DNA of 64,000 bases, taken from the NCBI GenBank assembly GCA_021325635.1, contig JAJPGV010000034.1:60745-124744 (forward strand), given 5' to 3'. The notes below the pieces were generated by a model. The model saw nothing but the letters and a program-made list of their open reading frames with translations. It had not been told where the DNA came from and searched no databases. Numbering within the stretch: the stretch's first letter is position 1; each line of letters opens with the position of its first letter. Position numbers and translations under genes: made by a program. Below, in pieces: positions 1 to 64,000 of this stretch. The DNA comes from Chloroflexota bacterium. GTDB lineage: Bacteria; Chloroflexota; JAJPGV01.

Positions 1-242
1 AGCGCCACCTCCAGTCCCGGCTTGCTGCGCAGGTCGATCATGATGCTGCGCTTGCCCCGGTTCAGCGAGCAGAAGGTCGAGCTGTAACCTCCGCTGGTCC
101 AGTTGCGATAGGGATCGCCGTGCGGTGGAGGTTCTATCTTGACGACGTCTGCTCCCAGGTCGGCGAGCAGGACGCCGGCGTAGGGTCCCGCGACGTAGTT
201 GGCGAACTCGACCACGCGTAGGCCTTCGAGAGCTGTAGACAC
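1..242 (-). CDS. CoA-transferase family III (CaiB/BaiF-like), N-terminal fragment; gene runs off the left window edge
   Basis: Minus-strand translation from GTG at 242: VSTALEGLRVVEFANYVAGPYAGVLLADLGADVVKIEPPPHGDPYRNW..., the N-terminal signature of family III CoA transferases. GGAGG lies 5 nt upstream of the GTG. Confidence 0.7.
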   Translation of the reverse strand, partial: MSTALEGLRVVEFANYVAGPYAGVLLADLGADVVKIEPPPHGDPYRNWTSGGYSSTFCSLNRGKRSIMIDLRSKPGLEVA

Positions 243-335
243 TGGCACCTCCGGGGACTGCTGCGCTTCCCTGCGGTCAGCTGTTGGCCGGCTCGCACCG
301 GTCAAGCGGGGCCGATGGTAGCATCGCCCGCAGGC

Positions 336-2999
336 TCAGGCGGATTCGAGGAGAAGGCTGTCGGCTTGCCCACAGGTGCCGGCCTGGCATAGCGGCAAGC
401 GTTTGCCCGAGGCTTCGTCGTACAGGCCGATTTCCACCTTGCCAAGCGCGCCGGAGGGCACTGCCAGGTCGTAGCTGTCGGTGATGAACTCGTTTTTCAC
501 CCAGCGCTCCGTGTTGGCGGCGAGATCGACCTGCCCAGCGATGCGCCCGCTGGCGTCGAGGGCATGGATGAACACTTTGTATGACCGATCCGTCTCGGTG
601 AGGACCTTCCAGTACAGCCTCAAGCCCAACCCTTGTGGGGTGCGCACGTCGTCGTAGCCTACGAGCTGAGCCAGGTCGCCGAACTGCGCCTGCATCGGAT
701 GCTCGACCTGGGGAGGGGTGAACACGTGGGAGCCCTTGAGCAGCTGTATGCTGCCGATGGTCGCTGGGCCAACCTTCACCGCATAGCGTCCCGGCGCCAG
801 GGTCGATGGCGCCCGAATCTTCACCCGATCGGCAACCACGTCGTTCGACTGCCACTTACTCGTGGGGTAAGACGCCCCGCCCACGACGTGATCTTGCACC
901 TGATTCCCGATGGCTATCGGGACCATGCTGTCAGTCGTGGAGCGGCTGCCCTGCCACAGCAGGCGCAGCTCGACAGGATCACCCACCGCAACGGTCGGCT
1001 GACCAATCGCCGCCCCCACGAGCCGCTCGGAATCGACGCGAACGTCGAGGCGGGGCAGATCCGTTGCCTGCGCAGATTGCGGCAGGCTGTGGTCGACCGT
1101 GACGTGGGCGATAGTTGCGGGGTCGCCAAGTGGCTTGCCGTTGGCCGGGTCGTAGGCAACGACCGTGACCGAATACTCGCCGGGAGGTGTGCCCACGGGC
1201 ACGACGACGCCGCGGCGATCCTCGAGGTCTTGCCCGGATGGCCAGGTTGCCGGATCGAAGAAGCCTCCCAGCGGACTTCCATCGAAGCTGGCTATGACGC
1301 CGTGGTTGGCGTCCTCGATGCGCAGCGACGTCTTGAAGTTGGGGAACGGGCCGCCGGCTGCATGCCAGCGCAGCGCCATGTCCAGCGAACCACCGGCCGG
1401 AACGGGCCGGTCGGGCTGAGAGGAGTCGACCAGGTCCAGCGAGCCGACGTGGGCGCTTGCCGGCTGCGGGGGCCCCGACGCGGTTAGGCCATAGAACTGC
1501 AGCCTCTGGAAGATGAAGTTGTGGGCGAAGGCCTGGAAGCGCTCGGCGGCGAGGGTGCGCTCGGTATCCAGGTGCGGGTCATACCGAAGGGCGTCGGTAT
1601 CGATAAACCAGATGCCCGAGCTGTTCGCGGCCAAGGCATCGATCTGCCCCTTGGTGCGCGCGGGATCGACGGGCACTCCCTCGGGAGGCACGAATTCGAC
1701 TCGCTGCGACAGGCCGTGGCGCAGCTGGGCGTAGTACCAGTACAGGTACCACTGCGAGACGCCGTCCAGCACGACCGCGTCGTTTGGGGCGATGTGGCTG
1801 GCCAGATAGTCGGCCAGCGGCCGGTAGGCCTCCGTGACGAAAGCGTCGGTGAACAGTCGGTTGTGGATGTAGGTGCCGCTCAGCAGCGCAAAGAAGGCGA
1901 CGGCGATGAGTCCAACGATTGCCGCCGCCCGCCACAGGAGCAGCACCGCGCCTGCCAGGATGAGCGAATAGCCTGGGGCTCCCAGCAGCAGGAAGCGAGC
2001 GCCGAATTGCGTCTGGTGCGCCAACGTGGCCAGGCCGAAGGCCAACGGCGCCAGCACGTAGGCCAGGGAGATGCCGGCCGCGGTCTTGCCAGCCAGTCGC
2101 AGCAGGCCAACTCCTCCGGCCAGGAACAGGACGCCCACGATCGCTCCTTCCGCTGTGACGAGCGGGCCGGGCGTGAAGGCGGGGCCGAAGTTGAACCACT
2201 GGTAGGTCTCGCGCAGACCCAGCGAGATGATCTCCCAGGTGCCGTGACCCCGGTGATAGCCCAGCAGGGCTCCCGATACGATGGCTACCCACGGCAGGAA
2301 CACGAGCGCAATGACGGCGTCGGCGGCGATCCACGGCCGCCACGTGGTCAGGCGCTGGCCGACCGCGTTAGGCCAGCGCCTGACGCGCGCTGCGGGCTGC
2401 CAGTCCCAGCCCATAAGCCAGGCCAGCAGCATGACCTGCTCCAGCGCCACGATAGCGATGGCGTAGTAATGGCTGTACAGGGCAGCCAGCACCAGGAGCA
2501 CGTAGAACGGGATGAGCCGGTGACGGCGGAAGGCCTTCAGCAGCACGATGAAGGACAGCAGGCCAAAGAACAGCGCCTGCGCATAGTCTCGGGCGGTTTC
2601 GGAATACAGAATCTGGTAGGGGTTGATGGCGGCCAGCAGGCCGGCAGTCAACCCGAGTGGTGGCCCAGCCAAAGTCCTGCCCAGCCGGCAAACAGCGCCC
2701 ACGGCCAGGACGCCGGGAATGACCGACAGCATCCGGACGGCGAATTCGGACACACCGGCCGGATGCATCCAGAGCTGCAGCAGGAAGAGATACAGTGGCG
2801 GATGCGGCTCGTCGATGCGCATCGCCTGGAGGTAGGTCCCCTGGTGCGCGATCTGGACGAAAAAGGCCTCATCGTCGGTCAGGTTCGCGACCCACAGCCC
2901 CAGCACCCGCAGGCCGAACGCCAGCAGCAGGATGACGCAGATGGCGACTCGCTCGGGGCTCGCGGAGCGAGGCTGCGGCTCCCCAGACAGCCGGCTCAC
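336..2999 (-). CDS. GT-C fold membrane glycosyltransferase (ArnT/PMT-like, GT39/GT83-type) with three C-terminal beta-rich repeat domains
   Basis: 887-aa ORF. Multi-pass hydrophobic N-terminal half with a DDEAFF loop motif (DE motif of ArnT/PMT-type enzymes). C-terminal half has three related modules of about 80 aa (LRWHAAGG...; LRLLWQGS...; LRLYWKVL...YKVFIHALD). Confidence 0.75.
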   Translation of the reverse strand: MSRLSGEPQPRSASPERVAICVILLLAFGLRVLGLWVANLTDDEAFFVQIAHQGTYLQAMRIDEPHPPLYLFLLQLWMHPAGVSEFAVRMLSVIPGVLAVGAVCRLGRTLAGPPLGLTAGLLAAINPYQILYSETARDYAQALFFGLLSFIVLLKAFRRHRLIPFYVLLVLAALYSHYYAIAIVALEQVMLLAWLMGWDWQPAARVRRWPNAVGQRLTTWRPWIAADAVIALVFLPWVAIVSGALLGYHRGHGTWEIISLGLRETYQWFNFGPAFTPGPLVTAEGAIVGVLFLAGGVGLLRLAGKTAAGISLAYVLAPLAFGLATLAHQTQFGARFLLLGAPGYSLILAGAVLLLWRAAAIVGLIAVAFFALLSGTYIHNRLFTDAFVTEAYRPLADYLASHIAPNDAVVLDGVSQWYLYWYYAQLRHGLSQRVEFVPPEGVPVDPARTKGQIDALAANSSGIWFIDTDALRYDPHLDTERTLAAERFQAFAHNFIFQRLQFYGLTASGPPQPASAHVGSLDLVDSSQPDRPVPAGGSLDMALRWHAAGGPFPNFKTSLRIEDANHGVIASFDGSPLGGFFDPATWPSGQDLEDRRGVVVPVGTPPGEYSVTVVAYDPANGKPLGDPATIAHVTVDHSLPQSAQATDLPRLDVRVDSERLVGAAIGQPTVAVGDPVELRLLWQGSRSTTDSMVPIAIGNQVQDHVVGGASYPTSKWQSNDVVADRVKIRAPSTLAPGRYAVKVGPATIGSIQLLKGSHVFTPPQVEHPMQAQFGDLAQLVGYDDVRTPQGLGLRLYWKVLTETDRSYKVFIHALDASGRIAGQVDLAANTERWVKNEFITDSYDLAVPSGALGKVEIGLYDEASGKRLPLCQAGTCGQADSLLLESA

Positions 3000-3147
3000 C
3001 CGGTGGTTATCGATCGCTGGCTGCGCCCTGTGCCTTCACCGGCCGGTCCACTCACGCTGCTTGAGTCTACACCGCCATCCTGAGCCGTATTTATAGTTCG
3101 AGTGCTCGAGTTCGAAACCGATATCACGAGCATCGGAGTAAGCGCAT

Positions 3148-3618
3148 ATGGCTAAGGCGACATTCGCGGCAGGCTGTTTCTGGGGTGTCGAGGACGTGTT
3201 TCGCCACACGCCCGGCGTCGTCAGCACGCGGGTGGGCTACACCGGTGGGACGACGTCCAATCCGACCTATCACGAGGTATGCACGGACCGTACCGGCCAC
3301 GCCGAGGCGGTGGAGGTGGAATACGACCCAGCCAAGATCAGTTATGAAGCGCTGCTCGAGGTCTTTTGGGAGAACCACGATCCGACGACGCTGAACCGCC
3401 AGGGACCGGACGTCGGCACGCAGTATCGGTCCGCCGTCTTCGTGCACGATGGGGAGCAGGAGTCTGCGGCGCGCAAGTCCAAGGAAGACCTGCAGCGCAG
3501 TGGCCGTTACTCCAGACCAGTGGTGACCGAGATTGCCCCGGCCCCAACCTTCTGGGAAGCGGAGGACTACCACCAGCAGTATTTCGAAAAGCGCGGCATC
3601 ACTCACTGCCAGATTTGA
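3148..3618 (+). CDS. msrA: Peptide methionine sulfoxide reductase MsrA
   Basis: 156 aa with the GCFWG active-site motif and full-length MsrA-like sequence; GGAGTAAG RBS upstream of the ATG. Confidence 0.95.
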
Positions 3619-3835
3619 CCGCCGCACCGCTGCCGCAGTAGTACCTGCGGAGCACCCCCTGGGTGCTATTTCCTAGGTAAAGCTGGCATTCCCGCCGGAG
3701 ATGGCGTACTCTAGCCGCGATGCGGGAGGCTGAAGGGCGGCTGCCATCCTGGGCGTGCCGGGCTAGCCGAGCAGGTGTGTCGTTTGTGGGTAGCTGGAGG
3801 GCTAGGCCCAACACGGCTGTGAGAGAGAGCAGCGT

Positions 3836-5470
3836 GTGGCTGCGTTAGACATTCGCCTGAGCCCCACCGAAGGGCTGCACGAGCAGGAAGTGCTGGGGCT
3901 CCTGGAGGTGGCGGCGGCGGTGGCGGGTGTCCTGGATCCCCAGCGCGTCGGCCAGCTGGCCGTCGACTGGGCTCGTCATTTGCTCGAGGTCGATGGCGCG
4001 CATCTGTGGATTGTGGATTCGGATACGAAGGGTCTGCGCTCGCTCGCCCGCAACGACCCATCCGCTCCGACCGCCGATGACGAAAGCCGCGGGCAGTCGA
4101 TCGTGGGTCAGGTCTTCAGCCAGCGAAAGGCGATCGTCGTGGACGATTACCAGGGGTGGGAACACGCGCTGAGGGCCATGGCCGGCGCTGGTGTTGCATC
4201 GGCAATGGGCGTGCCGCTGCTGGTCAACGACCGCCCTCTGGGCGTCATGGTGGTTCACAATTACCGGCCGCGGACGTTCGAAGGGCGCGAGGTGCACCTG
4301 CTCGAGCTGTTTGCCGCGCTGGTTGCGCCCGCTCTCGAAGCGGCGCGGCTCTACTCGGAGACCGAACGGCGGCGGGCGGAAGCCGAGGTGCTCAGCGTCA
4401 GCCTGGCGGAGGGGCTGTGCGCCGTCGACTCGCGCGGGACGCTCACCTTCGCCAATCCCGCGGCCGCCAAGCTGTTGGGTTGGGACCAGGCGGAGCTGCT
4501 GGGGCGGGAATTTCACTCGTGTGTGCATTTGCCGCATGATGCTTCGGGGACGGTATGCCCTCTGGAGCAGACCCTGCGCAGCGCTTCCGCCGTTCGAGTC
4601 GAGGACGACGAGTTCCTGCGCCGCGACGGGCGTCCGATTCCCACCTCCTACAGCGCGTCCGCCATTATCATCAACGAGGAACCGGCGGGCATGGTGGTCG
4701 CCTTTCGCGATCAAACCCATCGCCGCCAAAACGAGCAGCGGATTCGCTCGCTCAATGCCGAGCTGGAGCAGCGAGTCCTAGAACGAACCGCTGAGCTCGA
4801 AGCGGCCAACGGCGAGCTGGAGGCCTTCAGCTATTCGGTGTCACACGACCTGCGAGCGCCCCTGCGCAGCATCGACGGCTTCTGCCAGGTGCTGATCGAG
4901 GACTACACCGATCGCTTGGATGCGAGTGGCAAAGACTATCTGCAGCGGGTGCGCACGGCCAGCCAGCGTATGGCCGAGCTTATCGACGGTTTGCTGGACC
5001 TGTCTCGGGTTACGCGAGCTACCATGTCGCGGGAGCCGGTGGACCTCACTGACCTGGCGGCCAGCGTGGTGGCCGAGCTGACCCGTGCCAAGCGGGATCG
5101 CACGGTGACATTCGAGGTTCAGGAGGGCTTGCAGGCTACCGGTGATGCCCGGCTGCTGCGGCTGCTCGTGGACAACCTGTTGAACAATGCCTGGAAGTTC
5201 ACCTCGAAGCACGAGACGGCGAGGATTGAATTTGGGTCAACGACGCTCGACGGCAGGCAGGTATTTTTCGTGAGGGATGACGGGGCCGGGTTTGAGATGG
5301 CTTACGCTAACAAGCTGTTCGGACCGTTTCAGCGGCTGCACGGGGCCCACGAATTCGAGGGCACCGGGATTGGGCTGGCCACGGTTCAACGTATCGTGAG
5401 CCGGCACGGGGGCAAAGTTTGGGCAGAGGGTGAAGCAGAGCAGGGAGCCTGCTTCTACTTCACGCTGTGA
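3836..5470 (+). CDS. Sensor histidine kinase with GAF and PAS domains
   Basis: 544 aa. N-terminal GAF-like region, central PAS-like region, HisKA H-box (SVSHDLRAPL) and HATPase_c motifs (NAWKF, DDGAGF, GTGIGLA). Confidence 0.9.
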   Translation: MAALDIRLSPTEGLHEQEVLGLLEVAAAVAGVLDPQRVGQLAVDWARHLLEVDGAHLWIVDSDTKGLRSLARNDPSAPTADDESRGQSIVGQVFSQRKAIVVDDYQGWEHALRAMAGAGVASAMGVPLLVNDRPLGVMVVHNYRPRTFEGREVHLLELFAALVAPALEAARLYSETERRRAEAEVLSVSLAEGLCAVDSRGTLTFANPAAAKLLGWDQAELLGREFHSCVHLPHDASGTVCPLEQTLRSASAVRVEDDEFLRRDGRPIPTSYSASAIIINEEPAGMVVAFRDQTHRRQNEQRIRSLNAELEQRVLERTAELEAANGELEAFSYSVSHDLRAPLRSIDGFCQVLIEDYTDRLDASGKDYLQRVRTASQRMAELIDGLLDLSRVTRATMSREPVDLTDLAASVVAELTRAKRDRTVTFEVQEGLQATGDARLLRLLVDNLLNNAWKFTSKHETARIEFGSTTLDGRQVFFVRDDGAGFEMAYANKLFGPFQRLHGAHEFEGTGIGLATVQRIVSRHGGKVWAEGEAEQGACFYFTL

Positions 5471-5471
5471 C

Positions 5472-5936
5472 ATGGCACTCGCGGAGGACCCGAAATTGGC
5501 AAGCAAAGTCATTCTGCTGGTTGAGGACAACCCGGACGATGAGGCGCTCACCTTAAGGGCCCTCAACAAGCACAACGTGACCAACGAGGTGGTGGTCGCC
5601 AGGGATGGAGCGGAAGCGCTGGACTTTCTGTTCCGCACCGGAGCGTACGCCGGCAGAGACGCCCAGCAGACGCCACAGGTCATCCTGCTGGATCTCAAGC
5701 TCCCCAAGATCGACGGGCTCGAAGTGCTGCGGCGCATCCGCCAGGACGACCGAACCAGGCTCCTGCCGGTGGTCATCCTGACGTCCTCCAAGGAGGAGGA
5801 GGACATCCTCAACGGCTACCGCCTGGGCGCCAACAGTTACGTTCGCAAGCCGGTTGACTTCGTCGAATTCACGGATGCCGTCCGCCAGCTGGGACTCTTT
5901 TGGCTGCTCTTGAACGAGCCGCCTGTGATCAAGTAG
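5472..5936 (+). CDS. Single-domain response regulator (CheY-like receiver)
   Basis: Receiver-domain signature (ILLVEDNPDDE ... ILLDLKLPKIDG ... YVRKP). ATG at 5472 sits 1 nt after the kinase stop; the ORF-track start at 5430 overlaps the kinase and was trimmed. Confidence 0.85.
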   Translation: MALAEDPKLASKVILLVEDNPDDEALTLRALNKHNVTNEVVVARDGAEALDFLFRTGAYAGRDAQQTPQVILLDLKLPKIDGLEVLRRIRQDDRTRLLPVVILTSSKEEEDILNGYRLGANSYVRKPVDFVEFTDAVRQLGLFWLLLNEPPVIK

Positions 5937-7709
5937 ATGGGGGGCGACGAAGGGACCCCGGATCGGACCATCCGCGTCCTGCTCGTTGAGGATTCGGAAG
6001 ACGACGCCGAGCTCGTCCTCATCGCCCTTCGGAGGGCGGGGTACGAGGTGCAGCGCTCGCGTGTCGAGAGCGGTGCCGAGATGGACAAAGCTATCGAAGA
6101 TGGCGAGTGGGATGCCGTCATCTCCGATTTCAACATGCCTCATTTCAGCGCCCTGGGCGCGCTCAGCGTGCTGCACGAGCACGAGCTTGACTTACCGTTC
6201 ATCGTCGTCTCGGGCGCTATCGGCGAGGAGATCGCGGTGATGTGCATGAAGGCCGGCGCGCACGACTACGTCATGAAGGACAACCTGGCTCGCCTGGCGC
6301 CGGCGGTCGAACGCGAGCTGCGCGAGGCGCGGGTGCGAGCCGAGCGACGCAGCGCGGAGGAGGCTTTGCTGCACCTCGCGCTGCACGATCCGCTGACCGG
6401 CTTGCCAAACAGGACGCTGATGCAGGACCGGCTGGAGCAGGCCATCTTAGCTGCCCGCCGAGACGCGCGGCGCCTTACAGTCATGCTCATCGACCTCGAC
6501 CGGTTCAAAGAGATCAACGATGCCTTCGGGCATCACTACGGCGACCAGCTGCTGCGGCAGATCGGCCCGCGCCTGCAGGGACTCCTCGATGAGACGGACA
6601 CGGTGGCGCGCCTGGGGGGCGATGAGTTCGCGGTGATCCTGCCGGAATGTGACGACCTGGAGATGGCCAAGACCATCGCCGCCCAGCTGCTCGAAGCCAT
6701 CTCCGCGCCGTTCAGGGTCGAGGATCAGATCCTGCACGTGGACGCGAGCGTGGGCATCGTCGCCTCTCCGGAGCATGGCCAAGACGTGCAGACCTTGATG
6801 CGACGGGCCGACGTGGCCATGTACGCGGCCAAGCGCGAGGGTGAAGGCTGCAGCGTCTACCACGTGGAGCAGGACCGGCACACGGCCAGCCGGCTGACGT
6901 TAGGGACGCAGCTGCGGCAGGGCATCGAGCAGCAGCAGCTCGTCATTTACTACCAGCCGAAGGTCGATTTGCGGACGGGCGAGCTGGTGGGCGTCGAAGC
7001 GCTGGTGCGCTGGCACCATCCGGAGCGGGGCCTGCTGGCGCCGGACCACTTTATTCCCCTGGCAGAGCAAACCGGGCTCATCAAGCCGCTCAGTGTATGG
7101 GTGTTGAGCTCAGCGCTGGAGCAATGCGGGCGGTGGCATGCGCAGGGGCGCAATTTCACCGTGGCTGTGAACCTGTCCATGCGCAACCTGCACGATCCCC
7201 AGCTGCCAGAGCAGGTGGCGGAGGTGCTCCAAACCTGGGCGATCCCGCCCTCGATGCTGCAGTTCGAGATCACCGAGACCGTCCTCATGACCAATCCAGC
7301 CCGGGCGTTGGAGGTGATCACCCAGCTGAGCCACATGGGTATTCAGCTCAGCGTGGACGACTTCGGAACCGGCTACTCGTCACTTGCCTACCTCAAGCGG
7401 CTGCCGGTAGCGGAGATCAAGATCGACAAGTCGTTCGTGGGCGAGATGGCGCATGACGACAACGACGCCGTCATCGTCCGATCGACCATCGATCTCGGCC
7501 ACAATCTGGGCCTGAACGTGGTGGCTGAGGGTGTCGAGACACGCAGCGTGTGGGACCAGCTTGCCGGCCTGGGCTGCGATCTCGCGCAAGGCTTCTACCT
7601 GGCTCGGCCAATGCCCGCCGATCAACTGGAACGCTGGCTCGGACGCACCGCCACGAAATACGGCGAAGCGACCTCCAAGCCAACGGTCCAGTACGCCCAG
7701 ATCCACTGA
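5937..7709 (+). CDS. Response regulator with REC, GGDEF and EAL domains (c-di-GMP turnover)
   Basis: 590 aa. N-terminal receiver (VLLVEDSEDDAEL), intact GGDEF motif (RLGGDEFAV), C-terminal EAL-type domain (QFEITE, DDFGTGYSSL). ATG immediately follows the upstream stop (TAGATG). Confidence 0.9.
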   Translation: MGGDEGTPDRTIRVLLVEDSEDDAELVLIALRRAGYEVQRSRVESGAEMDKAIEDGEWDAVISDFNMPHFSALGALSVLHEHELDLPFIVVSGAIGEEIAVMCMKAGAHDYVMKDNLARLAPAVERELREARVRAERRSAEEALLHLALHDPLTGLPNRTLMQDRLEQAILAARRDARRLTVMLIDLDRFKEINDAFGHHYGDQLLRQIGPRLQGLLDETDTVARLGGDEFAVILPECDDLEMAKTIAAQLLEAISAPFRVEDQILHVDASVGIVASPEHGQDVQTLMRRADVAMYAAKREGEGCSVYHVEQDRHTASRLTLGTQLRQGIEQQQLVIYYQPKVDLRTGELVGVEALVRWHHPERGLLAPDHFIPLAEQTGLIKPLSVWVLSSALEQCGRWHAQGRNFTVAVNLSMRNLHDPQLPEQVAEVLQTWAIPPSMLQFEITETVLMTNPARALEVITQLSHMGIQLSVDDFGTGYSSLAYLKRLPVAEIKIDKSFVGEMAHDDNDAVIVRSTIDLGHNLGLNVVAEGVETRSVWDQLAGLGCDLAQGFYLARPMPADQLERWLGRTATKYGEATSKPTVQYAQIH

Positions 7710-8163
7710 CCCGGCCTTTCGTCGAGCGCCTGCGCAACGAGGGCGACCCGACGACCGCTTTCATTGCCAAACTCGGCTACCGGTAGGCACTTTCCGCCTT
7801 CGGTGACGTTGTATCCGGACAGCACGCGAGCGTGGGTGCGTGCTGAAGGGATCGGTGTTCTCGAGGGAAGGAATGGAGATAGCCGGACGCTCGACCGTGA
7901 AGCCGGAACGGCAGCCGCTGCCTGTGCTCGATACCCGGCACACGTGCCGCTACCTGGGCTTGAGCGAACAGGCCGGCCGGCACAACGGCGTTCCGAGCGC
8001 AGAGCATCGATGCCACCTGTGGGGTCTGCAGGAGCAGGTGGACCTCTTGCACCAGCGAAGCTACTGCCTCACCACCGAGCACCGCTGCTGTCCCTGGCTG
8101 TCCGTTCCTCCCGACGGCCGCCGGCCGAAGGACCGGCGTCTCCCGAAGAAACGGCTGGCCGTG

Positions 8164-9138
8164 ATGAGCGGGCTGCTGTCGCTGGCCGGCAGCTTCGCGG
8201 CGCTGTTCCTCAGTGGGATCTTGGCCTTGCCCGACCTGGCCGGCCTGGGCGGCTCTGCCGCCGTGCTTGCCGGGCCCGCCGTCGTTCCGGCCGGATCAAT
8301 CGGCCAGCTGCGTTCGGCCTCTCCGGACAGAGATGCTGCGCCAGGCGGGCGAAGGCTGCGCGCCGCCGGGAACGACCCCAGCGCCGTGAGCAATGAGCCG
8401 CTTTCGGCTGAGCTGCTGTCGAAGAGCGGACCCAGGACGGTCACCGCCCAGCTGCCGGCAGCCAGCGGTGGGACCGTGCTGGCAGGCAATGTTGGCCTGT
8501 CGTTTTCGGCAAAGGCACTGTCGGCGCTTTCGGGTCCCGTCGCGGTCTCGGTCGACGCGCAGCCCCCCGCTGGCTTTCCCGGCGGTCCCGCGCAATTCAG
8601 CCCGAACGGGACTATCGTGGACGTGAATGTCAGGGATTCGCGAGGGCAGCTCGTCACTACCTTTGCCGATCCGGTAGACGTCCTATTTCGCTACAACGGC
8701 GCGGACCTGGCCATGGCCAGGGGCGATCCCGGCGTGCTGACTGCCGCCTATGTGCTCGACGCGCAGTCGCCAGCGATTGAGAACCCCCTCCACTTCCCCG
8801 TCGGCACATGGGTGTTCTTTCCGCCGTCGAATGTGAAGCTGGATACCGCCAGCGGGACCATCGCCGTCCGCACTCAGGCGATTGGGTCGATCATGAGCGT
8901 GGTGTCCACGTCGATTGGCTACGCCCAAACCCTGAAGCCCGAGGTCCGGCTCTTTTCGAGCTTCGATCCGGCGACTTCGGTCATCTTCGGCAGCAAGAAG
9001 CAATTCAGCTACCTGCAGGTGCTGGAGCCGCAGATCGGGAGCCGGCTGCTGGTGCGGGATCTCCAAAGCGGGAACGTGGCCTACGTGAACGCCGCGGACG
9101 TGGGTCCGTCCGGCCCCCCGCCGGCGCCGGCCCCCTAG
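8164..9138 (+). CDS. Hypothetical secreted or membrane-anchored protein
   Basis: Downstream part of ORF 7840..9138. Trimmed to ATG 8164, where a hydrophobic signal/TM-like segment begins (MSGLLSLAGSFAALFLSGILA); the upstream 108 codons are Arg/Cys/His-rich and look non-coding. No recognisable family. Confidence 0.45.
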   Translation: MSGLLSLAGSFAALFLSGILALPDLAGLGGSAAVLAGPAVVPAGSIGQLRSASPDRDAAPGGRRLRAAGNDPSAVSNEPLSAELLSKSGPRTVTAQLPAASGGTVLAGNVGLSFSAKALSALSGPVAVSVDAQPPAGFPGGPAQFSPNGTIVDVNVRDSRGQLVTTFADPVDVLFRYNGADLAMARGDPGVLTAAYVLDAQSPAIENPLHFPVGTWVFFPPSNVKLDTASGTIAVRTQAIGSIMSVVSTSIGYAQTLKPEVRLFSSFDPATSVIFGSKKQFSYLQVLEPQIGSRLLVRDLQSGNVAYVNAADVGPSGPPPAPAP

Positions 9139-9185
9139 ACAAGCAGACGCATTTGGAGCGCCGAGCCGTTATCCTCTGTACAACC

Positions 9186-10490
9186 ATGTCTCGCCCCGCC
9201 CGCTTCCACTATGCCTGGATCGTGGCGGTGGTTACCTTCTTGACGCTGCTGGCCACGGCCGGCATTCGGGCCATGCCGGCCGTGCTCATCCTGCCGCTGG
9301 AGCAGGAGTTTGGCTGGAATCGGGCCACCGTATCGGTTGCTGTGTCGATCAACCTGCTTGTGTACGGCCTTATCGGCCCGTTTGCCGCCAGCCTCATGGA
9401 TCGCTTCGGCCTCCGCCGGGTCATCATGCTGGCACTCACGGCGGATGCGCTGGCCGTGGGCGGACTGCTGTTCATGCGATCGCTGTGGCAGCTGTACCTG
9501 CTGTGGGGCGTGCTGGTCGCCGTGGCGACTGGCTCCACGGCCATCGTGCTGGCAGCCACTGTAGCCAACCGCTGGTTCTTTGCTCGTCGAGGTCTGGTGA
9601 TGGGCGGCCTCACCTCGGCCAATGCCATGGGACAGATCCTGTTCCTGCCGCTGCTGGCCTACATCGCGGTCAGCGCTGGGTGGCGACCGGTGGTCATGGT
9701 GACCGCCGCCGTGGCCATGCTGATCCTACCCGTCAGCCTGGCCTTCATGCGAGACAGCCCCGAATCCATAGGGCTGCAGCCCTATGGAGCGCCGGCGGAG
9801 TCGGCCGCTTCATCCCTACCGCCTGGCGAAGCGGCGCCGCCGAAGCTGTCGGCGCTGGCATCGCTTCGTTTGGGCGTCCGCCGCGGCGACTTCTGGCTCT
9901 TGGCCGGCAGCTTCTTCGTCTGCGGGGCCAGCACGTTTGGGTTGATCAGCACGCACTTCATTCCGGCCTCGGTGGAGCACGGCGTGCCCGAAGTCACGGC
10001 TGCCAGCCTGCTGGCCGTGATGGGCACCCTGAACATTGCCGGGACCATGGCCTCGGGTTGGCTCACCGACCGCTACGACAATCGCTGGCTGCTGTGCGGC
10101 TACTACCTGATGAGAGGCATAGCCCTGCTGTTCCTGCCCTTTGCCTATGGTCTTGGCTTCTTCGGGCTGCTGGCCTTCGTCGTCTTCTACGGCCTGGATT
10201 GGATTGCCACCGTACCGCCGACGCTGGGCCTGTCCTCGCAAATCTTCGGCAAACGCAATGGGCCGGTGGTATTCGGCTGGATGTTCGCCGCCCACCAGGT
10301 TGGTTCGGCGACGGCCGCGCTCGGAGCGGGCATCCTCCGCACCTGGCTGGGCGACTACCAGCTGGCCTTCATGAGCTCGGGCCTGCTGTGCCTGCTGGCG
10401 GCGGGGATCGTGATCCGCATCGGCCGGGCTTCGCGCGGCAGCGTGCTCCCTGCTCGTCCGTTGGGGGCGGGTGTGCCGGCCGCGAGCTAG
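9186..10490 (+). CDS. MFS transporter (oxalate/formate antiporter-like)
   Basis: About 12 predicted TM segments with typical MFS topology; trimmed from the 8808 ORF-track start to ATG 9186 (MSRPARFHYAWIVAVVTFL). Confidence 0.8.
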   Translation: MSRPARFHYAWIVAVVTFLTLLATAGIRAMPAVLILPLEQEFGWNRATVSVAVSINLLVYGLIGPFAASLMDRFGLRRVIMLALTADALAVGGLLFMRSLWQLYLLWGVLVAVATGSTAIVLAATVANRWFFARRGLVMGGLTSANAMGQILFLPLLAYIAVSAGWRPVVMVTAAVAMLILPVSLAFMRDSPESIGLQPYGAPAESAASSLPPGEAAPPKLSALASLRLGVRRGDFWLLAGSFFVCGASTFGLISTHFIPASVEHGVPEVTAASLLAVMGTLNIAGTMASGWLTDRYDNRWLLCGYYLMRGIALLFLPFAYGLGFFGLLAFVVFYGLDWIATVPPTLGLSSQIFGKRNGPVVFGWMFAAHQVGSATAALGAGILRTWLGDYQLAFMSSGLLCLLAAGIVIRIGRASRGSVLPARPLGAGVPAAS

Positions 10491-11853
10491 TCGCTCGCTC
10501 GTCTCTCATCGACCCGGAGCGGCCCACTTCGGGCTGCTGATTCCACTGCTGCCGCTGGTCCTGTGGCTGGCTGCGCCCGCGGGCGCCGAGGCGCACGCAG
10601 CCTTCGTCAGCTCTGATCCCCCCGATGTTTGCGCACCGCAGGCCATTCCCCGGCTGTCCCCGACCGATCCGCGCTGTCAAACGGGAGTGCTGCTCGGCAC
10701 TTCGCCCGGTATGGTGACGGTGCGTTTGTCCGAGCCGGTGCAGCTGATAGGTCGTGGCATCAGGGTCCTGGGACCGTCGGGCTCGTTTGTCGCCTCCCCT
10801 CCGGCGACCGTCGACGGCACCGAGGCCAGGCTCGAGATCGGGCAGCTCGATCCGGGGACCTATGTGGTCGAGTGGCAGGTGCTTTCGGCCGACACGCATC
10901 CCACCCGTGGGCGCTTCGCCTTCAGCGTGGGGCAGACGAGCCGACCGGCTGTGGATCCGATGACCGGCGACGTCGGCCAGGTGACTCTGCTCGGCCTGGT
11001 CCTTCAAACCGCCGGCAGGTGGCTGCACTTTGGAGGTGTCGCCCTGGGTTTCGGCGGTCTGGCGTTTGCGCTGCTAACGGCTCGACGCCGCCGGGAGGCA
11101 TGGTGGCCGCTGCTGCTGGAGCGGTCCTGGTCCGAAGCGGGCTGGGGAGCGAGCCTGCTCATCCTGGCCGAGCCGGTTGCGCTGCTCGCCCAGAGTGCGA
11201 GCTTGGGCGTTGACACGACCTTCGATCCGGACACCCTCGTGGGTGTGCTGGGATCGAGCTTTGGCCTGCTGCTCGGCTTTCGCGCGGGGGCAGCGCTGCT
11301 GCTGTGGATGCTGGCCGGCGCTGCCCAGTTGGTGGAGAACGAGCCGAGCGAGCCGAAGCCGCTGCTGCTGGCAGCCGCCTGCCTCGGCCTGGCGCTGTCG
11401 GCGGTCGACGCCTTCTCGTCGCACGCCGGCAGCTTTCGGCCGGCCGCGCTCGGATTGGCGGTGCAGTCCCTGCACTCCACGGGCATGGCCTTATGGCTCG
11501 GAGCGGCGATGTCCATCGCGATCGCGCGGCGCAAGCTGAGTGGCGAGCGGTTGGAGGCGCTTCGCAGTTCCGCCAGATGGCCGGTGCTCCTGGGCCTGCT
11601 GCTCGTCGGCGCTACCGGTGTGGCCATGGCTGCCGTGCACATACCGTCGCTCGGCGCGCTCGTCGAAAGCGGTTACGGCAAGACGCTGTTGGCCAAGCAG
11701 GTGCTGCTGGGGCTGACGCTCAGCGCCGCGGCGCTGGCACGGGTAGGACGATCTCGGCTCCCGCGGGAGTGGTGGTCTGCATGCGATCTGGCGGCGCTGG
11801 TGGCGGTGGTCGGCAGCGCCAGCCTGCTGGTATCGCTGCCCCCGCCGCGCTGA
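10471..11853 (+). CDS. Copper resistance protein, CopC-CopD fusion
   Basis: N-terminal signal peptide then CopC-like periplasmic domain (AEAHAAFVSSDP ... VVEWQVLSADTHPTRGRFAFSV), followed by a multi-TM CopD-like domain. Start uncertain; ORF overlaps the MFS gene end. Confidence 0.75.
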   Translation: MCRPRASRSLVSHRPGAAHFGLLIPLLPLVLWLAAPAGAEAHAAFVSSDPPDVCAPQAIPRLSPTDPRCQTGVLLGTSPGMVTVRLSEPVQLIGRGIRVLGPSGSFVASPPATVDGTEARLEIGQLDPGTYVVEWQVLSADTHPTRGRFAFSVGQTSRPAVDPMTGDVGQVTLLGLVLQTAGRWLHFGGVALGFGGLAFALLTARRRREAWWPLLLERSWSEAGWGASLLILAEPVALLAQSASLGVDTTFDPDTLVGVLGSSFGLLLGFRAGAALLLWMLAGAAQLVENEPSEPKPLLLAAACLGLALSAVDAFSSHAGSFRPAALGLAVQSLHSTGMALWLGAAMSIAIARRKLSGERLEALRSSARWPVLLGLLLVGATGVAMAAVHIPSLGALVESGYGKTLLAKQVLLGLTLSAAALARVGRSRLPREWWSACDLAALVAVVGSASLLVSLPPPR

Positions 11854-11874
11854 GGTCCCGCTACGATAACGTCG

Positions 11875-13038
11875 GTGGAGCTCACTGCCAGCGATTGCTT
11901 CGTGGATCCCGACGTCGCGGTCGCGCGCAGCTTGCCCTCCGCCAGCTTCACCGAGCCGTCGTTTCTGGACCTGGAGCTGAGCACGATCTTCGGCCGGCAC
12001 TGGCTGCTGGCCCCGCAGCGTACGGCGGCGGAGCTCCGCGTGGACAGCCGATCGCTCGGCGAGCTGGTTCGACTGCGTGGGTCAATGGCGCCGCTCAGCC
12101 TCCTGGACCAACCGCTGTTCCTGTTGCGGGATTGGGAGGATCGCCTGCACTGCTTCCCTAACGTCTGCACCCATGCCTGGTACCCGTTGGTGCACGGCCC
12201 TGGCCGCGAGAAGACGCTGGTGTGCCGCCAGCATGGCCGCAAATTCGACTGCGCCGGGCACTATCTTTCGCAGCCTGGTTTCGCATCGCCGGGCGTGCCG
12301 CAGGTCGACGACCTGTGTGAGCTGCCTGTCGAAGAGTGGGGCCAGCTGCTGTTCGTAGCCCTGGGGAAGCCTGAGCGGCCGTTCGCGACGGTCTTCGCCG
12401 AGGTGCAGGAGTCGCTGCGCTGCCTGGCGTTGGAAACGTGCCGGCGGGCGCCGCAGGAGGCCGAGGAGCGGATTGTCGATGGGAATTGGAAGCAGCACGC
12501 CTGGAACTACATGGACACCTTCCATCTTCCCTTCATCCATCGGGCGCCCGGCGGCTTGGTGGATGCGCTGGACATGTCCTCGTACGTCACCGAGCTCTAT
12601 CCCTCCACGGCGCTGCAGTGGGCCTACGCCCGTGACCCCGCTCATGGCTTCGATCCGGATCTGCTGCCGCCGCGCTTCAGCCATCCAACCAAGCGTGTGT
12701 TCGCCCTGTGGTGGTTCGTGTTCCCTAACCTGACGCTCAACTTCTACCCATGGGGCCTGTCGGTCAATGTCTACGCGCCTGTTCCGGGTTGCCCGAACCG
12801 CACGCGATTCTTTTGGTATCAGTTCGTGCTTGACGATGAGAAGTACGCTCGGCGGGATGCTGTCTGGCTCAACCGCCAGGTAGACGCTGAGGACGTGGAC
12901 GCCATGGCTCAGGTGCGTCTTGGCGCGCAATCACGCTTCGCCCCGCGCGGCCGGTTTGCGCCTGGGGCGGAAGCGGGTCCGCACTGGTTCCACCGCCTGG
13001 TGTACCAAAACGTGTTCGAGACCGGCGCCGGCGCGTAG
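11875..13038 (+). CDS. Rieske [2Fe-2S] domain oxygenase (ring-hydroxylating oxygenase alpha-like)
   Basis: Rieske motif CTH-x17-CRQH (NVCTHAWYPLVHGPGREKTLVCRQHGRKF) and a C-terminal catalytic-type domain; 387 aa. Confidence 0.8.
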   Translation: MELTASDCFVDPDVAVARSLPSASFTEPSFLDLELSTIFGRHWLLAPQRTAAELRVDSRSLGELVRLRGSMAPLSLLDQPLFLLRDWEDRLHCFPNVCTHAWYPLVHGPGREKTLVCRQHGRKFDCAGHYLSQPGFASPGVPQVDDLCELPVEEWGQLLFVALGKPERPFATVFAEVQESLRCLALETCRRAPQEAEERIVDGNWKQHAWNYMDTFHLPFIHRAPGGLVDALDMSSYVTELYPSTALQWAYARDPAHGFDPDLLPPRFSHPTKRVFALWWFVFPNLTLNFYPWGLSVNVYAPVPGCPNRTRFFWYQFVLDDEKYARRDAVWLNRQVDAEDVDAMAQVRLGAQSRFAPRGRFAPGAEAGPHWFHRLVYQNVFETGAGA

Positions 13039-13051
13039 CTCGGCCCGGCGC

Positions 13052-13438
13052 CTACTCGGACTCCAGCTCGGCGATAGCCTCGATCTCGATCATTGCGCCT
13101 GGGATCGCCAGCGCGACCACCTGGACCAGCGTGCTGGCCGGTGGATTCGACGGAAAGAGCTGGGCTCGAACCTCGTTGTAGCCCTCGCGGTAGCGCATGT
13201 CCGTAATGAAAACCGTGGTCTTGACAATGTCGCTGAGGCTCCCGCCGGCCTCTTTCAGCACGGCGGCCAGCTGATAGAAAGCGTGCGTGGTCTGGACCTT
13301 GATGTCCGGCGTGAGGGTGCCGTCGTGCTCGGTGCCTATGGCCCCGGCGAGGTAGACGGTGCTGCCGCAGCGCCAGCCGCGGCTGTAACGGCCCGGGTCC
13401 TCCAGGCTCGCGGGCTGCAGACGTTGTCGATGAGCCAT
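13052..13438 (-). CDS. RidA/YjgF family protein
   Basis: 128 aa with YjgF/RidA-like sequence (TVFITDMRY ... EIEAIAEL). Confidence 0.85.
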   Translation of the reverse strand: MAHRQRLQPASLEDPGRYSRGWRCGSTVYLAGAIGTEHDGTLTPDIKVQTTHAFYQLAAVLKEAGGSLSDIVKTTVFITDMRYREGYNEVRAQLFPSNPPASTLVQVVALAIPGAMIEIEAIAELESE

Positions 13439-13469
13439 AACCCTTCCTGTTCCTTCGCGTGCTCGAGCA

Positions 13470-15383
13470 TCACACCAGAGCGGCTGCGTCCAGGCGTTTC
13501 AGCTCGGCGATAAGCGCGGGCACGACCTGGCGATAGTCGCCCACAATCCCCAGGTCGGCTTGCTCGAAGATTGGCGCGTCCGGGTCGTGGTTGATAGCCA
13601 CGATCGTCCCGGCGCCGCGGATGCCCGCGGTATGCGTGAATTCGCCCGATACGGCCACGCCCACGTACAGCTGTGGAGAGATGAACTTGCCGGTAACGCC
13701 AATCTGCTGCTGGCGTGGCAGCCAGCCGGCGTCGGCCACGCGGCGGGTCGCGCCGACAGCCGCGCCCAGGGCCGCCGCCAAGCTCTCGACATAATGCAGG
13801 TTTGTGGGGCCGCCGATGCCTGCCCCGGCGCACACCACACGGGAGGCGTGGTCGAGCTCGATGCCTCCCGTGCCTGCGCTGCGCTGGCAAGCCAGGACCG
13901 CGGATCGCGGCGCCGCCAGCGCAGGCGGCGGGGGGAGGGGAATGACGGCCGCCCTGCGCCCCATATCGGGCCGGCAGGGAGCTACGGCCCCGGGCCGCAC
14001 GGTTACCAGATGAGGAAGCGTACGCGAGTAGACCCGGGCAGCCACACTGCCGCCAAAGGCCGGCTTGATCTGACAGAGGCCTCGTCCGTCCAGCTCGAGC
14101 CCGATAGCATCGCCGGTGAGCCCCAGGTTAAGCCGGGCGGCGACTCGCGGGAGGTAATCACGCCCCATTGCCGTGGCCGGAGCGAGAACGGCCCACGGCC
14201 GGAAGCGGTTGATAGCTTCTGTCAGCACCTGGCTGAACGTCTCGGCCAGGTACGGATCCAGCCGCTTGTCGTCGGCAACGTAGACCGTATCGGCGCCGGA
14301 GGCAGCCAGGGCGGGGACGAGCTGCTGCACCTCGTACCCCAGCAGCACGGCCGCGGCCTGGCCACCCAGCTGCTGCGCCAGCCGGGCGCTGGCGCCGAGC
14401 AGCTCGAAGGTGGCCTCACGAATCTCCCCGTCCAGCTGCTCGACCACGACCCAGATGGCCTTGCAGGGATCTCCCAGGGTGGGGCGATCCGGCAGCGGCT
14501 CGAGCGCCGGAGGTGAGTCCCCGTCGAGCCGCAGCCGCCGGCGAAGGTGATCCACGAGCTCTTTGCCCGCGCGCGCCGGATCGTCGCCGGAAATGACGAT
14601 CGGACTGCGCGTCGAGCCCATTGCGAATACGCCGTCCACCGAGGTGGGCGATCCCTGGCTGCCTACCTCAGCGCTGTCCAGTCCGAGATCCGCGGCGGTG
14701 CGCACCTCCAGCGGCTTCGCCTGCGCCGCGACTCGCATGTCCGGCGAGAGAGGGAAGCGTTGGAGCTTGGTCCCCCAGCGCTCGTAGAAGAAGTCCACAT
14801 CGCCCTCGGGGATCGACGGCACGCGATCTCCGCGGATCAGCCGCTCGCCGGCGGTGATCACCGCCGGCAGACGGACCTCGATCGTCTCGATGCCGTCGTC
14901 CGTCTCGCGGTCCAGGATGGCCCGAGTCCCGCCGTCTTCGATCCGCAGCGAGGTGGCGTTCGTGACCTGCGGCACGTCCAGCAGCTCGGCGAGCTCGGGG
15001 CCCACCTGCCCGGTATCGGCGTCCAGACTGTTCCTGCCGCACAGCACAAGATCGGCGCGCTCTCGCCGAATCACCGCCGCCAGGGCTCGCGCCGTGGCCA
15101 GGGTATCGGCTCCGGCGAAGGCAGGATCGCACAGGTGTATGGCCCTGTCCGCGCCCACGGCCAGCGCACCACGCAGCACGTCGGCCGCCTGGGGTGGGCC
15201 CATGGTGATGACGACGACCTCTGCGCCCAGCTGTTCCTTGAGCGCCAGGGCCTGGGCGATGCCGCGGCGGTCGTACGGGTTCAGCTCGTTGAGCACGCCC
15301 TCCCGCCGGATGGTGTTGGTCTCAGGGTTGAAAGCGACGGCGTCGAGCTGTGGGACCTGCTTGACGCAAACGGCGACCTTCAA
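13470..15383 (-). CDS. Fused electron transfer flavoprotein, EtfB-like N-terminal half and EtfA-like C-terminal half
   Basis: 637 aa. N-terminus MKVAVCVKQVPQ is the ETF beta signature; C-terminus (PQLYVGVAVSGEFTHTAGIRGAGTIVAINHDPDAPIF) is the ETF alpha FAD-binding region. Confidence 0.85.
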   Translation of the reverse strand: MKVAVCVKQVPQLDAVAFNPETNTIRREGVLNELNPYDRRGIAQALALKEQLGAEVVVITMGPPQAADVLRGALAVGADRAIHLCDPAFAGADTLATARALAAVIRRERADLVLCGRNSLDADTGQVGPELAELLDVPQVTNATSLRIEDGGTRAILDRETDDGIETIEVRLPAVITAGERLIRGDRVPSIPEGDVDFFYERWGTKLQRFPLSPDMRVAAQAKPLEVRTAADLGLDSAEVGSQGSPTSVDGVFAMGSTRSPIVISGDDPARAGKELVDHLRRRLRLDGDSPPALEPLPDRPTLGDPCKAIWVVVEQLDGEIREATFELLGASARLAQQLGGQAAAVLLGYEVQQLVPALAASGADTVYVADDKRLDPYLAETFSQVLTEAINRFRPWAVLAPATAMGRDYLPRVAARLNLGLTGDAIGLELDGRGLCQIKPAFGGSVAARVYSRTLPHLVTVRPGAVAPCRPDMGRRAAVIPLPPPPALAAPRSAVLACQRSAGTGGIELDHASRVVCAGAGIGGPTNLHYVESLAAALGAAVGATRRVADAGWLPRQQQIGVTGKFISPQLYVGVAVSGEFTHTAGIRGAGTIVAINHDPDAPIFEQADLGIVGDYRQVVPALIAELKRLDAAALV

Positions 15384-15408
15384 GCGCGGACGCCGGCGCT
15401 GATCTCCG

Positions 15409-16488
15409 TCATTGGCCGACGTGCCGGTCCTGCGCGCTCTGGACGTATGAGGTGTCGACCATCTTGGCTACGTCGTAGTCGGCGACCTTGGGGTTGCGCT
15501 TGGCCAGCACGTCCTTGGTGTCGGCAAAGTCGGCGGCCTTGGGGAACGGGTATGCCGGGGTCACGTCGTTCTGGGCGAAGTAATCGTAGTTGAGCGCCAT
15601 GGCCGCGTCGTCGTCCGTCTTGAGGTACTTCTTCAGCACGCCGATGGTGAAAGCCTTGTCCTTCTTCTCACGCACGATGCCTTCGACCAGCGAGTCGACG
15701 TAACGCTGGATGACGTCCTTATGGCTGTTGGCATAGGAGCGGGAGACAATCATCTGCACGGTCACCGCCGGTAAGCGCAGACCGGCGAGATCGACCAGCG
15801 TGTGGAAGCCGCGGTTCTCCAGGCCGATCTTGTCGGCCATCTGGACGACACCCGCCTGTATCGCGCCGCTGTCCAATGCGGCCGCAATGACGGAGCCGTT
15901 GCCAACCTCGACTATGGTGACGTCCTTGTCGGGATCGAGTCCGAGCTTCTTCAGGGATACCCGGGTGGCGACGTCCGAGCTCGAGCCGTAATTGGTGACG
16001 CCTACCTTGCCACCCTTGAGCGTCTGAGCGTCGGGGACCTTGGGTATGGTCACGAAGGCCTGGGGATAGACCGGCGCCAACCCCGCGACGTCCACCAGAT
16101 CGGCGCCGCCCGCGGCGGCGGCCAACGCTTCGCCGCCGCCCACATGCGCTACCTGCGTTTGATTGGCGACGAGCGCGGCCATGCCGGCCGTGGAGGCGAT
16201 GACCTGCAGGTCGACGTCCAGGCCATGCTGGGCAAAGATGCCGGCTTCCTTCGTGACCCAGGCCGGCAGGAACACCGGCTGAAGGCTGTGCGACACCACC
16301 AGCTTGGTCAGGGCCTGGCCCGACGCCGCAGCCTGCGTCCCTGGCTTAGCCGACGCTTCAGCCGAAGCCGATGGTTTGGCTTGTGCCGCCGGCGAGCTGG
16401 CCGCTGGCGCGGCAGCTTGCCCGGAGCCGCAGCCCGCAAGGAGCACCGCCCCGAGCGCTAGTCCCGCTCTTCGGTGCCAAGCCCTCAC
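15409..16488 (-). CDS. ABC transporter substrate-binding lipoprotein (NMT1/SsuA/TauA-like)
   Basis: Lipobox (LLAGCGS) followed by an NMT1-like binding domain. Start trimmed to GTG at 16488; the ORF-track start 16608 adds an implausible Arg-rich leader. Confidence 0.7.
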   Translation of the reverse strand: MRAWHRRAGLALGAVLLAGCGSGQAAAPAASSPAAQAKPSASAEASAKPGTQAAASGQALTKLVVSHSLQPVFLPAWVTKEAGIFAQHGLDVDLQVIASTAGMAALVANQTQVAHVGGGEALAAAAGGADLVDVAGLAPVYPQAFVTIPKVPDAQTLKGGKVGVTNYGSSSDVATRVSLKKLGLDPDKDVTIVEVGNGSVIAAALDSGAIQAGVVQMADKIGLENRGFHTLVDLAGLRLPAVTVQMIVSRSYANSHKDVIQRYVDSLVEGIVREKKDKAFTIGVLKKYLKTDDDAAMALNYDYFAQNDVTPAYPFPKAADFADTKDVLAKRNPKVADYDVAKMVDTSYVQSAQDRHVGQ

Positions 16489-16756
16489 GAGAACGAGAGC
16501 GTTCCGCCTGGTCTTAGGAGTAATCGTGAATGAGGTGCGAATAGCCAACCACTGCCTCCGTCCTGAATTGAACCGTCCGATTCTCCCGCTTTCGGCCGGC
16601 CTCAGCAAGCGATCTGGCGGCCTGCCTGACTACCGGGGCAAGGCTGCGGCACGTGGTGCCGCGCAAGAGATTGCGAACAATCGTGCAGGGCAGGACCCCG
16701 CGCCCACCCTGTACGGCAGCTCATTACCTAATCCAGCGTCGCAACCTCGTCGGCCA

Positions 16757-19021
16757 TCACCCAATCTCCACCGGAAAGAGGTGGCTGGTCTCGTCGGGAT
16801 TCGAGGCGAGGGGCAGGCGCTGGCCGGAGGCGAGGTCGTAGACACCGACTTCGGCCTGGTACCGGCCGGGGGACAGGCTCGACACGTCGAGGACGTGGGT
16901 GTCGGGTACCAACTGCCCGGTGGGGAGCAGCGACGTGGGGTACCGGGCGCCGTCGGGTTGGCTGTCGTGCTGCGCCGCGAGCTTATCGTCCGGGCCCAGC
17001 AGGTGCACGAAAACCGTATAGTCCTTGCCGATGGGGCCTCTCGCCTGCCAGACGAGCGTGGCGCGGAGGCTCTTGCCGTCCTGCGTGAAGCTGTGGCCGG
17101 CCAGGGTGAGGTTATCGGCGAAGGGCAGACTATCCGAGACCGACGGCGATGTCGTCCGCGGCGGGAGCAGCATGAAGCGGCCCACTTCGGTCGTATCGTT
17201 GGCCAGGGGCGTGTCGCTTGCGCCTACTGCCGGCAGGTGGGGGCCACCTTCCACCGGCACGAAGATGCTAAGCAGCAGCGTATGCACCCCGCTTGCAGGT
17301 GGCTGCACGATGAGCCGGTGGCGGTCTCGCACCGTGAGGCCCGGCGTCCACTGACTGGTGGGCGCGCGTCCTTCGTCTGGCGTCGACAGCTCCTTCCAGG
17401 TGATGACGCCGTGGCTGTCGATCGCGGCCAGGTCCACCAGGTAGTCGAGGTCCATCGGGCGCAGCGCGCGCCAGACGAGGTCCACCGACACCGTATCTCC
17501 GGGATGGATGCCGGTGGGCGAGGGCGTTGAGTAGCCCACCAGCTCCAGTGCATCGCCGAAGCGCACCTGTGCCTGGTGCTCGATCGGGCCCTTATAAGGG
17601 GCAGGGAAGGCATAGGCAGGAACGAGCACCAGCAGCAGCGCACCCACGTTCAGTCCGACCAGGCCCAGGGGCAGGACCAGCAGGGCCTGCCAGCGACGCA
17701 CCAGTCGTTGGAGCCCGATCACGATGAGCAGCGTCAGCGCGGGAAAGGCGGGCAGCACCAGGCGCCACTGGTCGGCAGCGGCGTTGACCTCTATCCAGCG
17801 CGCCAGGGACAGGATGAACGCCACCGGCCACAGCAGCACCAGCAGGTGGCACAGGACGGCCGGGCTGCCGGCCAGCTGCGGCAGCGAGCGACGCATCAGC
17901 TGCCGCGCGGCAGCCACCGCCGCGGCCGCCAAGCCGAGCAGGCACAGCGCGTCGAAGGTGAAGTAGGCAATCGGGCTGACCGGTACGTTGGTCCAGCCGA
18001 AGACAGCCAGGGCGGTGCTGGTCCTCCCGAAGAGCTGGGCCAGTGCGGGCAGCAGGCCGATCGGCTGGGGTCGGAGCATCTGGCCGACCGCGGCGAGCAT
18101 CGGTTCCCAGCCCAGTGGATCTCCGAGCAGGATCCAATTGCGGGCGTACCACCAGCCGGCGATGCACAGAACCATGACGCCGACTGCGCCTGCCTGCAGC
18201 AGGGCTCGGAGTTGACGGCCCTGCAGCCAGCGCAGGCCCATGAAGCCGACGGCCAGCGCCACCGCGCTGAGGCCGCTCAGCTTGGCAAGCGCGGCATTGC
18301 CCAGCACCAGCCCCAGCAGCACTGTCTCCGTCCAGGGCGAGCCGTGATTCAGCCAGCGGAGCAGCAGGTACAGCGCCGCGGCGGACAGCCCGGCGATAGC
18401 GTTGTCCGCGTTCAGCACGCCGGAGATGAACAGCACCTGCGGGATCAGGCCCAGGATCGCCGCGGCGCACCATGACAGGGCGGGGGGTAGTCGCAGCTCC
18501 CGCGCGCTGCCGTAGGTAGCCAGTACGGCCAGCAGCAGGAACACCAGGTTGGCCAGCCGCATCGCGTGCAGCCGCAGCATGGTGCCCGTCCATGGGAAGG
18601 CTTCCTCGGCGCGGTGGTAGTAGAGGTTGACGTTGCCGTAATCGGTACGGTCCTGGAACGGATTGTGGTGATCCCACACGGGCACGTTGTCCGGCTGCGA
18701 CGGCGCCAGCCGAGCGATCAGCGATTCGAAGGCGTAATAGAACGGAGGCTGGCCGAACTCGGGATCTTGTCCGTTGACGCCCTGCAGCGGCAGTCCCTGT
18801 CCGCTGACCAGGCGATCGACGTAGTTGTAGTGGCCTGGCTCATCGGGCGCCTCGAAGGCCGGCGCCGCCACCGAGTACGCCGCGGCGAACAGGCAGCACA
18901 CAACGATGAGCGCAGCCAACGCCGGCCACCCCGAGGACCGGCCGCGTGCCGCGGTGGCTGTTGCCTCGGTTTGAGCGCCCGTGATCCGTGCCTGCGAGGA
19001 GGTGGAGACGGCTAAGCCCAT
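16757..19021 (-). CDS. GT-C fold membrane glycosyltransferase-like protein, paralog 2
   Basis: 754 aa. Hydrophobic N-terminal two thirds with a PDEPGHY loop motif; C-terminal modules share the DYTVFVHLL motif with the other two paralogs. Confidence 0.7.
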   Translation of the reverse strand: MGLAVSTSSQARITGAQTEATATAARGRSSGWPALAALIVVCCLFAAAYSVAAPAFEAPDEPGHYNYVDRLVSGQGLPLQGVNGQDPEFGQPPFYYAFESLIARLAPSQPDNVPVWDHHNPFQDRTDYGNVNLYYHRAEEAFPWTGTMLRLHAMRLANLVFLLLAVLATYGSARELRLPPALSWCAAAILGLIPQVLFISGVLNADNAIAGLSAAALYLLLRWLNHGSPWTETVLLGLVLGNAALAKLSGLSAVALAVGFMGLRWLQGRQLRALLQAGAVGVMVLCIAGWWYARNWILLGDPLGWEPMLAAVGQMLRPQPIGLLPALAQLFGRTSTALAVFGWTNVPVSPIAYFTFDALCLLGLAAAAVAAARQLMRRSLPQLAGSPAVLCHLLVLLWPVAFILSLARWIEVNAAADQWRLVLPAFPALTLLIVIGLQRLVRRWQALLVLPLGLVGLNVGALLLVLVPAYAFPAPYKGPIEHQAQVRFGDALELVGYSTPSPTGIHPGDTVSVDLVWRALRPMDLDYLVDLAAIDSHGVITWKELSTPDEGRAPTSQWTPGLTVRDRHRLIVQPPASGVHTLLLSIFVPVEGGPHLPAVGASDTPLANDTTEVGRFMLLPPRTTSPSVSDSLPFADNLTLAGHSFTQDGKSLRATLVWQARGPIGKDYTVFVHLLGPDDKLAAQHDSQPDGARYPTSLLPTGQLVPDTHVLDVSSLSPGRYQAEVGVYDLASGQRLPLASNPDETSHLFPVEIG

Positions 19022-19029
19022 GGCTGCGC

Positions 19030-21039
19030 TCAGGCCTTCTCCAGCGTCACTGGCACTGCGTCGTTTTCCAGTCGAGCGCCGGACGCGTCCGTGGCGGTGG
19101 CCCGAGAGTTGGGATTCGCACGGTCGTAGAGGCCAACGACCACCCGCGTCACCTGGCCTTCGAGATCCGGCGGCACCGGGATGCTGCGCTCGTCATGGAT
19201 GACGTCGCCGGCCTGCCAGCGCTGGGGCGGAAACATCCCGCCCATAGGGTAGCCGTCGTTCTGGACGAGTGGCTGGGGTCCACTGCCGAGCACGTGCACG
19301 AACACGGTGTAATCACCGGGCGCGGGCGCCGTCGCTCGCCAGGCCAGGCGCACCAGCAGCGCGCCGCCCGACAGCCGTGCGCGGGCGTCCTCGAGCGACA
19401 CCCAGCCACCAAGCTGCGCCACGCTTGCCGTGGCTGGGCCACGATCCACCCGGCCGGCGTACTCCAATCTGACGTGGCCTGGCTCGTAGCGGGCGACGTA
19501 CACGCCTCCACCTTTGCGGAAGGACTGCTCGAGCTCATTCAGGCCGGCACGCGGGCCCTGCATCCCGTAGGCCTCCTCCCAAGGGCGGGCGATATCGTCA
19601 TATGACAGCGAGGTGATGGGCAGTCGCTGGCCGCGCGCCGCCTGGACGGTGAGATCGAGACCGAAGTAGTCCGGCAGCATGGTCACGCCCGAGTGGCCCA
19701 GCAGGAAGTCCTGCTCCTTGGGCCCAATGAAGGCCGGCACGTTGACGTACGTCCGTCCGGCGTCCGGCCCTGGCTGGGTGGCGGTGTCGATGAGTTGGCT
19801 GACGACACTGGCCCCCTGCGCCAGCAGCCGCTCGCGCCGCGCGATGAAGCCGTAGCTCTCGACCAGGATCGCCGCGACGCAGGCCAGCCCAGTCGCGGCA
19901 GCGGCTAGGCGCAGCGCGGCAGCTGGGGTCACTCTGAGCGCGGCCGAAGGAGCAAGCGCAGCCGCCCACAGCAGGGCGATTCCGGCCGAGCTGAGGTACA
20001 GCAGGCGCGGAGCGTCGATGACGTAGTTGGGCCAGGGGAGCAGCAACGTCGCCGGGACGAGCGCCCCCGCGAACCACAGCAGCGCCAGCCCGGACACGAG
20101 CAGGCGCCGCCGCAGCGCGCTCAGCGCCAGCAAGACCAGCATGGTTACGGCCGCAGCCAGCAGCACTGTGCCGGCGTCGTCCCTGAAGCGCGGCAGCGAT
20201 GCCAGGCGCATGGCGTCGGGGTAGGCCAGTCCCTGCAGGAAATAGGTGGCGTTCAGCCGGATGGAGGGGCCGTCCAGCTTGAAGGCCGATGGCCAGCGCG
20301 GCACCGCCAGCCAGACGCCGACGAACGCCACCAGCTCGAGCGCAAACCAGCCGAGCACAGGACTGAGCCGGCCGGGCTGCTTTCGAAGCAGCAGCAGGAT
20401 CTCGATGCCGGTGAGGATCGGCAGCAGGGCAACCGTGCTTTCGTGGGTCAGGAAGGCGAGCCCGGCTGTCCCCAGGGCGCCCAGCAGCGCCTTGCGGCTG
20501 TGGCGCACGCGTGCATCCCAGTACAGCACGGCGCTGGCCAGCACGAACAGCGCGGCCAGGGAGTGGAAGATGGAATCCACGAAGCCGACCACCTGGTAGC
20601 TGAGCGGGAACAGGAGGAAGAGCGCTGCCGCGCACAGGCCGGCGGGCCCATCGAGCGCTCGCCGGCCAAGCTGGTACACCAGCCAACCACAGGCGATGTG
20701 GCTGGCTAGCGATAGCCCGTGCAGCACGAGCGGGTCATTTCGACCCAGGATGACGAAGCACAGCTTCCACAGCAGCAGCGTGACCGGACGGTAGTAGGGC
20801 GAGCCGCCGGCGCTGGTCAGGATCTCCAGCCAGCCGCGATCCGACGCCCGCGGCAAATCCAGCGCCGCGTCGAACATGATGCCGGCGCCGAGCGATCCCG
20901 CGTACGCGGCGATACCGATGCCGATGCAGACCAGCCAGGGAAGCAGCGTGGCCAACGTGCGGCCCAGGCCCGCGCGAGCCTTTGCCTTCGCTGGCAAAGA
21001 ACGTTCGAGGGGCGCCAGCCCGGTCTGCTGGGCGATCAC
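19030..21039 (-). CDS. GT-C fold membrane glycosyltransferase-like protein, paralog 3
   Basis: Multi-TM N-terminal region and C-terminal module with DYTVFVHVLG. ORF-track start 21303 overlaps cobM and is Arg-rich; trimmed to GTG at 21039, 19 nt after the cobM stop. Confidence 0.65.
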   Translation of the reverse strand: MIAQQTGLAPLERSLPAKAKARAGLGRTLATLLPWLVCIGIGIAAYAGSLGAGIMFDAALDLPRASDRGWLEILTSAGGSPYYRPVTLLLWKLCFVILGRNDPLVLHGLSLASHIACGWLVYQLGRRALDGPAGLCAAALFLLFPLSYQVVGFVDSIFHSLAALFVLASAVLYWDARVRHSRKALLGALGTAGLAFLTHESTVALLPILTGIEILLLLRKQPGRLSPVLGWFALELVAFVGVWLAVPRWPSAFKLDGPSIRLNATYFLQGLAYPDAMRLASLPRFRDDAGTVLLAAAVTMLVLLALSALRRRLLVSGLALLWFAGALVPATLLLPWPNYVIDAPRLLYLSSAGIALLWAAALAPSAALRVTPAAALRLAAAATGLACVAAILVESYGFIARRERLLAQGASVVSQLIDTATQPGPDAGRTYVNVPAFIGPKEQDFLLGHSGVTMLPDYFGLDLTVQAARGQRLPITSLSYDDIARPWEEAYGMQGPRAGLNELEQSFRKGGGVYVARYEPGHVRLEYAGRVDRGPATASVAQLGGWVSLEDARARLSGGALLVRLAWRATAPAPGDYTVFVHVLGSGPQPLVQNDGYPMGGMFPPQRWQAGDVIHDERSIPVPPDLEGQVTRVVVGLYDRANPNSRATATDASGARLENDAVPVTLEKA

Positions 21040-21058
21040 TCCGGCAGCGCGCCTGCTC

Positions 21059-21841
21059 TCATCCGCTGGATCGGAAGAGGTGCACGTAGTCCGGTGCGTA
21101 GAGCCGCGATCGCTCGTCCGACCGCTCGCCGAAGGCGGCGCCAACGAGAATGATGGCCTGCCGTGTGAATCGCGCCGCGCGCACCTTGCGCCCGATGTCG
21201 GCCAGCGTGCCGCGCACGATCTTCTCGTCCGGCCAGGAGACTTTGTACACCACCGCGCAGGGCGTCGTCGCCGGATAGCCGGCCGAGACCAGATCGCGTA
21301 CAACCTTGCCCATCATCGCCGCGCTCAGGAAGATGGCCATGCTGGCCTGGTGAGCGGCCAGCGTCCGCAGCTCTTCGAGCGCCGGAACGGCCGAAGCACG
21401 GCCCGAGCGCCGCGTCAGGATAACCGTCTGGCTGACGTTCGGCACGGTCATTTCCACGCCGAGCCGTGCCGCGGCGGCGAAGGCCGATGACACGCCCGGG
21501 ACGATCTCGTAGGGAACGCCTTCGCGCTCCAGGATGGCGATCTGCTCGTTGATGGCGCCATAGATCGATGGGTCGCCACTCTGCAGCCGCACCACGCGCT
21601 TTCCTTCGCGAGCCGCGGACAGCATGAGCTCCAGGGTCTGCTCCAGGGTCAGAGAGGAACTGCCGTGGATGTCCGCGTCCGGCCTGGCGAACTCGCACAC
21701 CCGCGCGTCCACCAGCGAATCGGCGAACACGATCACGTCAGCCTGCTCGATGAGCGCCCTGCCTTTGAGGGTGAGGAGCTGAGGATCGCCCGGTCCTGCC
21801 CCCACGAAGTGGATGGTCGCGGGCGGGCCGGCGGTGGTCAT
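21059..21841 (-). CDS. cobM: Precorrin-4 C11-methyltransferase (CobM/CbiF)
   Basis: 260 aa tetrapyrrole methylase (HFVGAGPGDPQLLT ... SGDPSIYG); start overlaps the cobI stop by 4 nt. Confidence 0.9.
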   Translation of the reverse strand: MTTAGPPATIHFVGAGPGDPQLLTLKGRALIEQADVIVFADSLVDARVCEFARPDADIHGSSSLTLEQTLELMLSAAREGKRVVRLQSGDPSIYGAINEQIAILEREGVPYEIVPGVSSAFAAAARLGVEMTVPNVSQTVILTRRSGRASAVPALEELRTLAAHQASMAIFLSAAMMGKVVRDLVSAGYPATTPCAVVYKVSWPDEKIVRGTLADIGRKVRAARFTRQAIILVGAAFGERSDERSRLYAPDYVHLFRSSG

Positions 21842-22527
21842 CGGCGTGTGACGATCATCTGGCCGAAGTAGTCGAGCGTCTGCTTACGCAGGGTGGTTAC
21901 GTCATGCACGATGCGCTGCTGCGGCCAACCTACCCGCTCGACGTAGATGGCGTCGTCGGTTCGACCGGTGGTGTTGAGCGCTTTGAGGACCGCTTCCAGC
22001 GCCATGCTCACCTTCAGGATCACGATCGTGTCGAAGGTGGCCAAGGCGTGCAGCACCTCACCCGTGGCCGGAACGATGGCTGCGCGGTCGTTGCCTTCCA
22101 CCAGAGGGACGTGCGCCGCTGCCGCTCCGGCGGTGACGGACGACACCCCGGGGACGATCTCGACTTCCACGTCCGGATAGCTCTGGGCGAGCAGCGGGTA
22201 GACGTGCACGAAGGTGCTGTACAGCATGGGGTCGCCCTCGGTGACGAAGGCCACCGTTTGGCCGCCGCGGGCCGTCTCGGCCAGTGTCTGGGCGTGCTGT
22301 CGCCAGCGCTCCAGGTTCTCTTCGCGCGACTTGGACATACGAAAGGGCATGTCTCGCACCTCGGCGCCGCTGCCGAGGTCGGCCAGGATCTTTCGAGCCA
22401 GGCTCTCGTGGTCGTCCCGGTTGGGCACAAAGATGACCTGCACTTCGCGCAGCAGCCGCCGGGCTTTGACGGTCAGCAGCTCGGGATCGCCAGGGCCCAA
22501 CCCGATGGCGTAGATGGTGCTCCTCAT
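21838..22527 (-). CDS. cobI: Precorrin-2 C20-methyltransferase (CobI/CbiL)
   Basis: 229 aa tetrapyrrole methylase (YAIGLGPGDPELLT); 4-nt overlap with the cobL stop. Confidence 0.9.
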   Translation of the reverse strand: MRSTIYAIGLGPGDPELLTVKARRLLREVQVIFVPNRDDHESLARKILADLGSGAEVRDMPFRMSKSREENLERWRQHAQTLAETARGGQTVAFVTEGDPMLYSTFVHVYPLLAQSYPDVEVEIVPGVSSVTAGAAAAHVPLVEGNDRAAIVPATGEVLHALATFDTIVILKVSMALEAVLKALNTTGRTDDAIYVERVGWPQQRIVHDVTTLRKQTLDYFGQMIVTRR

Positions 22528-23741
22528 CGATTCATTGCTGAGTCTACGGCAGCCGGGACCACCGCGATCCAGACCGGATTCAGGGCGCTGAGGCGCCGCC
22601 CGCCGTCCATGGCCTTGGCCCTGGCCACGTTGAGCTGCACGACCTCCGCGGTGGGATGGCGGTCGAGCAGCAGGCCGAGGTGCTCCAGCAGCGCCAGGTT
22701 GGCCACGAGCGGCGGGTCGATTGCATCCAGCAGCTCGGCCAGGCGTCCCCCGCTGCCGCCAAGGAACACCGAGCTCGGGGCCGGCAGGCCGGCGAGCGCC
22801 TCAGGCGCTTGTCCGGCGACGATGGTGACGTTGCCGGCTCCGTGGCGCTTGCAGTTGCGCTCGATGCAGGCCAGCTGCTCCGGGTCGCGCTCGATGGCGA
22901 AGACGTGCCCCCGCGGCATCAGCCGCGCCGCTTCGACCGCCAACGCTCCCGAGCCGGCCCCGACGTCCCACAACACGCCGTCGGGAGCCAGCCGCAGCTT
23001 CGACAGCGTGACTGCCCGCACCTCGGCCTTGGTGATCTGCCCGCGAACGCTCTCAAACCGATCGTCCGGCAGGCCGAAGGTCAGCCTCGCCGCGGTCTGG
23101 TCGCGCAGCAGCAGCAGCACGTTGAGCGGATCGAAGCGCTCCTCAGGCAGCTGCCACAGGCTGGACTCGACCACTCGCTGCCGCGTGCCCCCCAGGCGCT
23201 CGCATACAACCGCGCGGCAGTCTTCCATGCCGGCGTCTCGCAGTCGCGCGGCAATGACGCCCGGCGTGGACTGCGAGTCGGTCAGGATGGCTACAGTTCT
23301 GCCGCTGAGCGCCGCCGGCAGCAGCTCCTCGATGGGGCGCCCGTGGGCGGATAGGACGACCGCCTCATGCCAGGGCTCACCGATGGCCGCGAAAGCCAGC
23401 TGCACGCTGCTGGGACCGGGCAGGACGCGCACCTGGCCTGTCCCGAGCGCCGAGACCAGCGTATGGCCGATGCCGAACAGCAGCGGATCGCCGGATGCCA
23501 GGACGACTACCCGCTCGCCCTTGTCCATGGCGTCGCGAATGGCGGCGACGGACTCGCCTGCAGCGGCGCCGATCTCGATGCGCCGAGCTTTGTGATCGGC
23601 GAAGAAGCCCAGCTGGCGGCGTCCGCCGGCCAGCACAGTGGCTTCTCGGATCAGCGCCAGGGTGGCTGGGCTCAGGCTGCCCGCGCCACCGTCGGACAGG
23701 CCGACTACGATCACCGGGACGGTGCCGCCTGCGTCAGCCAC
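22524..23741 (-). CDS. cobL: Precorrin-6Y C5,15-methyltransferase, decarboxylating (CobL; CbiE/CbiT fusion)
   Basis: 405 aa; N-terminal tetrapyrrole-methylase half and C-terminal SAM-MTase half with VLWDVGAGSG motif. Confidence 0.9.
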   Translation of the reverse strand: MADAGGTVPVIVVGLSDGGAGSLSPATLALIREATVLAGGRRQLGFFADHKARRIEIGAAAGESVAAIRDAMDKGERVVVLASGDPLLFGIGHTLVSALGTGQVRVLPGPSSVQLAFAAIGEPWHEAVVLSAHGRPIEELLPAALSGRTVAILTDSQSTPGVIAARLRDAGMEDCRAVVCERLGGTRQRVVESSLWQLPEERFDPLNVLLLLRDQTAARLTFGLPDDRFESVRGQITKAEVRAVTLSKLRLAPDGVLWDVGAGSGALAVEAARLMPRGHVFAIERDPEQLACIERNCKRHGAGNVTIVAGQAPEALAGLPAPSSVFLGGSGGRLAELLDAIDPPLVANLALLEHLGLLLDRHPTAEVVQLNVARAKAMDGGRRLSALNPVWIAVVPAAVDSAMNR

Positions 23742-24825
23742 GCCCCAGAACCTGGCCGTCGAAGTCGAACATGACCGTCTCCACCTGCACCCTGCCCTGC
23801 ACCAGATCTTCGGATGTCCGCGACACGCGGCGGCAGATGACTTCGAATAGACCTCGTAATCCGGCAGGCTGAACCAGGTCCTGCACGTGGCGGGCGGTGT
23901 TGGCGTGCCGGATCCGATCGGCCAGTGCCGGTCCGGCGCCGGCTTCGATGGCCAGCTCCGCCAGGAAGTCGGGGTCGACCTTGTTGCCTGCGACGTGGGT
24001 CATGAAATGGCCCTGGGCAATCTTGGATAGCTTGCCGATCATGCCCGCCAGGGTGGCGCGCCGGATCCTGCGCAGGGCGCAGCGCTTGAGCGCGTGGCCG
24101 GTGAACTCGCCCATCTCCACGAACGCGATCTCGGGCAGGTGCGGGAACAGCGCCTGACTGAACTTCTCGCTGCGGCCGCCGGTGCTCAGCACCAGCTCCA
24201 GCTGTCCGTTGGCCGCGGCCACGTCTACGGCCTGCTCGACGCTGGCCCGCCACGAAGCCGTGGAATAGGGCCGGACGATGCCGGTGGTCCCGAGGATGGA
24301 GATGCCGCCGAGGATGCCGAGCCGGCCGTTCAAGGTCTTGCGGGCCATCTGCTCCCCGCCGGGCACGGAAATTTCGACCTTCACCGGGCGGTCGGTGACC
24401 GCCGCCACCGCGTCCCCGATCATTCGCCGCGGCACCGGATTGATGGCCGGTCCGCCGACTTCCAAGCCCAGCCCTTCACGGGTCACCACGCCCACGCCTT
24501 CGCCGCCGGCCAGCTCGTACTGCTCGGCCCAGGATACGCGGGCGCGGATCTCGGCGCCGTGCGTGCAGTCCGGGTCGTCGCCGGCGTCCTTGATCACCGA
24601 GCACATGACCTGGCCTTCGCCCATCTCGCAGCGGTGGATGGTAAAGGTGACGTCCATGCCGGCTCGGAGGTGAATGGTCACCTCGGGCACCTCATGGCCC
24701 GAGACGAGCGCCTGGGTGGCTGCCCTGGTCGCGGCTGCCGCGCAGGCGCCGGTGGTGTAGCCGGTGCGCAGACCGCGACGGCGGGGCGCCGGTGGCAGGC
24801 CGTCCGAGGTATCGTCTTCGATCAC
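23734..24825 (-). CDS. cbiD: Cobalt-precorrin-5B C1-methyltransferase (CbiD)
   Basis: CbiD N-terminal signature LRTGYTTGACAAAA and full-length similarity. Start trimmed to GTG 24825, overlapping the cobH stop (GTGA); the ORF-track start 25365 is an Arg-rich shadow. Confidence 0.85.
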   Translation of the reverse strand: MIEDDTSDGLPPAPRRRGLRTGYTTGACAAAATRAATQALVSGHEVPEVTIHLRAGMDVTFTIHRCEMGEGQVMCSVIKDAGDDPDCTHGAEIRARVSWAEQYELAGGEGVGVVTREGLGLEVGGPAINPVPRRMIGDAVAAVTDRPVKVEISVPGGEQMARKTLNGRLGILGGISILGTTGIVRPYSTASWRASVEQAVDVAAANGQLELVLSTGGRSEKFSQALFPHLPEIAFVEMGEFTGHALKRCALRRIRRATLAGMIGKLSKIAQGHFMTHVAGNKVDPDFLAELAIEAGAGPALADRIRHANTARHVQDLVQPAGLRGLFEVICRRVSRTSEDLVQGRVQVETVMFDFDGQVLGRG

Positions 24826-25448
24826 GTTTGGCCGGGCTGCGAGCCGGCCAACAGCAGCAGCGCGTTCATCGCTGCCGCTGCAACCGGTGATCCCCCGCGG
24901 CTGCCCTCCACGGTTATGAAGGGCGTCGCGCGCTTCATCAGCTCCTGCTTCGACTCCGCCGCCGCGACGAAGCCCACGGGTACGCCGATGATCAGCGCCG
25001 GCTGGCAGATGCCGGCATCCACCATGTCCAGCAGCGCCAGCAGCGCCGTGGGGGCGTTGCCGATGACGGCCAAACCGCCTTCCAGGTCGCTGGCCAGCTG
25101 GCGCATGCCCGCGGCGGCTCGGGTAATGCCGGCCGCCGTCGCGTCGGTGGAAAAGTCCGTAGACACCGCCACACGCACGGGGTTCGCGCACGCTCGCAGC
25201 CCGGTCGCCACCATGCGTACGTCGCACACGATCGGCGCCCCGGCGCGGATGGCTTCCAGGCCCGCGTCGACCGCATCGGGATGAACGTGGGCCAAGCCAG
25301 CCAGCGCCAGGTCGCCGGCGGCGTAGACCATGCGCTTGACCACGTCTCGCGCTTCCGAGGTCCATCCGCTGCAGGCAGGAATGGCGCCCTCGACCAGCTG
25401 CAGGCTGCGCGCTTCGATCTCCACCGGCGGTAGGCCGTAGCGGTCCAT
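24822..25448 (-). CDS. cobH: Precorrin-8X methylmutase (CobH/CbiC)
   Basis: 208 aa (MDRYGLPPVEIEARSLQLVEG ...). ATG at 25448 overlaps the cbiX stop (TGATG). Confidence 0.85.
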   Translation of the reverse strand: MDRYGLPPVEIEARSLQLVEGAIPACSGWTSEARDVVKRMVYAAGDLALAGLAHVHPDAVDAGLEAIRAGAPIVCDVRMVATGLRACANPVRVAVSTDFSTDATAAGITRAAAGMRQLASDLEGGLAVIGNAPTALLALLDMVDAGICQPALIIGVPVGFVAAAESKQELMKRATPFITVEGSRGGSPVAAAAMNALLLLAGSQPGQT

Positions 25449-26254
25449 CAGACTGCGGTCAGACACATGGCTCCCCAGGCGCAGTTGACGCCGGGCATAC
25501 GGCAGCCCATGCCGGCGCGACAGGGGCATAGCCCGGCCCGCGCTTCTTCGATGCGCTGCAGGAACAGGTCGAAGATCAGCGGATGCAGGCCCATGTGGCT
25601 GGCCACCTGCACCTCCGCGCGCGCGTCCACCGCCTGAACGCTGATGCGCTTGGCCAGCACCCCCGTGTTCAAGAAGTAGGGCACGACCAGCACGCGGCGG
25701 GCGCCCAGCCGAAAACAGCGGTCGATGCCTTGGGGCACGCCGGGCGGCGCGACGCTCACGAAGCACGATTCCACCCAGCCATAGCGGTTGCGATCCCAGA
25801 GCATGCGCGCGGTCTTGTGCAGGTCGGCGTTGGCTTCCGAGCTGAGGCTGCCGCGACCGACCAGCAGCACCGCCGTATCCGGACCGGGTTCGAATGGCGC
25901 CAGACGGTCCTCGATCACGCGCAGCAGCCGCTCGTCCACGCCCAACGGCCCGGCCAGCGTGACGCGAAGCTCCGGATGCCGCGCTCGAGCCAGCTCCAGC
26001 TGCTCCGGCATGTCGTCCCGCGTATGACCGGCAAAAAAGAGCAGCGCAGGCAGCCCCACAATGTCCGTGACACCGCGCGCCGCGGCCCGGTCGAACGCGG
26101 TCTGCACGTCCGGCAGCGTCTCGCCCGGATACTCGAGCACGCCAGCTTCCACATGCTCGCCGGTGCGCCGGCGAAGACCCTCGACGTAGCCCAGGAATTC
26201 GGCCGTTCCCTCGGGATCCTTGGTGCCGTGGCCCAAGACCACGATCCCCTGCAT
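25448..26254 (-). CDS. cbiX: Sirohydrochlorin cobaltochelatase, long form (CbiX-like) with Cys-rich C-terminal tail
   Basis: Two CbiX-type halves (MQGIVVLGHGTKDPEG ... VLLVGRGS) and a C-terminal Cys cluster (CPCRAGMGCRMPGVNCAWGAMC). Start trimmed to ATG 26254. Confidence 0.8.
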   Translation of the reverse strand: MQGIVVLGHGTKDPEGTAEFLGYVEGLRRRTGEHVEAGVLEYPGETLPDVQTAFDRAAARGVTDIVGLPALLFFAGHTRDDMPEQLELARARHPELRVTLAGPLGVDERLLRVIEDRLAPFEPGPDTAVLLVGRGSLSSEANADLHKTARMLWDRNRYGWVESCFVSVAPPGVPQGIDRCFRLGARRVLVVPYFLNTGVLAKRISVQAVDARAEVQVASHMGLHPLIFDLFLQRIEEARAGLCPCRAGMGCRMPGVNCAWGAMCLTAV

Positions 26255-26288
26255 GGCGGCCGTCAGCGCGCCCTCGGAGCCGTCGGCC

Positions 26289-28406
26289 TCAATTGCCCCG
26301 ACCCAGCGCGCCGCGCACGACGCCGGCCACACGGCTCGCGTCCAGCTCTTCGAGTCGCAGGTACTGCCCGCCCATGTCGGCCGCCAGCGTCCGCGCCAGC
26401 CCGAGCCGCAGGCCCGGGCCACCTTCGGTATCGATGACCACCGACTGGATGCGCTTGTGCGCGAATTGCGCGCCCAGCAGGCGCGACTCAGCCACGGGGT
26501 CACCGCCCAGCAGCGAGACGTTGGGCCGTCCGTCCGAGATCAGCACGAACAGCGGTACGGCGTCACGATGCAGCGTCTTGTGGCGGTCGATCGTCACCAG
26601 CCCAAGCTGCAGGGCGTGGCTTAGGGGGGTACGGCCGCCGGTAGGCAGCTCGCGCAGCTGGCGCTCGGCCAGATCGACGCTGTTAGTCGGCGGCAGCAGC
26701 ACCTCGCCGAACCGACCACGGAAGGCGATCATACCCACCTCGTCGCGCTTCTGGTAGGCATCGAGCAGCAGCGACATGACCGCGCCCTTGGCCGCCGCCA
26801 TGCGGTCCATGGCTGCCATCGAGCCGCTGGCGTCCACGGCGAACAGGATCAGGTTGGCAAGCTTCGTCTCGCGGACCTTGACCCGAACGTCCTGGGCCAT
26901 TACGGCGACCTTTCTTGCGGCCGCCTTCCTGTCCCGCTGTCCCGGCGCGGACGAGGCAGGGTCCGTTCGCTGCTGAGCCCGCCGCAGGGCTGACGCCCGC
27001 AGGGTAGCGTCGAGCGCGAGGTCTTGCACCTCGCCGTCCGGCTCTCGGCTGCCGACGTAGTGCCCCTGCCGGCCCGAGAGGCGCAGCTTGGTCCTGCGGC
27101 CGGCGTGTGGCTGCGTGACGCGCTCGGCCTTGGAGGCTCCCAGTGGTCGCGGCTGCAGCCGCTGTCCGATGTCGAACACCCGGTCTTCGGTGTCCCCTCC
27201 AGCCGGGCCATCGCCACCGCCGAGGCCCTCGTCGCCATCCGGGCGGTCGAGGTGCTGACGGATCGTTTGGTCGAGCTGCTCGCGGTCCGCTTCGGGGGAC
27301 TGGAAGGGCTGACGCCGGCGGCGATGAGGCAGGGCCAGCTCGGCGGCCTGGCGCACGTCGTCGTCGTTGACCTCGACGCGTCCGTTGTAGGCGGCAATGG
27401 TGATGGCCGTCTTGTACATGACGATGTCGGCGCGCAGCCCGTCGACCTGGAAGCTCGAGCAGATGTGGGTGATGAGATCGAGCATGCGTTCGTCGAGCTG
27501 CACCTTCCCCAGCAGCCGTTGGGCGTGGGCGATGCGTCGCCGCTCGGCCCTCTCGGCAGGCTGCCAGGTATGCGCAAAGCGCGCCGGGCTGCGCTCGAAG
27601 GCAATGCGGCGCCGCACTACCTGCGCGCGGTCGGCGGGCGGCAGGTCTCCCGCGACGTCCACCGAAAGCGCGAAGCGGTCCAGCAGCTGCGGGCGCAGGT
27701 CGCCTTCCTCGGGGTTCATGGTGCCGACCAGCAGGAACTGCGCCGGGTGCTGGAAGGAGATGCCCTCGCGCTGCACGTAGTTGCGGCCCATGGCCGCGGC
27801 GTCAAGCAGCACGTCGACCAGGTGGTCGTTCAGCAGGTTGACCTCGTCGATGTACAGGATGCCGTGATTGGCGGCCGCCAGCAGTCCCGGCTTGAAGCGC
27901 ACGCTGCCCTTGGCCAGCGCACGGCCAACGTCCAGACTGCCGACTACACGATCGTCGGTCGCGCCGACAGGCATCTCCACGATCTCGACTGCGCGGCGCG
28001 TGGACGGGAGCGACAGCGCCGGCTTGGGGGCCCTCACGGGGGTGAGGGGCATGGGCTCCAGGGGTGGATCGGTCTCAACAGGGGGTGGCGCCGCGCGTTC
28101 GTGCTGCTTGGACACCTTCTTGGCTCGCCGGTCGGCCTCCTGGCGGTGCTCGGCCTGCAGCGGGCAGGACTCGCCCGGATGGCAGTTGTACGGGCAGCCG
28201 GGCGTGACCTCGATCTCCGGCAGGAGGTTGGCCAGGGCACGAACCGCGGTCGACTTGGCCGTGCCCTTCTCGCCGCGGATCAGCACGCCGCCGATCTTGG
28301 GGTTGATGGCGTTCAGGATCAGCCCGAGCTTCATCTGCTCCTGGCCTACCAGGGCGGTGAAGGGAAAGACGCAGCCCGCGCCGGAACTCCCTGCGCGGTC
28401 ACTCAC
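26289..28406 (-). CDS. Chelatase ATPase, fused ChlI-like AAA+ and ChlD-like vWA domains (CobN partner)
   Basis: 705 aa. N-terminal AAA+ with Walker A (GEKGTAKST) and Mg-chelatase subunit I-like sequence; acidic/Pro-rich linker; C-terminal vWA domain with MIDAS motif (VDASGSM). Confidence 0.85.
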   Translation of the reverse strand: MSDRAGSSGAGCVFPFTALVGQEQMKLGLILNAINPKIGGVLIRGEKGTAKSTAVRALANLLPEIEVTPGCPYNCHPGESCPLQAEHRQEADRRAKKVSKQHERAAPPPVETDPPLEPMPLTPVRAPKPALSLPSTRRAVEIVEMPVGATDDRVVGSLDVGRALAKGSVRFKPGLLAAANHGILYIDEVNLLNDHLVDVLLDAAAMGRNYVQREGISFQHPAQFLLVGTMNPEEGDLRPQLLDRFALSVDVAGDLPPADRAQVVRRRIAFERSPARFAHTWQPAERAERRRIAHAQRLLGKVQLDERMLDLITHICSSFQVDGLRADIVMYKTAITIAAYNGRVEVNDDDVRQAAELALPHRRRRQPFQSPEADREQLDQTIRQHLDRPDGDEGLGGGDGPAGGDTEDRVFDIGQRLQPRPLGASKAERVTQPHAGRRTKLRLSGRQGHYVGSREPDGEVQDLALDATLRASALRRAQQRTDPASSAPGQRDRKAAARKVAVMAQDVRVKVRETKLANLILFAVDASGSMAAMDRMAAAKGAVMSLLLDAYQKRDEVGMIAFRGRFGEVLLPPTNSVDLAERQLRELPTGGRTPLSHALQLGLVTIDRHKTLHRDAVPLFVLISDGRPNVSLLGGDPVAESRLLGAQFAHKRIQSVVIDTEGGPGLRLGLARTLAADMGGQYLRLEELDASRVAGVVRGALGRGN

Positions 28407-28412
28407 AGCTCG

Positions 28413-31400
28413 TCATGTCTCCGTCCTTACCTCCAGCGCGGCTTCCATCTGCAGGTATGCCCCCTGGAGGGCATCGCGCTGCTCCTGCGAGGGATTTTTC
28501 CACATTCCACGCTCTATGGCTTCGAGCAGCCGCTCGGCGATATTGCGCAGCGCCCAGGGGTTTTTCTCGGCGAAGAAGGCCTGCATCGCCGGGTCCTGGA
28601 CGTAAGCCTGGGTAGTCCGCTCGTACATCCAGTCCTCAACCACCTGGGCCGTGGCGTCGTAGCCGAACAGGTAGTCGACAGTAGCGGCCAGCTCGAACGC
28701 GCCCTTGTAGCCGTGGCGCTTGATCGACTCGATCCACTTGGGGTTGATCACGCGACTGCGAAAGACGCGGCGGGCCTCGTCGTCCAGGTCGCGCACGCGC
28801 ACCAGCGCGGGATTGGCGCTATCCCCGAAGAACTGCCGCGGATTCTTGCCGGTAAGGGCGCGAATCGTGGCGATCATCCCGCCGTGGTACTGCATGTAGT
28901 CGTCGCTGTCGAAGATGTCGTGCTCGCGGTTGTCCTGGTTCTTGGTGGCAATGGAGATCTCGCCGAAGCGCTGCTCGAACTGTGGCCGGGCGGGCTTTCC
29001 GTACTCTTCGCGCGTATACGCGAAGCCGCCCCAGGCGGTGTAGACCTCGGCCAGGTCCTGGTCCGAGGCCCAGTTGCGCGCGTCGAGCAGCGGAAGGATG
29101 CCGGCGCCGTAGGTTCCCGGCTTGCTGCCGAAGATGCGATACAGAGCCTCCGGGGTCGATCCGTCACGGCGATAATGCGCCGCCACAAGATTGCGCTCGT
29201 CGCTCTCGTCCAGGCGGGCCACCAGCCGGAAGGCGTCATCCAGGAGCTGCACCAGGTTGGGGAAGGCGTCGCGGAAGAAGCCGCTGATGCGCACCGTGAC
29301 GTCGATGCGCGGCCGGCCCAGCTCTTCAATGGGGATCAGCTCCACGCCGGTCACGCGGCGGTTCTCCTTCATCCACACCGGCCGTACGCCCAGCAGCCAC
29401 AGGATCTCGGCGACGTCGTCGCCCTGGGTGCGCATGGCCGAGGTGCCCCACACGACGATGCCCACCGACTCGGGGTAGCGGCCCTCCTCGGCCAGGTACT
29501 TGGCCAGCAGCGCGTCCCCGAGCTGACGGCCGATGTCCCAGGCAGCGGGCGACGGCAGGGTCTTGGGATCGACCGAATAGAAGTTGCGCCCGGTAGGCAG
29601 GACGCTGGCCATGCCCCTGGTCGGCGCCCCCGATGGGCCAGGCGGAATGAATCGACCTTCGAGCCCGGCCAGCAGGTTGTCGATCTCCTCGCCGGTTCGC
29701 GCCAGTGCCGGGATCAGGGATTGCTTGACATAAGAACTGGTCGAGCATGCATCCGCCGCGACGGACAGTGCTTGCTCGGCGTCCTGCATGCCGAGAGCGT
29801 CGGCGACGGCCCGGTCCACCGGCTGTCCGTCGACGATCGCCTGCACCAGCTGATGGTTGCGAGCTTCGATGTGCTCGACGGCGTCACCATTGGAGCGCAC
29901 GCCGTCCAACGGAGGCCCGGAATACGGAGCGCCACGGTCGGCCAGCAGCACGGCGTAGTCGGGAATACCCAGCGCCTCGGCCATCGAGCTGCGCAGCGAG
30001 GGGGCCTCGACGTTGTCCAGCCGGGTGAGGGCCAGCAGCAGATCGACCAGCTGTTCGCCTGCCGGCGCCTGCCCGAGGACGTGCAGGCCGTCCCGGATCT
30101 GGGAGTCTTTCAGCTCACACAAGTAGCCGTCGACGTGCAGCAGGAAACCGTCGAAGTCCTCAGGCAGCTCGTCCTCGCCCAGGTCGTGGTGGAGCTGTGC
30201 CTGCACGACTGCATCCCAGATCTGCCCGCGGATGATGGGCGCCTTGCGTGGGTCCAGCGTCTGCACCTGGTAGTACTCGTCCATCAGCTGCTCGATGCGC
30301 ACGATCTCGTTGTAGGCATCGGCGGTCGTCATGGCCGGAATGAGGTGGTCGACGATGGCGGCGTGGCTGCGCCGCTTGGCCTGCGCGCCCTCGCCGGGGT
30401 TGTTGATGATGAACGGGTAGAAATGCGGCAAGTCGCTGATGGCCAGCTCGGGGTAGCAGCTTGGCGACAAGCCCAACGACTTGCCGGGCAGCCATTCCAG
30501 CGTGCCGTGTTTGCCGACGTGCACAATCGCGTCGGCCTGAAAGACGTCACGGATCCAGCGGTAATAGGCCAGGTAGTGGTGCGTCGGCGGCAGATCCGGC
30601 GAGTGGTAGATGGCGATGGGGTTCTCTCCGAACCCGCGCGGCGGCTGCACCCCCAGAAAGACGTTGCCCAGCAAGATCCCAGGCATGGCGAGGGAGGGCT
30701 GACCCCTCTCCGCCAGGAACACCGTTCCGGGCGGAGAGCCCCAGGCTTCGACCAGCTCGCGCTGGTTGGTAGGTGGGAATTGGTCGAACCAGGCGCGATA
30801 CTGCGCCGCGCTGGCGTGGCCGGCGGCGTCCCGGAGCTGCTGCTCGGTAAGCATCTCGCGGTCGTTGGAGCAGCGATCGATGAGCTGGAACACCAGCTCG
30901 TCGCCCGATTCCGGGAGGTCGCCGGTGTCGTACCCAGCCCCTTGCATGGCCTTCAGCACTTCGAGCACCGAGGCCGGCGTATCCAGCCCCACGGCGTTGC
31001 CGATACGGGCGTTCTTGGTGGGGTAGTTGCTGAGCACGAAGGCCACGCGCTTCTGGGCGTTGGGTGTGCGCCGCAGCCTGGCCCAATTGCAGGCCAGGCG
31101 GGCGAAGGCGTCCACGCGCTCGCGGTCGGCCACGTAGCGTAGGACGGGACTGCCCAAGAGCTCATCCTGCGCCAGCTCCTCCTTGAACGACACGGGCACG
31201 GTGATGATGCTGCCGTCGAACTCCGGCAGCGCGACGTTCATGGCCGTGTCGATGGGGCTCAGGCCGGCCGAGCTGCGCTGCCAGGCCTCACGCGAGCTGG
31301 TGCTCACGATGGCTTGAAGCACCGGCACGTCCAGCCGCTGCAGCCACTCCACGGAGCCGGCGCCCATGGAGAAGCTGAGTGTGTTGATGATGGCGTCGAC

Positions 31401-32228
31401 CCTGGCCTCGCGCAGCAGCGGCTCGATCTGGGCTGCGTGCTCCGGCTTGAGTGAATAGACGAAGATCGGCAGCGGCCGGCATCCCAGCTCCTGCAGCCGC
31501 TCCGCCAGCGCATCCACGAAGTCCGTGTTGCCACTCATCCAGTGGGCCCGATAGAACAGGAGGGCAATCGCCGGCGAGAGTGCCGAGTGCCGCGTGCCGG
31601 CGAGAGTGCCGCGTGCGGAGTGCCGGCGAGAGTGCCGAGTGCCGCGTGCCGCGTGCGGAGTGCCGGGCGCCGAGCCTTCTTCCCCGCTGTCAGGCTGGGC
31701 GTCGAGCGAAGCATCCTCGCCCTCCCAGTCGGCGTTCGTGGCCTGGTCGGGCTCGCCAGCTACAGCTCCGGCGCGCTGGTACAGCCCGAACCACGGCAGC
31801 TCGGCGGGCGGCTCAGCGGCCTCTCCGGACAGTCGGAGCAGCAGGTTGCGGACATTGGCCGCGCCGCCGTGGGACACGTAGGCGAAGACCTCGTGCACCA
31901 ACTCAGGAGGGGCTGTGCTGAGCGCGGTCAGCTCCGGGTCCGGGACGGAGTCGCCGGCGCACGCGATGAAGGGCACGTTCCTGCGCACACAGCAGTCGCG
32001 GATCAGGTCGAAGCCCGCCTCCAGCGTCCGGCGGCCGCCCAGCAGGCGCACGACGACGGCGGTCTGGGCGCGTTCCACCGTGTCCGCGACGAAGCGCTGC
32101 AGGACGCGGTCAGAGCTGAGCGAGGCCACGCTGCAGGCGCGGACGGCGGGGACTCCCTTCGGCAGGGCCCGAACCACGTTGGACAGTGTGAGGATGTCGG
32201 TGTCCGCGGTGGTCAAAAAGACGATCAA
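28413..32228 (-). CDS. cobN: Cobaltochelatase large subunit CobN
   Basis: 1271-aa ORF with CobN-like N-terminus (IVFLTTADTDILTL) and length. Apparent TTG start at 32228 preceded by GGGAGAG at 8-nt spacing. Confidence 0.9.
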   Translation of the reverse strand: MIVFLTTADTDILTLSNVVRALPKGVPAVRACSVASLSSDRVLQRFVADTVERAQTAVVVRLLGGRRTLEAGFDLIRDCCVRRNVPFIACAGDSVPDPELTALSTAPPELVHEVFAYVSHGGAANVRNLLLRLSGEAAEPPAELPWFGLYQRAGAVAGEPDQATNADWEGEDASLDAQPDSGEEGSAPGTPHAARGTRHSRRHSARGTLAGTRHSALSPAIALLFYRAHWMSGNTDFVDALAERLQELGCRPLPIFVYSLKPEHAAQIEPLLREARVDAIINTLSFSMGAGSVEWLQRLDVPVLQAIVSTSSREAWQRSSAGLSPIDTAMNVALPEFDGSIITVPVSFKEELAQDELLGSPVLRYVADRERVDAFARLACNWARLRRTPNAQKRVAFVLSNYPTKNARIGNAVGLDTPASVLEVLKAMQGAGYDTGDLPESGDELVFQLIDRCSNDREMLTEQQLRDAAGHASAAQYRAWFDQFPPTNQRELVEAWGSPPGTVFLAERGQPSLAMPGILLGNVFLGVQPPRGFGENPIAIYHSPDLPPTHHYLAYYRWIRDVFQADAIVHVGKHGTLEWLPGKSLGLSPSCYPELAISDLPHFYPFIINNPGEGAQAKRRSHAAIVDHLIPAMTTADAYNEIVRIEQLMDEYYQVQTLDPRKAPIIRGQIWDAVVQAQLHHDLGEDELPEDFDGFLLHVDGYLCELKDSQIRDGLHVLGQAPAGEQLVDLLLALTRLDNVEAPSLRSSMAEALGIPDYAVLLADRGAPYSGPPLDGVRSNGDAVEHIEARNHQLVQAIVDGQPVDRAVADALGMQDAEQALSVAADACSTSSYVKQSLIPALARTGEEIDNLLAGLEGRFIPPGPSGAPTRGMASVLPTGRNFYSVDPKTLPSPAAWDIGRQLGDALLAKYLAEEGRYPESVGIVVWGTSAMRTQGDDVAEILWLLGVRPVWMKENRRVTGVELIPIEELGRPRIDVTVRISGFFRDAFPNLVQLLDDAFRLVARLDESDERNLVAAHYRRDGSTPEALYRIFGSKPGTYGAGILPLLDARNWASDQDLAEVYTAWGGFAYTREEYGKPARPQFEQRFGEISIATKNQDNREHDIFDSDDYMQYHGGMIATIRALTGKNPRQFFGDSANPALVRVRDLDDEARRVFRSRVINPKWIESIKRHGYKGAFELAATVDYLFGYDATAQVVEDWMYERTTQAYVQDPAMQAFFAEKNPWALRNIAERLLEAIERGMWKNPSQEQRDALQGAYLQMEAALEVRTET
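31571..31666. repeat. Imperfect tandem repeat (period about 26 nt, roughly 3.5 copies) inside cobN
   Basis: Units of the form cggcgagagtgccg(agtgccg)cgtgc repeated head to tail; encodes the low-complexity stretch ARGTRHSRRHSARGTLAGTRHSALSP in a CobN linker. Confidence 0.7.
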
Positions 32229-32231
32229 GCG

Positions 32232-32420
32232 TCCAACTCTCCCTTTGTTGCGAAGCTCAGCGAGTTGGTAGCCCGAGGCTGTTTTCTGCCTCTCACAGTA
32301 GCGCCACTGGGCCGGGGTTGCACCGGCTTGCCAGCGCCCGGGCGACGTATTTTGGATTGTACGCGATAGGCCGCCGGCTGCCGGCTGGCACGGCGCTTGC
32401 GTCAGCGCCCACCCAACGCA
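32232..32420 (-). promoter_or_regulatory. Candidate cobalamin riboswitch-like leader upstream of cobN (partial match only)
   Basis: Minus-strand leader contains GGTGCAACCCCGGCCCAGTGGCGCTACTGTGAGAGG, resembling the conserved 5' core of cobalamin riboswitches as I recall it, directly upstream of a B12 operon. A canonical B12-box (GCCAGGAGACCTGCC-like) is not evident. Confidence 0.3.
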
Positions 32421-32445
32421 GCTTTTCAGGAGGACATTGGACCTG

Positions 32446-32844
32446 ATGCAAGCGAACTACAAGCCACTGGAGAAAAAGCTCCTGCAGGAACGCGAGCGCG
32501 TCCAGGGGCTGATGCAGGCCGAAACTGAACATCGCAGCTCGTTGAGTGAGACGGGCGACCTGGAGCGTTACGGCAACCATCCGGGCGACGAAGGCACCGA
32601 GACCTTCGAGAAGGAGAAAAGCCTGGCGCTGCAGAGCAACCTGCAGATCATCCTCGACGAGGTCGAGCATGCGCTGCACAAGCTCGAGGCCGGTACCTAC
32701 GGGACGTGCGACGAGTGCGGCGCCGAGATCCCCTACGAGCGGCTCGAAGTCCGTCCCCAGGCCGCGCTGTGCGTCCGCTGCAAGAGCAAGGTCGAGCACA
32801 CGGTGATGGTCAGCAGTCTGGAGCGAGCCAACAGCACGTTCTGA
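32446..32844 (+). CDS. DksA/TraR family C4-type zinc-finger protein
   Basis: C-x2-C-x17-C-x2-C zinc finger (CDECGAEIPYERLEVRPQAALCVRCKSK) after a coiled-coil-like N-terminus; start taken as ATG 32446 downstream of AGGAGG. Confidence 0.8.
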   Translation: MQANYKPLEKKLLQERERVQGLMQAETEHRSSLSETGDLERYGNHPGDEGTETFEKEKSLALQSNLQIILDEVEHALHKLEAGTYGTCDECGAEIPYERLEVRPQAALCVRCKSKVEHTVMVSSLERANSTF

Positions 32845-32857
32845 GCGGAAAGCGCGC

Positions 32858-32892
32858 AAGAAGGGCCGGGGCGATAACGCCTGGCCCTTCTT
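32858..32892 (+). terminator. Probable intrinsic terminator after the DksA-like gene
   Basis: Perfect 10-bp inverted repeat aagaagggcc / ggcccttctt with a 15-nt loop, ending in a T-rich run, 14 nt after the stop codon. Confidence 0.45.
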
Positions 32893-32895
32893 TGC

Positions 32896-32921
32896 GAGTG
32901 AAGAGTGAAGAGTGAAGAGTG
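32896..32921. repeat. Short tandem repeat (gagtgaa) x3.5
   Basis: gagtgaagagtgaagagtgaagagtg read directly from the sequence, in the intergenic region. Confidence 0.8.
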
Positions 32922-33137
32922 CTGGGCCCGCCCTCCGGGCTGCCATGGGAGTCGAGCGAAGCATTGCCGGCAGGGCGGCCAGCAGCCGCCGGTGGCCTGA
33001 CGGGCGCCGCTTTCCCCTCGGTGGTGCGGTTTTGGGCCCGTCGCCCCCGCGGGTGACGGATGGGGCAGAGCGCGCTGAGCGTCGGTGTGTTAGCGGGGTG
33101 TTAACGATGGGCGGCGGGGACGTATCATGGCGGCGCT

Positions 33138-33953
33138 ATGGAACGTGTTGGACTGATCGGGGCTGGAGCCATTGGCCTGGGCTTCGTGGAACGCCTGAGA
33201 CTGGCTGGGATCGTGCCCACGGTGTATGACGTTGATCCTGCGGCTCGGGACCGGGCGTGCGAGGCGGGCGCTCGCATTGCCACTTCGGCGGCGGCTGCTG
33301 CCCGCGCCGCCACCATCATCGACGTCGTCGTACGGACCGACCAGGACGTGCTGGACTGCATGCTGGCGGCCGACGGCATCCTGGCCGGCGCCGCCGCGGA
33401 CACGCTCGTGCTGCTGCACAGCACCATCCATCCCGATACCACCCGCCAGGTCGCCGCGACCGCCGCCGAGCGCGCCGTGCACGTGCTCGATGCCTGCATG
33501 GTGGGCGTGCCGGACAAGGCCCGCGCCGGCGAGGAGATCTTCCTGCTCGGCGGGCCGGACGATCTGGTCGAGCGCGCCCGGCGGCACCTGCTGCTGCTGG
33601 GCTCCGAGGTGGTCCACTTCGGCCCCTTGACCTCAGGCAACGTGGCCAAGATCGTCAAGAACTCCCTCACCGGGGTACAGACGCTGATGGTTGCCGAGGC
33701 CAGCCGTTTCGCCGCTGCCGGAGGCCTGTCGGAGAGCGCTTTCGATGAGCTGCTGCACCTGTTCCGCCGTACTCCACCCGCTCCACGAGCGGCCAGCGTG
33801 GCGACCTCAAACCCCCGCGGTGGCCAAAACATGTTCGGCAAGGACCTGCCCCTCGCCGCCCAACTCGCGGGCGAGCTTGGGCTCGACCTACCGCTGACCC
33901 AGCATGCCGCAGAGGTTGGATTGAGCCGGCTCGAGCAGGAGAAGGGTGGATAA
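33138..33953 (+). CDS. NAD(P)-binding oxidoreductase, 3-hydroxyisobutyrate / 6-phosphogluconate dehydrogenase-like
   Basis: N-terminal Rossmann motif GLIGAGAIG and HIBADH-like length (271 aa). Confidence 0.8.
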   Translation: MERVGLIGAGAIGLGFVERLRLAGIVPTVYDVDPAARDRACEAGARIATSAAAAARAATIIDVVVRTDQDVLDCMLAADGILAGAAADTLVLLHSTIHPDTTRQVAATAAERAVHVLDACMVGVPDKARAGEEIFLLGGPDDLVERARRHLLLLGSEVVHFGPLTSGNVAKIVKNSLTGVQTLMVAEASRFAAAGGLSESAFDELLHLFRRTPPAPRAASVATSNPRGGQNMFGKDLPLAAQLAGELGLDLPLTQHAAEVGLSRLEQEKGG

Positions 33954-34124
33954 GAGCTGACGGAGGCGTGGTCCTTTTGGTTTTCCCCAATGACCGCGTC
34001 CACGGGCACTCCGGCTCCCATCCTCTCGTCCCCACTTGGGTCTGCGTTGCTCATGAGGCTAAGCTTGTTTCAGCTTCAAGTCGCTGCTTGGTTCAATTCC
34101 AAGCAGGCTCGGGCAGCACAACCG

Positions 34125-34197
<73 letters not shown>

Positions 34198-34277
34198 CAA
34201 AACCGGACAGTCCGTGCTTAGCACGCACACTCATGGGCGGACCGCACTTCCTGGCTCGAAGCTCGCGGAGGCGTGTT

Positions 34278-34829
34278 CTACAGGAAGACCGTGACGGTCT
34301 TGGCCAGCAGCACGTTCTGATCGAGCATGATCTCCCGGCGAGCGATCTGCCAGCTGTCGCCGGCGCGGCGCAGCGTGTCTTTGCGGCGGCCGACGAGAAA
34401 ATCGGTCTCGGTCTCCTGCCGGTTGCGGTAGACGATGAAGCTGCAGGCGATCTTGACCTCGCCGGCCTGTTCGAGGCTTGGCGTGGCCTCGAGCAGGCGC
34501 ACGTTGGACACCACGTGGGTCACGCGCGAGATGGGCTCCTCAGCCCAATGGACGCCGGTGCGGATCTGCCGTACGCGCAGGGCAAGCGTGCCTTTGTCCT
34601 CGTCGAACCAGTTCATGTCGACGTCGGGGCGGGTATTCTCCTGCTCCCATTCGCCGTACTTCACGTTGCGCCGCATGGGCATCCAGTACGCCACGTCGTC
34701 AGACAGCAGGTCCAGCCACTCCTCGTAGCGGCGCTCGTCCAGCAGCTCGGCCTCACGATAGAGGAAGTTCTCGATCTCACGCATGAGCAGCAGCTCGTCC
34801 AGGGAGGCCTTCGATCCGGTGGGCGTCAT
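34278..34829 (-). CDS. Aromatic ring-hydroxylating dioxygenase beta (small) subunit
   Basis: 183 aa with small-subunit-like sequence; 4-nt overlap with the upstream alpha-subunit gene. Confidence 0.85.
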   Translation of the reverse strand: MTPTGSKASLDELLLMREIENFLYREAELLDERRYEEWLDLLSDDVAYWMPMRRNVKYGEWEQENTRPDVDMNWFDEDKGTLALRVRQIRTGVHWAEEPISRVTHVVSNVRLLEATPSLEQAGEVKIACSFIVYRNRQETETDFLVGRRKDTLRRAGDSWQIARREIMLDQNVLLAKTVTVFL

Positions 34830-36205
34830 CGTCCGACCCGCTTCGGGTAGAGATCGCTCCAGCCGGACGCGTCCATGAACTCCGCCCAGCGGCCGTAGAA
34901 GCCGCGCTGGTTCTTCTCCGACGGCACGTCACTGATCAGGCCCGGCGGAAAGTCGCTTGGCTGCCCGCCGCCCAGGCCCATTTCGTAGTTGTAGGGGTAG
35001 CGCCGGGCGATGGTGCCCGCGCTGGCGGAGGTGGCGTAGACCCAGTTCTCCATGTCGTCCTGCTCGGTCATCCCCACTGGCCCCACGCTCAGCTCGTGAT
35101 AGCGCCGCACCAGGTCTTTCAGCTTTTCCGGCGCCTCACGGTCAACGAACACGAAGCGCCACATCTCCGTCTTGGTCGGGCCGTGCGGATGCCACACGGC
35201 CAGCGTGCGCGGCTGCCGCGGCTGAAAGGAGGTATTGGGGAAGATGGTGCTGGCCGATCCCAGCAGCCGCGACATGTTGCCCAGCCGCTGCTGACGCTCC
35301 TCATATTCGCGCTTCAGGTAGTCCTGCAGCTCCGACACGTTGGGGTAGATCGGCGTGTAAGGCTCGTTCTCCAGCATCTGGATGGTCGTGTTGGTTCCGT
35401 GTCCCAGGTCGGGAAAGGACACCGCGTAGCGCTTCGGCCGCGTGGTGCCGTCGTCGGTCCTGCCCTTGCCGCCGGGAGCAATGCCCACGGTATCGACCGA
35501 GCGATGGCTGATGGCGTGGTAGGCGTCACCCACGAAGTTCTCCGCGGCGAACTTCCAATTGCAGGGCACGATCCATTTCTGGATGCCGCCGAGGACCTCG
35601 GCGTCGCCTTCGCGGCCGTCGCGCGAATCCAGCAGCAGGTCCAGATAGACGCGCATGCCACCCAGGTAGTCCGAAAAGGCGGGGGCGTCGGGGTCCCAGC
35701 TGGCCCAGATGCTGCCTTTGTAGTTCTCCATCTGGGCCACCTCGACCAGCCCCCACTTGGGCCTATCGAGCTTCTCGTGGTACGCCTCCCGGAAGTAGGG
35801 GACGCCTACCAGCTTGCCGTCTGTCGCGTAGCCCCAGCCGTGGTACGGGCAGGTGAAGATCGTCGTATTTCCCTGGTCGTAGCGGCACACCTTCATGCCG
35901 CGATGGCGGCAGGTGTTCAGGAACACGTGGATCTGGCCCTGACGATCGCGCGTCAGCAGCACCGACTCCTCACCCATGCGCGAGGAGAAGAAATCGCCGG
36001 GATTTGGGATTTGGCTCTCGTGGCCTATGAACAGCCACGCGCGAGCGAAGACCTGCTCCAGCTCGCGTTTGTAGATTTCATCGGAGACGAAGATCTCGCG
36101 ACTGATCATCCCGGTCGTGACGTCGACCAGGTTGCCCGTGAACTTGCCGTGGGCCGCGCTACCCACGGCTGCCCTCATCGGCGATTCCAACGACGTCGCT
36201 GGCAA
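34826..36205 (-). CDS. Aromatic ring-hydroxylating dioxygenase alpha subunit (Rieske non-heme iron oxygenase)
   Basis: Rieske motif CRHRG-x16-CPYHGW, conserved NWK(F)AAENFVGDAYH catalytic region; 459 aa. Start may be at the internal MRAAV instead. Confidence 0.9.
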   Translation of the reverse strand: MPATSLESPMRAAVGSAAHGKFTGNLVDVTTGMISREIFVSDEIYKRELEQVFARAWLFIGHESQIPNPGDFFSSRMGEESVLLTRDRQGQIHVFLNTCRHRGMKVCRYDQGNTTIFTCPYHGWGYATDGKLVGVPYFREAYHEKLDRPKWGLVEVAQMENYKGSIWASWDPDAPAFSDYLGGMRVYLDLLLDSRDGREGDAEVLGGIQKWIVPCNWKFAAENFVGDAYHAISHRSVDTVGIAPGGKGRTDDGTTRPKRYAVSFPDLGHGTNTTIQMLENEPYTPIYPNVSELQDYLKREYEERQQRLGNMSRLLGSASTIFPNTSFQPRQPRTLAVWHPHGPTKTEMWRFVFVDREAPEKLKDLVRRYHELSVGPVGMTEQDDMENWVYATSASAGTIARRYPYNYEMGLGGGQPSDFPPGLISDVPSEKNQRGFYGRWAEFMDASGWSDLYPKRVGR

Positions 36206-36389
36206 ACACCAGGTCTTCCTCTGAGCTCAGAGCTTCCGAATTTCCCTCTCGCGTTACGTGGCGCACGTACAGCCAGGTACCGTCGCGCGGGTTGCTCGTG
36301 ATCTCGGCTACGCGGCCGCCGGAAAGGTGTACGCGCGTGCCTACCGCGAGATCCTGGATCGTGACGTAGCGCTGGTCTTCGGCCGCCAT
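36159..36389 (-). CDS. Hypothetical small protein (76 aa)
   Basis: ORF between the binding-protein gene and the dioxygenase alpha gene, same strand, balanced composition (MAAEDQRYVTIQDLAVGTRVHLSGGRVAEITSNPRDGTWLYV...). Overlaps the alpha start by up to 47 nt. Confidence 0.3.
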   Translation of the reverse strand: MAAEDQRYVTIQDLAVGTRVHLSGGRVAEITSNPRDGTWLYVRHVTREGNSEALSSEEDLVFASDVVGIADEGSRG

Positions 36390-36402
36390 GCAGTGCTCCC
36401 CC

Positions 36403-37509
36403 TCAGTTCGTCCCCGTCAGGATACCGGCGGCGGGCTTGAGAAAGGCTGCCTGGGCCTTGATGTCCGCCAGGCTGGCCGGATAGACGATCTTGGCCGCGG
36501 GGTTGGACTGCTTGATGAGGGTGGCGACGGGGCTCGTCGGCGAGCTGAAACGTGACGCCTGGCGCAGCTCCAGATACACCTTCATGCCCTCCGATACCTC
36601 CCAGGCGGCGTACAGCCGGGCCGCGTTGGGGTGAGGCGCTTTGGCGGCGATGACGGTGTAGCGGTGGTCGCCCGGGACCACATCCGGCACCACGGCCTGG
36701 ATTGGCTTGCTCTTGCCGATCCCGTCCAGGATCGAAGCGAAGTCGCTTACGCCCATCGGCACCTCGCCGCGCGACACGATGTCCACCAGCTGGCTGGCTG
36801 ATCCCTGCAGCAGCGGCTTATTGGCCGCCACCTGGCGGACCAGCTGCTCCGTCTTTGTCGGCCCCCAATCTGGGCTTACCGACAGGTAGTTGAATGGATA
36901 GCCAAAGGACGAAGCGGCGAACTTGCCGCGATACTTCGGATCAGCTAGGTCGGTCCACTGCTTGGGCATATCGGCCGCCTTCATCTGGTCGCGGTTGAAG
37001 AAGAATCCGTAGCCGCCGTCGTAAAAATTCAGCGCGCCGCCTTTGAACTCCGCGGGCACGGCGCCGGCGGCATCGCTTACGTCCGGCAGCTCCTTCTGGA
37101 AGGGCGCCCAGTCGACCTTGGCCAGGATGCCCCGATCCGTTAGGTCGGGCAGGCTCTCGCTGCCGAAGTTGGGAAACACGTCCCAGTCGAAGCGGTTGCC
37201 CTGTGCTTCTGCCATCATCCGGGTCTGTGCCTCGGGAGCGGAGATGGAGACTGTCTGAATCTTGATGTTGGTCTTGAAACGCACGTTGAATGCTTCCTGC
37301 ACTTTGGGAACGTCGCTATCCAGGGGATACTGCCCCCAGATCACGACGCTGCCCTCCTTGTTGGCGGCGTCCACGATCTGCGCGAGGCTGCCCGCGGGCT
37401 GACTCGCGGCGGCCGAGGCAGAGCCACCCGTGGTTGCGGCGCTTCCGCCGCAACTGGCCAAGGTCAGCGACACGAGGGCGCCAGCCAGGCTGGCAATATG
37501 GCTTTTCAC
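36403..37509 (-). CDS. Extracellular solute-binding lipoprotein (ABC-type, family 1-like)
   Basis: Lipobox (LTLASCGG) and periplasmic binding protein-like sequence; 368 aa. No cognate permease or ATPase genes adjacent. Confidence 0.75.
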   Translation of the reverse strand: MKSHIASLAGALVSLTLASCGGSAATTGGSASAAASQPAGSLAQIVDAANKEGSVVIWGQYPLDSDVPKVQEAFNVRFKTNIKIQTVSISAPEAQTRMMAEAQGNRFDWDVFPNFGSESLPDLTDRGILAKVDWAPFQKELPDVSDAAGAVPAEFKGGALNFYDGGYGFFFNRDQMKAADMPKQWTDLADPKYRGKFAASSFGYPFNYLSVSPDWGPTKTEQLVRQVAANKPLLQGSASQLVDIVSRGEVPMGVSDFASILDGIGKSKPIQAVVPDVVPGDHRYTVIAAKAPHPNAARLYAAWEVSEGMKVYLELRQASRFSSPTSPVATLIKQSNPAAKIVYPASLADIKAQAAFLKPAAGILTGTN

Positions 37510-37522
37510 GAACGCGATGCTC

Positions 37523-38278
37523 CTACGTGCGAATCATGACTTCGAGGGTGGATCCGGAGACCGTCTCGGACTCGTCCGAGGCCAGCCAGAATACGGCATT
37601 GGCAATGTCGCGCGGCGTGTTCACCCGGCCTGCCGGACTGGCCAGCGCGGCGCGCTCGAGCTTGCGTTTCCGCTCCGGCGTATCCGCGTCACGCTCGGTC
37701 ATGCCGGTAGGGAAGACGTTGCCGGGGACGACAGTGTTGGCCCGGATGCCGCTCGCGGCGTACTCCTGCGCGATGGACACGGTGAAGGGGAAGACGGCTC
37801 CCTTCGAGCAGCAATAGGCGAGCCTTCCCGGGCCACCGTAGCCCGAGCCGGAGGCCACGTTGACGATAGCGCCGCGGTGCCGCGCGATCATGTGCGGCAG
37901 CACCTCGCGGGTCAGCAGGAACATGCCGCCGATGTTCACGGCAAAGGCGCGGTCCCACTGCTCCTTGGTCGTCTCCAGCAGCGTGCCCCGGATCATCACG
38001 GCCGCGTTGTTGACCAGCACGTCGATCTGCTGCTCGCGTGCCATGACCTCGCCCACGATCCCGCGTACGTCGGCCGGGTCGGATACGTCGCCGGTCAGCA
38101 CGTACCCCTCGAGACCCTTCGACCGAAGCGACTCGACGGTCGCTGCGGTCTGCGCGGGATCGATCCCGAAGGCCGCCACGGCGTAGCCGTGCTCCGCGAA
38201 CTTGAGGGTGATCTCCCGGCCGATGCCGTACGTTCCGCCACTGATCAGGGCGACGCGCTTCCCCAATGCCGTCGTCAT
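37523..38278 (-). CDS. SDR family short-chain dehydrogenase/reductase
   Basis: Gly-rich NAD(P) motif ISGGTYGIG, NNAA motif, catalytic Y-x3-K (YCCSK); 251 aa. Confidence 0.9.
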   Translation of the reverse strand: MTTALGKRVALISGGTYGIGREITLKFAEHGYAVAAFGIDPAQTAATVESLRSKGLEGYVLTGDVSDPADVRGIVGEVMAREQQIDVLVNNAAVMIRGTLLETTKEQWDRAFAVNIGGMFLLTREVLPHMIARHRGAIVNVASGSGYGGPGRLAYCCSKGAVFPFTVSIAQEYAASGIRANTVVPGNVFPTGMTERDADTPERKRKLERAALASPAGRVNTPRDIANAVFWLASDESETVSGSTLEVMIRT

Positions 38279-38472
38279 CCGGCGCCGATCCTACTATGGC
38301 CGGGCTTCCGGCCAGCATGCAGCCTACGTGGATGGGTTACAGCAATGAGGCAGTCGCGGGAGGTCGCCCCCGCCATTCTCCGCCTCCGGGGTGGAGGCCA
38401 GAAGGCTGCATGACTGCCGAGCGATGGGTGGCGATGGCCCACCGCCGCACAGGACGGGCGGAGCGTGGTGCC

Positions 38473-38748
38473 CTAGCGGGAGGACTCCAGCTCGATGGAC
38501 GGGCCTGATTGGCGCAGTCGGAAGACGGCGCGATTCTCGCGGCTCGCCAGCAGCAGGCGCACCACCTGGAGCACCACGTCGGTGCTATTCCGGACGGTCG
38601 TGTCCTCCCTGGCCGCGTTCAGCAAATCGCACACGAAATGGATCATCTGTCGAGGTGTGAGCCGTCCCAGGTAGGTAAACCAGGCCGACATCTCGGCCTC
38701 CGCGCGACGGACCGCTTGGGCGCTCGGCTGATCTTTCCGTATGTTCAT
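38473..38748 (-). CDS. Hypothetical protein (91 aa)
   Basis: ORF trimmed to ATG 38748, preceded by GGTGAG; no recognisable motif. Confidence 0.3.
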   Translation of the reverse strand: MNIRKDQPSAQAVRRAEAEMSAWFTYLGRLTPRQMIHFVCDLLNAAREDTTVRNSTDVVLQVVRLLLASRENRAVFRLRQSGPSIELESSR

Positions 38749-38896
38749 GTCCAACTCACCTCTCGACGCCAATCACGGGTATCAGACTACGCGTGCCGGC
38801 ACAAGCGAGCCAGGCCAAAACCGCCCAGCCTTCCGCCGAAGACGGTGGATTCCCGGTAGGTGTTCCCGGCAGGCGGCGAAAGCTGGCGGGTGGCAG

Positions 38897-39109
38897 CTAA
38901 GCGGAGGTGGTTGAGGTGCCCGCGCTCGATGGGATCGGGCACTCTTGAGCCAGCAGATCCCGGCGAATATCGCTTAGCACGACAGCGGCATGGGTATCGT
39001 GCTGCGCCCGCTCACGCAGGAGCATCATCAGCCATACGCACTCGCGCGGCGACCAGCGCGATCCCTCCGAGGTGGATCGGTCTTCGAGTGGACTGTCCGG
39101 GCGTTTCAT
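38897..39109 (-). CDS. Hypothetical small protein (70 aa)
   Basis: ORF only; same strand as the neighbouring small ORFs; weak RBS context. Confidence 0.2.
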   Translation of the reverse strand: MKRPDSPLEDRSTSEGSRWSPRECVWLMMLLRERAQHDTHAAVVLSDIRRDLLAQECPIPSSAGTSTTSA

Positions 39110-39345
39110 GCTTCCTGTTCTCCGGCGCGATTCTGGGTTCGAATCCAGCGTAGGGCAGAATGTTGAGGCAAGCGTGAGACGAAGCTAAGGGTTAGCTGAG
39201 GACCGCGGCGACGGACGGCTAACGGATGCCGGGATGCCACAGCGGCACACGGAGGAGGCATCGCAGCCGGCTGCGATGCAGGACGGGCAGCACGAGGCGC
39301 AGGAGAATGCCGTCGAGCCAGTAGCGGCGCTGCCGGACGATCATG

Positions 39346-39552
39346 TCAGGCAGCTCGGGGTGACGGATCCTGCCGCGGCGGATCCTGGCGCGGCGGCACG
39401 AGATGCAGCGAGCGGTCACCCGTTTTGGGTGTGAAGCTGCTGCAGTGGCAGATGCCGCAGCCAGGCAGACGGTAAGGCACGTCGTGCTGGTCGAGCTGAT
39501 GGCCGCATTCGCAGGCGGTGGATGCCGCGGTGTCTGTCGCAAGGTGGCTCAT
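39346..39552 (-). CDS. Hypothetical Cys-rich small protein (possible zinc-binding)
   Basis: MSHLATDTAASTACECGHQLDQHDVPYRLPGCGICHCSSF...PPRQDPPRQDP: CxC and CxxCxC clusters plus a tandem PPRQD repeat; AGAGG 4 nt upstream of the ATG. Confidence 0.3.
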   Translation of the reverse strand: MSHLATDTAASTACECGHQLDQHDVPYRLPGCGICHCSSFTPKTGDRSLHLVPPRQDPPRQDPSPRAA

Positions 39553-39677
39553 GTGGCCTCTGTACATGGAGTATCGGATGGGGCCCCGCGAACCTTCAGT
39601 GGCTCCTTGGTGCGTCATCTTCACCGCCTGCTCCTCGTTGGTATGGTGAAGGTGAACGACGCTGTTAGGGGGCTCGA

Positions 39678-40778
39678 ATGATCCAGCGGATATTGGCCGC
39701 GATCGCATGCCTGATAATCTCGGCGGGGGTCGCCGTGCCCGTCACAGCCCAGACCAGCACGCCGGCGTGCGATTTCATCCTGGGATTCAAGACGCTGCAC
39801 GAGCTCGTTCCGGCGGACGTCGGAGGCTGCTTGGATAACCAGGCGTTTGCCGCTAACGGAGATGCGCTGCAGCATACGACAGGAGGCTTGCTGGTGTGGC
39901 GCAAGGCTGACAACTGGACGGCCTTCACGAACGGTTACATGACCTGGATCAACGGCCCGACGGGGCTCGTCAGCCGGCTCAACAGCGAGCGTTTTCCGTG
40001 GGAGGAGGCGGCGGCCCCTAGTCCCACGCCGGTGGCCGCGCCCTCGCCGCCCTTCAACGTCACCTTCGACGCGGGCGTCTCCCCTCAGGATCGGTCGGAC
40101 GTGCTCGACGGCCTGGGCATAGCGAACAGCTACTTCATCTCGACCTTCGGCCAGGGCCTTACCGGAAGCTCCTATACCCTCGACGTTCGCAGCAGCGATC
40201 CCGGCAGCCAGTACGTCATGGGTTACGGCCAGCTGAAGGTCACGCTGTTCACGGCGCACGCCACCTGGCTGGTAAGCGCCCCTTACCAGCGCAAGCAGCT
40301 GGTCGCCCGGGCCGCCTTCCACCTGCTCCAGCAGGTCGCTTCAGCTCAGCATCCCGCCCTGTTCGACCCGCTGAACGATGGGCTGCCATGGCTGTTCGAA
40401 GGCACTGCGGACGTTGCCGCCTGGCACGCGGTGGCGGCTCGCGGCCTGGTCGACTTCGAACGGGTGCGTCAATGCAACCTGGGGCAGGCGCCTATCCTCA
40501 GCCCCCCGCACCTCGCCGCGCTGAGCGCCTACACAGTCCCGCAGGTGTTCACCTCGGGCGGCGAACAGGCGCTGCAGCTGGCCTTCGACGCCGTCGACAT
40601 GCTGACGGCTGCCAACGGCGTTGGCTCGCTGCTGAGCTATTACTCGCCGGCTCCTCAGGCCTATCGTGAGTCGGCGTTCCGCAATGCTTTTGCCGTGGAC
40701 CTGAACGTCTTCAACGCTCGTTTCGAGCAGTTTCGCGCCAACCTGGGTCCGAGCAGCAACGTCGGCTGCGTGCCGTAG
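39678..40778 (+). CDS. Hypothetical secreted protein
   Basis: 366 aa with an N-terminal signal peptide (MIQRILAAIACLIISAGVAVPVTAQ); no recognisable family or catalytic motif. Confidence 0.6.
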   Translation: MIQRILAAIACLIISAGVAVPVTAQTSTPACDFILGFKTLHELVPADVGGCLDNQAFAANGDALQHTTGGLLVWRKADNWTAFTNGYMTWINGPTGLVSRLNSERFPWEEAAAPSPTPVAAPSPPFNVTFDAGVSPQDRSDVLDGLGIANSYFISTFGQGLTGSSYTLDVRSSDPGSQYVMGYGQLKVTLFTAHATWLVSAPYQRKQLVARAAFHLLQQVASAQHPALFDPLNDGLPWLFEGTADVAAWHAVAARGLVDFERVRQCNLGQAPILSPPHLAALSAYTVPQVFTSGGEQALQLAFDAVDMLTAANGVGSLLSYYSPAPQAYRESAFRNAFAVDLNVFNARFEQFRANLGPSSNVGCVP

Positions 40779-40794
40779 GGGCCGATTTGCGCTC

Positions 40795-40995
40795 CTAATC
40801 GGGGCGGGGACTCGACGGTGAGTAGTCCTGATGCCCGGCACGGGCCGCTTGAGAGTGGCCCGTGCCAACGGCTCCACAGGCCCGGCACTGCTGCCGCAGC
40901 GCCACGTTCACAGCGCCGCACTTGCGGCACCACCAATGGTTGAGGCCGACTTCGGCCAGGTATCGACGCGCCGCGCTATCGCTTTGCTGAGCCAT
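40795..40995 (-). CDS. Hypothetical small zinc-ribbon protein
   Basis: MAQQSDSAARRYLAEVGLNHWWCRKCGAVNVALRQQCRACGA...: CxxC-x12-CxxC zinc-ribbon pattern in an otherwise gene-free 360-bp gap. Confidence 0.3.
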   Translation of the reverse strand: MAQQSDSAARRYLAEVGLNHWWCRKCGAVNVALRQQCRACGAVGTGHSQAARAGHQDYSPSSPRPD

Positions 40996-41140
40996 TTGAA
41001 ACATCCCCCCAGGGCATTGCCTGCGCCCAGGCTAAGACTCTCGCGGGCGGCTGTGTGTGTCAAATCCGTTGGCCCAAAAAGCACAGCGCGCATGAGGTGT
41101 TTGGGTAGGAGAACCTGCAACGGGCGTATGCTCATGGGCG

Positions 41141-42418
41141 GTGTCTGGCAGTGATGCTCCTGCGGCGGAGCAGGCAAGGATGGCGCAGCATGCGCTGGCC
41201 ACCCTCCGCCACCGCGACTTCACGCTCATCTCCGCGGGCCAGCTGGTGTCGTCAATCGGCGACCAGATGCAGTCGGTCGGCATTGCCTGGCACGTGTATC
41301 TCCTTACCAACTCGCCGCTCCAGCTTGGGCTGCTGGGGCTCGCCCGCGCGGTGCCGTTCATGTCGCTGTCGCTGGCCGGCGGGGCGCTGGCCGACTCGGT
41401 AGATCGGAAGCGACTGCTGGCCGCGTCCCAGCTGGGGCAGATGGTGCTGACCACGCTGCTGATGATCACTACCGCCACGGGTCGGGTGAACGTGGCCCTG
41501 CTGTATGGCGTGACCTTCATGTCCGGCGCGGCCATGGCCTTCGACACGCCGGCCAGGCAGGCGATCGTGCCAAACGTGGTGCCGCGGCGTGAGCTGGCAG
41601 CAGCCTTGACACTCATGGCGCTGATGCGCCAGGTGTCTTTCATTGCCGGTCCAGGCATCGGCGGGCTGGTGATTGCCCGTTTCGGCCTTGCGCCCGACTA
41701 TCTCGGGAATGCGCTGTCGTTCCTGGCGGTGGTCATCGCGGTGGTGATGTTGAAGCCGATTCCGAGGGTGCCTCTGGAAGGAGTCAGCAGCAATTGGGAC
41801 CGGCTGCTTGGCGGTGTGCGCTTCGCCCGGCGGCAACCCCTGGTGCTGCTGCCGATGCTGCTCGACTTCTTCACCCGTTTGGCCTGCAACTCTCGCGGCC
41901 TGCTGCCAATCTTCGCCCGCGACATCTTCTTGACCGGTGCGGAAGGGTTTGGCTGGCTCAACTCGGCGCTGTCTGGCGGGGCGGTACTGGGTGGTCTGCT
42001 GCTGGGCCGGGCAAGGCAGGCCAAACATCCCATTGCCCTGATGGCCTGCGCCTACCTGACAGAGGGACTGTTCATTGCCGGCATGGCCGTTGCGCCAACC
42101 TTCGGGCTGGCGATTGTGGCGCTCGTCCTAGTTGGCATCGCCAACGTCTACGGTGAGGTGCTACGCAACACGGTGCTGCAGCTCAAGACCCCGGATGAGC
42201 TGCGTGGTCGCGTCACGGCGCTATCCAACATCTTCGACAGCGGCGGTCCGCAGCTGGGTCAGGTGAGGGCCGGCGCCGTCGCCAACGTCATTGGGCCGGT
42301 CGGCTCAGCGGTCTGGGGTGGCTTGGCGGCGACCGCCATAGCTATTGGCTTCGTGCTGCTGCCCGGCATCCGCCGCAGCCTCGGCGAGACCAGCGACGAG
42401 CTGGCGCAGGAGCTCTAG
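41141..42418 (+). CDS. MFS transporter
   Basis: 425 aa, about 12 TM segments with typical MFS organisation. Confidence 0.8.
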   Translation: MSGSDAPAAEQARMAQHALATLRHRDFTLISAGQLVSSIGDQMQSVGIAWHVYLLTNSPLQLGLLGLARAVPFMSLSLAGGALADSVDRKRLLAASQLGQMVLTTLLMITTATGRVNVALLYGVTFMSGAAMAFDTPARQAIVPNVVPRRELAAALTLMALMRQVSFIAGPGIGGLVIARFGLAPDYLGNALSFLAVVIAVVMLKPIPRVPLEGVSSNWDRLLGGVRFARRQPLVLLPMLLDFFTRLACNSRGLLPIFARDIFLTGAEGFGWLNSALSGGAVLGGLLLGRARQAKHPIALMACAYLTEGLFIAGMAVAPTFGLAIVALVLVGIANVYGEVLRNTVLQLKTPDELRGRVTALSNIFDSGGPQLGQVRAGAVANVIGPVGSAVWGGLAATAIAIGFVLLPGIRRSLGETSDELAQEL

Positions 42419-42552
42419 GCGCGCCTGAGAGCTTCTTTCGCTGGGATCACCAAGGCCATTCCGAGATCACTCAGCCTCGTAGGCACAAACGGCAGCGCGA
42501 GTAGGGTGATCCAGCGCTGTTTGGCGGCGTCAGGCATTGCTAGCGTGGTCGC

Positions 42553-43365
42553 GTGGGCATGGGCAAGGTCAAGGCGCTGGGCCTCGGGGCCGGGCTGGGC
42601 GCGGTACTGCTGGCGAGCTGCGCAGCCACCTCCGGCGCCGAACCGTCTCCCGGCGCGGTGCCATCCGGCGGCCGCACGGCAATCGTGTGGTCGACCGGCA
42701 GGCCGCTGGCCTGGTCCGATTTTGCCGGCCCCGTGCCGCAAGACCGCGCGAACGCCAGCATCCGCTATCGCTTCGCAGCGTTGATTGGTGCCAACGTCGT
42801 GGACAGCGCACATGAAGCCGCGGAAACCGTCAGCTCCATCGGGCACGCGGCCTCGCACTACAGCTACACCTGCATCACCACCAGCACGACTCGCTGCTCG
42901 GTGACCGGTGTGACCGCTGATGCGGCCGCGGCCGAGTTCGACCCCAATCGTTCCTGGGCTATCGCAGGCGAAGAAAGCGACCGCCTGCTGGAGCACGAGC
43001 AGGGCCATTTCGACATTGCCGCCATCTACGCGGCGCGCCTCACGGCCAGGCTGGCCGCCGAGCTGAAGTCCCAGACCGCCGGAATGAGCGTTGTGGCTCA
43101 GGATCAATCGAGCGCCGAGGCAGACCTCAAACGGCGCATGGACGAGCTGCAGCAAGCCGTCTCCCAGGCGGTCGGGCAGGAATTCGAAGACACCCAGACG
43201 CAGTACGACGCGGACACCAACCACGGTTTGAACCCGAGCGGCCAGAAGCAGTGGTCGGATCGCATTCGTGAGGAGCTGCGCGGCCTGTATCCTACGCTGC
43301 AGGCTCGGACAGCTCCTATTCCGGCGCCTCACGGCAGCAGCGCTGGCGGGGTGGTGCGGGCCTAA
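42553..43365 (+). CDS. Lipoprotein with HExxH motif (putative zinc-dependent hydrolase-like)
   Basis: Lipobox (LLASCAA) and a single HEQGH motif (LLEHEQGHFDI); family not identified. Confidence 0.55.
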   Translation: MGMGKVKALGLGAGLGAVLLASCAATSGAEPSPGAVPSGGRTAIVWSTGRPLAWSDFAGPVPQDRANASIRYRFAALIGANVVDSAHEAAETVSSIGHAASHYSYTCITTSTTRCSVTGVTADAAAAEFDPNRSWAIAGEESDRLLEHEQGHFDIAAIYAARLTARLAAELKSQTAGMSVVAQDQSSAEADLKRRMDELQQAVSQAVGQEFEDTQTQYDADTNHGLNPSGQKQWSDRIREELRGLYPTLQARTAPIPAPHGSSAGGVVRA

Positions 43366-43449
43366 GGGCGACAGCTCGACCGGTCCGCAGCTGCCATCCG
43401 AGCTGCCCGAACGTGGCAGACAGATTGCCATCCACGGTTAAATGGCAGC

Positions 43450-44100
43450 ATGAACGAGCGTCCCGGGGCACACGGCAAGGCCGAGCCTCGCTGGCCCGCG
43501 TCGGTGGCTGTTCTGGCAGCGATTGCGCTGTATGCCACGCTGCCCGAGCGATTCACTATTGGGCCAACCTGGCTTCTGCCGGCCATTGAAGGCGTGCTGG
43601 CAATCGGCCTGAACGTGACCGCGCCGAGACGGCATGCGAACGAGGCGGCGATCTACCGCACGGCGACGATCGTGCTGGTAGCCCTTCTTACCGCCACGAA
43701 CCTGTTCTCTTTGGCCACGCTGATCGACCGGCTGCTGCACGGCGCCAAAGCCGAAGGGTCGCAGCTCGTGTTCGCGGCGATTCAGATCTGGCTGACCAAC
43801 GTGGTTGCCTTCGCGCTGTGGTTTTGGGAGCTGGACCGAGGTGGTCCGGCCAAGCGCGGGGGAAGCCGGCAGGCAGACTTTCTCTTTCCTCAGATGACCG
43901 CGCGGGAGGTGGCCCCGCCGGGCTGGACCCCGTCCTTCATCGACTACCTGTACGTGTCGTTCACCAACGCGATGGCCTTCAGCCCTACCGACACCCTGCC
44001 GCTGACTCGCTGGGCCAAGCTGCTCATGCTGGCCCAATCACTGGCTTCGCTGCTCACGGTCGCCTTTGTGGCTGCCAGGGCGGTGAATATCCTCAGCTGA
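43450..44100 (+). CDS. Membrane protein (DUF1345-like)
   Basis: 216 aa with several TM segments; I recall this pattern as the DUF1345 family. Confidence 0.55.
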   Translation: MNERPGAHGKAEPRWPASVAVLAAIALYATLPERFTIGPTWLLPAIEGVLAIGLNVTAPRRHANEAAIYRTATIVLVALLTATNLFSLATLIDRLLHGAKAEGSQLVFAAIQIWLTNVVAFALWFWELDRGGPAKRGGSRQADFLFPQMTAREVAPPGWTPSFIDYLYVSFTNAMAFSPTDTLPLTRWAKLLMLAQSLASLLTVAFVAARAVNILS

Positions 44101-44113
44101 GCCGAGGCCCGGG

Positions 44114-44728
44114 CTAGAACCGCTCCTCCAGCCAGTCGACGGCGATGTCGACGGCCGCGTCCTCGCTTCGCGGTTTGAAGGAGTGGTCGCCGGGAACTAC
44201 CTCAGAGGTAAAGGGCATGCGCACCAGCTGCTGCACCTCCCGCAGGTGCTCGGGCCGGCAAAGGGCGTCGCGATCGCCGGTGATGAAGAGCATCGGCGCG
44301 GCGATCCGGCTCATATGCGACCAATCGCGCGGTTTGGCGTTCTTGGCCATCCCGTGCAGCGGAAGCCCGTAGAACACCAGCGCACTCACGTCTTCCCGCG
44401 CGGCGGCCACGTAGGAAGACACACGGGCGCCGAAGGATTTTCCCAGCAGCACCAGCGGGCCGCGGCCGGCCATATACGTGATGGCCTGCTCCAGCTCCGC
44501 CATTTCCCGCTTGCTGCCGGCCGATGGCGCTCGGCGCGCGGTCAAATAGCTGAAGTTCCAGCGCAGCACCGTGAAGCCGTCCTCAGCCAGCCGCAGCGCG
44601 GTCTTTTCCAGGAGGGGGGTATCGAGGCCCCGGCCTGCCCCATGACTGGCGATGACTGCCGCCCGCCGGCCGCCCTCCTGCAGCATGCCCTCCAGCCCTT
44701 CGCCAAAGTGCACCTGCGTCGTGGTCAT
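44114..44728 (-). CDS. Alpha/beta hydrolase (dienelactone hydrolase-like)
   Basis: G-x-S-x-G nucleophile motif (LLGKSFGA) and alpha/beta-hydrolase-like sequence; trimmed to ATG 44728 (MTTTQVHFGEG). Confidence 0.7.
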   Translation of the reverse strand: MTTTQVHFGEGLEGMLQEGGRRAAVIASHGAGRGLDTPLLEKTALRLAEDGFTVLRWNFSYLTARRAPSAGSKREMAELEQAITYMAGRGPLVLLGKSFGARVSSYVAAAREDVSALVFYGLPLHGMAKNAKPRDWSHMSRIAAPMLFITGDRDALCRPEHLREVQQLVRMPFTSEVVPGDHSFKPRSEDAAVDIAVDWLEERF

Positions 44729-44779
44729 GGAGCTTCGGGGCCATTGTAGCGGCGGCCGTCGCGCGCTAGACTCGGAGCT

Positions 44780-45134
44780 GCCAAGCAGGCCGGGCAATCG
44801 CGGACGCGCCTCAGGCCGTCCGAGGAAAGTCCGAGCTCCACAGGGCAGGATGCTGGGTAACACCCAGTGGGGGTGACCCCAGGAAAGTGCCACAGAAACA
44901 TACCGTCTGCCGCAAGGCAGATAAGGGTGAAACGGCGAGGTAAGAGCTCACCGGCAGCCGGGTGACCGGCTGGCCAGGCAAACCCCATCCGGAGCAAGAC
45001 CGAGCAGGGGCGGGTGGCCCGCCTATGCCCCGGGTTGGTCGCTGGAGACGGACGGTAACGGCCGTCCTAGAGGGATGATTGCCGGTCCGCTGGAAACGGC
45101 GGACTACAGAACTCGGCTTACAGGCCTGCTTGGC
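44780..45134 (+). ncRNA. rnpB: RNase P RNA (bacterial type A)
   Basis: Conserved regions read directly: GAGGAAAGTCCGAGCTCCACAGGGCAGG (CR-I), ATAAGGGTGAAACGGCGAGGTAAGAGCTCACC (CR-II/III), ACAGAACTCGGCTTACAGG (CR-V). P4 shows compensatory changes (GTCCGAGC with CTCGGC). P1 pairs GCCAAGCAGGCC with GGCCTGCTTGGC. Confidence 0.9.
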
Positions 45135-45143
45135 TGCCCTCCG

Positions 45144-45503
45144 TCAGTCGGTGAAGTCGATCTCCACGACAGCGTGGGCCGGCAGTCCGCATACGTCCGT
45201 CAAGAGGTCCTCGAGCTGGCTGGCCACGTTCCAGGATCGCTCGGCCTTGCTCACCGGGCGAAAGAAGGACTCGCCGTCCCGTTGAAAACGGAGATCTGCG
45301 AGCTCCGGCTGCTTGTCGGGGAGCACCGCGTCGGCGCTGACGTGAATGCCGTAGTTGTCCTCGGTGCGGGTGAGTCGCAGCCAGCATGAAGGCCGTTCGA
45401 CCGCATGGCAGCGCATCTCGCGACCGCGGCCTTTGGACAGCCGCTCCGTGGCTAGGTTGAAGGCCCCGATGCGGTCCAGCACGGAGTCGAAGCGTTCGGG
45501 CAT
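45144..45503 (-). CDS. Hypothetical protein (119 aa)
   Basis: ORF with balanced composition, starting just after the rnpB 3' end; no recognisable motif. Confidence 0.4.
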   Translation of the reverse strand: MPERFDSVLDRIGAFNLATERLSKGRGREMRCHAVERPSCWLRLTRTEDNYGIHVSADAVLPDKQPELADLRFQRDGESFFRPVSKAERSWNVASQLEDLLTDVCGLPAHAVVEIDFTD

Positions 45504-45559
45504 CTAGCCTCAGTGTAGGCAGGAAGGTCGAGGCCGGTCAATTACACTTCCAAGGCCGT

Positions 45560-46636
45560 ATGTATGTGGTGATCCTTGCCGGGGGAAGCGGCACCAGGTT
45601 GTGGCCGCGCAGCCGCAAGCAGCGTCCCAAGCACCTCCTGGATCTGGTCACCGAGCGGTCGCTGCTGCAGGAAACCTTCGAGCGCGTGAACCAGGTGGTG
45701 CCTGAGTCCAACATCCTGGTAGTGACCGAGCAATCGCATGCCGACGTCATTCGTGAGCAGCTGCCCTCGCTGCCAGCCCGCAACGTGCTGGTCGAGCCGA
45801 CACGACGGGGCACCGGCCCGGCGATTGGCTGGGCCGCGATCCATGTCAGGCAGCGCGATCCCGACGCGGTCATGGCCGTTTTCCCTTCCGATCATGTAAT
45901 CGTGCGGCGCGACGAGTTCCTGCGCCTGCTTGTGCTCGCCGCCGAGATGGCAGCCTCGACTGAGGCTCTGCTGACATTTGGCATCCAGCCGACCGAGCCC
46001 AGCACTGAGTTTGGCTACATCCATCGAGGGGCCGCGCACTCGCAGCGCGAGGGGTGGCAGGTGTACCGCGTGGAGTCCTTCAAGGAGAAGCCCAACGCGG
46101 ACCGGGCGCGCGAGTTCCTGGAGAGCGGCGAATACTACTGGAACAACGGCATGTTTTGCTCGAAGGCGGCCGTGATCCTGCAGGAGATCGAGCGTCTCAT
46201 GCCCGGTCTCGCTCGCGGGTTGGAGGTCCTGGCCGGAGCGATCGGCCGACCAGACGAAGCCGGGATCGTCGATACGGTGTATCCCCAGCTGCCGAAGGAC
46301 ACCATCGACTACGGGGTGCTGGAGAAGGCCGGCAACGTGCTGGTCATTCCGGCCAACATCGGCTGGAGTGACGTCGGCACCTGGTCGGCCCTGCTCGACG
46401 TGCTGTCGGACGGCGCGGACGGCAACGTGGCCCTTGGATCATGCCAGCACGTGGCCATCGATACGCATCGCACGCTGGTGGCCAGCGCCAACAAGCTGGT
46501 CGCCACAATTGGTGTGGAGGACTTGATCGTGGTCGATTCGGAGACAGCGCTGCTGGTCTGCCGCCGAGACCGCGCCGCCGACGTGAAACGGATCGTCGAA
46601 CAGCTGGAGGCCGAACAGCGGGATGAGTACCTGTAG
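45560..46636 (+). CDS. manC: Mannose-1-phosphate guanylyltransferase (GDP-mannose pyrophosphorylase)
   Basis: Nucleotidyltransferase motif VILAGGSGTRLWPRSR and full-length similarity; 358 aa. Confidence 0.85.
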   Translation: MYVVILAGGSGTRLWPRSRKQRPKHLLDLVTERSLLQETFERVNQVVPESNILVVTEQSHADVIREQLPSLPARNVLVEPTRRGTGPAIGWAAIHVRQRDPDAVMAVFPSDHVIVRRDEFLRLLVLAAEMAASTEALLTFGIQPTEPSTEFGYIHRGAAHSQREGWQVYRVESFKEKPNADRAREFLESGEYYWNNGMFCSKAAVILQEIERLMPGLARGLEVLAGAIGRPDEAGIVDTVYPQLPKDTIDYGVLEKAGNVLVIPANIGWSDVGTWSALLDVLSDGADGNVALGSCQHVAIDTHRTLVASANKLVATIGVEDLIVVDSETALLVCRRDRAADVKRIVEQLEAEQRDEYL

Positions 46637-46660
46637 AGCCGGGAGGCGGGGAGCAGCCGA

Positions 46661-47959
46661 ATGATCGAGCGCTATTCGCACCCCGAGATGGCTCGGGTGT
46701 GGTCTATCGAGAACCGCACCGATCAGTGGCTGAAGGTCGAGCAGATGGTGGTGCAGGTGCGCTTCGAGCGCGGCGAGGTGCCGGCTGAAGCCAACGAGAT
46801 TGTCCAAACGCAGGCGCGTTACGACCTGGCGCGCATGGACGAGATCGAGCGGGAGACGCACCACGATCTGGTGGCCTTTGTGCGCTGTGTCGGCGAGTCG
46901 ATTGGCGATGCGTCACGCTACGTGCACGTCGGTCTCACCTCGACCGACGTGGTCGATACCGGCCTGTCGGTGCAGATTGCCCAGGCCACCGACATCCTCG
47001 AGCGCGACGTCCAAGAAGTCATCGCTACGCTGGAGAGGCTGGCACTTCAGTACAAGTACACGCCCATCATGGGCCGCAGCCACGGCATGCACGCCGAGCC
47101 CAGCAGCTTTGGGCTGAAGATGGCGCTGTGGATAGACGAGATGCGCCGCAACGCCACCCGGCTGCGCCAGGCGCGGGAGCAAATCGCGGTGGGCAAGATC
47201 TCGGGCGCCGTCGGCACCCACGCCAACGTCGAGCCGGAGATCGAGGAGGCGGTGTGCGCCAAGCTGGGCCTGCGCGCGGCGCCCATCTCCACCCAAACGC
47301 TGCAGCGCGACCGGCACGCGCACTACATGTCCACGCTGGCCATCATCGGCACTTCTCTGGAGAAGATGTCCACCGAGATCCGCCACCTGCAGCGGACCGA
47401 GGTGGGCGAGGTCGAAGAGCCGTTCGAGACCGGTCAGGCCGGCTCGTCGGCCATGCCGCACAAGCGCAATCCCAGGCTCAGCGAACGGGTCTGCGGGCTC
47501 TCCCGCGTCGTTCGAGGCTATGCCCTGGCCGCGCTGGAGGACGTTGCCCTGTGGCACGAGCGGGACATCTCGCATTCGTCGACCGAGCGCATCATCCTGC
47601 CCGATGGCTGCCTGGCCCTGGACTACATGCTGCGGACCTTCAATCGGATCATGAAAGGGCTGGTCGTCAAGCCCGATCGTATGCTGGCCAACCTCGAAAT
47701 GCTCCATGGCGTGATCTTCTCGGAACGCGTCCTGCACGCCTTGATCGATGCCGGGATGAGCCGCACCGATGCCTACTACCTCGTCCAGCGGGCTGCGCAC
47801 GAAGCCATGGACCACAATGTCAGCTTCCGCGAGCGGCTGGTGGCCGAACCTTCCATCCGAGAACGGCTGACGGACGAGCGGCTGGACGATCTGTTTGGTT
47901 ACGACTACCACCTGAGGCACGTCGACACCGCCTTCCGGCGCATTGGCCTCGATTCTTGA
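46661..47959 (+). CDS. purB: Adenylosuccinate lyase
   Basis: 432 aa with fumarate-lyase signature (GSSAMPHKRNP) and PurB-like sequence throughout. Confidence 0.95.
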   Translation: MIERYSHPEMARVWSIENRTDQWLKVEQMVVQVRFERGEVPAEANEIVQTQARYDLARMDEIERETHHDLVAFVRCVGESIGDASRYVHVGLTSTDVVDTGLSVQIAQATDILERDVQEVIATLERLALQYKYTPIMGRSHGMHAEPSSFGLKMALWIDEMRRNATRLRQAREQIAVGKISGAVGTHANVEPEIEEAVCAKLGLRAAPISTQTLQRDRHAHYMSTLAIIGTSLEKMSTEIRHLQRTEVGEVEEPFETGQAGSSAMPHKRNPRLSERVCGLSRVVRGYALAALEDVALWHERDISHSSTERIILPDGCLALDYMLRTFNRIMKGLVVKPDRMLANLEMLHGVIFSERVLHALIDAGMSRTDAYYLVQRAAHEAMDHNVSFRERLVAEPSIRERLTDERLDDLFGYDYHLRHVDTAFRRIGLDS

Positions 47960-49073
47960 TCCGCTGTGGGCGCCTAACGACCAGCAGGTCCTGTTCCACG
48001 GTCGCGTAGGCGCGCTGCGCCTGGCCGATGGGCGATCCCTGGTCGTCGAGGGGGCAGCTAGCCGGATCGACGACTCGCCAGCAGAGCCACCGGACAACAG
48101 CGTTGCCGCCCCAGACCGCTCGCTGCCGGTCAGGCGGCCTGCGTACCTGAATGCCGTGCCCCTGTTCGCACCGCATGTCCCGGATGCGGAAGCCGGCAGC
48201 TGGGATGACATCGCGCCCGAGCTGTGGGCCAGCCGATTGGAGCCGGACAGCTTCGTGCGCCAGGATCCCTACACCGGCGGTCTGCTCCGCGTCTGCCAGG
48301 CACTGCGCTGGGCGGCGGTTGCGGACCTCGATCCGCTGGCGGTTTCGTTCAGCCTCAGCTATGGCGATGGAGGGTCCCCGGAAGCGCAGTACCAGCTGAC
48401 CAGGTGCGTTCAGGGCGCGGCCGATGCGCTCGCCATGGCTGGCCTGGCGGCGGTGTCGGGCGAAATCGAGTGCGCGGAGGCTGGAGCGGATCCGAACTTG
48501 CGCATCTGGCTGCACGGCGCGGCGGGATCGGTGTCATCGGCGGGTGAGATCGGCAGCCGGCGAGAAGCGCAAGGGGCGCGTTCGTGGTTCGCCGACTCTG
48601 GCTCTGCCATCGTGCATCTCGGCCGCGCGACGAGCGATCTGAGCGGCAGCCTCTACCTGGAGCGCCGTGGGGTACAGGAGACACTGCCTCCGCCGATCGA
48701 CTTGATTGCCGAGGGCCGGGTGCTGGAGGTCGTTCGCGAGGCTCGAGGGCTGGGGCTCCTCCAATCACTCAGGCCGGTTGGTCGTGGCGGCCTGCTGATA
48801 ACATTGGCGCTGTGCTGCGCTCAGCTGGGGCTGGGTGCCGAGACCGCGGTTCCTGAGGCGTGGAGCTCCATCGACCCGGCGGCAGTCCTGTTCGGCGAAG
48901 CGCAGTCGAGGTTTCTGGTATCAGTCGCGCCAGATGATGTGCCGCGCCTGCAGCAGATCGCCGGTGCGATCGGCGTGCCGGCGCTGACGTTGGGAACGAC
49001 CGGTGGCGCCGATCTGACGGTGGGCAGTCTGATACACATCGCGGGGAGGGTGCTTAAGGAATGGCCGATCTGA
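47943..49073 (+). CDS. PurM-superfamily (AIR synthase-related) protein of unclear function
   Basis: 376 aa. C-terminal region (LFGEAQSRFLVSVAPDDVPRLQQIAGAIGVPALTLGTTGG) resembles AIRS C-terminal domains of PurL/PurM-type proteins; too short to be a PurL. Overlaps the purB stop by 17 nt. Confidence 0.5.
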   Translation: MASILDPLWAPNDQQVLFHGRVGALRLADGRSLVVEGAASRIDDSPAEPPDNSVAAPDRSLPVRRPAYLNAVPLFAPHVPDAEAGSWDDIAPELWASRLEPDSFVRQDPYTGGLLRVCQALRWAAVADLDPLAVSFSLSYGDGGSPEAQYQLTRCVQGAADALAMAGLAAVSGEIECAEAGADPNLRIWLHGAAGSVSSAGEIGSRREAQGARSWFADSGSAIVHLGRATSDLSGSLYLERRGVQETLPPPIDLIAEGRVLEVVREARGLGLLQSLRPVGRGGLLITLALCCAQLGLGAETAVPEAWSSIDPAAVLFGEAQSRFLVSVAPDDVPRLQQIAGAIGVPALTLGTTGGADLTVGSLIHIAGRVLKEWPI

Positions 49074-49420
49074 ACACAATGCTGGAGCGCTTCACAGCGA
49101 TCGAGGGCGTAACCCTGGCGGCGGTCGTCGGCACCGATGGTTTGGTGATCGAGAGCGCAGGCAAACCCGAATTCGACGTGGAGGCGGTGAGCGCCGTGGC
49201 AACGAGCGCGCTGGGATCGGCCCAAGCGCTGTCGGAGGAAGTCACCCGCGGCGCACTGACGCAGGCCATGGTCGAATTCGAGAGAGGCGTCGTTGTCCTG
49301 GAGCCGGTGGGCGAGCTCGGCGTGCTGGTGGTCCTCACCGAGAGTGTGTCGAACATCGGCCGGGTAAGGCTGGTGGCTCGTCGCGAACGCGAAGCGCTGG
49401 AGCAGGCTCTGGCGTCTTAA
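49061..49420 (+). CDS. Roadblock/LC7 (MglB-like) domain protein
   Basis: 119 aa with a Roadblock/LC7-like pattern (AAVVGTDGLVIESAG ... LGVLVVLTESVSNIGRVRL); overlaps the upstream gene by 13 nt. Confidence 0.65.
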   Translation: MADLNTMLERFTAIEGVTLAAVVGTDGLVIESAGKPEFDVEAVSAVATSALGSAQALSEEVTRGALTQAMVEFERGVVVLEPVGELGVLVVLTESVSNIGRVRLVARREREALEQALAS

Positions 49421-49532
49421 CGTCTTCTTCGGGGGCAGTCGCTGCTAACATCGAGAGAGTCGCGACTGGCGCTAAGGTGGAGCACCACCGGGGAGCGACC
49501 GTGGAAATTGCCGCGCGCCTGGGCACATCAAG

Positions 49533-51065
49533 ATGTTCGGGAGACAGCGCGTGAGAGTCCTCATCTCAGTTTGGGATAAGACCGGCCTGGTCGACTTCGC
49601 CCGACGCCTGGCAGCACTCGACGTTGGGCTGGTGTCCAGCGGCGGCACGGCGGCGGAGCTGCGGTCCGCCGGCTTGAAGGTGCAGGAAGTGGCCGACGTC
49701 GCCGGCTTTCCCGAGATCCTGGGTGGACGCGTCAAGACGCTGCACCCGGCCATCCACGGCGGCATCCTGGCCCGCCGCGACGATCCGGAGCACATGGAGC
49801 AGCTGGAGCGGCACGGTATTACGCCCATCGACATGGTGGTCTGCAACCTCTATCCCTTTGCCGAGGACCCGTCGATTGAAATGATTGATATCGGTGGGGT
49901 AGCGTTGATCAGGGCCGCGGCCAAGAACCATGATTCGGTGGCCGTGGTGGTCGATCCGGCCGATTACGACGTCGTCCTGGCGGAGCTCGAGCTCCACCAT
50001 GAGGTGAGCGAGCCCACGCGGCGGCGGCTGGCCGAAGCAGCCTTTGGTATGACCTCGGCCTACGACGCGCGCATCGCGGGGTGGTTCAATCGCGGCAACC
50101 GGAAGCTGTTTCCGCGGCGGCTTGCCCTGCCGATGGAGAAGCAGCTCGACCTGCGCTACGGTGAGAACCCGCACCAGCAGGCGGCCTTCTACTCAACCCC
50201 CACCGCCGGTGACTATCCGTCGCTGGCCCGTATGCGCCAGCTTCACGGCAAGGAGCTGTCGTTCAACAACCTGCTGGACATGGACGCCGCCGTCAATTGC
50301 GCGTCCGCGTTCTCAGAGCCATGCATCGCCATCATCAAGCACAACAATCCCTGCGGACTGGCGGTCAGGGAGCAGCTGGACGAGGCTTATCGCCAGGCGC
50401 TGGCCGGCGATCCTGTGTCTGCCTTTGGAAGCGTCATCGGCAGCAATCGGATCGTAGATGCAGCCACGGCTCGCGAAATGAGCCAGCTGTTCATCGAAGT
50501 GATCGTGGCGCCCGGCTTCGACGCCGAGGCGGCTGAGGTTCTCGGCGCCAAGAAGAACATTCGCCTGGTAGAGCTGCCGGGGGATTGGGCGGAGCAGCCC
50601 GATCCCTTCCGCGATCTTGACATAAAGCGTGTAAGAGGTGGCTTCCTCGTGCAGTCACTGGACTTCGATAGCCGGGATCTGGGCTGGACGGTCGTTACCA
50701 GGCGCCAGCCAACGGCCGTCGAAAGCGAGCAGCTTCGGTTCGCCTGGAAGGTGGTGCGACACGTGAAGTCCAATGCCATCGTGCTGGCCAAGGACACGAT
50801 GGTCGTGGGGATAGGGCCGGGACAGATGAGCAGGGTGGAATCGACCGACATCGCCGTGAAGAAGGCTGGCGAGCGGGCCACCGGGGCGGTGCTCGGCTCC
50901 GACGCGTTTTTCCCGTTCCCGGATGGTCTGGAGCACGCCATCGAGGCCGGCGTCACGGCGGCGATCCAGCCGGGCGGCGGCGCCCACGATAGCGACGTCA
51001 TCGCCGCTGCCGACCGGGCAGGCATCGCCATGGTCTTCACCGACGAGCGGCACTTCAAGCACTGA
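49533..51065 (+). CDS. purH: Bifunctional AICAR transformylase / IMP cyclohydrolase
   Basis: 510 aa with PurH N-terminal MGS-like (LISVWDKTGLVDFA) and C-terminal AICARFT regions. Confidence 0.95.
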   Translation: MFGRQRVRVLISVWDKTGLVDFARRLAALDVGLVSSGGTAAELRSAGLKVQEVADVAGFPEILGGRVKTLHPAIHGGILARRDDPEHMEQLERHGITPIDMVVCNLYPFAEDPSIEMIDIGGVALIRAAAKNHDSVAVVVDPADYDVVLAELELHHEVSEPTRRRLAEAAFGMTSAYDARIAGWFNRGNRKLFPRRLALPMEKQLDLRYGENPHQQAAFYSTPTAGDYPSLARMRQLHGKELSFNNLLDMDAAVNCASAFSEPCIAIIKHNNPCGLAVREQLDEAYRQALAGDPVSAFGSVIGSNRIVDAATAREMSQLFIEVIVAPGFDAEAAEVLGAKKNIRLVELPGDWAEQPDPFRDLDIKRVRGGFLVQSLDFDSRDLGWTVVTRRQPTAVESEQLRFAWKVVRHVKSNAIVLAKDTMVVGIGPGQMSRVESTDIAVKKAGERATGAVLGSDAFFPFPDGLEHAIEAGVTAAIQPGGGAHDSDVIAAADRAGIAMVFTDERHFKH

Positions 51066-51135
51066 GATCAGGAATGTGGGGCGCGGGGCTGCGATAATGA
51101 ACCTTCATGATTTTCATCGGGCGAGGGCCGCGTGC

Positions 51136-52392
51136 ATGCGAGTAGCCGTGCTCAGCGTTCATACCTCACCCCTGGCGCGATTGGGCAGTCACGATTCGGG
51201 CGGCATGAACGTCTACGTTCGGCGGCTCAGCGAGGAGCTGGGACGTTTCGGCGTGGCGGTCGACGTCTTCACCCGGCGCTCGGATGGTCACGCCCCCACG
51301 GTGGTCGATTTCGGGCCGAACGCGCGGCTCATTCACGTCAAGGCCGGGCCGGCGCGTTACGTCAGCAAGCGCGACCTGCTCGACTATCTGCCCGAGTTCG
51401 TGTCCGGGGTCAAGCGGTTTGGGGAATCGGTCCCGGACGGCTACGACCTGGTGCACGGCCACTACTACCTGTCGGGCTGGGCCGGCGCGGTGCTGGCCCA
51501 TTGCTGGCAGGTCCCGCACGTGCAGAGCTTCCACACGCTGGCCCGAGTGAAGAACAGCGCCCTGCCTGGTGCCATCGCGCCCGAAGGCGCGGAGCGAATC
51601 GATATCGAAGCTAAGGTCATGGCCAGCGCCGATCGCATCATCGCCACCAGCCCCAGTGACCGGCAGGACATGATCCGCCACTACGGCGCTGCCCCGCAGC
51701 GCGTCAGCGTCATTCCGCCCGGCCTCGATCTGGGCCTGTTCCACCCGCTCGACCGCGACGCCACGAAACGGGCGCTCGGTCTGGAGGGCTGTCGGGTAGT
51801 GCTGTTCGTGGGCCGAATGGACCGTATCAAGGGCCTGGAAACGCTGCTGCGCGCCGCGCGAGAGCTGTTGAGCGCCGACGCCGCGCTGCAGCTCCGGGTC
51901 TTGATCGTGGGCGGCGATCGCCAGGTGCGAGTCGTCGACGACGCCTCGCGCGAGCTCACGCGCATCCGGGCGCTGGTACGCGAGCTTGGCCTCCTGAAGA
52001 CCGTGAAATTCGTTGGCCCCAAGGAGCAGCACGAGCTGCCGGCCTACTATTCCGCGGCCGACGTATGCGCCGTACCGTCCTATGCCGAGTCGTTCGGCAT
52101 GGTAGCCCTCGAAGCCATGGCCTGCGGGACTCCGGTGGTGGCGTCACGGGTGGGTGGGCTCATCTCGACCATCGTCGACGGTGAGACGGGCTTTCTGGTT
52201 TCCAGCCACAACCCGCCGGAGTTTGCGCGCCGCGTTCGCCAGATCCTGGACGACCCGGGGCTGCAGGCGCGTTTGGGGAAGGCCGGCGTGGAGGTGGCCG
52301 CGGGATATCGTTGGCCAAACGTGGCCCGCCAGCTGGAAGCTGCATACCGGTCGCTGATCAGCCTCCCGGTGATATCGCAGCGCGCCAGCTGA
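51136..52392 (+). CDS. GT4 family glycosyltransferase (MshA-like retaining GT-B)
   Basis: N-terminus MRVAVLSVHTSPL...GGMNVYV resembles MshA-type GT4 enzymes; C-terminal GT4 motif (ESFGMVALEAMACGTPVVA). Trimmed from ORF-track start 50923. Confidence 0.85.
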   Translation: MRVAVLSVHTSPLARLGSHDSGGMNVYVRRLSEELGRFGVAVDVFTRRSDGHAPTVVDFGPNARLIHVKAGPARYVSKRDLLDYLPEFVSGVKRFGESVPDGYDLVHGHYYLSGWAGAVLAHCWQVPHVQSFHTLARVKNSALPGAIAPEGAERIDIEAKVMASADRIIATSPSDRQDMIRHYGAAPQRVSVIPPGLDLGLFHPLDRDATKRALGLEGCRVVLFVGRMDRIKGLETLLRAARELLSADAALQLRVLIVGGDRQVRVVDDASRELTRIRALVRELGLLKTVKFVGPKEQHELPAYYSAADVCAVPSYAESFGMVALEAMACGTPVVASRVGGLISTIVDGETGFLVSSHNPPEFARRVRQILDDPGLQARLGKAGVEVAAGYRWPNVARQLEAAYRSLISLPVISQRAS

Positions 52393-52440
52393 ACGTTACA
52401 GGAGTATGCCGGTTAGGGCCTTGATTCACCGAGCTCCGAC

Positions 52441-53937
52441 ATTGTCCGGAGCAAACTGACGAAGATACTCATCGCCGCGGCGGAGGCGGTCCCCTTCGCC
52501 AAGGTTGGCGGCCTGGCCGACGTCGTTGGGGCCCTTCCCAAGGCGCTGAAACGGCTGGGCCATGACGTTCGCGTGGTCATGCCGAAGTACCAGCGGGTGT
52601 CGGACGAGAAATTCGGAATCCGAACGCGAATACGAGGCCTGCCGGTGCCCCTGCAGGGGAATATCGAGCGCGCCGACGTCAAGGAGTGCAGCATCGGCGC
52701 GGACGTGCCGGTGTACTTCATCGACAACCAGCGCTTCTTCGGCCGGGAGGGCGTGTACGGCTACCCCGACGATGATGAGCGCTTCATCTTCTTCTCCCGC
52801 GCGCTGCTGTCCATGCTGCCGGCGCTTGACTGGCAGCCGGACGTGGTGCACTGCAACGAGTGGCACACGGCCATCATTCCCAACTGGCTGAAGACGATCT
52901 ACGCGGAACATCCCAGCGCTGGCTCCATGGCGACCGTGTTCACGGTGCACAACCTGGCCTACCAGGGCATCTTCGGCCACCGCGTGCTGGAGATCGCCGG
53001 CATCGGCTCGTTCGGTTTCGTCTACGCCGACCAGGGTGGCGAGGGCCAGGCCGTTGGCCTCCTCGGAAGAGGCCTGCAGTTCGCCGACGCCATCAGCACG
53101 GTGAGCGAGCAATACGCGCGCGAGATTCAGACCCCCGAGTTCGGACACGGCATGCACGAGGTCCTGCGGCAGCGTCGAGATCGTCTCTCAGGCATTCTCA
53201 ATGGCCTTGACTACGACGAGCTCGACCCCGCACAAGACGTCCACATCGCGGAGAGGTTCGACGCCTCGACGCTCGATCGCCGACCTCTCAACAAGACCGC
53301 GCTGCAGGCTGAGGCCGGCCTGCCGATTGACGCCAACGCGCCGCTCATCGGCATGATCACCAGGCTGACCGATCAGAAGGGCTTGGACATTCTCTCGCAG
53401 GCACTGGACGGACTGCTGGCGCAGCCGCTGCAAATGGTCATCCTGGGAACCGGTGACCAGCGCTACCACGAGCTGCTCTCAGCGGCGGTCAAGCGGCACC
53501 CCAACCTGGCCGTGTTCCTGACGTTCAGCACGCCGCTGGCGCAGAAGATCTATGCCGGCAGCGACCTGTTCCTCATGCCATCCCGTCTCGAACCGTGCGG
53601 CCTGGGGCAGCTCATCGCCATGCGTTACGGCAGCGTGCCTATTGTGCGCAGCACCGGAGGCCTGGCGGACACGGTGCTCGACTATGACCCGAGCAGCGGT
53701 GAGGGCAGCGGCTTCGTCTTCCAAAGGTACGCGTCGATGGATCTCTTCGCCGCCGTCATCCGGGCGATCGAGAATTACAAGCAGCGAGACGCCTGGCGCC
53801 GCCTGATGGAGTACGACATGCGCCTCGACTTCTCATGGACAGTGTCGGCGCAGAAATACGTCGACGTCTACCACCGGGCCATGAGCTGGCGCCGTCAGGA
53901 AACGTCGACGCCCGATGCGATGCCCCAGCCGGCCTAG
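52441..53937 (+). CDS. glgA: Glycogen (starch) synthase GlgA; start codon unresolved
   Basis: GlgA-like throughout, including N-terminal KILIAAAEAVPFAKVGGLADVVGALP. That conserved segment lies upstream of the first in-frame ATG/GTG (52573) and after an in-frame TAG at 52414-52416, so the true start is non-canonical or the sequence is imperfect. Confidence 0.8.
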   Translation: MVRSKLTKILIAAAEAVPFAKVGGLADVVGALPKALKRLGHDVRVVMPKYQRVSDEKFGIRTRIRGLPVPLQGNIERADVKECSIGADVPVYFIDNQRFFGREGVYGYPDDDERFIFFSRALLSMLPALDWQPDVVHCNEWHTAIIPNWLKTIYAEHPSAGSMATVFTVHNLAYQGIFGHRVLEIAGIGSFGFVYADQGGEGQAVGLLGRGLQFADAISTVSEQYAREIQTPEFGHGMHEVLRQRRDRLSGILNGLDYDELDPAQDVHIAERFDASTLDRRPLNKTALQAEAGLPIDANAPLIGMITRLTDQKGLDILSQALDGLLAQPLQMVILGTGDQRYHELLSAAVKRHPNLAVFLTFSTPLAQKIYAGSDLFLMPSRLEPCGLGQLIAMRYGSVPIVRSTGGLADTVLDYDPSSGEGSGFVFQRYASMDLFAAVIRAIENYKQRDAWRRLMEYDMRLDFSWTVSAQKYVDVYHRAMSWRRQETSTPDAMPQPA

Positions 53938-54040
53938 ACAAGGGCGAAGAGGGCCGGCAGACGTGTTAGGATCGCTGTCGCTGCCCTCTTGATGGACATT
54001 GACTTATATTGATCGGACTGGTACGATGGGCAGAGGCACA

Positions 54041-54064
54041 CGCTTGATTAGTGTTGATCAAGCG
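54041..54064. promoter_or_regulatory. Perfect 8-bp inverted repeat (candidate operator) upstream of citrate synthase
   Basis: cgcttgat-tagtgttg-atcaagcg, 26 nt upstream of the citrate synthase ATG, in an unusually AT-rich stretch. Confidence 0.3.
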
Positions 54065-54089
54065 ACCGATTTACGGCGAGGTAAATGAC

Positions 54090-55220
54090 ATGGCAACTGC
54101 TCCCACCAACACAGCCGGACTGCAGGACGTCGTTGCTGCGACCTCATCCATCTGCTTCCTGGACGGCAAGCAGGGCAAGCTGCTGTATCGCGGGTACGAC
54201 ATTCACGATCTGGCGGCGCACGCCAGCTTCGAAGAGGTGGCTTACCTGCTGTGGCACGACGATCTGCCCACGCAGGGCCAGCTCGATGAGCTGAATGCCT
54301 CACTCGTGGCCAAGCGAGACATTCCCGAGGCGGTGACCAAGCTGCTGGAATCGCTGCCGAAGACGGCCACCCCCATGGAGCTGCTTCGAACGTCTGTTTC
54401 GGCCCTATCGGCCTACGATCCTGACGGGCGCGACAACTCGCTGCCGGCCAGCCTGCGCAAAGCGGAGCGACTGGCCGCTCAGATGCCGACCATCACCGCC
54501 TACATCCACCGGCTGCGCCAGGGCGAGCCCCTGGTTCACCCGCGGAAGACGGGGAACACCGCTGAGAACTTCCTGTACATGATGTTCGGTAAAGAGCCGG
54601 ACGAGCTCAGCTCCCGCACCATGAACGTAGCCCTGGTGCTGCACGCGGACCATGAGCTCAACGCCTCCACCTTCGCCGCCAGAGTGACGGCGGCGACCTT
54701 GTCCGACATGTATGCCGCCATCACCTCGGGTATCGGCGCCCTGGCCGGGCCGCTGCATGGTGGGGCCAACGAAGAGGTCATGAAGATGCTCCTCAAGATC
54801 GGCGACGAGTCGCGGGTGGAGGCCGAGGTCAAGGGTATTTTTGAGCGGCACGAGAAGATCTCCGGCTTCGGGCACCGCGTCTATCGCACCGAAGATCCGC
54901 GGGCTACCCATCTGCGCCAGCTGTCCGAGGAGCTGGGCCGGCGCGCCGGGAACCTGAAGTGGTTCAACATGTCACGCCACATCGAGCAGCTGGTGATGCA
55001 GGAAAAGAAGCTGTACTGCAACGTGGACTTCTATTCGGCGTCCACCTACTACACGATGGGTATCCCCATCGAGCTGTACACGCCGATCTTCGCCTGCAGC
55101 CGCATCAGCGGCTGGTCCGCCCACGTCCTCGAGCAGCTTGGCAACAACCGGCTCATTCGGCCGGTGGCCGAGTACACCGGGCCCACCGACCTGGTGTACC
55201 GTCCGATCAGCCAGCGCTAG
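54090..55220 (+). CDS. gltA: Citrate synthase
   Basis: Citrate synthase signature (GFGHRVYRTEDPRA) and full-length similarity; ATG 54090 preceded by GAGGT. Confidence 0.9.
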   Translation: MATAPTNTAGLQDVVAATSSICFLDGKQGKLLYRGYDIHDLAAHASFEEVAYLLWHDDLPTQGQLDELNASLVAKRDIPEAVTKLLESLPKTATPMELLRTSVSALSAYDPDGRDNSLPASLRKAERLAAQMPTITAYIHRLRQGEPLVHPRKTGNTAENFLYMMFGKEPDELSSRTMNVALVLHADHELNASTFAARVTAATLSDMYAAITSGIGALAGPLHGGANEEVMKMLLKIGDESRVEAEVKGIFERHEKISGFGHRVYRTEDPRATHLRQLSEELGRRAGNLKWFNMSRHIEQLVMQEKKLYCNVDFYSASTYYTMGIPIELYTPIFACSRISGWSAHVLEQLGNNRLIRPVAEYTGPTDLVYRPISQR

Positions 55221-55284
55221 GGGCGCTGCTCGGTATATCAGGGGATCGAGGTAACGGACCGGCGCCTGTCTCGTTAGCACTCGC

Positions 55285-56214
55285 GTGACCCTATCGGAGG
55301 CGCGCCAGGAATTCCTGGACTATCTGGCCGAGCGGAACAAGTCCCTGCGCACCGTGCGCACCTATGGCTTTGCCATCAACAAGTTTCTGTCGTTCGCCGA
55401 GACGCAGGGCTTGACCGCGGAGGCTGAGGCCGGCGGTGTGGACAGCCGGCTGCTTCGAGCCTACAGCCGCCATCTTTTCCACCAGCGGCTGTCCGCCAGC
55501 GGCCGCAAGACCTACCTGGTAGCGCTGACGGCCTGGTTCAAGCATCTGGCCGCCGCCGAGGTGTGCCAGGTCAATACCGACGCCATCGAGCTGCCCAAGG
55601 TCACGCCCGAGCCGCCGAGCCCCGATGAGCGCCTCCCCGATCTGCTCCGGGGCGACCCTCCGCCGTTCCAGTCGGCCGACCAGGAGCTGTCCTGGCTTCG
55701 GGATCGCGCGCTGCTCAGGGTGCTGTTCGATACCAACGCCCGTGTGTCCGAGGTTGCGGCCCTGAACAGGCAGTCGGTCGACTTCGAGAAGGGGCTGGCC
55801 GTCATCGTCGGCAAAGGGGGCAAAGTTCGGACGGTGTTCTTTTCCGATCCCTGCCTGGAGGCCGTCAACCGCTATCTCGACGCGAGGAATGACGACTTCG
55901 ACCCGATTTTCGTTCGACATAACGTTGCCAGGAAGGCCGAGCGTGTCGATCGGGATGGGAACGTGCTGCGGCTGTCGGTCAGGTCCATCCAATTGATCGT
56001 GCGCAAGTACGCTCGACGAGCTGGCATCCGCGCCACGCCGCACTCGTTCCGCCATTACGGCGGGACCGAGATGGTGAGGTCGGGCGCCGACATTCGCAGC
56101 GTGCAGGAGTACCTCGGACACAAGAGCGTGTCGACGACACAGATCTACACGCACGTGTCGCCTCAGCGGCTGATGGACGAGTGGAAGCGCTTCCACCCGG
56201 CAGGGAATACCTAG
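55285..56214 (+). CDS. Tyrosine site-specific recombinase (XerC/XerD-like)
   Basis: N-terminal SAM-like domain and C-terminal catalytic region with HSFRHYGG and GHKSVSTTQIYTHV (catalytic Tyr). Confidence 0.85.
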   Translation: MTLSEARQEFLDYLAERNKSLRTVRTYGFAINKFLSFAETQGLTAEAEAGGVDSRLLRAYSRHLFHQRLSASGRKTYLVALTAWFKHLAAAEVCQVNTDAIELPKVTPEPPSPDERLPDLLRGDPPPFQSADQELSWLRDRALLRVLFDTNARVSEVAALNRQSVDFEKGLAVIVGKGGKVRTVFFSDPCLEAVNRYLDARNDDFDPIFVRHNVARKAERVDRDGNVLRLSVRSIQLIVRKYARRAGIRATPHSFRHYGGTEMVRSGADIRSVQEYLGHKSVSTTQIYTHVSPQRLMDEWKRFHPAGNT

Positions 56215-56285
56215 GAGTGGCGTTGCGTCCGGCCGTTCTAACCCAGATGGCCTAGGAGCGGCAGCGCGGTGGTATAACCTGCCAC

Positions 56286-56939
56286 ATGCCAGCGAGCGTA
56301 AGGGAAGATCGGCGCCAGCAGCGCAAGCTTCAGCGGCAAGTGGCCGAGCAGGCCGCGGCCCGCGGCGCAAGGGTTCGCCGCTTCGGATTTATTGGGCTTG
56401 GCCTAGCGGTGATTGCCATCGTCGCCGTCATGGCCGTGATCTCTCGGGCGGGCACGGCGCAGCAGCAGCAGGCGAGTGCCGCCGAGGTGACCGGGCCGGG
56501 CACTCGGTTCGACGATCCGATCACAGCCTCGGGCGGCTTCTACCAGCACATCCCGAGCACCCAGCCGTTGACCATCGTGCATTATCCACCGACCTTTGGC
56601 GACCATTACGACACGCCTCGCCCACCTGGCGTGTACGACAACCCCGTGCCCGAGGGCTACTTCGTGCATGACCTGGAGCACGGCGCCATCGTGGTGCTGT
56701 TCCGCTGCCCGACGGGCTGTCCGGATACCGTCAATCAGCTGAAGGGCTTGATGAACAGCCTGCCCAAGGAGCGCTTCGGCCAGGTGAAGGTGGTGGCCTC
56801 GCCCAACGACCGGATCGATCATCCGGTAGCGTTGCTGGCCTGGGACTGGGAGCAGGACCTCGACGCCTTCGACGCGGACGCGGTCCGCACGTTCTACCGG
56901 GCACACGTCGACCACGGTCCGGAGCAGGCGCAGATCTAG
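56286..56939 (+). CDS. Membrane-anchored DUF3105-like protein
   Basis: N-terminal TM anchor then a domain with YFVHDLEHGAIVVLFRCPTGCPD, which I recall as the DUF3105 pattern. Confidence 0.55.
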   Translation: MPASVREDRRQQRKLQRQVAEQAAARGARVRRFGFIGLGLAVIAIVAVMAVISRAGTAQQQQASAAEVTGPGTRFDDPITASGGFYQHIPSTQPLTIVHYPPTFGDHYDTPRPPGVYDNPVPEGYFVHDLEHGAIVVLFRCPTGCPDTVNQLKGLMNSLPKERFGQVKVVASPNDRIDHPVALLAWDWEQDLDAFDADAVRTFYRAHVDHGPEQAQI

Positions 56940-56973
56940 ACCTGCCGGGCCGTCCGTGCGACGATGAGATCGT

Positions 56974-57213
56974 ATGAGTGAGCCCGACGCCTGGCCGCAG
57001 GATGACGTAAAAGCGCGCGCCACGCTCCTGGCATGGCTGGAAGGGGAGATCGATCTGGAGCGGGCCGCGGAGGTGTATGCAGGCTGCTTTCCGCCGGCGG
57101 CGAGCGTGGACGTAGAACACGTTAAGCGAACATGGGCGGGCTGGAGCGTTCCGCTGAGGCGGCAGATGGCCGCCCAGATCCGCCGTGCCATGACTGCGCC
57201 ACCTGTCAGCTGA
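56974..57213 (+). CDS. Hypothetical small protein (79 aa)
   Basis: ORF only; no recognisable motif. Confidence 0.25.
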   Translation: MSEPDAWPQDDVKARATLLAWLEGEIDLERAAEVYAGCFPPAASVDVEHVKRTWAGWSVPLRRQMAAQIRRAMTAPPVS

Positions 57214-57274
57214 TAAGCGGCCGACTGTTAGACTTGCCCGTGCTCAGCGCGTCGCCGCGGAGCAGGGGAGAGTC

Positions 57275-57562
57275 ATGAGCAGCAGCGGTTCCAGCAAAGT
57301 CCAGGGCACACCGTGGAAAGGGTGGGCCGAGGACATGGTTGACGCGTCAAAGCTGTGCGAGATTCTCGGCTATTCGACGAGCGATCCGAAGGTCGTCGGG
57401 GACGATGCTGCCGATAAGATCATCCGCATGGAAGCGGCGGTGGAGCGGGCCCGCATTTCAGGACGAATCCGGCGGTTCAGCGTTCTCAACACCGCCACCG
57501 GCGAGGTGCTGGCGTATGGCTACAAGCGAGCCGACGTACGCCGCATTCTTGGCATACCCTAG
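57275..57562 (+). CDS. Hypothetical protein (95 aa)
   Basis: ORF preceded by GGGGAGAG; balanced composition; no recognisable motif. Confidence 0.35.
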   Translation: MSSSGSSKVQGTPWKGWAEDMVDASKLCEILGYSTSDPKVVGDDAADKIIRMEAAVERARISGRIRRFSVLNTATGEVLAYGYKRADVRRILGIP

Positions 57563-57592
57563 CGTTCGCGAAGCTTTTCAGGAGTCAGAGGA

Positions 57593-58069
57593 ATGGACGA
57601 TCAAGCAAAGAAAACCGCGCTGCGCATGATTCCCTACGGCCTTCAGGTGCTGGGCGTTTCAGACGGCACGCAGCTCGACGTGGCCAGCATCAATTGGACC
57701 ACCCAGGTGTCCTTTCAGCCGCCGCTGGTGGTCATCGGCGTGAAGAAGGACAGCAAGCCATTCGGCATCCTCAAGGCCGGCGGCAAATTCGCCCTCAGCT
57801 TTCTCGAAAGTGGTCAGCGGGATCTTGCCTTTGCCTTTTTCAAGAGCGTGGAGCCGGCCGACGGCAAGTTCGGCAGCTATGCCTATGAGACGGCCCAAAC
57901 CGGCTGTCCGATCATCAGCGACGCCGCATCGTGGATCGAGGCTGAGGTGGTCTCGATTGACGAGACGGGCGATCACGCCGCGGTCATCGGCCGTGTCGTC
58001 AACGCCGGAGTGAAGCGAGAAGCGAAGCCGCTGACCCTGGCCGAGATGGGCGTCAACTACGGCGGCTAA
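57593..58069 (+). CDS. Flavin reductase family protein (NAD(P)H-flavin oxidoreductase-like)
   Basis: 158 aa with flavin-reductase-like sequence (MIPYGLQVLGV ... VASINWTTQVSFQPPLVVIGV). Confidence 0.8.
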   Translation: MDDQAKKTALRMIPYGLQVLGVSDGTQLDVASINWTTQVSFQPPLVVIGVKKDSKPFGILKAGGKFALSFLESGQRDLAFAFFKSVEPADGKFGSYAYETAQTGCPIISDAASWIEAEVVSIDETGDHAAVIGRVVNAGVKREAKPLTLAEMGVNYGG

Positions 58070-58071
58070 CC

Positions 58072-58113
58072 GCTAGCTCGAAGGAAGGTCCCGGGCGTTC
58101 GTGACCCGAGATC
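58072..58113 (+). terminator. Probable intrinsic terminator after the flavin reductase gene
   Basis: Stem ggaaggtcccggg / cccgagatcttcc with a 9-nt loop, followed by a T/C-rich tail, 3 nt after the stop. Confidence 0.45.
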
Positions 58114-58212
58114 TTCCTTTCCTCGGTATGCATGTTCGTATAATTACCGTTAAGCGAATACACCAACAGGCCCATTGCTTGTGACGCGCTTTTCTGGCAG
58201 ACTGAAAGAGCC

Positions 58213-59139
58213 ATGGCAGTATCGTCGATTGACTCCAGTCTCGCGTCGCTTCTGCAGCTGAGCCAGAATCCGCTGTTCGGGTCATCGAGCAGCCAGGGCC
58301 TGTTGGCGCTGGCGCAGCAGCTGGCCCAAGGTGCAGCGGCGGCTCAAGCAATACCGGCCACGCTGCCGGCGTCACTGATCTCGGCGCCGGCGAACGGTGG
58401 CATCGATGTGACCGGCGGAGGTTCAGTTGTGACGAACGTCGGTGGCATCAGCGGCGTCACCTCCGGCACAGCCACCATCGACGTGACCGCTCTGGCCGCG
58501 TCCGGCCAGCTGACCGGCTCAGCCGCGACGACCAGCGGCGCGACGTTTGCAGGTGGCGGGTCTTTGACCATAACCGGACCCGGAGGCAGCGTCTCCCTCA
58601 GCACTACGGCCGGTGAGACGGTGGGCCAGCTCATACAGGCGATTAACAGCTCCGGCGCCGGGGTGAACGCCGCGCTCAACAGCTCCGGCAAGCTGCAGCT
58701 CACGACCAGCGGCGCTGGGGCGGATCAAGCGATCACGGTCAGCGCGGTCTCCGGGGCGGACATCACGACCACCTTGGGCCTGACCAACGCCAGCGCCAGC
58801 GGCACGAACGCCACCGCGGTCGTGAACGGAACCACGTTCACCGCGGAAAGCGGCAACCAGTTCCATCTTTCCGGCATCGGCGCGGGCTCGCTGCTGGGCC
58901 TTACGTTCAGCGCTGCCAGCACCGGCACCACCAGCGTGACCGTGTCAGCCAGCCGCTCGACGGTGAACGTGCCACCACCGGTTTCGAGCTCACCTGCAAA
59001 CGCCCTGCAGTCCGTGCTGGGTACGAACGATTTCACGCTGGCGTCGCGGCAGCTGGCCAATGCACTGCTGCTGCAGCAGTTCTCGCTGTTTGCCCTGCAG
59101 CAGCAGAGCCAGGCATTCGGCCTCCAGAACCTGCTGTAG
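58213..59139 (+). CDS. FliD-like (flagellar cap protein-like) low-complexity protein, orphan
   Basis: 308 aa, Ser/Thr/Gly/Ala-rich. Central segment ETVGQLIQAINSSGAGVNAALNSSGKLQLTTSGAGADQAITVS resembles the FliD central domain pattern; Gln/Leu-rich helical termini. No other flagellar genes in the window. Confidence 0.45.
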   Translation: MAVSSIDSSLASLLQLSQNPLFGSSSSQGLLALAQQLAQGAAAAQAIPATLPASLISAPANGGIDVTGGGSVVTNVGGISGVTSGTATIDVTALAASGQLTGSAATTSGATFAGGGSLTITGPGGSVSLSTTAGETVGQLIQAINSSGAGVNAALNSSGKLQLTTSGAGADQAITVSAVSGADITTTLGLTNASASGTNATAVVNGTTFTAESGNQFHLSGIGAGSLLGLTFSAASTGTTSVTVSASRSTVNVPPPVSSSPANALQSVLGTNDFTLASRQLANALLLQQFSLFALQQQSQAFGLQNLL

Positions 59140-59255
59140 ATCGCTGGCTGGGCCAGCTGCCGTCGGAGTCCGCTTCTCGGCCCCTACCTCTTCATTCGTC
59201 GATGTTCCTATCGGCATTATGTCAATGCGCGTAGGGTATGCTGAGGAGCGTTCGT

Positions 59256-60053
59256 ATGACTGACGTCAACCTCCTTCCCCGAATCGCCGACGTCGAGCGC
59301 ATCGAGCTCGACAGGTTGATCGCCTATCTGCGCGATCTGGATGAGGCCGGCTGGGTCGAACAGTCCTACTGCTTCGACTGGGCCGTTTATCAGGCGGTGT
59401 CGCACCTCGCCTCGGGCCTCCGAATCACCAAGATGCGATTGAACCACTGGGTCAACAGCGGACCCGAGGTGTCGCGTGAGCAGATGGAGGCGGTGTGGGA
59501 GCTGTTCGACAGCCTGCGGCCGGCCGACGTGGGCTCGGAGTTTCAGAAGGCCACGGGCGAGTATCTGGTGGCGCTGCGTGCGCTCCCCGACGAGGCCGGG
59601 CTGCTCGAAGTAGACGGTTTTCGCGGTGTTCGGCCACTGTGGGTGTATCAGCTCGGCCGGCTGCATGAGCTGGCCGTGCACAGCTGGGACATCTTCATCG
59701 CTCGCGATCGCACTGCTCGGCTCCCGGCCGCGGCAGTCGAGCTGTTTGCCGGCCAGCTGCACAATCTCTTCACGGCGGGCGACATCGAGCGCGGCCGTGA
59801 GCTCACCGAGGGCCGCCGGGTTGAGCTGCGGACAGCGAATCCGGATTTCCGTTACCAGCTGAACAGCACTGGCGTACGCCTCAGGCTCGAGCCCGCCGGC
59901 TCGGAAGCGGCCGACCTCATCGTCGAGGGACCGGCCGAAGAGGTTTGCCGGCTGACAGCGGGCCGGCACTTCCTACCTGGCAGCCTACGTCAGCTCACCG
60001 TCATCAGCGGTCCGCCCGGCGACCTGGGCAAGCTCTGCCGGGTCTTTCATTAG
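59256..60053 (+). CDS. DinB-like / mycothiol-dependent maleylpyruvate isomerase N-terminal domain family protein (TIGR03083-like)
   Basis: Sequence pattern (WAVYQAVSHLASG ... HSWDIFIA) recalled as this family; ATG 59256 preceded by GAGGAG at 6-nt spacing. Confidence 0.6.
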   Translation: MTDVNLLPRIADVERIELDRLIAYLRDLDEAGWVEQSYCFDWAVYQAVSHLASGLRITKMRLNHWVNSGPEVSREQMEAVWELFDSLRPADVGSEFQKATGEYLVALRALPDEAGLLEVDGFRGVRPLWVYQLGRLHELAVHSWDIFIARDRTARLPAAAVELFAGQLHNLFTAGDIERGRELTEGRRVELRTANPDFRYQLNSTGVRLRLEPAGSEAADLIVEGPAEEVCRLTAGRHFLPGSLRQLTVISGPPGDLGKLCRVFH

Positions 60054-60055
60054 CG

Positions 60056-60829
60056 ATGCAGTTCGTTCGCCTGGAGCAGGACGGACCCATTGCCGTCATC
60101 ACTATCGACAACCCGCCGGTCAACGCCATTGCCCAACCCGTGCGCGCTGAGATCCAGGAGGCCTTGCGCAGCGTGGAGGACGACCCGGACACTCGGGTGG
60201 TGATTCTCACCGGCGCCGGCCAGAAAATCTTCGTCGCCGGCGCCGACGTCACCGAATTCCCGCCGCTGAACTACGCTAGCGGCGTCGAGCGGAACAAGCG
60301 CGCGCGCGCTTGGTGGGACTACGTCGCTTCCTTCCCCAAGCCCATCATCGCCGCCATCAACGGCCACGCGCTGGGCGGAGGATTGGAGCTGGCGCTGTGC
60401 TGCGACATCCGCATCGCCTCGCCCAACGCCAGGTTGGGGCTGCCCGAGGTTGGTCTGGGGATCCTGCCCGGCGGAGGCGGCACGCAGCGCCTGGCCAGAC
60501 TCGTAGGCGCAGGCATGGCCAAGCTGATGATCTTTACCGGGGAAGCCATTACCGCGTCCGAAGCGGAGCGGCGCGGCCTGGTCGAGAAGGTGGTGGAACA
60601 GGGGCAGCTGCTCATGGAGTGCCGCGTTCTCGCGGAGAAGATCATCACCAAAGCACCGCTGTCCATCCTTCGAGCCAAGGAAGCCATCAACCGTGGCGCT
60701 GAGGGTGGGTTGGCGCAAGGTCTCGACTATGAAGGCGAATGCTTTGCTCGGCTGATGGACACCGAGGACAAGAACGAAGGCATCGCCGCGTTCCAGGAGA
60801 AACGTCCACCGCTCTGGAAGGGCCGCTGA
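60056..60829 (+). CDS. Enoyl-CoA hydratase/isomerase (crotonase family)
   Basis: 257 aa with crotonase signatures (AINGHALGGGLELALCCDIRIAS ... GLPEVGLGILPGGGGTQRL). Confidence 0.9.
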   Translation: MQFVRLEQDGPIAVITIDNPPVNAIAQPVRAEIQEALRSVEDDPDTRVVILTGAGQKIFVAGADVTEFPPLNYASGVERNKRARAWWDYVASFPKPIIAAINGHALGGGLELALCCDIRIASPNARLGLPEVGLGILPGGGGTQRLARLVGAGMAKLMIFTGEAITASEAERRGLVEKVVEQGQLLMECRVLAEKIITKAPLSILRAKEAINRGAEGGLAQGLDYEGECFARLMDTEDKNEGIAAFQEKRPPLWKGR

Positions 60830-60846
60830 CCGCCTGCGACCGGCGC

Positions 60847-62142
60847 TCAGCCGTGGCTGTGGCTGGCCGCTTCGCGAGGCTCGGACTCTAACGCCGCCCC
60901 CTCGTGCTGCTGAGCGAAGTGCTGACGACAGTGATCCGAGCAAAAGTAGTATGTCCGCCCCGCGATCGTCATCTCGGCCGGAGCCTGCGCGATCTCGACC
61001 TGCATGCCGCAGACAGGATCGTTGGCGTAGCCGGCGCCGCCTCCAAATCGGGCACGGTTGCGTTCCAGCCACAGCAGCGCCAGGAACGCGACCACGGCAA
61101 TCAGGTTCAGCACGGTGGTGTAGCTCCACTGCAGGGGTGGCTCGACGATTCGCAGGCTCGCCTGGGACGGAACCAAACCGGCTGCCTGGAAGACCAGCTC
61201 GGTCAGCAGTCCCGCCATCGACATGACCAGCCAGAACAGCGCCAGCATCCTCAGCGCCAGCTTTCCGCCGTAGTACTTGCGGTAGATCGCCAGCAGGGGG
61301 AAGGAGATCAGATCGGCGAAGATGAAGCTCACCACACCGCCAAAGCTGATGCCACCCGCCCACAGCGCCGCTGCCAGGGGCACGTTGCCCACCGAGCAAA
61401 CAAAGCTGACGATGGCAATGAACGGCCCAATGATGACGTTCTCCAACGACGTCCAAAAGCCGTGTCCCCGCAGAAACAGCGCGTTCCACAGGCTCGTTGG
61501 GACCAGCACAGCCAGGAAGCCGGCCACGACGTAGCCAATCAGCAGCTCCCGGCGCAGCATGGTGACGTCGGCCACGGTGTAACCAGCCGCATCTGACCAG
61601 CCTGCCAGCGAGGTCAGCCTGGTACGCCAGGGGGCGCGGGGTGCGCCGGCCTCGGCACCATGCGCTTCACCCTGGGCCTGCAGGCGCTTTCGCGCGGCCT
61701 CGACGAGGCGCGGCCGGAGGAGCAGTCCCGCGGCGGCGCTCAGCAGCGCGATCATGAGCACCCCACCGAGAAATTCGCTCGCGACGAACTGCCAGCCCAT
61801 CAGTACCCACAGCACGATGCCCAGCTCGATCACCAGGTTGGTGCTGGCAAACATGAACGTCAGCGCCGCCACGAAATCCGCGCCCTTCTGAAACAGCGAC
61901 TTAGCCACGGCCGTAGCTGCATACGAGCACGACGAGGAGATCATGCCGAAGCCGGTCGCCCGGGCAATAGAAGGCAAACTGCGCGCTCCGAGAGCCCGCT
62001 GCATCTCTGCACGGGACACAAACGCCTGCACGGCGCCCGACAGCGTGAAGCCCAGCACCAGGGCCCAGAGCGTGTCCCAGAACATGAAGAAGGCCATCTG
62101 CAGACTGGCCCACACAGCCATTGCCGCGGTCGCAAGTGTCAT
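60847..62142 (-). CDS. DUF318/ArsP-like permease fused to a C-terminal YHS (TRASH-like) metal-binding domain
   Basis: 431 aa. Two-repeat permease architecture with a Cys-containing motif (GMISSSCSYAATA); C-terminal YHS-type motif DPVCGMQV...GRTYYFCSDHC. Confidence 0.75.
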   Translation of the reverse strand: MTLATAAMAVWASLQMAFFMFWDTLWALVLGFTLSGAVQAFVSRAEMQRALGARSLPSIARATGFGMISSSCSYAATAVAKSLFQKGADFVAALTFMFASTNLVIELGIVLWVLMGWQFVASEFLGGVLMIALLSAAAGLLLRPRLVEAARKRLQAQGEAHGAEAGAPRAPWRTRLTSLAGWSDAAGYTVADVTMLRRELLIGYVVAGFLAVLVPTSLWNALFLRGHGFWTSLENVIIGPFIAIVSFVCSVGNVPLAAALWAGGISFGGVVSFIFADLISFPLLAIYRKYYGGKLALRMLALFWLVMSMAGLLTELVFQAAGLVPSQASLRIVEPPLQWSYTTVLNLIAVVAFLALLWLERNRARFGGGAGYANDPVCGMQVEIAQAPAEMTIAGRTYYFCSDHCRQHFAQQHEGAALESEPREAASHSHG

Positions 62143-62155
62143 GTTCCCGGCTCGA

Positions 62156-62419
62156 CTACCTCCTCGATATCTCGAAGATGTCGGCCAGCTCTCGTATCGT
62201 GTCCTGGCCCCGATCGGGCAGGAGCCGTTCCTGGACGCAGCCGCTCAAATGGCCCTGCAGAAGGACGCTCTCGAGCTTCTTGATAGCTCGTTCCACGGCG
62301 TAGGTCTGCTTGAGGATGTCGACGCAGTATTGGTCTTCATCGACCATGCGCCGTATGCCCTTGAGGTGCCCTTCGATGGTGGCTAGGCGGTTCAGGACGT
62401 CACGCTTGTTCGCCTGCAT
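62156..62419 (-). CDS. csoR: CsoR/RcnR family metal-sensing transcriptional repressor
   Basis: 87 aa from the second Met ([12 protein letters not shown]). CsoR-like sequence with Cys (YCVDIL) and His-x3-Cys (GHLSGC) at positions matching the Cu(I)-sensing CsoR triad. Confidence 0.8.
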
Positions 62420-62436
62420 ACCCGTACTGTAGCGCG

Positions 62437-62461
62437 TACCCACCCCCCTGGGGAGGGGGTA
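62437..62461. promoter_or_regulatory. GC-rich pseudo-palindrome, candidate CsoR operator
   Basis: TACCCACCCCCCTGGGGAGGGGGTA, 18 nt upstream of the csoR start. Resembles the TACCC...GGGGTA operators described for CsoR-family repressors. Confidence 0.5.
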
Positions 62462-62553
62462 AGCGCCCTGGAAGCTCGGCCGGGTTTAGTATTGGGTCGA
62501 TCCCGGTGCAGGCTGCACTCAGCCACGGCCTGCACCAGTCGAGGAAGACGACA

Positions 62554-63057
62554 GTGACAGAAACGCTGCCCATCAGCGTCACGGTGAATGGCACCGAATA
62601 CCGGTACGAAGTCGAGCCCCGCCTCCTGCTGGTGCATTACATCAGGGACATCCTCAACCTCACCGGCACCCATGTGGGCTGTGATACGAGTAACTGCGGC
62701 GCCTGCACGGTGCTGCTCGACAACCGCTCGGTGAAATCGTGCACGCTGCTGGCCGTGCAGGCTGACGGCTGTGACGTCACCACCATCGAGGGTCTGGCCG
62801 GGGAAGAGGGGCTCCACCCGGTGCAGCGGGGCTTCTGGGAAGAGCATGGGCTGCAGTGCGGCTACTGCACCCCCGGCATGATCCTCTCGGCCGTGCAGCT
62901 GCTGCAGCGCAACCCGGAGCCCACGGACGACGAGATCCGCTCCGGAATCGAGGGCAACTTATGCCGCTGCACCGGCTACCAGAACATCGTCAACGCTATT
63001 CGCTGGGCGGCAGAGCGCCTGCGTGAAGCCGAAGCCAGCCAGACGGCAAAGCAGTGA
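62554..63057 (+). CDS. coxS: Molybdo-enzyme small subunit, [2Fe-2S]-binding (CO dehydrogenase CoxS-like)
   Basis: Two 2Fe-2S motifs ([11 protein letters not shown] and CGYCTPGM / CRCTGY); start taken as GTG 62554 after GAGGAAG. Confidence 0.85.
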
Positions 63058-63920
63058 TTCCCCCTGAATTTGGCTACCGCCGCCCGGCGTCTCTGGCGGA
63101 GGCCGTCGCGATGCTGGAGGGCGACGAGGAGGCCAAGATCCTGGCCGGCGGGCACAGCCTGATCCCGCTCCTCAAGCTGCGCCTGGTCCAGCCCTCGCAG
63201 CTGGTGGACATTGCCCGCCTGCCCGGCTTGAGCTACGTGCGCGAGGACAACGGGGCCATAGCCGTTGGCGCGATGACCACCCACTTCGACGTCGAACGCT
63301 CTGGCCTGCTGATGGACGCGCTTCCCCTGCTGCCCTTGACCGCAGCGACCATCGGCGACGTGCAGGTACGCAATCGAGGCACGATCGGAGGCTCCTTGGC
63401 CCACGCCGATCCGGCCGCCGATCTGGGTGCGGCCGCACTGGCGCTGGGGGCCGAATTCGTCGCCGAGGGCCCCGCCGGCCGGCGGGCTATCCCGGCGCAA
63501 GCCTTCTTCGTTGACGTTCTCACGACGGCGCTTGAACCGGCGGAGGTCGTCGTCGAGATCCGCTTTCCCAAGCCCGCCGGCCGTGTGGGCGCGGATTACC
63601 TCAAGTTCAACCACCGAGCGATCGACTGGGCCATCGTCGGTATCGCCAGCTGGCTGGTTTTCGACGGCGACGTTGTCTCGGATGCCGCGGTTGGGCTTAC
63701 CGCCCTGGGCAGCACGCCGCTCCGGGCCACCGGAGTCGAACAGCTGCTGCGGGGGCAGAAGTGGTCACGGGATCTAGCCCAGGCCGCGGCTCAACGAGCG
63801 TCGGACGGGCTCGATCCCTTGAGCGACCGCCACGGCAGCGCTGCGTACCGACTGCACCTGGCACGGGTGCTCACCGAGCGCAGCCTGATCGCAGCGGCCG
63901 CTCGGGCCGGCCAGCAGTAG
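63054..63920 (+). CDS. coxM: Molybdo-enzyme medium subunit, FAD-binding (CO dehydrogenase CoxM-like)
   Basis: 288 aa with FAD-binding signature ([15 protein letters not shown]) and CoxM-like sequence; GTGA overlap with the coxS stop. Confidence 0.85.
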
Positions 63921-64000
63921 CTTCCCGGCTGTAACTCGCTCCGACCGATCTGGTATGAAGCGCATGCTCACGTTGTCCGCTCGCTGCCGCCAGGTCTTCC

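Follow-up and report, generated by a model that had tools for sequence, protein, structure and literature searches.

Flagellins normally evolve by one rule: the D0/D1 core, as the part from which the filament is built, is conserved, and the outer domains are gained and lost. FlgL (HAP3), a flagellin paralogue of about 300 aa, is built from D0/D1, bears a Flagellin_N domain and has little or no outer domain, and FlaC of Campylobacter keeps the D0/D1 core with the outer domains absent. FlaC has been described as a flagellin paralogue outside the filament structure, a secreted non-structural flagellin that is exported by the flagellum (PMC4863622, PMC5466977). Sphingomonas sp. A1 has members of the flagellin family, p5 and p6 (PDB 2zbi and 3k8v), that bind alginate at the cell surface and do not serve propulsion (PMC9751261). 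The cap protein FliD has FliD_N and FliD_C domains, a D1 bundle, and helical termini around a beta head (D2-D3) with a Flagellin_IN motif.

In the 64-kb stretch of DNA analysed here (the window), the + strand at 58213–59139, stop codon included, carries a gene of 308 codons that, as our alignments and structure models show, encodes a flagellin paralogue of an uncultured Chloroflexota clade with the D1 polymerisation core excised. Its surface domain and the tail helix at the C-terminus are kept, and the polymerisation core is lost. The ORF, which begins with ATG, is a genuine gene and does not encode a disordered low-complexity protein: its GC3 of 0.81 is in line with that of the adjacent genes, its codon-position GC pattern is normal, and aa 85–245 of the product are modelled as a confident beta-rich fold (pLDDT 80–94), contrary to the alternative, entertained in the first-pass annotation, of a generic low-complexity or disordered product. 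That annotation had rightly described the 308-aa protein as rich in Ser, Thr and Gly (S+T+G+A make up 56% of the residues) and as having Gln/Leu-rich helical termini, which the model places at residues 27–45 and 271–307. There are only 11 charged residues, no Cys and no Trp, and the pI is 4.2; in its low charge and its lack of Cys and Trp the protein has a composition like that of the flagellins of the lineage. Inspection of composition and hydropathy revealed neither a signal peptide nor a transmembrane segment (the highest 19-residue Kyte-Doolittle window was 1.2) and, since the N-terminus has no basic n-region or hydrophobic core, no Sec- or Tat-type signal is apparent by such simple inspection.

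The central segment had earlier been likened to FliD, and this likeness was confirmed at 2 levels. The Flagellin_IN motif (PF07196), at aa 117–166 (58561–58710, + strand), was detected with E=1.1e-10 and 42 bits against a cut-off of 22.7, and the top 28 PDB matches of the modelled protein were FliD cap chains, aligned mostly via D2-D3. The best of these was 9m67_A (E=2e-7), and E. coli 5h5w_A gave a target TM of 0.65; for the FliD D2-D3 heads taken together (PDB 5h5w, 9m67 and 9gnz among them), E ranged from 2e-7 to 1e-5, with target TM at or below 0.65 and 20–24% identity to the central domain. Residues 99–234 are 33% identical to a Firmicute FliD, and a sequence search of solved structures with the window protein returned nothing significant. 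The protein thus shares with FliD the Flagellin_IN motif, the D2-D3-type beta head and the arrangement of helical termini around it. In contrast, the FliD_N (PF02465) and FliD_C (PF07195) domains gave no match at E<=10, whereas the FliD P0018, from a normal late-flagellar cluster of a Firmicute and used here as a control, gave E=1.6e-29 and 6e-15 for these 2 regions. The FliD D1 bundle is likewise absent, and the terminal helices have their homologues in flagellin, not in FliD. The NCBIfam FliD models gave weak, partial matches (E ~1e-3, 18–20 bits against cut-offs of 337–444; for the FliD equivalogs, 18–19 bits against 375–444), and no fliS/fliT/fliC late-gene cluster or other flagellar neighbour surrounds the gene. 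The proposal of a half-length FliD is therefore not sustained, FliD_N and FliD_C being absent and the nearest homologues being flagellins; nor is the protein FliD-type overall, since both its C-terminal helix and its first 23 residues are of flagellin type. The models simply identify the FliD-like fold with the outer domain that the flagellin of this lineage has. The protein may still be a repurposed cap or an adhesin-like surface protein, as the first-pass annotation suggested.

The nearest homologues are 4 flagellins of 452–458 aa (P0004–P0007) from uncultured Chloroflexota, 54–55% identical over the central 56–67% of the query. These carry Flagellin_N (E 1e-22 to 1e-27) and an above-cut-off Flagellin_C, and common descent with such bona fide flagellins was evident from E values of 1e-38 to 1e-46 and an hhalign probability of 100%. 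In the window protein, Flagellin_IN was the significant flagellin-family profile; Flagellin_N (PF00669), which spans ND0 and ND1, gave no match even at E<=10, only its last ~36 positions (ND1b) remaining alignable. Flagellin_C (PF00700), which spans CD1 and CD0, gave no Pfam match, although the final ~40 residues align with CD0 of the lineage's flagellins; CD1 is absent. The short forms in general had Flagellin_IN as their only Pfam match, or none at all. By hhalign (100% probability, E=3e-55) and by 2 alignments, aa 24–308 of the short protein correspond to aa 104–451 of the flagellin, with a gap of ~65 residues past the outer domain. The missing parts are ~80 N-terminal residues, comprising most of ND0 and the long ND1a helix, and ~65 C-terminal residues, comprising the D1 beta-hairpin and the CD1 helix. 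The deletion takes in that segment of the flagellin N-terminus which is conserved best (QLASGNRL..., Flagellin_N profile positions ~12–100) and which, in Salmonella, is reported to overlap the mapped N-terminal export signal. Four parts remain, joined by 2 non-conserved linkers: a short tail at the N-terminus, an ND1b-like helix in decay, the entire outer domain, and the D0 helix of the C-terminus.

These parts can be followed along the + strand. The N-terminal tail, aa 1–23 (MAVSSIDSSLASLLQLSQNPLFG; 58213–58281), resembles the first 28 residues of flagellin P0004; the local alignment score of 43 was attained by 1 of 500 shuffles, and the likeness is clear in the window protein only, being weaker in the other orthologues. 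The same beginning (MAVSS...) is found in the full-length flagellins P0004–P0007, P0010 and P0151–P0161, which differ from the window protein in having Flagellin_N, Flagellin_C and the canonical D0/D1 helical core, most of which it lacks. The remnant of the ND1b helix, aa 24–45 (58282–58347), is placed by hhalign within an alignment of short-form aa 24–61 with flagellin aa 104–141; it is modelled as a helix at residues 27–45 with low pLDDT and shows 25% identity among the short orthologues. A non-conserved linker, aa 46–61 (58348–58395; mean identity 20%, pLDDT <50), leads into the beta-rich outer domain, aa 62–246 (58396–58950), which has the FliD D2-D3-like fold. The outer domains of the short forms are 44–58% identical to those of full-length flagellins (52–58% for the window protein). 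Next comes a Pro/Ser-rich non-conserved linker, aa 247–270 (58951–59022; identity 23%), which occupies the position of the flagellin D1 beta-hairpin and CD1 helix, where the ~65-residue gap was found in all 5 of the short forms. The C-terminal D0 helix, aa 271–308 (...ASRQLANALLLQQFSLFALQQQSQAFGLQNLL; 59023–59136), aligns with the final ~40 residues of the flagellins of the lineage and is 51–56% identical to them.

The structure models agree with this map. The window protein was modelled with helices at 6–14, 27–45 and 271–307 only, flanking the confident beta domain, the termini having pLDDT <50. Full-length P0004 was modelled with helices at 12–40, 43–98 and 104–127, an outer domain at 143–321 and a helix at 359–452; the D1 three-helix lattice core, to which the P0004 helices 43–98, 104–127 and 359–452 correspond, has no full counterpart in the window model. 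The P0004 model was closest to filament flagellins (E ~1e-15) and matched FliD via its outer domain only. Sphingomonas p5 and p6, which retain the D1 core, matched the P0004 model and were not among the best 50 PDB matches of the window protein. As for FlgL, which is of similar length, the FlgL-type model PRK06663 of NCBIfam gave a weak partial match through the IN-motif region (E=2e-4, 20 bits against a cut-off of 337); the window gene has neither a Flagellin_N-type D0/D1 core nor an adjacent flgK, and in its domain content the protein is the opposite of FlgL.

Four further orthologues, P0002, P0003, P0009 (full-length) and P0011 (a fragment), have the same architecture and share the C-terminal boundary, and the alignments show this D1-less arrangement to be conserved in at least 5 lineages. 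The short orthologues are 56% identical to one another in the outer domain and 53% identical in CD0, compared with 20–25% in the linkers and the ND1b remnant; between the full-length short orthologues only the outer domain and the C-terminal D0 helix are conserved. The short-form ORFs are intact at 302–312 aa and have identical domain boundaries in lineages that are ~50% identical to each other. At E<=1e-3 the whole family numbered 25 proteins in a set of 1.84 billion representatives.

Upstream of the gene, an imperfect hairpin at 58080–58120 (+ strand) begins 11 nt past the stop codon of a flavin-reductase gene. Its stem is of 11+4 bp, with a dG of about -22 (centroid) to -28 (MFE) kcal/mol and z = -2.69, and equally good folding occurred in 0 of 200 shuffles. 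The first-pass annotation had called it a terminator; the hairpin itself stands but, as no T run (U-tract) follows it, it falls short of the terminator consensus and does not count as a canonical intrinsic terminator. Possible identities are a 3' stem-loop and a U-tract-less terminator. A perfect TATAAT hexamer, assigned earlier to 58129–58134, is indeed present but lies at 58139–58144 (+ strand), 69 nt 5' of the ATG. This candidate -10 element is the sole perfect copy on either strand of the 64 kb, for which 1.3 copies are expected; no acceptable or recognisable -35 partner accompanies it, and no sigma-70-type promoter pair was called. The region around it, previously described as conspicuously AT-rich and promoter-like, proved only modestly enriched in A and T (GC 54–57% versus ~66% for the window), and a promoter and terminator scan of 57500–59700 returned 0 promoters and 0 terminators. 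We also considered a sigma-28 promoter candidate, TAAG-N15-GCCCATTG at 58151–58177, which resembles the consensus TAAA-N15-GCCGATAA. The pattern, defined post hoc, is unique in the window; we rejected it because 180 out of 300 shuffled versions of the upstream region reached an 8/12 match as well and because the motif does not recur 5' of the short orthologues or the flagellins.

With regard to genomic surroundings, no flagellar family was found among the 40 largest window genes and 5 annotated genes (~45 in total), and tblastn with FlgF/G/K/M/N, FlgL, FliD, FliS, FliW, CsrA and FlaG matched only ORF 58213–59139, in agreement with the earlier remark that the 64 kb contain no other flagellar gene. 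Likewise, no flagellar gene stands beside the short form at the orthologue locus L009. The full-length flagellins occupy a conserved locus adjoining recA, and the window gene lies elsewhere. A possible synteny between the 2 loci through the XerC/D-like integrase of the window (55285–56214) was rejected, since this integrase is merely 27–30% identical to that beside the full-length flagellins and no further neighbour is common to both. The tetranucleotide profile of the window correlates at 0.98 with those of the flagellin-bearing contigs L005 and L015, and a Chloroflexota-like MAG encodes FlgF/G-FlgM-FlgN-FlgK, its FlgK bearing the same IN module (37–43% identity). The placement of the window in Chloroflexota is based on the labels of its flagellin relatives and on composition, the nearest relatives of its PurH being only 72% identical. 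A scan of genome contigs for short and full-length forms together yielded 2 loci, both full-length only, among species representatives that do not include the window genome; a scan of metagenomes yielded 6 loci, with both forms together in 0 samples. Flagellin P0155 came from samples other than run SRR5581483, the source of the window gene.

The reading that we consider best supported, and that we hold tentatively, is that of a non-polymerising flagellin paralogue which still uses the FliS/flagellar export route. In flagellin, D1 is the source of the 11-start and 5-start contacts, and the FliS binding site is formed by the last 40 residues of FliC (PMC8306008). Since the principal contacts within the filament, lateral as well as axial, come from D1, a protein devoid of it should be unable to join the filament lattice; and since the FliS-binding last ~40 residues are among the only 2 constrained parts of the short forms, we infer that the cell still treats the protein as a substrate of the filament type. 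Its C-terminal segment would, by this prediction, be bound by FliS, and in the FliS-bound state the protein would pass to FlhA for export through the flagellar type III apparatus. Once outside, it would either go free or be presented at the end of the filament, carrying the outer domain without polymerising. The mode would be broadly like that of the secreted, non-structural FlaC of Campylobacter. It should be noted that the likeness lies in this proposed mode only: the sequence relation of the 2 proteins is limited to general flagellin homology, and the truncation is reversed, the window protein keeping the outer domain without D1 and lacking the D0/D1 core of FlaC. Against the export reading stand the lack of flagellar genes in the 64-kb window and beside the orthologue in L009, the deletion of the N-terminal QLASGNRL segment, the N-terminal tail being clearly flagellin-like in the window protein only, and the low pLDDT (<50) of the modelled termini.

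The absence of flagellar neighbours at these same 2 loci would suit a relic that has been put to new use, flagella having been lost and the outer domain with its D0 helix (for oligomerisation or anchoring) having taken on a non-motility function, for example in a surface or matrix protein that leaves the cell by another route. We regard this as unlikely, though by no means negligible. It is consistent with the lack of synteny between the short-form locus and the recA-adjoining flagellin locus, which have only the distantly related integrase paralogue in common, with the cell-surface flagellins of Sphingomonas A1 as a precedent for repurposing, and with the pervasive flagellar-gene remnants and partial losses in Chloroflexota (PMC10284905). 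However, the FliS-binding D0 helix is exactly the part that is constrained besides the outer domain, no alternative export route is apparent given the lack of a signal peptide or transmembrane segment, contigs of near-identical composition hold intact, strongly conserved flagellins, and hook-associated as well as rod genes occur in a related MAG.

That a flagellin derivative without the universally conserved D1 core, but with the otherwise dispensable outer domain, has been selected for a new flagellar role, be it as a tip, cap or chain-terminating subunit with D0 docked and a FliD-like head, or as dedicated export cargo in soil Chloroflexota, strikes us as doubtful. Conservation of CD0 together with deletion of most of the N-terminal export region could also point to a cytoplasmic decoy or regulator, which is not exported and which, through its flagellin C-terminus, titrates FliS or a partner of the FliW/CsrA type, thereby adjusting the synthesis or export of flagellin. 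FliS and FliW are known to bind the termini of flagellin and to couple its synthesis with secretion (PMC8306008), and the gene stands alone with its own upstream region. Such a decoy is nevertheless improbable: it would have no need of the 185-residue outer domain, which is the best-conserved part (56% identity), and a search of the examined loci of the lineage yielded neither a FliW nor a CsrA gene.

Rather improbable, too, is a flagellin-derived tip protein that docks its D0 helix into the far end of the filament, carries the FliD-like head on top, and either serves as an alternative cap or restricts filament length by terminating the chain. Leg helices below a D2-D3-like head would mimic FliD, the closest PDB structures are FliD caps, cap-filament complexes included, linkers of 16 and 24 residues stand in place of D1, and the D0 helix, being of flagellin type, is compatible with the inner tube of the filament. 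But FliD_N, FliD_C and the FliD D1 are absent and, as the head is the outer domain of the lineage's own flagellin and occurs in its FlgK as well, the FliD likeness is inherited and not specific. The drift of the ND1b remnant and linkers (20–25% identity) and the tiny size of the family might be taken as signs of a decaying, functionless remnant of a flagellin gene; this is very unlikely in view of the intact ORFs with identical boundaries in such divergent lineages, the conserved outer domain and CD0, and the normal codon-position pattern. Lastly, a genuine, unusually short FliD (HAP2) cap protein, which the Flagellin_IN motif, the D2-D3-like fold and the weak partial NCBIfam matches might suggest, is exceedingly improbable, being contradicted by the missing FliD_N and FliD_C domains, by NCBIfam scores far under their cut-offs, and by termini and closest homologues of flagellin type.

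The short-form family reverses the rule for flagellins, in that the outer domain is kept and D1 lost, and it does so across lineages that are ~50% identical. The impact is limited by the rarity of the family and by the uncultured state of the organisms. If, as we tentatively favour, the protein is an export substrate, the flagellar secretion route of Chloroflexota, a phylum in which flagellar motility has been directly observed in one genus only (PMC10284905), would carry cargo other than filament subunits, and the C-terminal D0 helix with its FliS-binding site would be usable as a portable module. If the carriers prove to be without flagella, the family would clearly exemplify the reuse of an outer domain of flagellin. 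In both cases the finding matters for the names that annotation pipelines assign to 'flagellin hook IN motif-containing' proteins.

The 308-aa ORF described in the first-pass annotation was found as stated (58213-59139, +, ATG start). Its third-position GC (0.81) agrees with that of adjacent genes, and the identical protein occurs in several public sources, on contigs of 427,198 bp and 5.1 kb, the latter from run SRR5581483. S, T, G and A make up 56% of its residues, 11 residues are charged, the pI is 4.2, and Cys and Trp are absent. A Kyte-Doolittle scan showed no hydrophobic stretch adequate for a membrane span or Sec-type signal (best 19-residue window, 1.2).

Two features were observed in the 143-bp intergenic region to the 5' side of the ORF, where the GC dip is modest (54-57%). 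The hairpin previously read as a terminator exists (58080-58120, +, beginning 11 nt past the stop codon of the flavin-reductase gene; z-score -2.7, with 0 of 200 shuffles folding equally well), but it lacks a U-tract, and a promoter/terminator consensus scan of this region called none. The perfect TATAAT, the sole example on either strand of the 64 kb, is present but lies at 58139-58144 (+), 10 bp from the position first assigned, with no apparent -35 partner. By eye, several full-length fliC genes (L004 9960-10003; contigs L002, L003 and L014) have a TTGAC-type -35 upstream and a -10-like hexamer only ~6 nt from the ATG, which suggests very short or leaderless transcripts for those genes; nothing like this arrangement was seen upstream of the short gene.

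In the HMM search that the first-pass annotation had proposed, Pfam yielded one significant match, Flagellin_IN at aa 117-166 (E=1.1e-10; 42 bits, cut-off 22.7), but FliD_N and FliD_C, like Flagellin_N and Flagellin_C, gave none in this protein, even at E<=10. In a large protein database, P0002 and P0003 (302-310 aa) share its layout at 50% identity, and longer relatives, P0004-P0007 (452-458 aa), are 54-55% identical across the central 56-67% of the query. The longer proteins match Flagellin_N (E 1e-22 to 1e-27) and Flagellin_C over Pfam cut-offs, and the named entries among these relatives are flagellins from Chloroflexota MAGs.

Multiple and profile-profile alignments (the latter with probability 100%, E=3e-55) map aa 24-308 of the short form onto flagellin aa 104-451, with a single gap of ~65 residues immediately after the outer domain, and ~80 N-terminal flagellin residues have no equivalent. 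An AlphaFold model of P0004 has the canonical flagellin layout: helices ND0 (aa 12-40), ND1a (43-98) and ND1b (104-127), a beta-rich outer domain (143-321), the D1 beta-hairpin (325-339) and a CD1+CD0 helix (359-452); its top fold matches are filament flagellins (E about 1e-15). The window protein, which the first-pass annotation called low-complexity, is instead predicted to contain a confident beta domain at aa 85-245 (pLDDT 80-94), surrounded only by low-confidence helices at 6-14, 27-45 and 271-307. Its aa 1-23 align with P0004 aa 1-28, with a score matched by 1 of 500 shuffles. From the alignments and the two models compared, the window protein keeps a short N-terminal tail, an ND1b remnant, the entire outer domain and the C-terminal D0 helix, and is without most of ND0, all of ND1a, the D1 hairpin and CD1.

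The earlier statement that no flagellar gene lies nearby was borne out: Pfam scans detected no flagellar families among the 40 largest window genes, the five called genes to the 3' side of the ORF are non-flagellar, and tblastn with rod, hook-associated, FliD, FliS, FliW, CsrA, FlaG, FlgM and FlgN proteins matched only the ORF's own IN module. The genes identified concern purine synthesis, glycogen and cobalamin, together with citrate synthase, an XerC/D-like integrase, DUF3105, flavin reductase, CO-dehydrogenase-like subunits and a GGDEF-EAL response regulator. Neighbours of the orthologue P0009 are likewise non-flagellar, and none is shared with the window. Full-length flagellins occupy a conserved housekeeping locus elsewhere (large protein - fliC - PNP_UDP_1 - integrase - NUDIX - recA, with a sigma-54 gene further downstream), seen in L004, L005, L006 and L018-L023 (e.g. 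L018 1018-5855), where the large protein is ~600 aa and the integrase XerC-like. This locus has no adjacent fliD or fliS, which sets it apart from Tepidiforma, where a fliC-fliD-fliS cluster has been described. The window integrase is only 27-30% identical to that of the flagellin locus; given this divergence and the different neighbourhoods, the short gene is a paralogue at another locus rather than fliC with a deletion made in place.

Several other features of the window were recorded. A ZMP/ZTP riboswitch (RF01750, 59.8 bits; 49452-49531, +) lies directly 5' of purH (49533-51065) inside the purine-synthesis group. Against about 5.8 billion proteins, the best PurH match reaches only 72% identity and most stay at or below 58%, so the organism comes from a sparsely sampled lineage. 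Between purB and the riboswitch is an unusual pair (47943-49420, +), an AIR-synthase-related protein with a 119-aa Roadblock/LC7 domain protein encoded directly after it. Also present are a class A bacterial RNase P RNA (44782-45136, +; 286 bits), a tRNA gene (34125-34197, +), an aerobic-type cobalamin group (21838-32228, -) with two precorrin methylases, CbiD, a ChlI/VWA-type chelatase subunit and a 1271-aa CobN, and a 637-aa protein with a putative ORF start (13470-15383, -), whose two ETF domain stretches and ETF_alpha make it look like an electron-transfer flavoprotein with beta and alpha fused.

HMMER, run exhaustively against 1.84 billion representative proteins, gave only 25 matches at E<=1e-3. 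Among them are P0009 (312 aa), which brings the complete short proteins to four, and P0011, a fragment of a short form. The C-terminal deletion boundary is identical in all five short forms. A neighbour-joining tree built on the outer domain puts the full-length flagellins in one group (61% bootstrap) and the short forms outside it, their branching without resolution; these data are compatible with a single old deletion event but are no proof of it. Mean pairwise identity over the four full-length short proteins is 56% in the outer domain and 53% in CD0, against 25% in the ND1b remnant and 20% and 23% in the linkers at aa 46-61 and 247-270. This sharp contrast shows that two modules are under selection: the outer domain and the D0 helix at the C-terminus. 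By sequence comparison the short forms are a conserved family and not an accident.

Filament 11-start and 5-start contacts come from D1, and the FliS-binding site is the last 40 residues of flagellin (PMC8306008). With D1 lost, the protein would not polymerise; with CD0 kept under constraint, it may be a client of the FliS/FlhA export route, carrying the outer domain outside the cell. D1 loss and constrained CD0 make this the simplest reading, which we infer tentatively; that the conserved N-terminal segment is gone speaks against efficient export. The proposed mode of action would resemble that of Campylobacter FlaC, a secreted non-structural flagellin (PMC4863622, PMC5466977). The truncation of the short form is, however, the reverse of that in FlaC.

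That the lineage has no flagella and the protein is a relic put to another use is an unlikely alternative. Flagellar gene clusters are reported to be widespread in Chloroflexota, and some lineages show partial losses (PMC10284905). Tetranucleotide composition of the window correlates at 0.98 with flagellin-bearing contigs L005 and L015 (GC 66.4% vs 66.7-66.8%), the short-form contig L009 (GC 58%) correlates at 0.94 with L004 (GC 60%, same ENA study) and 0.95 with L005, and rod and hook-associated genes are present in a related MAG; on this indirect evidence the host is somewhat more probably flagellated than not. The protein might instead stay in the cytoplasm and use its retained CD0 as a decoy for FliS or FliW, which is improbable; slightly more so is a flagellin-derived tip or terminator subunit. 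A decaying remnant, suggested by the drift of the ND1b remnant and linkers, is quite improbable beside the conservation of two modules.

The FliD-like central segment claimed at first stands as a resemblance. The best PDB matches of the window-protein model are FliD cap chains, mostly via D2-D3 (9m67_A, E=2e-7; 5h5w_A, target TM 0.65, 24% identity), flagellin outer domains rank far lower (E about 1e-2), and a Firmicute FliD is 33% identical over an alignment covering aa 99-234. However, flagellins of this same lineage have that domain as their outer domain, and only through it does the P0004 model match FliD; a closely related module occurs in FlgK of related MAGs (P0014, P0016), so the resemblance was inherited together with the domain, without making the protein a FliD. 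A true short FliD is contradicted by the absent FliD_N and FliD_C and by partial NCBIfam matches to FlgL and FliD models of 18-20 bits against cut-offs of 337-444 bits, and is exceedingly improbable. P0014, P0016 and P0013 are FlgK with at least one Flagellin_IN module, which shares 37-43% identity with the outer domain found in the flagellins and the short form; P0014 is encoded in an FlgF/G-FlgM-FlgN-FlgK cluster (L017 2410-4450, GCA_019245465.1, contig JAFARK010000089.1). This suggests that, within this lineage, a single outer-domain module has come to be shared by FlgK, by FliC and by the short paralogue.

In the literature as incompletely covered here, we found no account of a flagellin family member without D1 yet with the outer domain. 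The family is rare, its hosts are uncultured and its function is putative, which limits its value; of moderate interest is that the short form inverts the usual flagellin conservation pattern.

Follow-up and report, generated by a model that had tools for sequence, protein, structure and literature searches.

What does a copper-type repressor control where no copper ATPase is encoded beside it? The question is raised by two genes near the end of a 64,000-nucleotide stretch of DNA from a Chloroflexota bacterium, referred to here as the window. The preliminary description proposed that a Cu-type CsoR with a palindromic operator governs a permease-YHS fusion rather than a P-type ATPase, and our analysis supports this proposal. 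The csoR-like gene, with its Cys / His-x3-Cys pattern, lies upstream of the co-oriented permease gene on the minus strand, and a search of the window for P-type ATPases, multicopper oxidases and HMA motifs was negative. To our knowledge, copper export across the bacterial inner membrane is credited almost wholly to P1B-type ATPases. The unit described here, csoR with its operator and the permease-YHS gene, probably exports copper without the use of ATP.

The csoR gene (62156..62419, minus strand) encodes an 87-aa repressor of the CsoR family. Its open reading frame spans 62156..62443, with the ATG at 62419 as the likely start, and an independent gene call for the same DNA in another assembly also gives 87 aa. 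The product matches PF02583 (CsoR/RcnR family, DUF156) with 87.4 bits (cut-off 22.8, E 8e-25). Among solved structures, M. tuberculosis CsoR (2hh7; E 2.6e-18) is its best match, and the two align without gaps. Cys32, His57 and Cys61 align to the ligands C36, H61 and C65 of that structure, thus giving the x-C-H-C fingerprint, and Tyr31 and Glu77 occupy the positions of the second-shell residues Y35 and E81. In the M. tuberculosis protein, Tyr35 and Glu81 couple Cu(I) binding to the release of DNA.

Other sensor subgroups were compared by fingerprint (RcnR, His at the W and Z positions; InrS, H-C-H-C; FrmR, Pro2-Cys-His without a second Cys). The Ni/Co sensor RcnR was rejected, as Cys is found at Z, the W position is empty or lacks His with either candidate start, and the NCBIfam score is 30.5 bits vs 138. 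There is no W-position His as in the Ni sensor InrS, and the formaldehyde sensor FrmR scores only 27.6 bits vs 133 in NCBIfam; PDB matches to InrS and FrmR are both weaker than those to CsoRs. The RicR model (NF052430) is the best NCBIfam match, but its score of 62 bits falls well below the cut-off of 175. The C-x-C pattern of persulfide sensors is replaced by the full C-H-C plus Tyr and Glu. The preliminary description had allowed for a formaldehyde- or nickel-sensing repressor without the copper ligands; these ligands are present. Ligand set, second shell and operator type, all read from sequence, support placement in the Cu(I)-sensing CsoR subgroup.

CsoR operators are defined by a TAC/GTA dyad and G-tracts (PMC3902906). 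A pseudo-palindrome of this type, as is characteristic of the Cu(I)-CsoR subgroup, occurs at 62437..62461 (no strand assigned). The site, TACCCACCCCCCTGGGGAGGGGGTA, is a long form in which the TAC/GTA dyad encloses two interrupted G/C tracts; its arms are complementary at 10 of 12 pairs around a central T. It had been placed 18 nt upstream of csoR and was found there, with 17 nt between the site and the ATG. TAC and GTA are separated by N19 in the window and by N9 in most relatives, so the binding geometry of the window box has less precedent. The helix-alpha1 signature of the repressor and the length of the operator appear to vary together.

A candidate -10 hexamer, TACAGT (62426..62431, minus strand), is located 6 nt before the csoR ATG. 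A scan for consensus sigma-70 promoters and terminators returned nothing useful at the csoR locus, so we infer this -10 element from the sequence itself. If TACAGT is the -10, the csoR mRNA would be leaderless and the operator would lie over the spacer and the -35 region. No Shine-Dalgarno sequence precedes the csoR ATG, and no RNA families (Rfam) were found in 60700-62700.

Alternatively, the palindrome might belong to the promoter of the divergent cox-like genes, or be no more than a GC-rich inverted repeat that arose by chance; csoR and the permease gene would then be constitutive or controlled from another site. Taken simply as a palindrome, it is unremarkable: the window contains 8 of equal quality (25 nt, at least 10 of 12 pairs), compared with 6.1 ± 2.5 in shuffled sequences. 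A repeat search of the window with a 6-nt seed did not pick it up, and for this reason the site was checked by hand and by script. The empty promoter scan and a spacing unlike that of the common N5 box also favor a non-operator. The specific pattern TACCC-N15-GGGTA, however, is rare, with 1 occurrence in the window vs 0.07 expected and no second copy at up to 3 mismatches. One further candidate, a G-tract palindrome at 44855, was rejected as a CsoR site because it is a helix of RNase P RNA.

The real support for the operator comes from comparison with related operons. We compared 160 loci of permease relatives, 80 from genomes and 80 from metagenomes. The csoR-permease pair is present in 88 of these (54/80 genome and 34/80 metagenome loci). 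In the genome loci, the CsoR homologue is directly upstream and co-oriented in 49 cases and directly downstream in 4, and all CsoR homologues recovered there retain YC...H-x3-C. Of 53 genome loci, 41 have the strict box TACCC-N5-GGGTA within the 150 nt that precede csoR; elsewhere, there are 11 such sites in 446 kb. Most of the remaining genome loci have degenerate boxes, and in all, about 50 of the 53 carry an equivalent box in this place. Metagenome loci also carry equivalent CsoR boxes at this position. Where csoR is downstream of the permease gene, the box is upstream of the permease gene, and it thus follows the operon promoter. The two closest csoR-bearing relatives (L086 and L125) have a long-form box upstream of csoR even though the genes further upstream differ from those of the window. 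The palindrome type is therefore kept in relatives, where the preliminary description had considered that it might not be conserved upstream of orthologous operons. These patterns argue for a CsoR operator, and make a chance repeat or a cox-like promoter element very improbable.

The pairing is not universal. The nearest syntenic relatives have neither csoR nor box, and some members of the family are paired with ArsR-type regulators, indicating that specificity and regulation vary within the permease family. The number of YHS domain copies also ranges from one to three among relatives.

The permease-YHS gene (60847..62142, minus strand; 431 aa) is the second gene of the csoR operon, and its ATG begins 13 nt after the csoR stop codon. 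The preliminary description of the product as a DUF318/ArsP-like permease with a C-terminal YHS domain was borne out by profile searches, with both matches above cut-off. The membrane domain (residues 1-361; 61060..62142, minus strand) is of the ArsP_1/DUF318 type, with PF03773 matched over residues 19-315 (196.1 bits vs 32.3). The C-terminal YHS/TRASH metal-binding domain (residues 372-419; 60886..61029, minus strand) matches PF04945 (37.1 bits vs 30.3) and has the ligand set Asp plus Cys-x(n)-Cys-x3-Cys, represented by the invariant residues Asp375, Cys378, Cys401 and Cys405. The whole protein contains five cysteines, and every one is invariant. The two in the membrane domain are Cys72 in SSSCSYA (codon 61927-61929) and Cys249 in SFVCSVGNVPLAAALW (codon 61396-61398). 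They are situated at the turns of two short helix pairs, which we read as re-entrant hairpins. The positive-inside pattern predicts that the YHS domain is on the cytoplasmic side.

The predicted structure of the permease is confident and shows an elevator-type fold, closest to that of the arsenite exporter ArsB. Its two helix pairs, read as re-entrant helical hairpins, match the feature shared by elevator-type carriers of the ion-transporter superfamily (ArsB, DASS, TRAP-DctM, AbgT). Two characterized or named families were tried and rejected for this protein. The SO_0444 family (NF033936) scores 57.2 bits vs 300, and SSSCSYA lacks the second Cys of the CSC motif. SaoE (NF040736) scores 64.2 bits vs 325, and there are no SAO ABC importer genes nearby. 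In place of the paired cysteines found in ArsP, SO_0444 and SaoE, the permease has CSY.

A connection to copper is suggested by mycobacteria. RicR, a CsoR paralogue of M. tuberculosis, controls the putative permease Rv2963 through a palindromic box (PMC3944814). As is proposed for the window, a CsoR-family repressor would thereby act on a permease that is probably of the ArsP_1 family. Mycobacterial homologues of the window permease (47-48% identity, E 1e-94) carry the RicR/CsoR box in its short N5 form but, unlike the window protein, have no YHS domain, and the gene for their regulator does not adjoin them. One of these, M. riyadhense P0201 (406 aa), is 48% identical to the window membrane domain (E 1e-94), shares both Cys motifs and has a His-rich tail instead of YHS. 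The box ATATACCCCCGTGGGGTATAT abuts its start. It is encoded near genes for an ACT/formyltransferase protein, a CTP-transferase-like protein, a putative methyltransferase and a pyruvate-carboxylase-like protein. Judging by gene order, P0201 is presumably the orthologue of Rv2963. One mycobacterial homologue is beside a multicopper oxidase and near a Cu-type P-type ATPase; in the plasmid copy of M. aubagnense, the box is between the permease gene and a multicopper oxidase gene. The 120 best-matching relatives of the permease from M. aubagnense did not include Rv2963, and our literature search found no paper linking Rv2963 to DUF318, COG0701 or ArsP. The window unit appears to be related to the copper-regulated permease Rv2963 of M. 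tuberculosis, given the presumed identity of P0201.

The permease-YHS fusion had been called unusual. This holds only in relation to the textbook CopZ/CopA regulon, as the fusion has more than 8000 database relatives, more than half of the loci compared have the gene pair, and RicR/Rv2963 is a precedent. The csoR-permease two-gene unit is common in soil bacteria.

Copper may be only the signal, or CsoR may sense something else, with the permease acting on another thiophilic species such as Ag(I), Zn/Cd, an organoarsenical or organometal, or a sulfur species. The family takes its name from ArsP, an exporter of organoarsenicals, and SO_0444 acts on Zn as well as Cu. The ArsR-family regulators paired with some close homologues are in line with such substrates, as are the cassettes of ArsR and a COG0701 permease carried by insertion sequences (PMC6305408). 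Some CsoR-family members are described as sensing persulfide or controlling sulfur oxidation (PMC10318464), and the CsoR homologue of L125 lacks the second Cys. Against this, the window repressor has the C-H-C, Tyr and Glu of Cu(I) sensors rather than the persulfide C-x-C, its operator is of the copper-CsoR type, and the mycobacterial homologues occur in copper contexts (the RicR regulon, multicopper oxidase and Cu-type ATPase). The missing paired-cysteine motif also separates the permease from ArsP, SO_0444 and SaoE. We thus consider a substrate other than copper unlikely.

The products of the genes divergent from csoR are subunits of the xanthine-dehydrogenase/CO-dehydrogenase family, one of the 2Fe-2S type and one of the FAD type. 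The preliminary description had the intergenic region shared with divergent coxSM genes. The divergent genes are indeed there, but the name "cox" goes beyond the evidence. Exact-sequence look-ups with the CoxM-like protein, made in search of a large subunit beyond the window end, gave no match. A conserved functional link between the csoR operon and the cox-like genes was rejected, as the adjacency is not kept in relatives.

The family of these neighbors includes Mo-Cu CO dehydrogenase, which would suit a permease that is regulated as described and imports or redistributes copper, either to supply cuproenzymes or inward for sequestration, with no export. Many elevator-type carriers are importers (VcINDY, TRAP, CNT). 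In addition, a transposon mutant of Rv2963 had no clear copper phenotype and was, if anything, slightly though not reproducibly more copper-resistant (PMC3944814), contrary to expectation for the loss of an exporter. However, an importer would hardly be expected to be derepressed by a Cu(I) sensor when copper is high, and an efflux role is assigned to every functionally studied or predicted relative, namely to the homologues ArsP, SO_0444 and SaoE and to ArsB, which is related by fold. The YHS domain, with its Cys3-Asp set and predicted cytoplasmic location, is consistent with capture of metal from the cytoplasm, and the adjacency to the cox-like genes is not kept in relatives. Import is quite unlikely on this evidence.

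We favor the reading of the unit as a self-contained copper-detoxification operon, in which CsoR represses a secondary Cu(I) exporter with YHS metal capture, and regard this as reasonably probable. At low copper, apo-CsoR tetramers would occupy the pseudo-palindrome at 62437-62461 and repress transcription of csoR and the permease gene. The operator would be directly upstream of, and probably overlap, the promoter of a probably leaderless transcript. When cytoplasmic Cu(I) rises, the metal would bind Cys32, His57' and Cys61', and the Tyr31/Glu77 second shell would relay the change, so that CsoR comes off the operator and allows expression of the two genes. The permease would function as a secondary carrier of the elevator type in the ArsP_1/DUF318 family, and would not be driven by ATP. 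The cytoplasmic YHS domain (Asp and three Cys) may collect Cu(I) and hand it on to Cys72 and Cys249, which would form a thiolate site at the turns of the presumed hairpins. From this site, the metal would be moved out of the cytoplasm.

A broader proposal, for which our doubt slightly exceeds our confidence, is that ArsP_1 permeases marked by SSSCSYA and SFVCSxGNVPLAA, whether or not they have YHS domains, constitute an unrecognised and very widespread group of Cu(I) exporters of the elevator type, coupled to protons or ions. In Chloroflexota, Acidimicrobiia and Dormibacterota they might provide the principal copper efflux under CsoR control, operating with neither a P-type ATPase nor CopZ. 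The same activity may explain Rv2963, long without an assigned function, and the YHS domain may be analogous to the N-terminal metal-binding domains of CopA. A CsoR-controlled secondary carrier would represent a second route of copper export, common in soil phyla. The permease family now has a concrete hypothesis involving two membrane cysteines at helix-pair turns and a cytoplasmic YHS domain. For Rv2963, which is copper-regulated in M. tuberculosis and has an unexplained mutant phenotype, this offers a lead to function. The covariation of alpha1 signature and operator length could also help to predict CsoR regulons from sequence.

Our literature search for CsoR together with YHS and a permease returned no papers, and the nearest known systems each share part of the arrangement. 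The M. tuberculosis cso operon (csoR-Rv0968-ctpV-Rv0970) begins, like that of the window, with the gene for the repressor that controls it. The two repressors have the same Cu(I) ligands, second shell and alpha1 signature (RLxT...G-H). The cso operator GTAGCCCACCCCCAGTGGGGTGGGATAC is also a long G-tract pseudo-palindrome that closely resembles the window site (PMC10601412), although it ends in GTA...TAC (PMC3902906) and the window operator in TAC...GTA. The effectors differ: the P1B-type ATPase CtpV in M. tuberculosis, and a secondary permease with YHS in the window. The S. lividans type-2 operator ATATACCCCTNAGGGGTATAT likewise has a TAC/GTA dyad around G-tracts, and each site there binds two CsoR tetramers (PMC3902906). 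Most csoR-permease loci carry exactly this box, with RL[RK]R...EGQ repressors. The S. lividans spacing is TAC-N9-GTA, whereas the window has TAC-N19-GTA and RLAT...EGH in helix alpha1, and the S. lividans targets are copZA operons rather than a permease-YHS.

Among transporters, SO_0444 of Shewanella oneidensis (NF033936) belongs to the same ArsP_1/DUF318 superfamily. Fitness and complementation data support a role in protection from Cu and Zn, and it is paired with a metal-sensing regulator (PMC3219624). That regulator is an activator of the MerR/ZntR type, whereas the window has CsoR. The SO_0444 family is defined by a CSC motif (bioRxiv 10.1101/2022.07.06.499078), sometimes USC, with no YHS domain reported, in contrast to the CSY and YHS of the window permease. 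ArsB is nearest in fold to the permease model, but sequence identity is only about 10%, and neither the regulator nor the context in the window points to arsenic as for ArsB or ArsP (TCDB). The YHS domain of an M. phlei adenylyl cyclase is the same small domain with Asp and three Cys. It confers activation by micromolar copper, and the D and three Cys are the proposed ligands (PMC4626032). The window YHS domain differs from those of this cyclase and of Cu-ATPases in being fused to the C-terminus of a secondary carrier.

The repressor and permease genes are adjacent on the minus strand. The csoR open reading frame extends from an ATG at 62419 to 62156 and encodes 87 aa; independent gene calling on a second assembly of this DNA gives the same length. 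Its match to the CsoR/RcnR family (Pfam PF02583, E 8e-25) bears out the CsoR-like repressor of the preliminary description. The permease frame begins 13 nt after the csoR stop codon (62142-60847, 431 aa), so that csoR lies directly upstream and co-oriented, as had been proposed. The HMM assignments suggested as a check gave ArsP_1/DUF318 for the permease (PF03773, 196 bits) and YHS for the C-terminal domain (PF04945, 37 bits). The palindrome described just upstream of csoR is a 25-nt pseudo-palindrome, TACCCACCCCCCTGGGGAGGGGGTA, at 62437-62461 (minus strand), in which 10 of 12 arm pairs are complementary; it ends 17 nt before the ATG.

The closest solved structure to the repressor is M. tuberculosis CsoR (2hh7, E 2.6e-18, gapless alignment). 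Its Cu(I) ligands C36, H61 and C65 correspond to Cys32, His57 and Cys61 of the window protein, and the second-shell residues Y35 and E81 to Tyr31 and Glu77. Whichever possible start applies, no His occupies the N-terminal position that serves RcnR and InrS, and NCBIfam scores for RcnR and FrmR fall far under the cut-offs. Thus, the nickel- and formaldehyde-sensing subgroups are ruled out, and the Cys / His-x3-Cys copper pattern first read from the sequence stands. Regulation of the operon by a copper-type CsoR is very likely.

As a bare inverted repeat, the palindrome is no more than chance would give: the window holds eight 25-nt palindromes with at least 10 of 12 pairs, versus 6.1 ± 2.5 in shuffles. 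One of the eight, a G-tract palindrome at 44855, was rejected as a second CsoR-type site because it forms one helix of an RNase P RNA (class A bacterial, 44782-45136, plus strand; Rfam RF00010, 286 bits). The composition of the operator is unusual. TACCC-N15-GGGTA occurs once in the window versus 0.07 expected, and the proposed search for further copies, confined to the window, found none within three mismatches. CsoR operators from S. lividans, B. subtilis and others have a TAC/GTA dyad around G-tracts as hallmarks (PMC3902906); both are present here, and the site is similar to the cso operator of M. tuberculosis, GTAGCCCACCCCCAGTGGGGTGGGATAC (PMC10601412).

We compared 80 genome loci from Acidimicrobiia, other Actinomycetota, Dormibacterota and Chloroflexota. 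A CsoR homologue is encoded in 54. In 49 of these it immediately precedes the permease in the same orientation, in four (Dormibacteria) it immediately follows, and in one it is on the opposite strand at a distance of about 2 kb; YC...H-x3-C is kept in all CsoR homologues recovered from these loci. In 41 of 53 loci the 150 nt before csoR include a strict box, TACC(C)-N-(G)GGTA (11 such sites occur elsewhere in the same loci, in 446 kb), and in most of the others a box departs from this pattern at one or two positions. Where gene order is swapped (four loci), the box is upstream of the permease, at the operon promoter. The pairing recurs in 34 of 80 metagenome loci, some of them divergent, the two genes flanking the box. 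The palindrome is thus conserved upstream of related operons, and an origin by chance, with which the bare repeat count would agree, is highly improbable. The pair is divergent rather than co-oriented in L127, L132, L134 and L135; only 2 nt separate a strict box, TACCCCGGGGGGGTA, from the start of the permease in L134 and L135, and L127 and L132 gave no match in the strict search.

The fusion had been called unusual. It is in fact very common, with over 8000 matching proteins in the database at E <1e-10; the best 120 of these all have both domains, and the YHS/TRASH domain is often present two or three times. The accompanying claim that the effector is not a P-type ATPase holds, as none is encoded in the window. 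Among the 80 genome loci only three have one within 4 kb, and the csoR-permease unit is normally a stand-alone two-gene module.

Most loci have an S. lividans-type short box (TAC-N9-GTA), whereas that of the window is TAC-N19-GTA. Long G-tract boxes occur in both closest csoR-bearing relatives, TACCCCACCCCGGGTGGGGTGCTA in L086 (permease 70% identical to the window's) and CTACCCCACGCCAGGTGGGGGTGGGAT in L125 (72%). The CsoR proteins of the window (62380-62419), L086 (2125-2481), L125 and M. tuberculosis share RL(A/K)T...(E/R)GH in helix alpha1; in the genome-locus set (L001-L080, about 50 loci), every short-box repressor reads RL[RK]R...EGQ or similar. From these four sequences, the helix signature appears to vary with operator length, which is plausible because the RLXR motif contacts the GTA dyad (PMC3902906). 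In the closest csoR-bearing relative (L125:870-1340, metagenome contig Ga0102924_1058628), CsoR reads NHLHTGF, with Gly replacing the second Cu(I)-ligand Cys, despite which the long-form box is still upstream. Either a variant sensor or an error in sequencing could account for the change.

Some relatives are wired differently. The most similar syntenic ones (permeases P0017 and P0005; loci L082:1071-5272 and L085) keep the MDMPI_N and enoyl-CoA hydratase neighbours of the window, and have neither csoR nor a box upstream of their permeases; csoR has been recently gained or lost in this lineage. Downstream is an ECF sigma/anti-sigma-like pair. Elsewhere an ArsR/SmtB-family regulator (PF01022) directly upstream of permease-YHS replaces CsoR (L026:3600-3986, L070:40-279, L074:3290-3733). 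Therefore, metal sensors of more than one type seem to control the family.

A candidate -10 hexamer, TACAGT (62431-62426), is only 6 nt before the csoR ATG, with the box just upstream, which suggests a leaderless transcript and an operator over the spacer and -35 region. The divergent genes read as coxSM in the preliminary description encode 2Fe-2S (62506-63057) and FAD (63054-63920) subunits of the xanthine-dehydrogenase/CO-dehydrogenase family, both on the plus strand across the intergenic region; their best NCBIfam matches are glyceraldehyde dehydrogenase gamma and beta, both under cut-off. The large subunit falls past the window end. The true start of the 2Fe-2S gene is probably the GTG at 62554, after GAGGAAG, and a -10-like TAGTAT (62489-62494) would place the CsoR box beside the -35 region of the divergent promoter. 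Three genes from the operon is a 308-aa Gly/Ser/Thr/Ala-rich frame (58213-59139, plus strand), annotated with a Flagellin_IN match (PF07196) in a different assembly of this DNA.

No solved structure related to the permease by sequence was found. The AlphaFold2 model, for which 61 sequences were used, has high confidence (pLDDT 89.7, pTM 0.86). All five Cys are invariant. Cys72 and Cys249, one per protein half, are at the turns of two short helix pairs (56-68/73-85 and 229-246/250-262), which we read as the fold's re-entrant hairpins. Cys378, Cys401 and Cys405 are in the YHS domain, which the positive-inside rule, applied to the central loop (8 Lys+Arg) and the NRARF segment after the last helix, predicts to be cytoplasmic. 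The same Asp and three Cys occur in the YHS domain that makes an M. phlei adenylyl cyclase copper-responsive (PMC4626032). Among distant superfamily members, SO_0444 has fitness and complementation evidence for protection from Cu and Zn (PMC3219624), and ArsP and SaoE have been assigned to efflux (bioRxiv 10.1101/2022.07.06.499078). Membership in the SO_0444 and SaoE equivalogs is ruled out by score (57 bits vs 300 and 64 vs 325, NCBIfam), and the window permease has CSY where these two families have CSC. A different thiophilic substrate is unlikely. We propose that apo-CsoR binds the box at the csoR promoter, that Cu(I) binding would free it so that csoR and the permease are co-transcribed, and that the permease may then export Cu(I) as a secondary carrier, its YHS domain feeding a Cys72/Cys249 site. 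Copper export is the somewhat favoured function.

Homologues without YHS are widespread in mycobacteria. The M. riyadhense protein P0201 (406 aa) is 48% identical to the window membrane domain (E 1e-94) with both Cys motifs, and ATATACCCCCGTGGGGTATAT abuts its start, the sole such site in 11 kb. Its neighbours encode an ACT/formyltransferase protein (purU-like), a CTP-transferase-like protein (coaD-like), a putative methyltransferase and a pyruvate-carboxylase-like protein, an order that we take to be that of Rv2963-Rv2967c. Membership of Rv2963 in this family is strongly suggested. On M. aubagnense plasmid pJCM15296 (L091:1-6290), a YHS-less homologue (47% identical) and a multicopper oxidase are encoded divergently, and a perfect ATATACCCCAATGGGGTATAT box lies between them; the copper island also encodes a heavy-metal P-type ATPase and an MPT63-family protein. 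[quoted passage not shown] Copper import or redistribution by the permease is quite improbable. The analysis chiefly yields a testable function for Rv2963 and for a large, so far unstudied family of transporters. An adjacent, autoregulated csoR-permease operon, the YHS fusion with its wide distribution, and an elevator-type fold with two membrane Cys at helix-pair turns appear to be undescribed in the literature searched; already known are CsoR, CsoR operators and a DUF318 permease regulated by the CsoR family.
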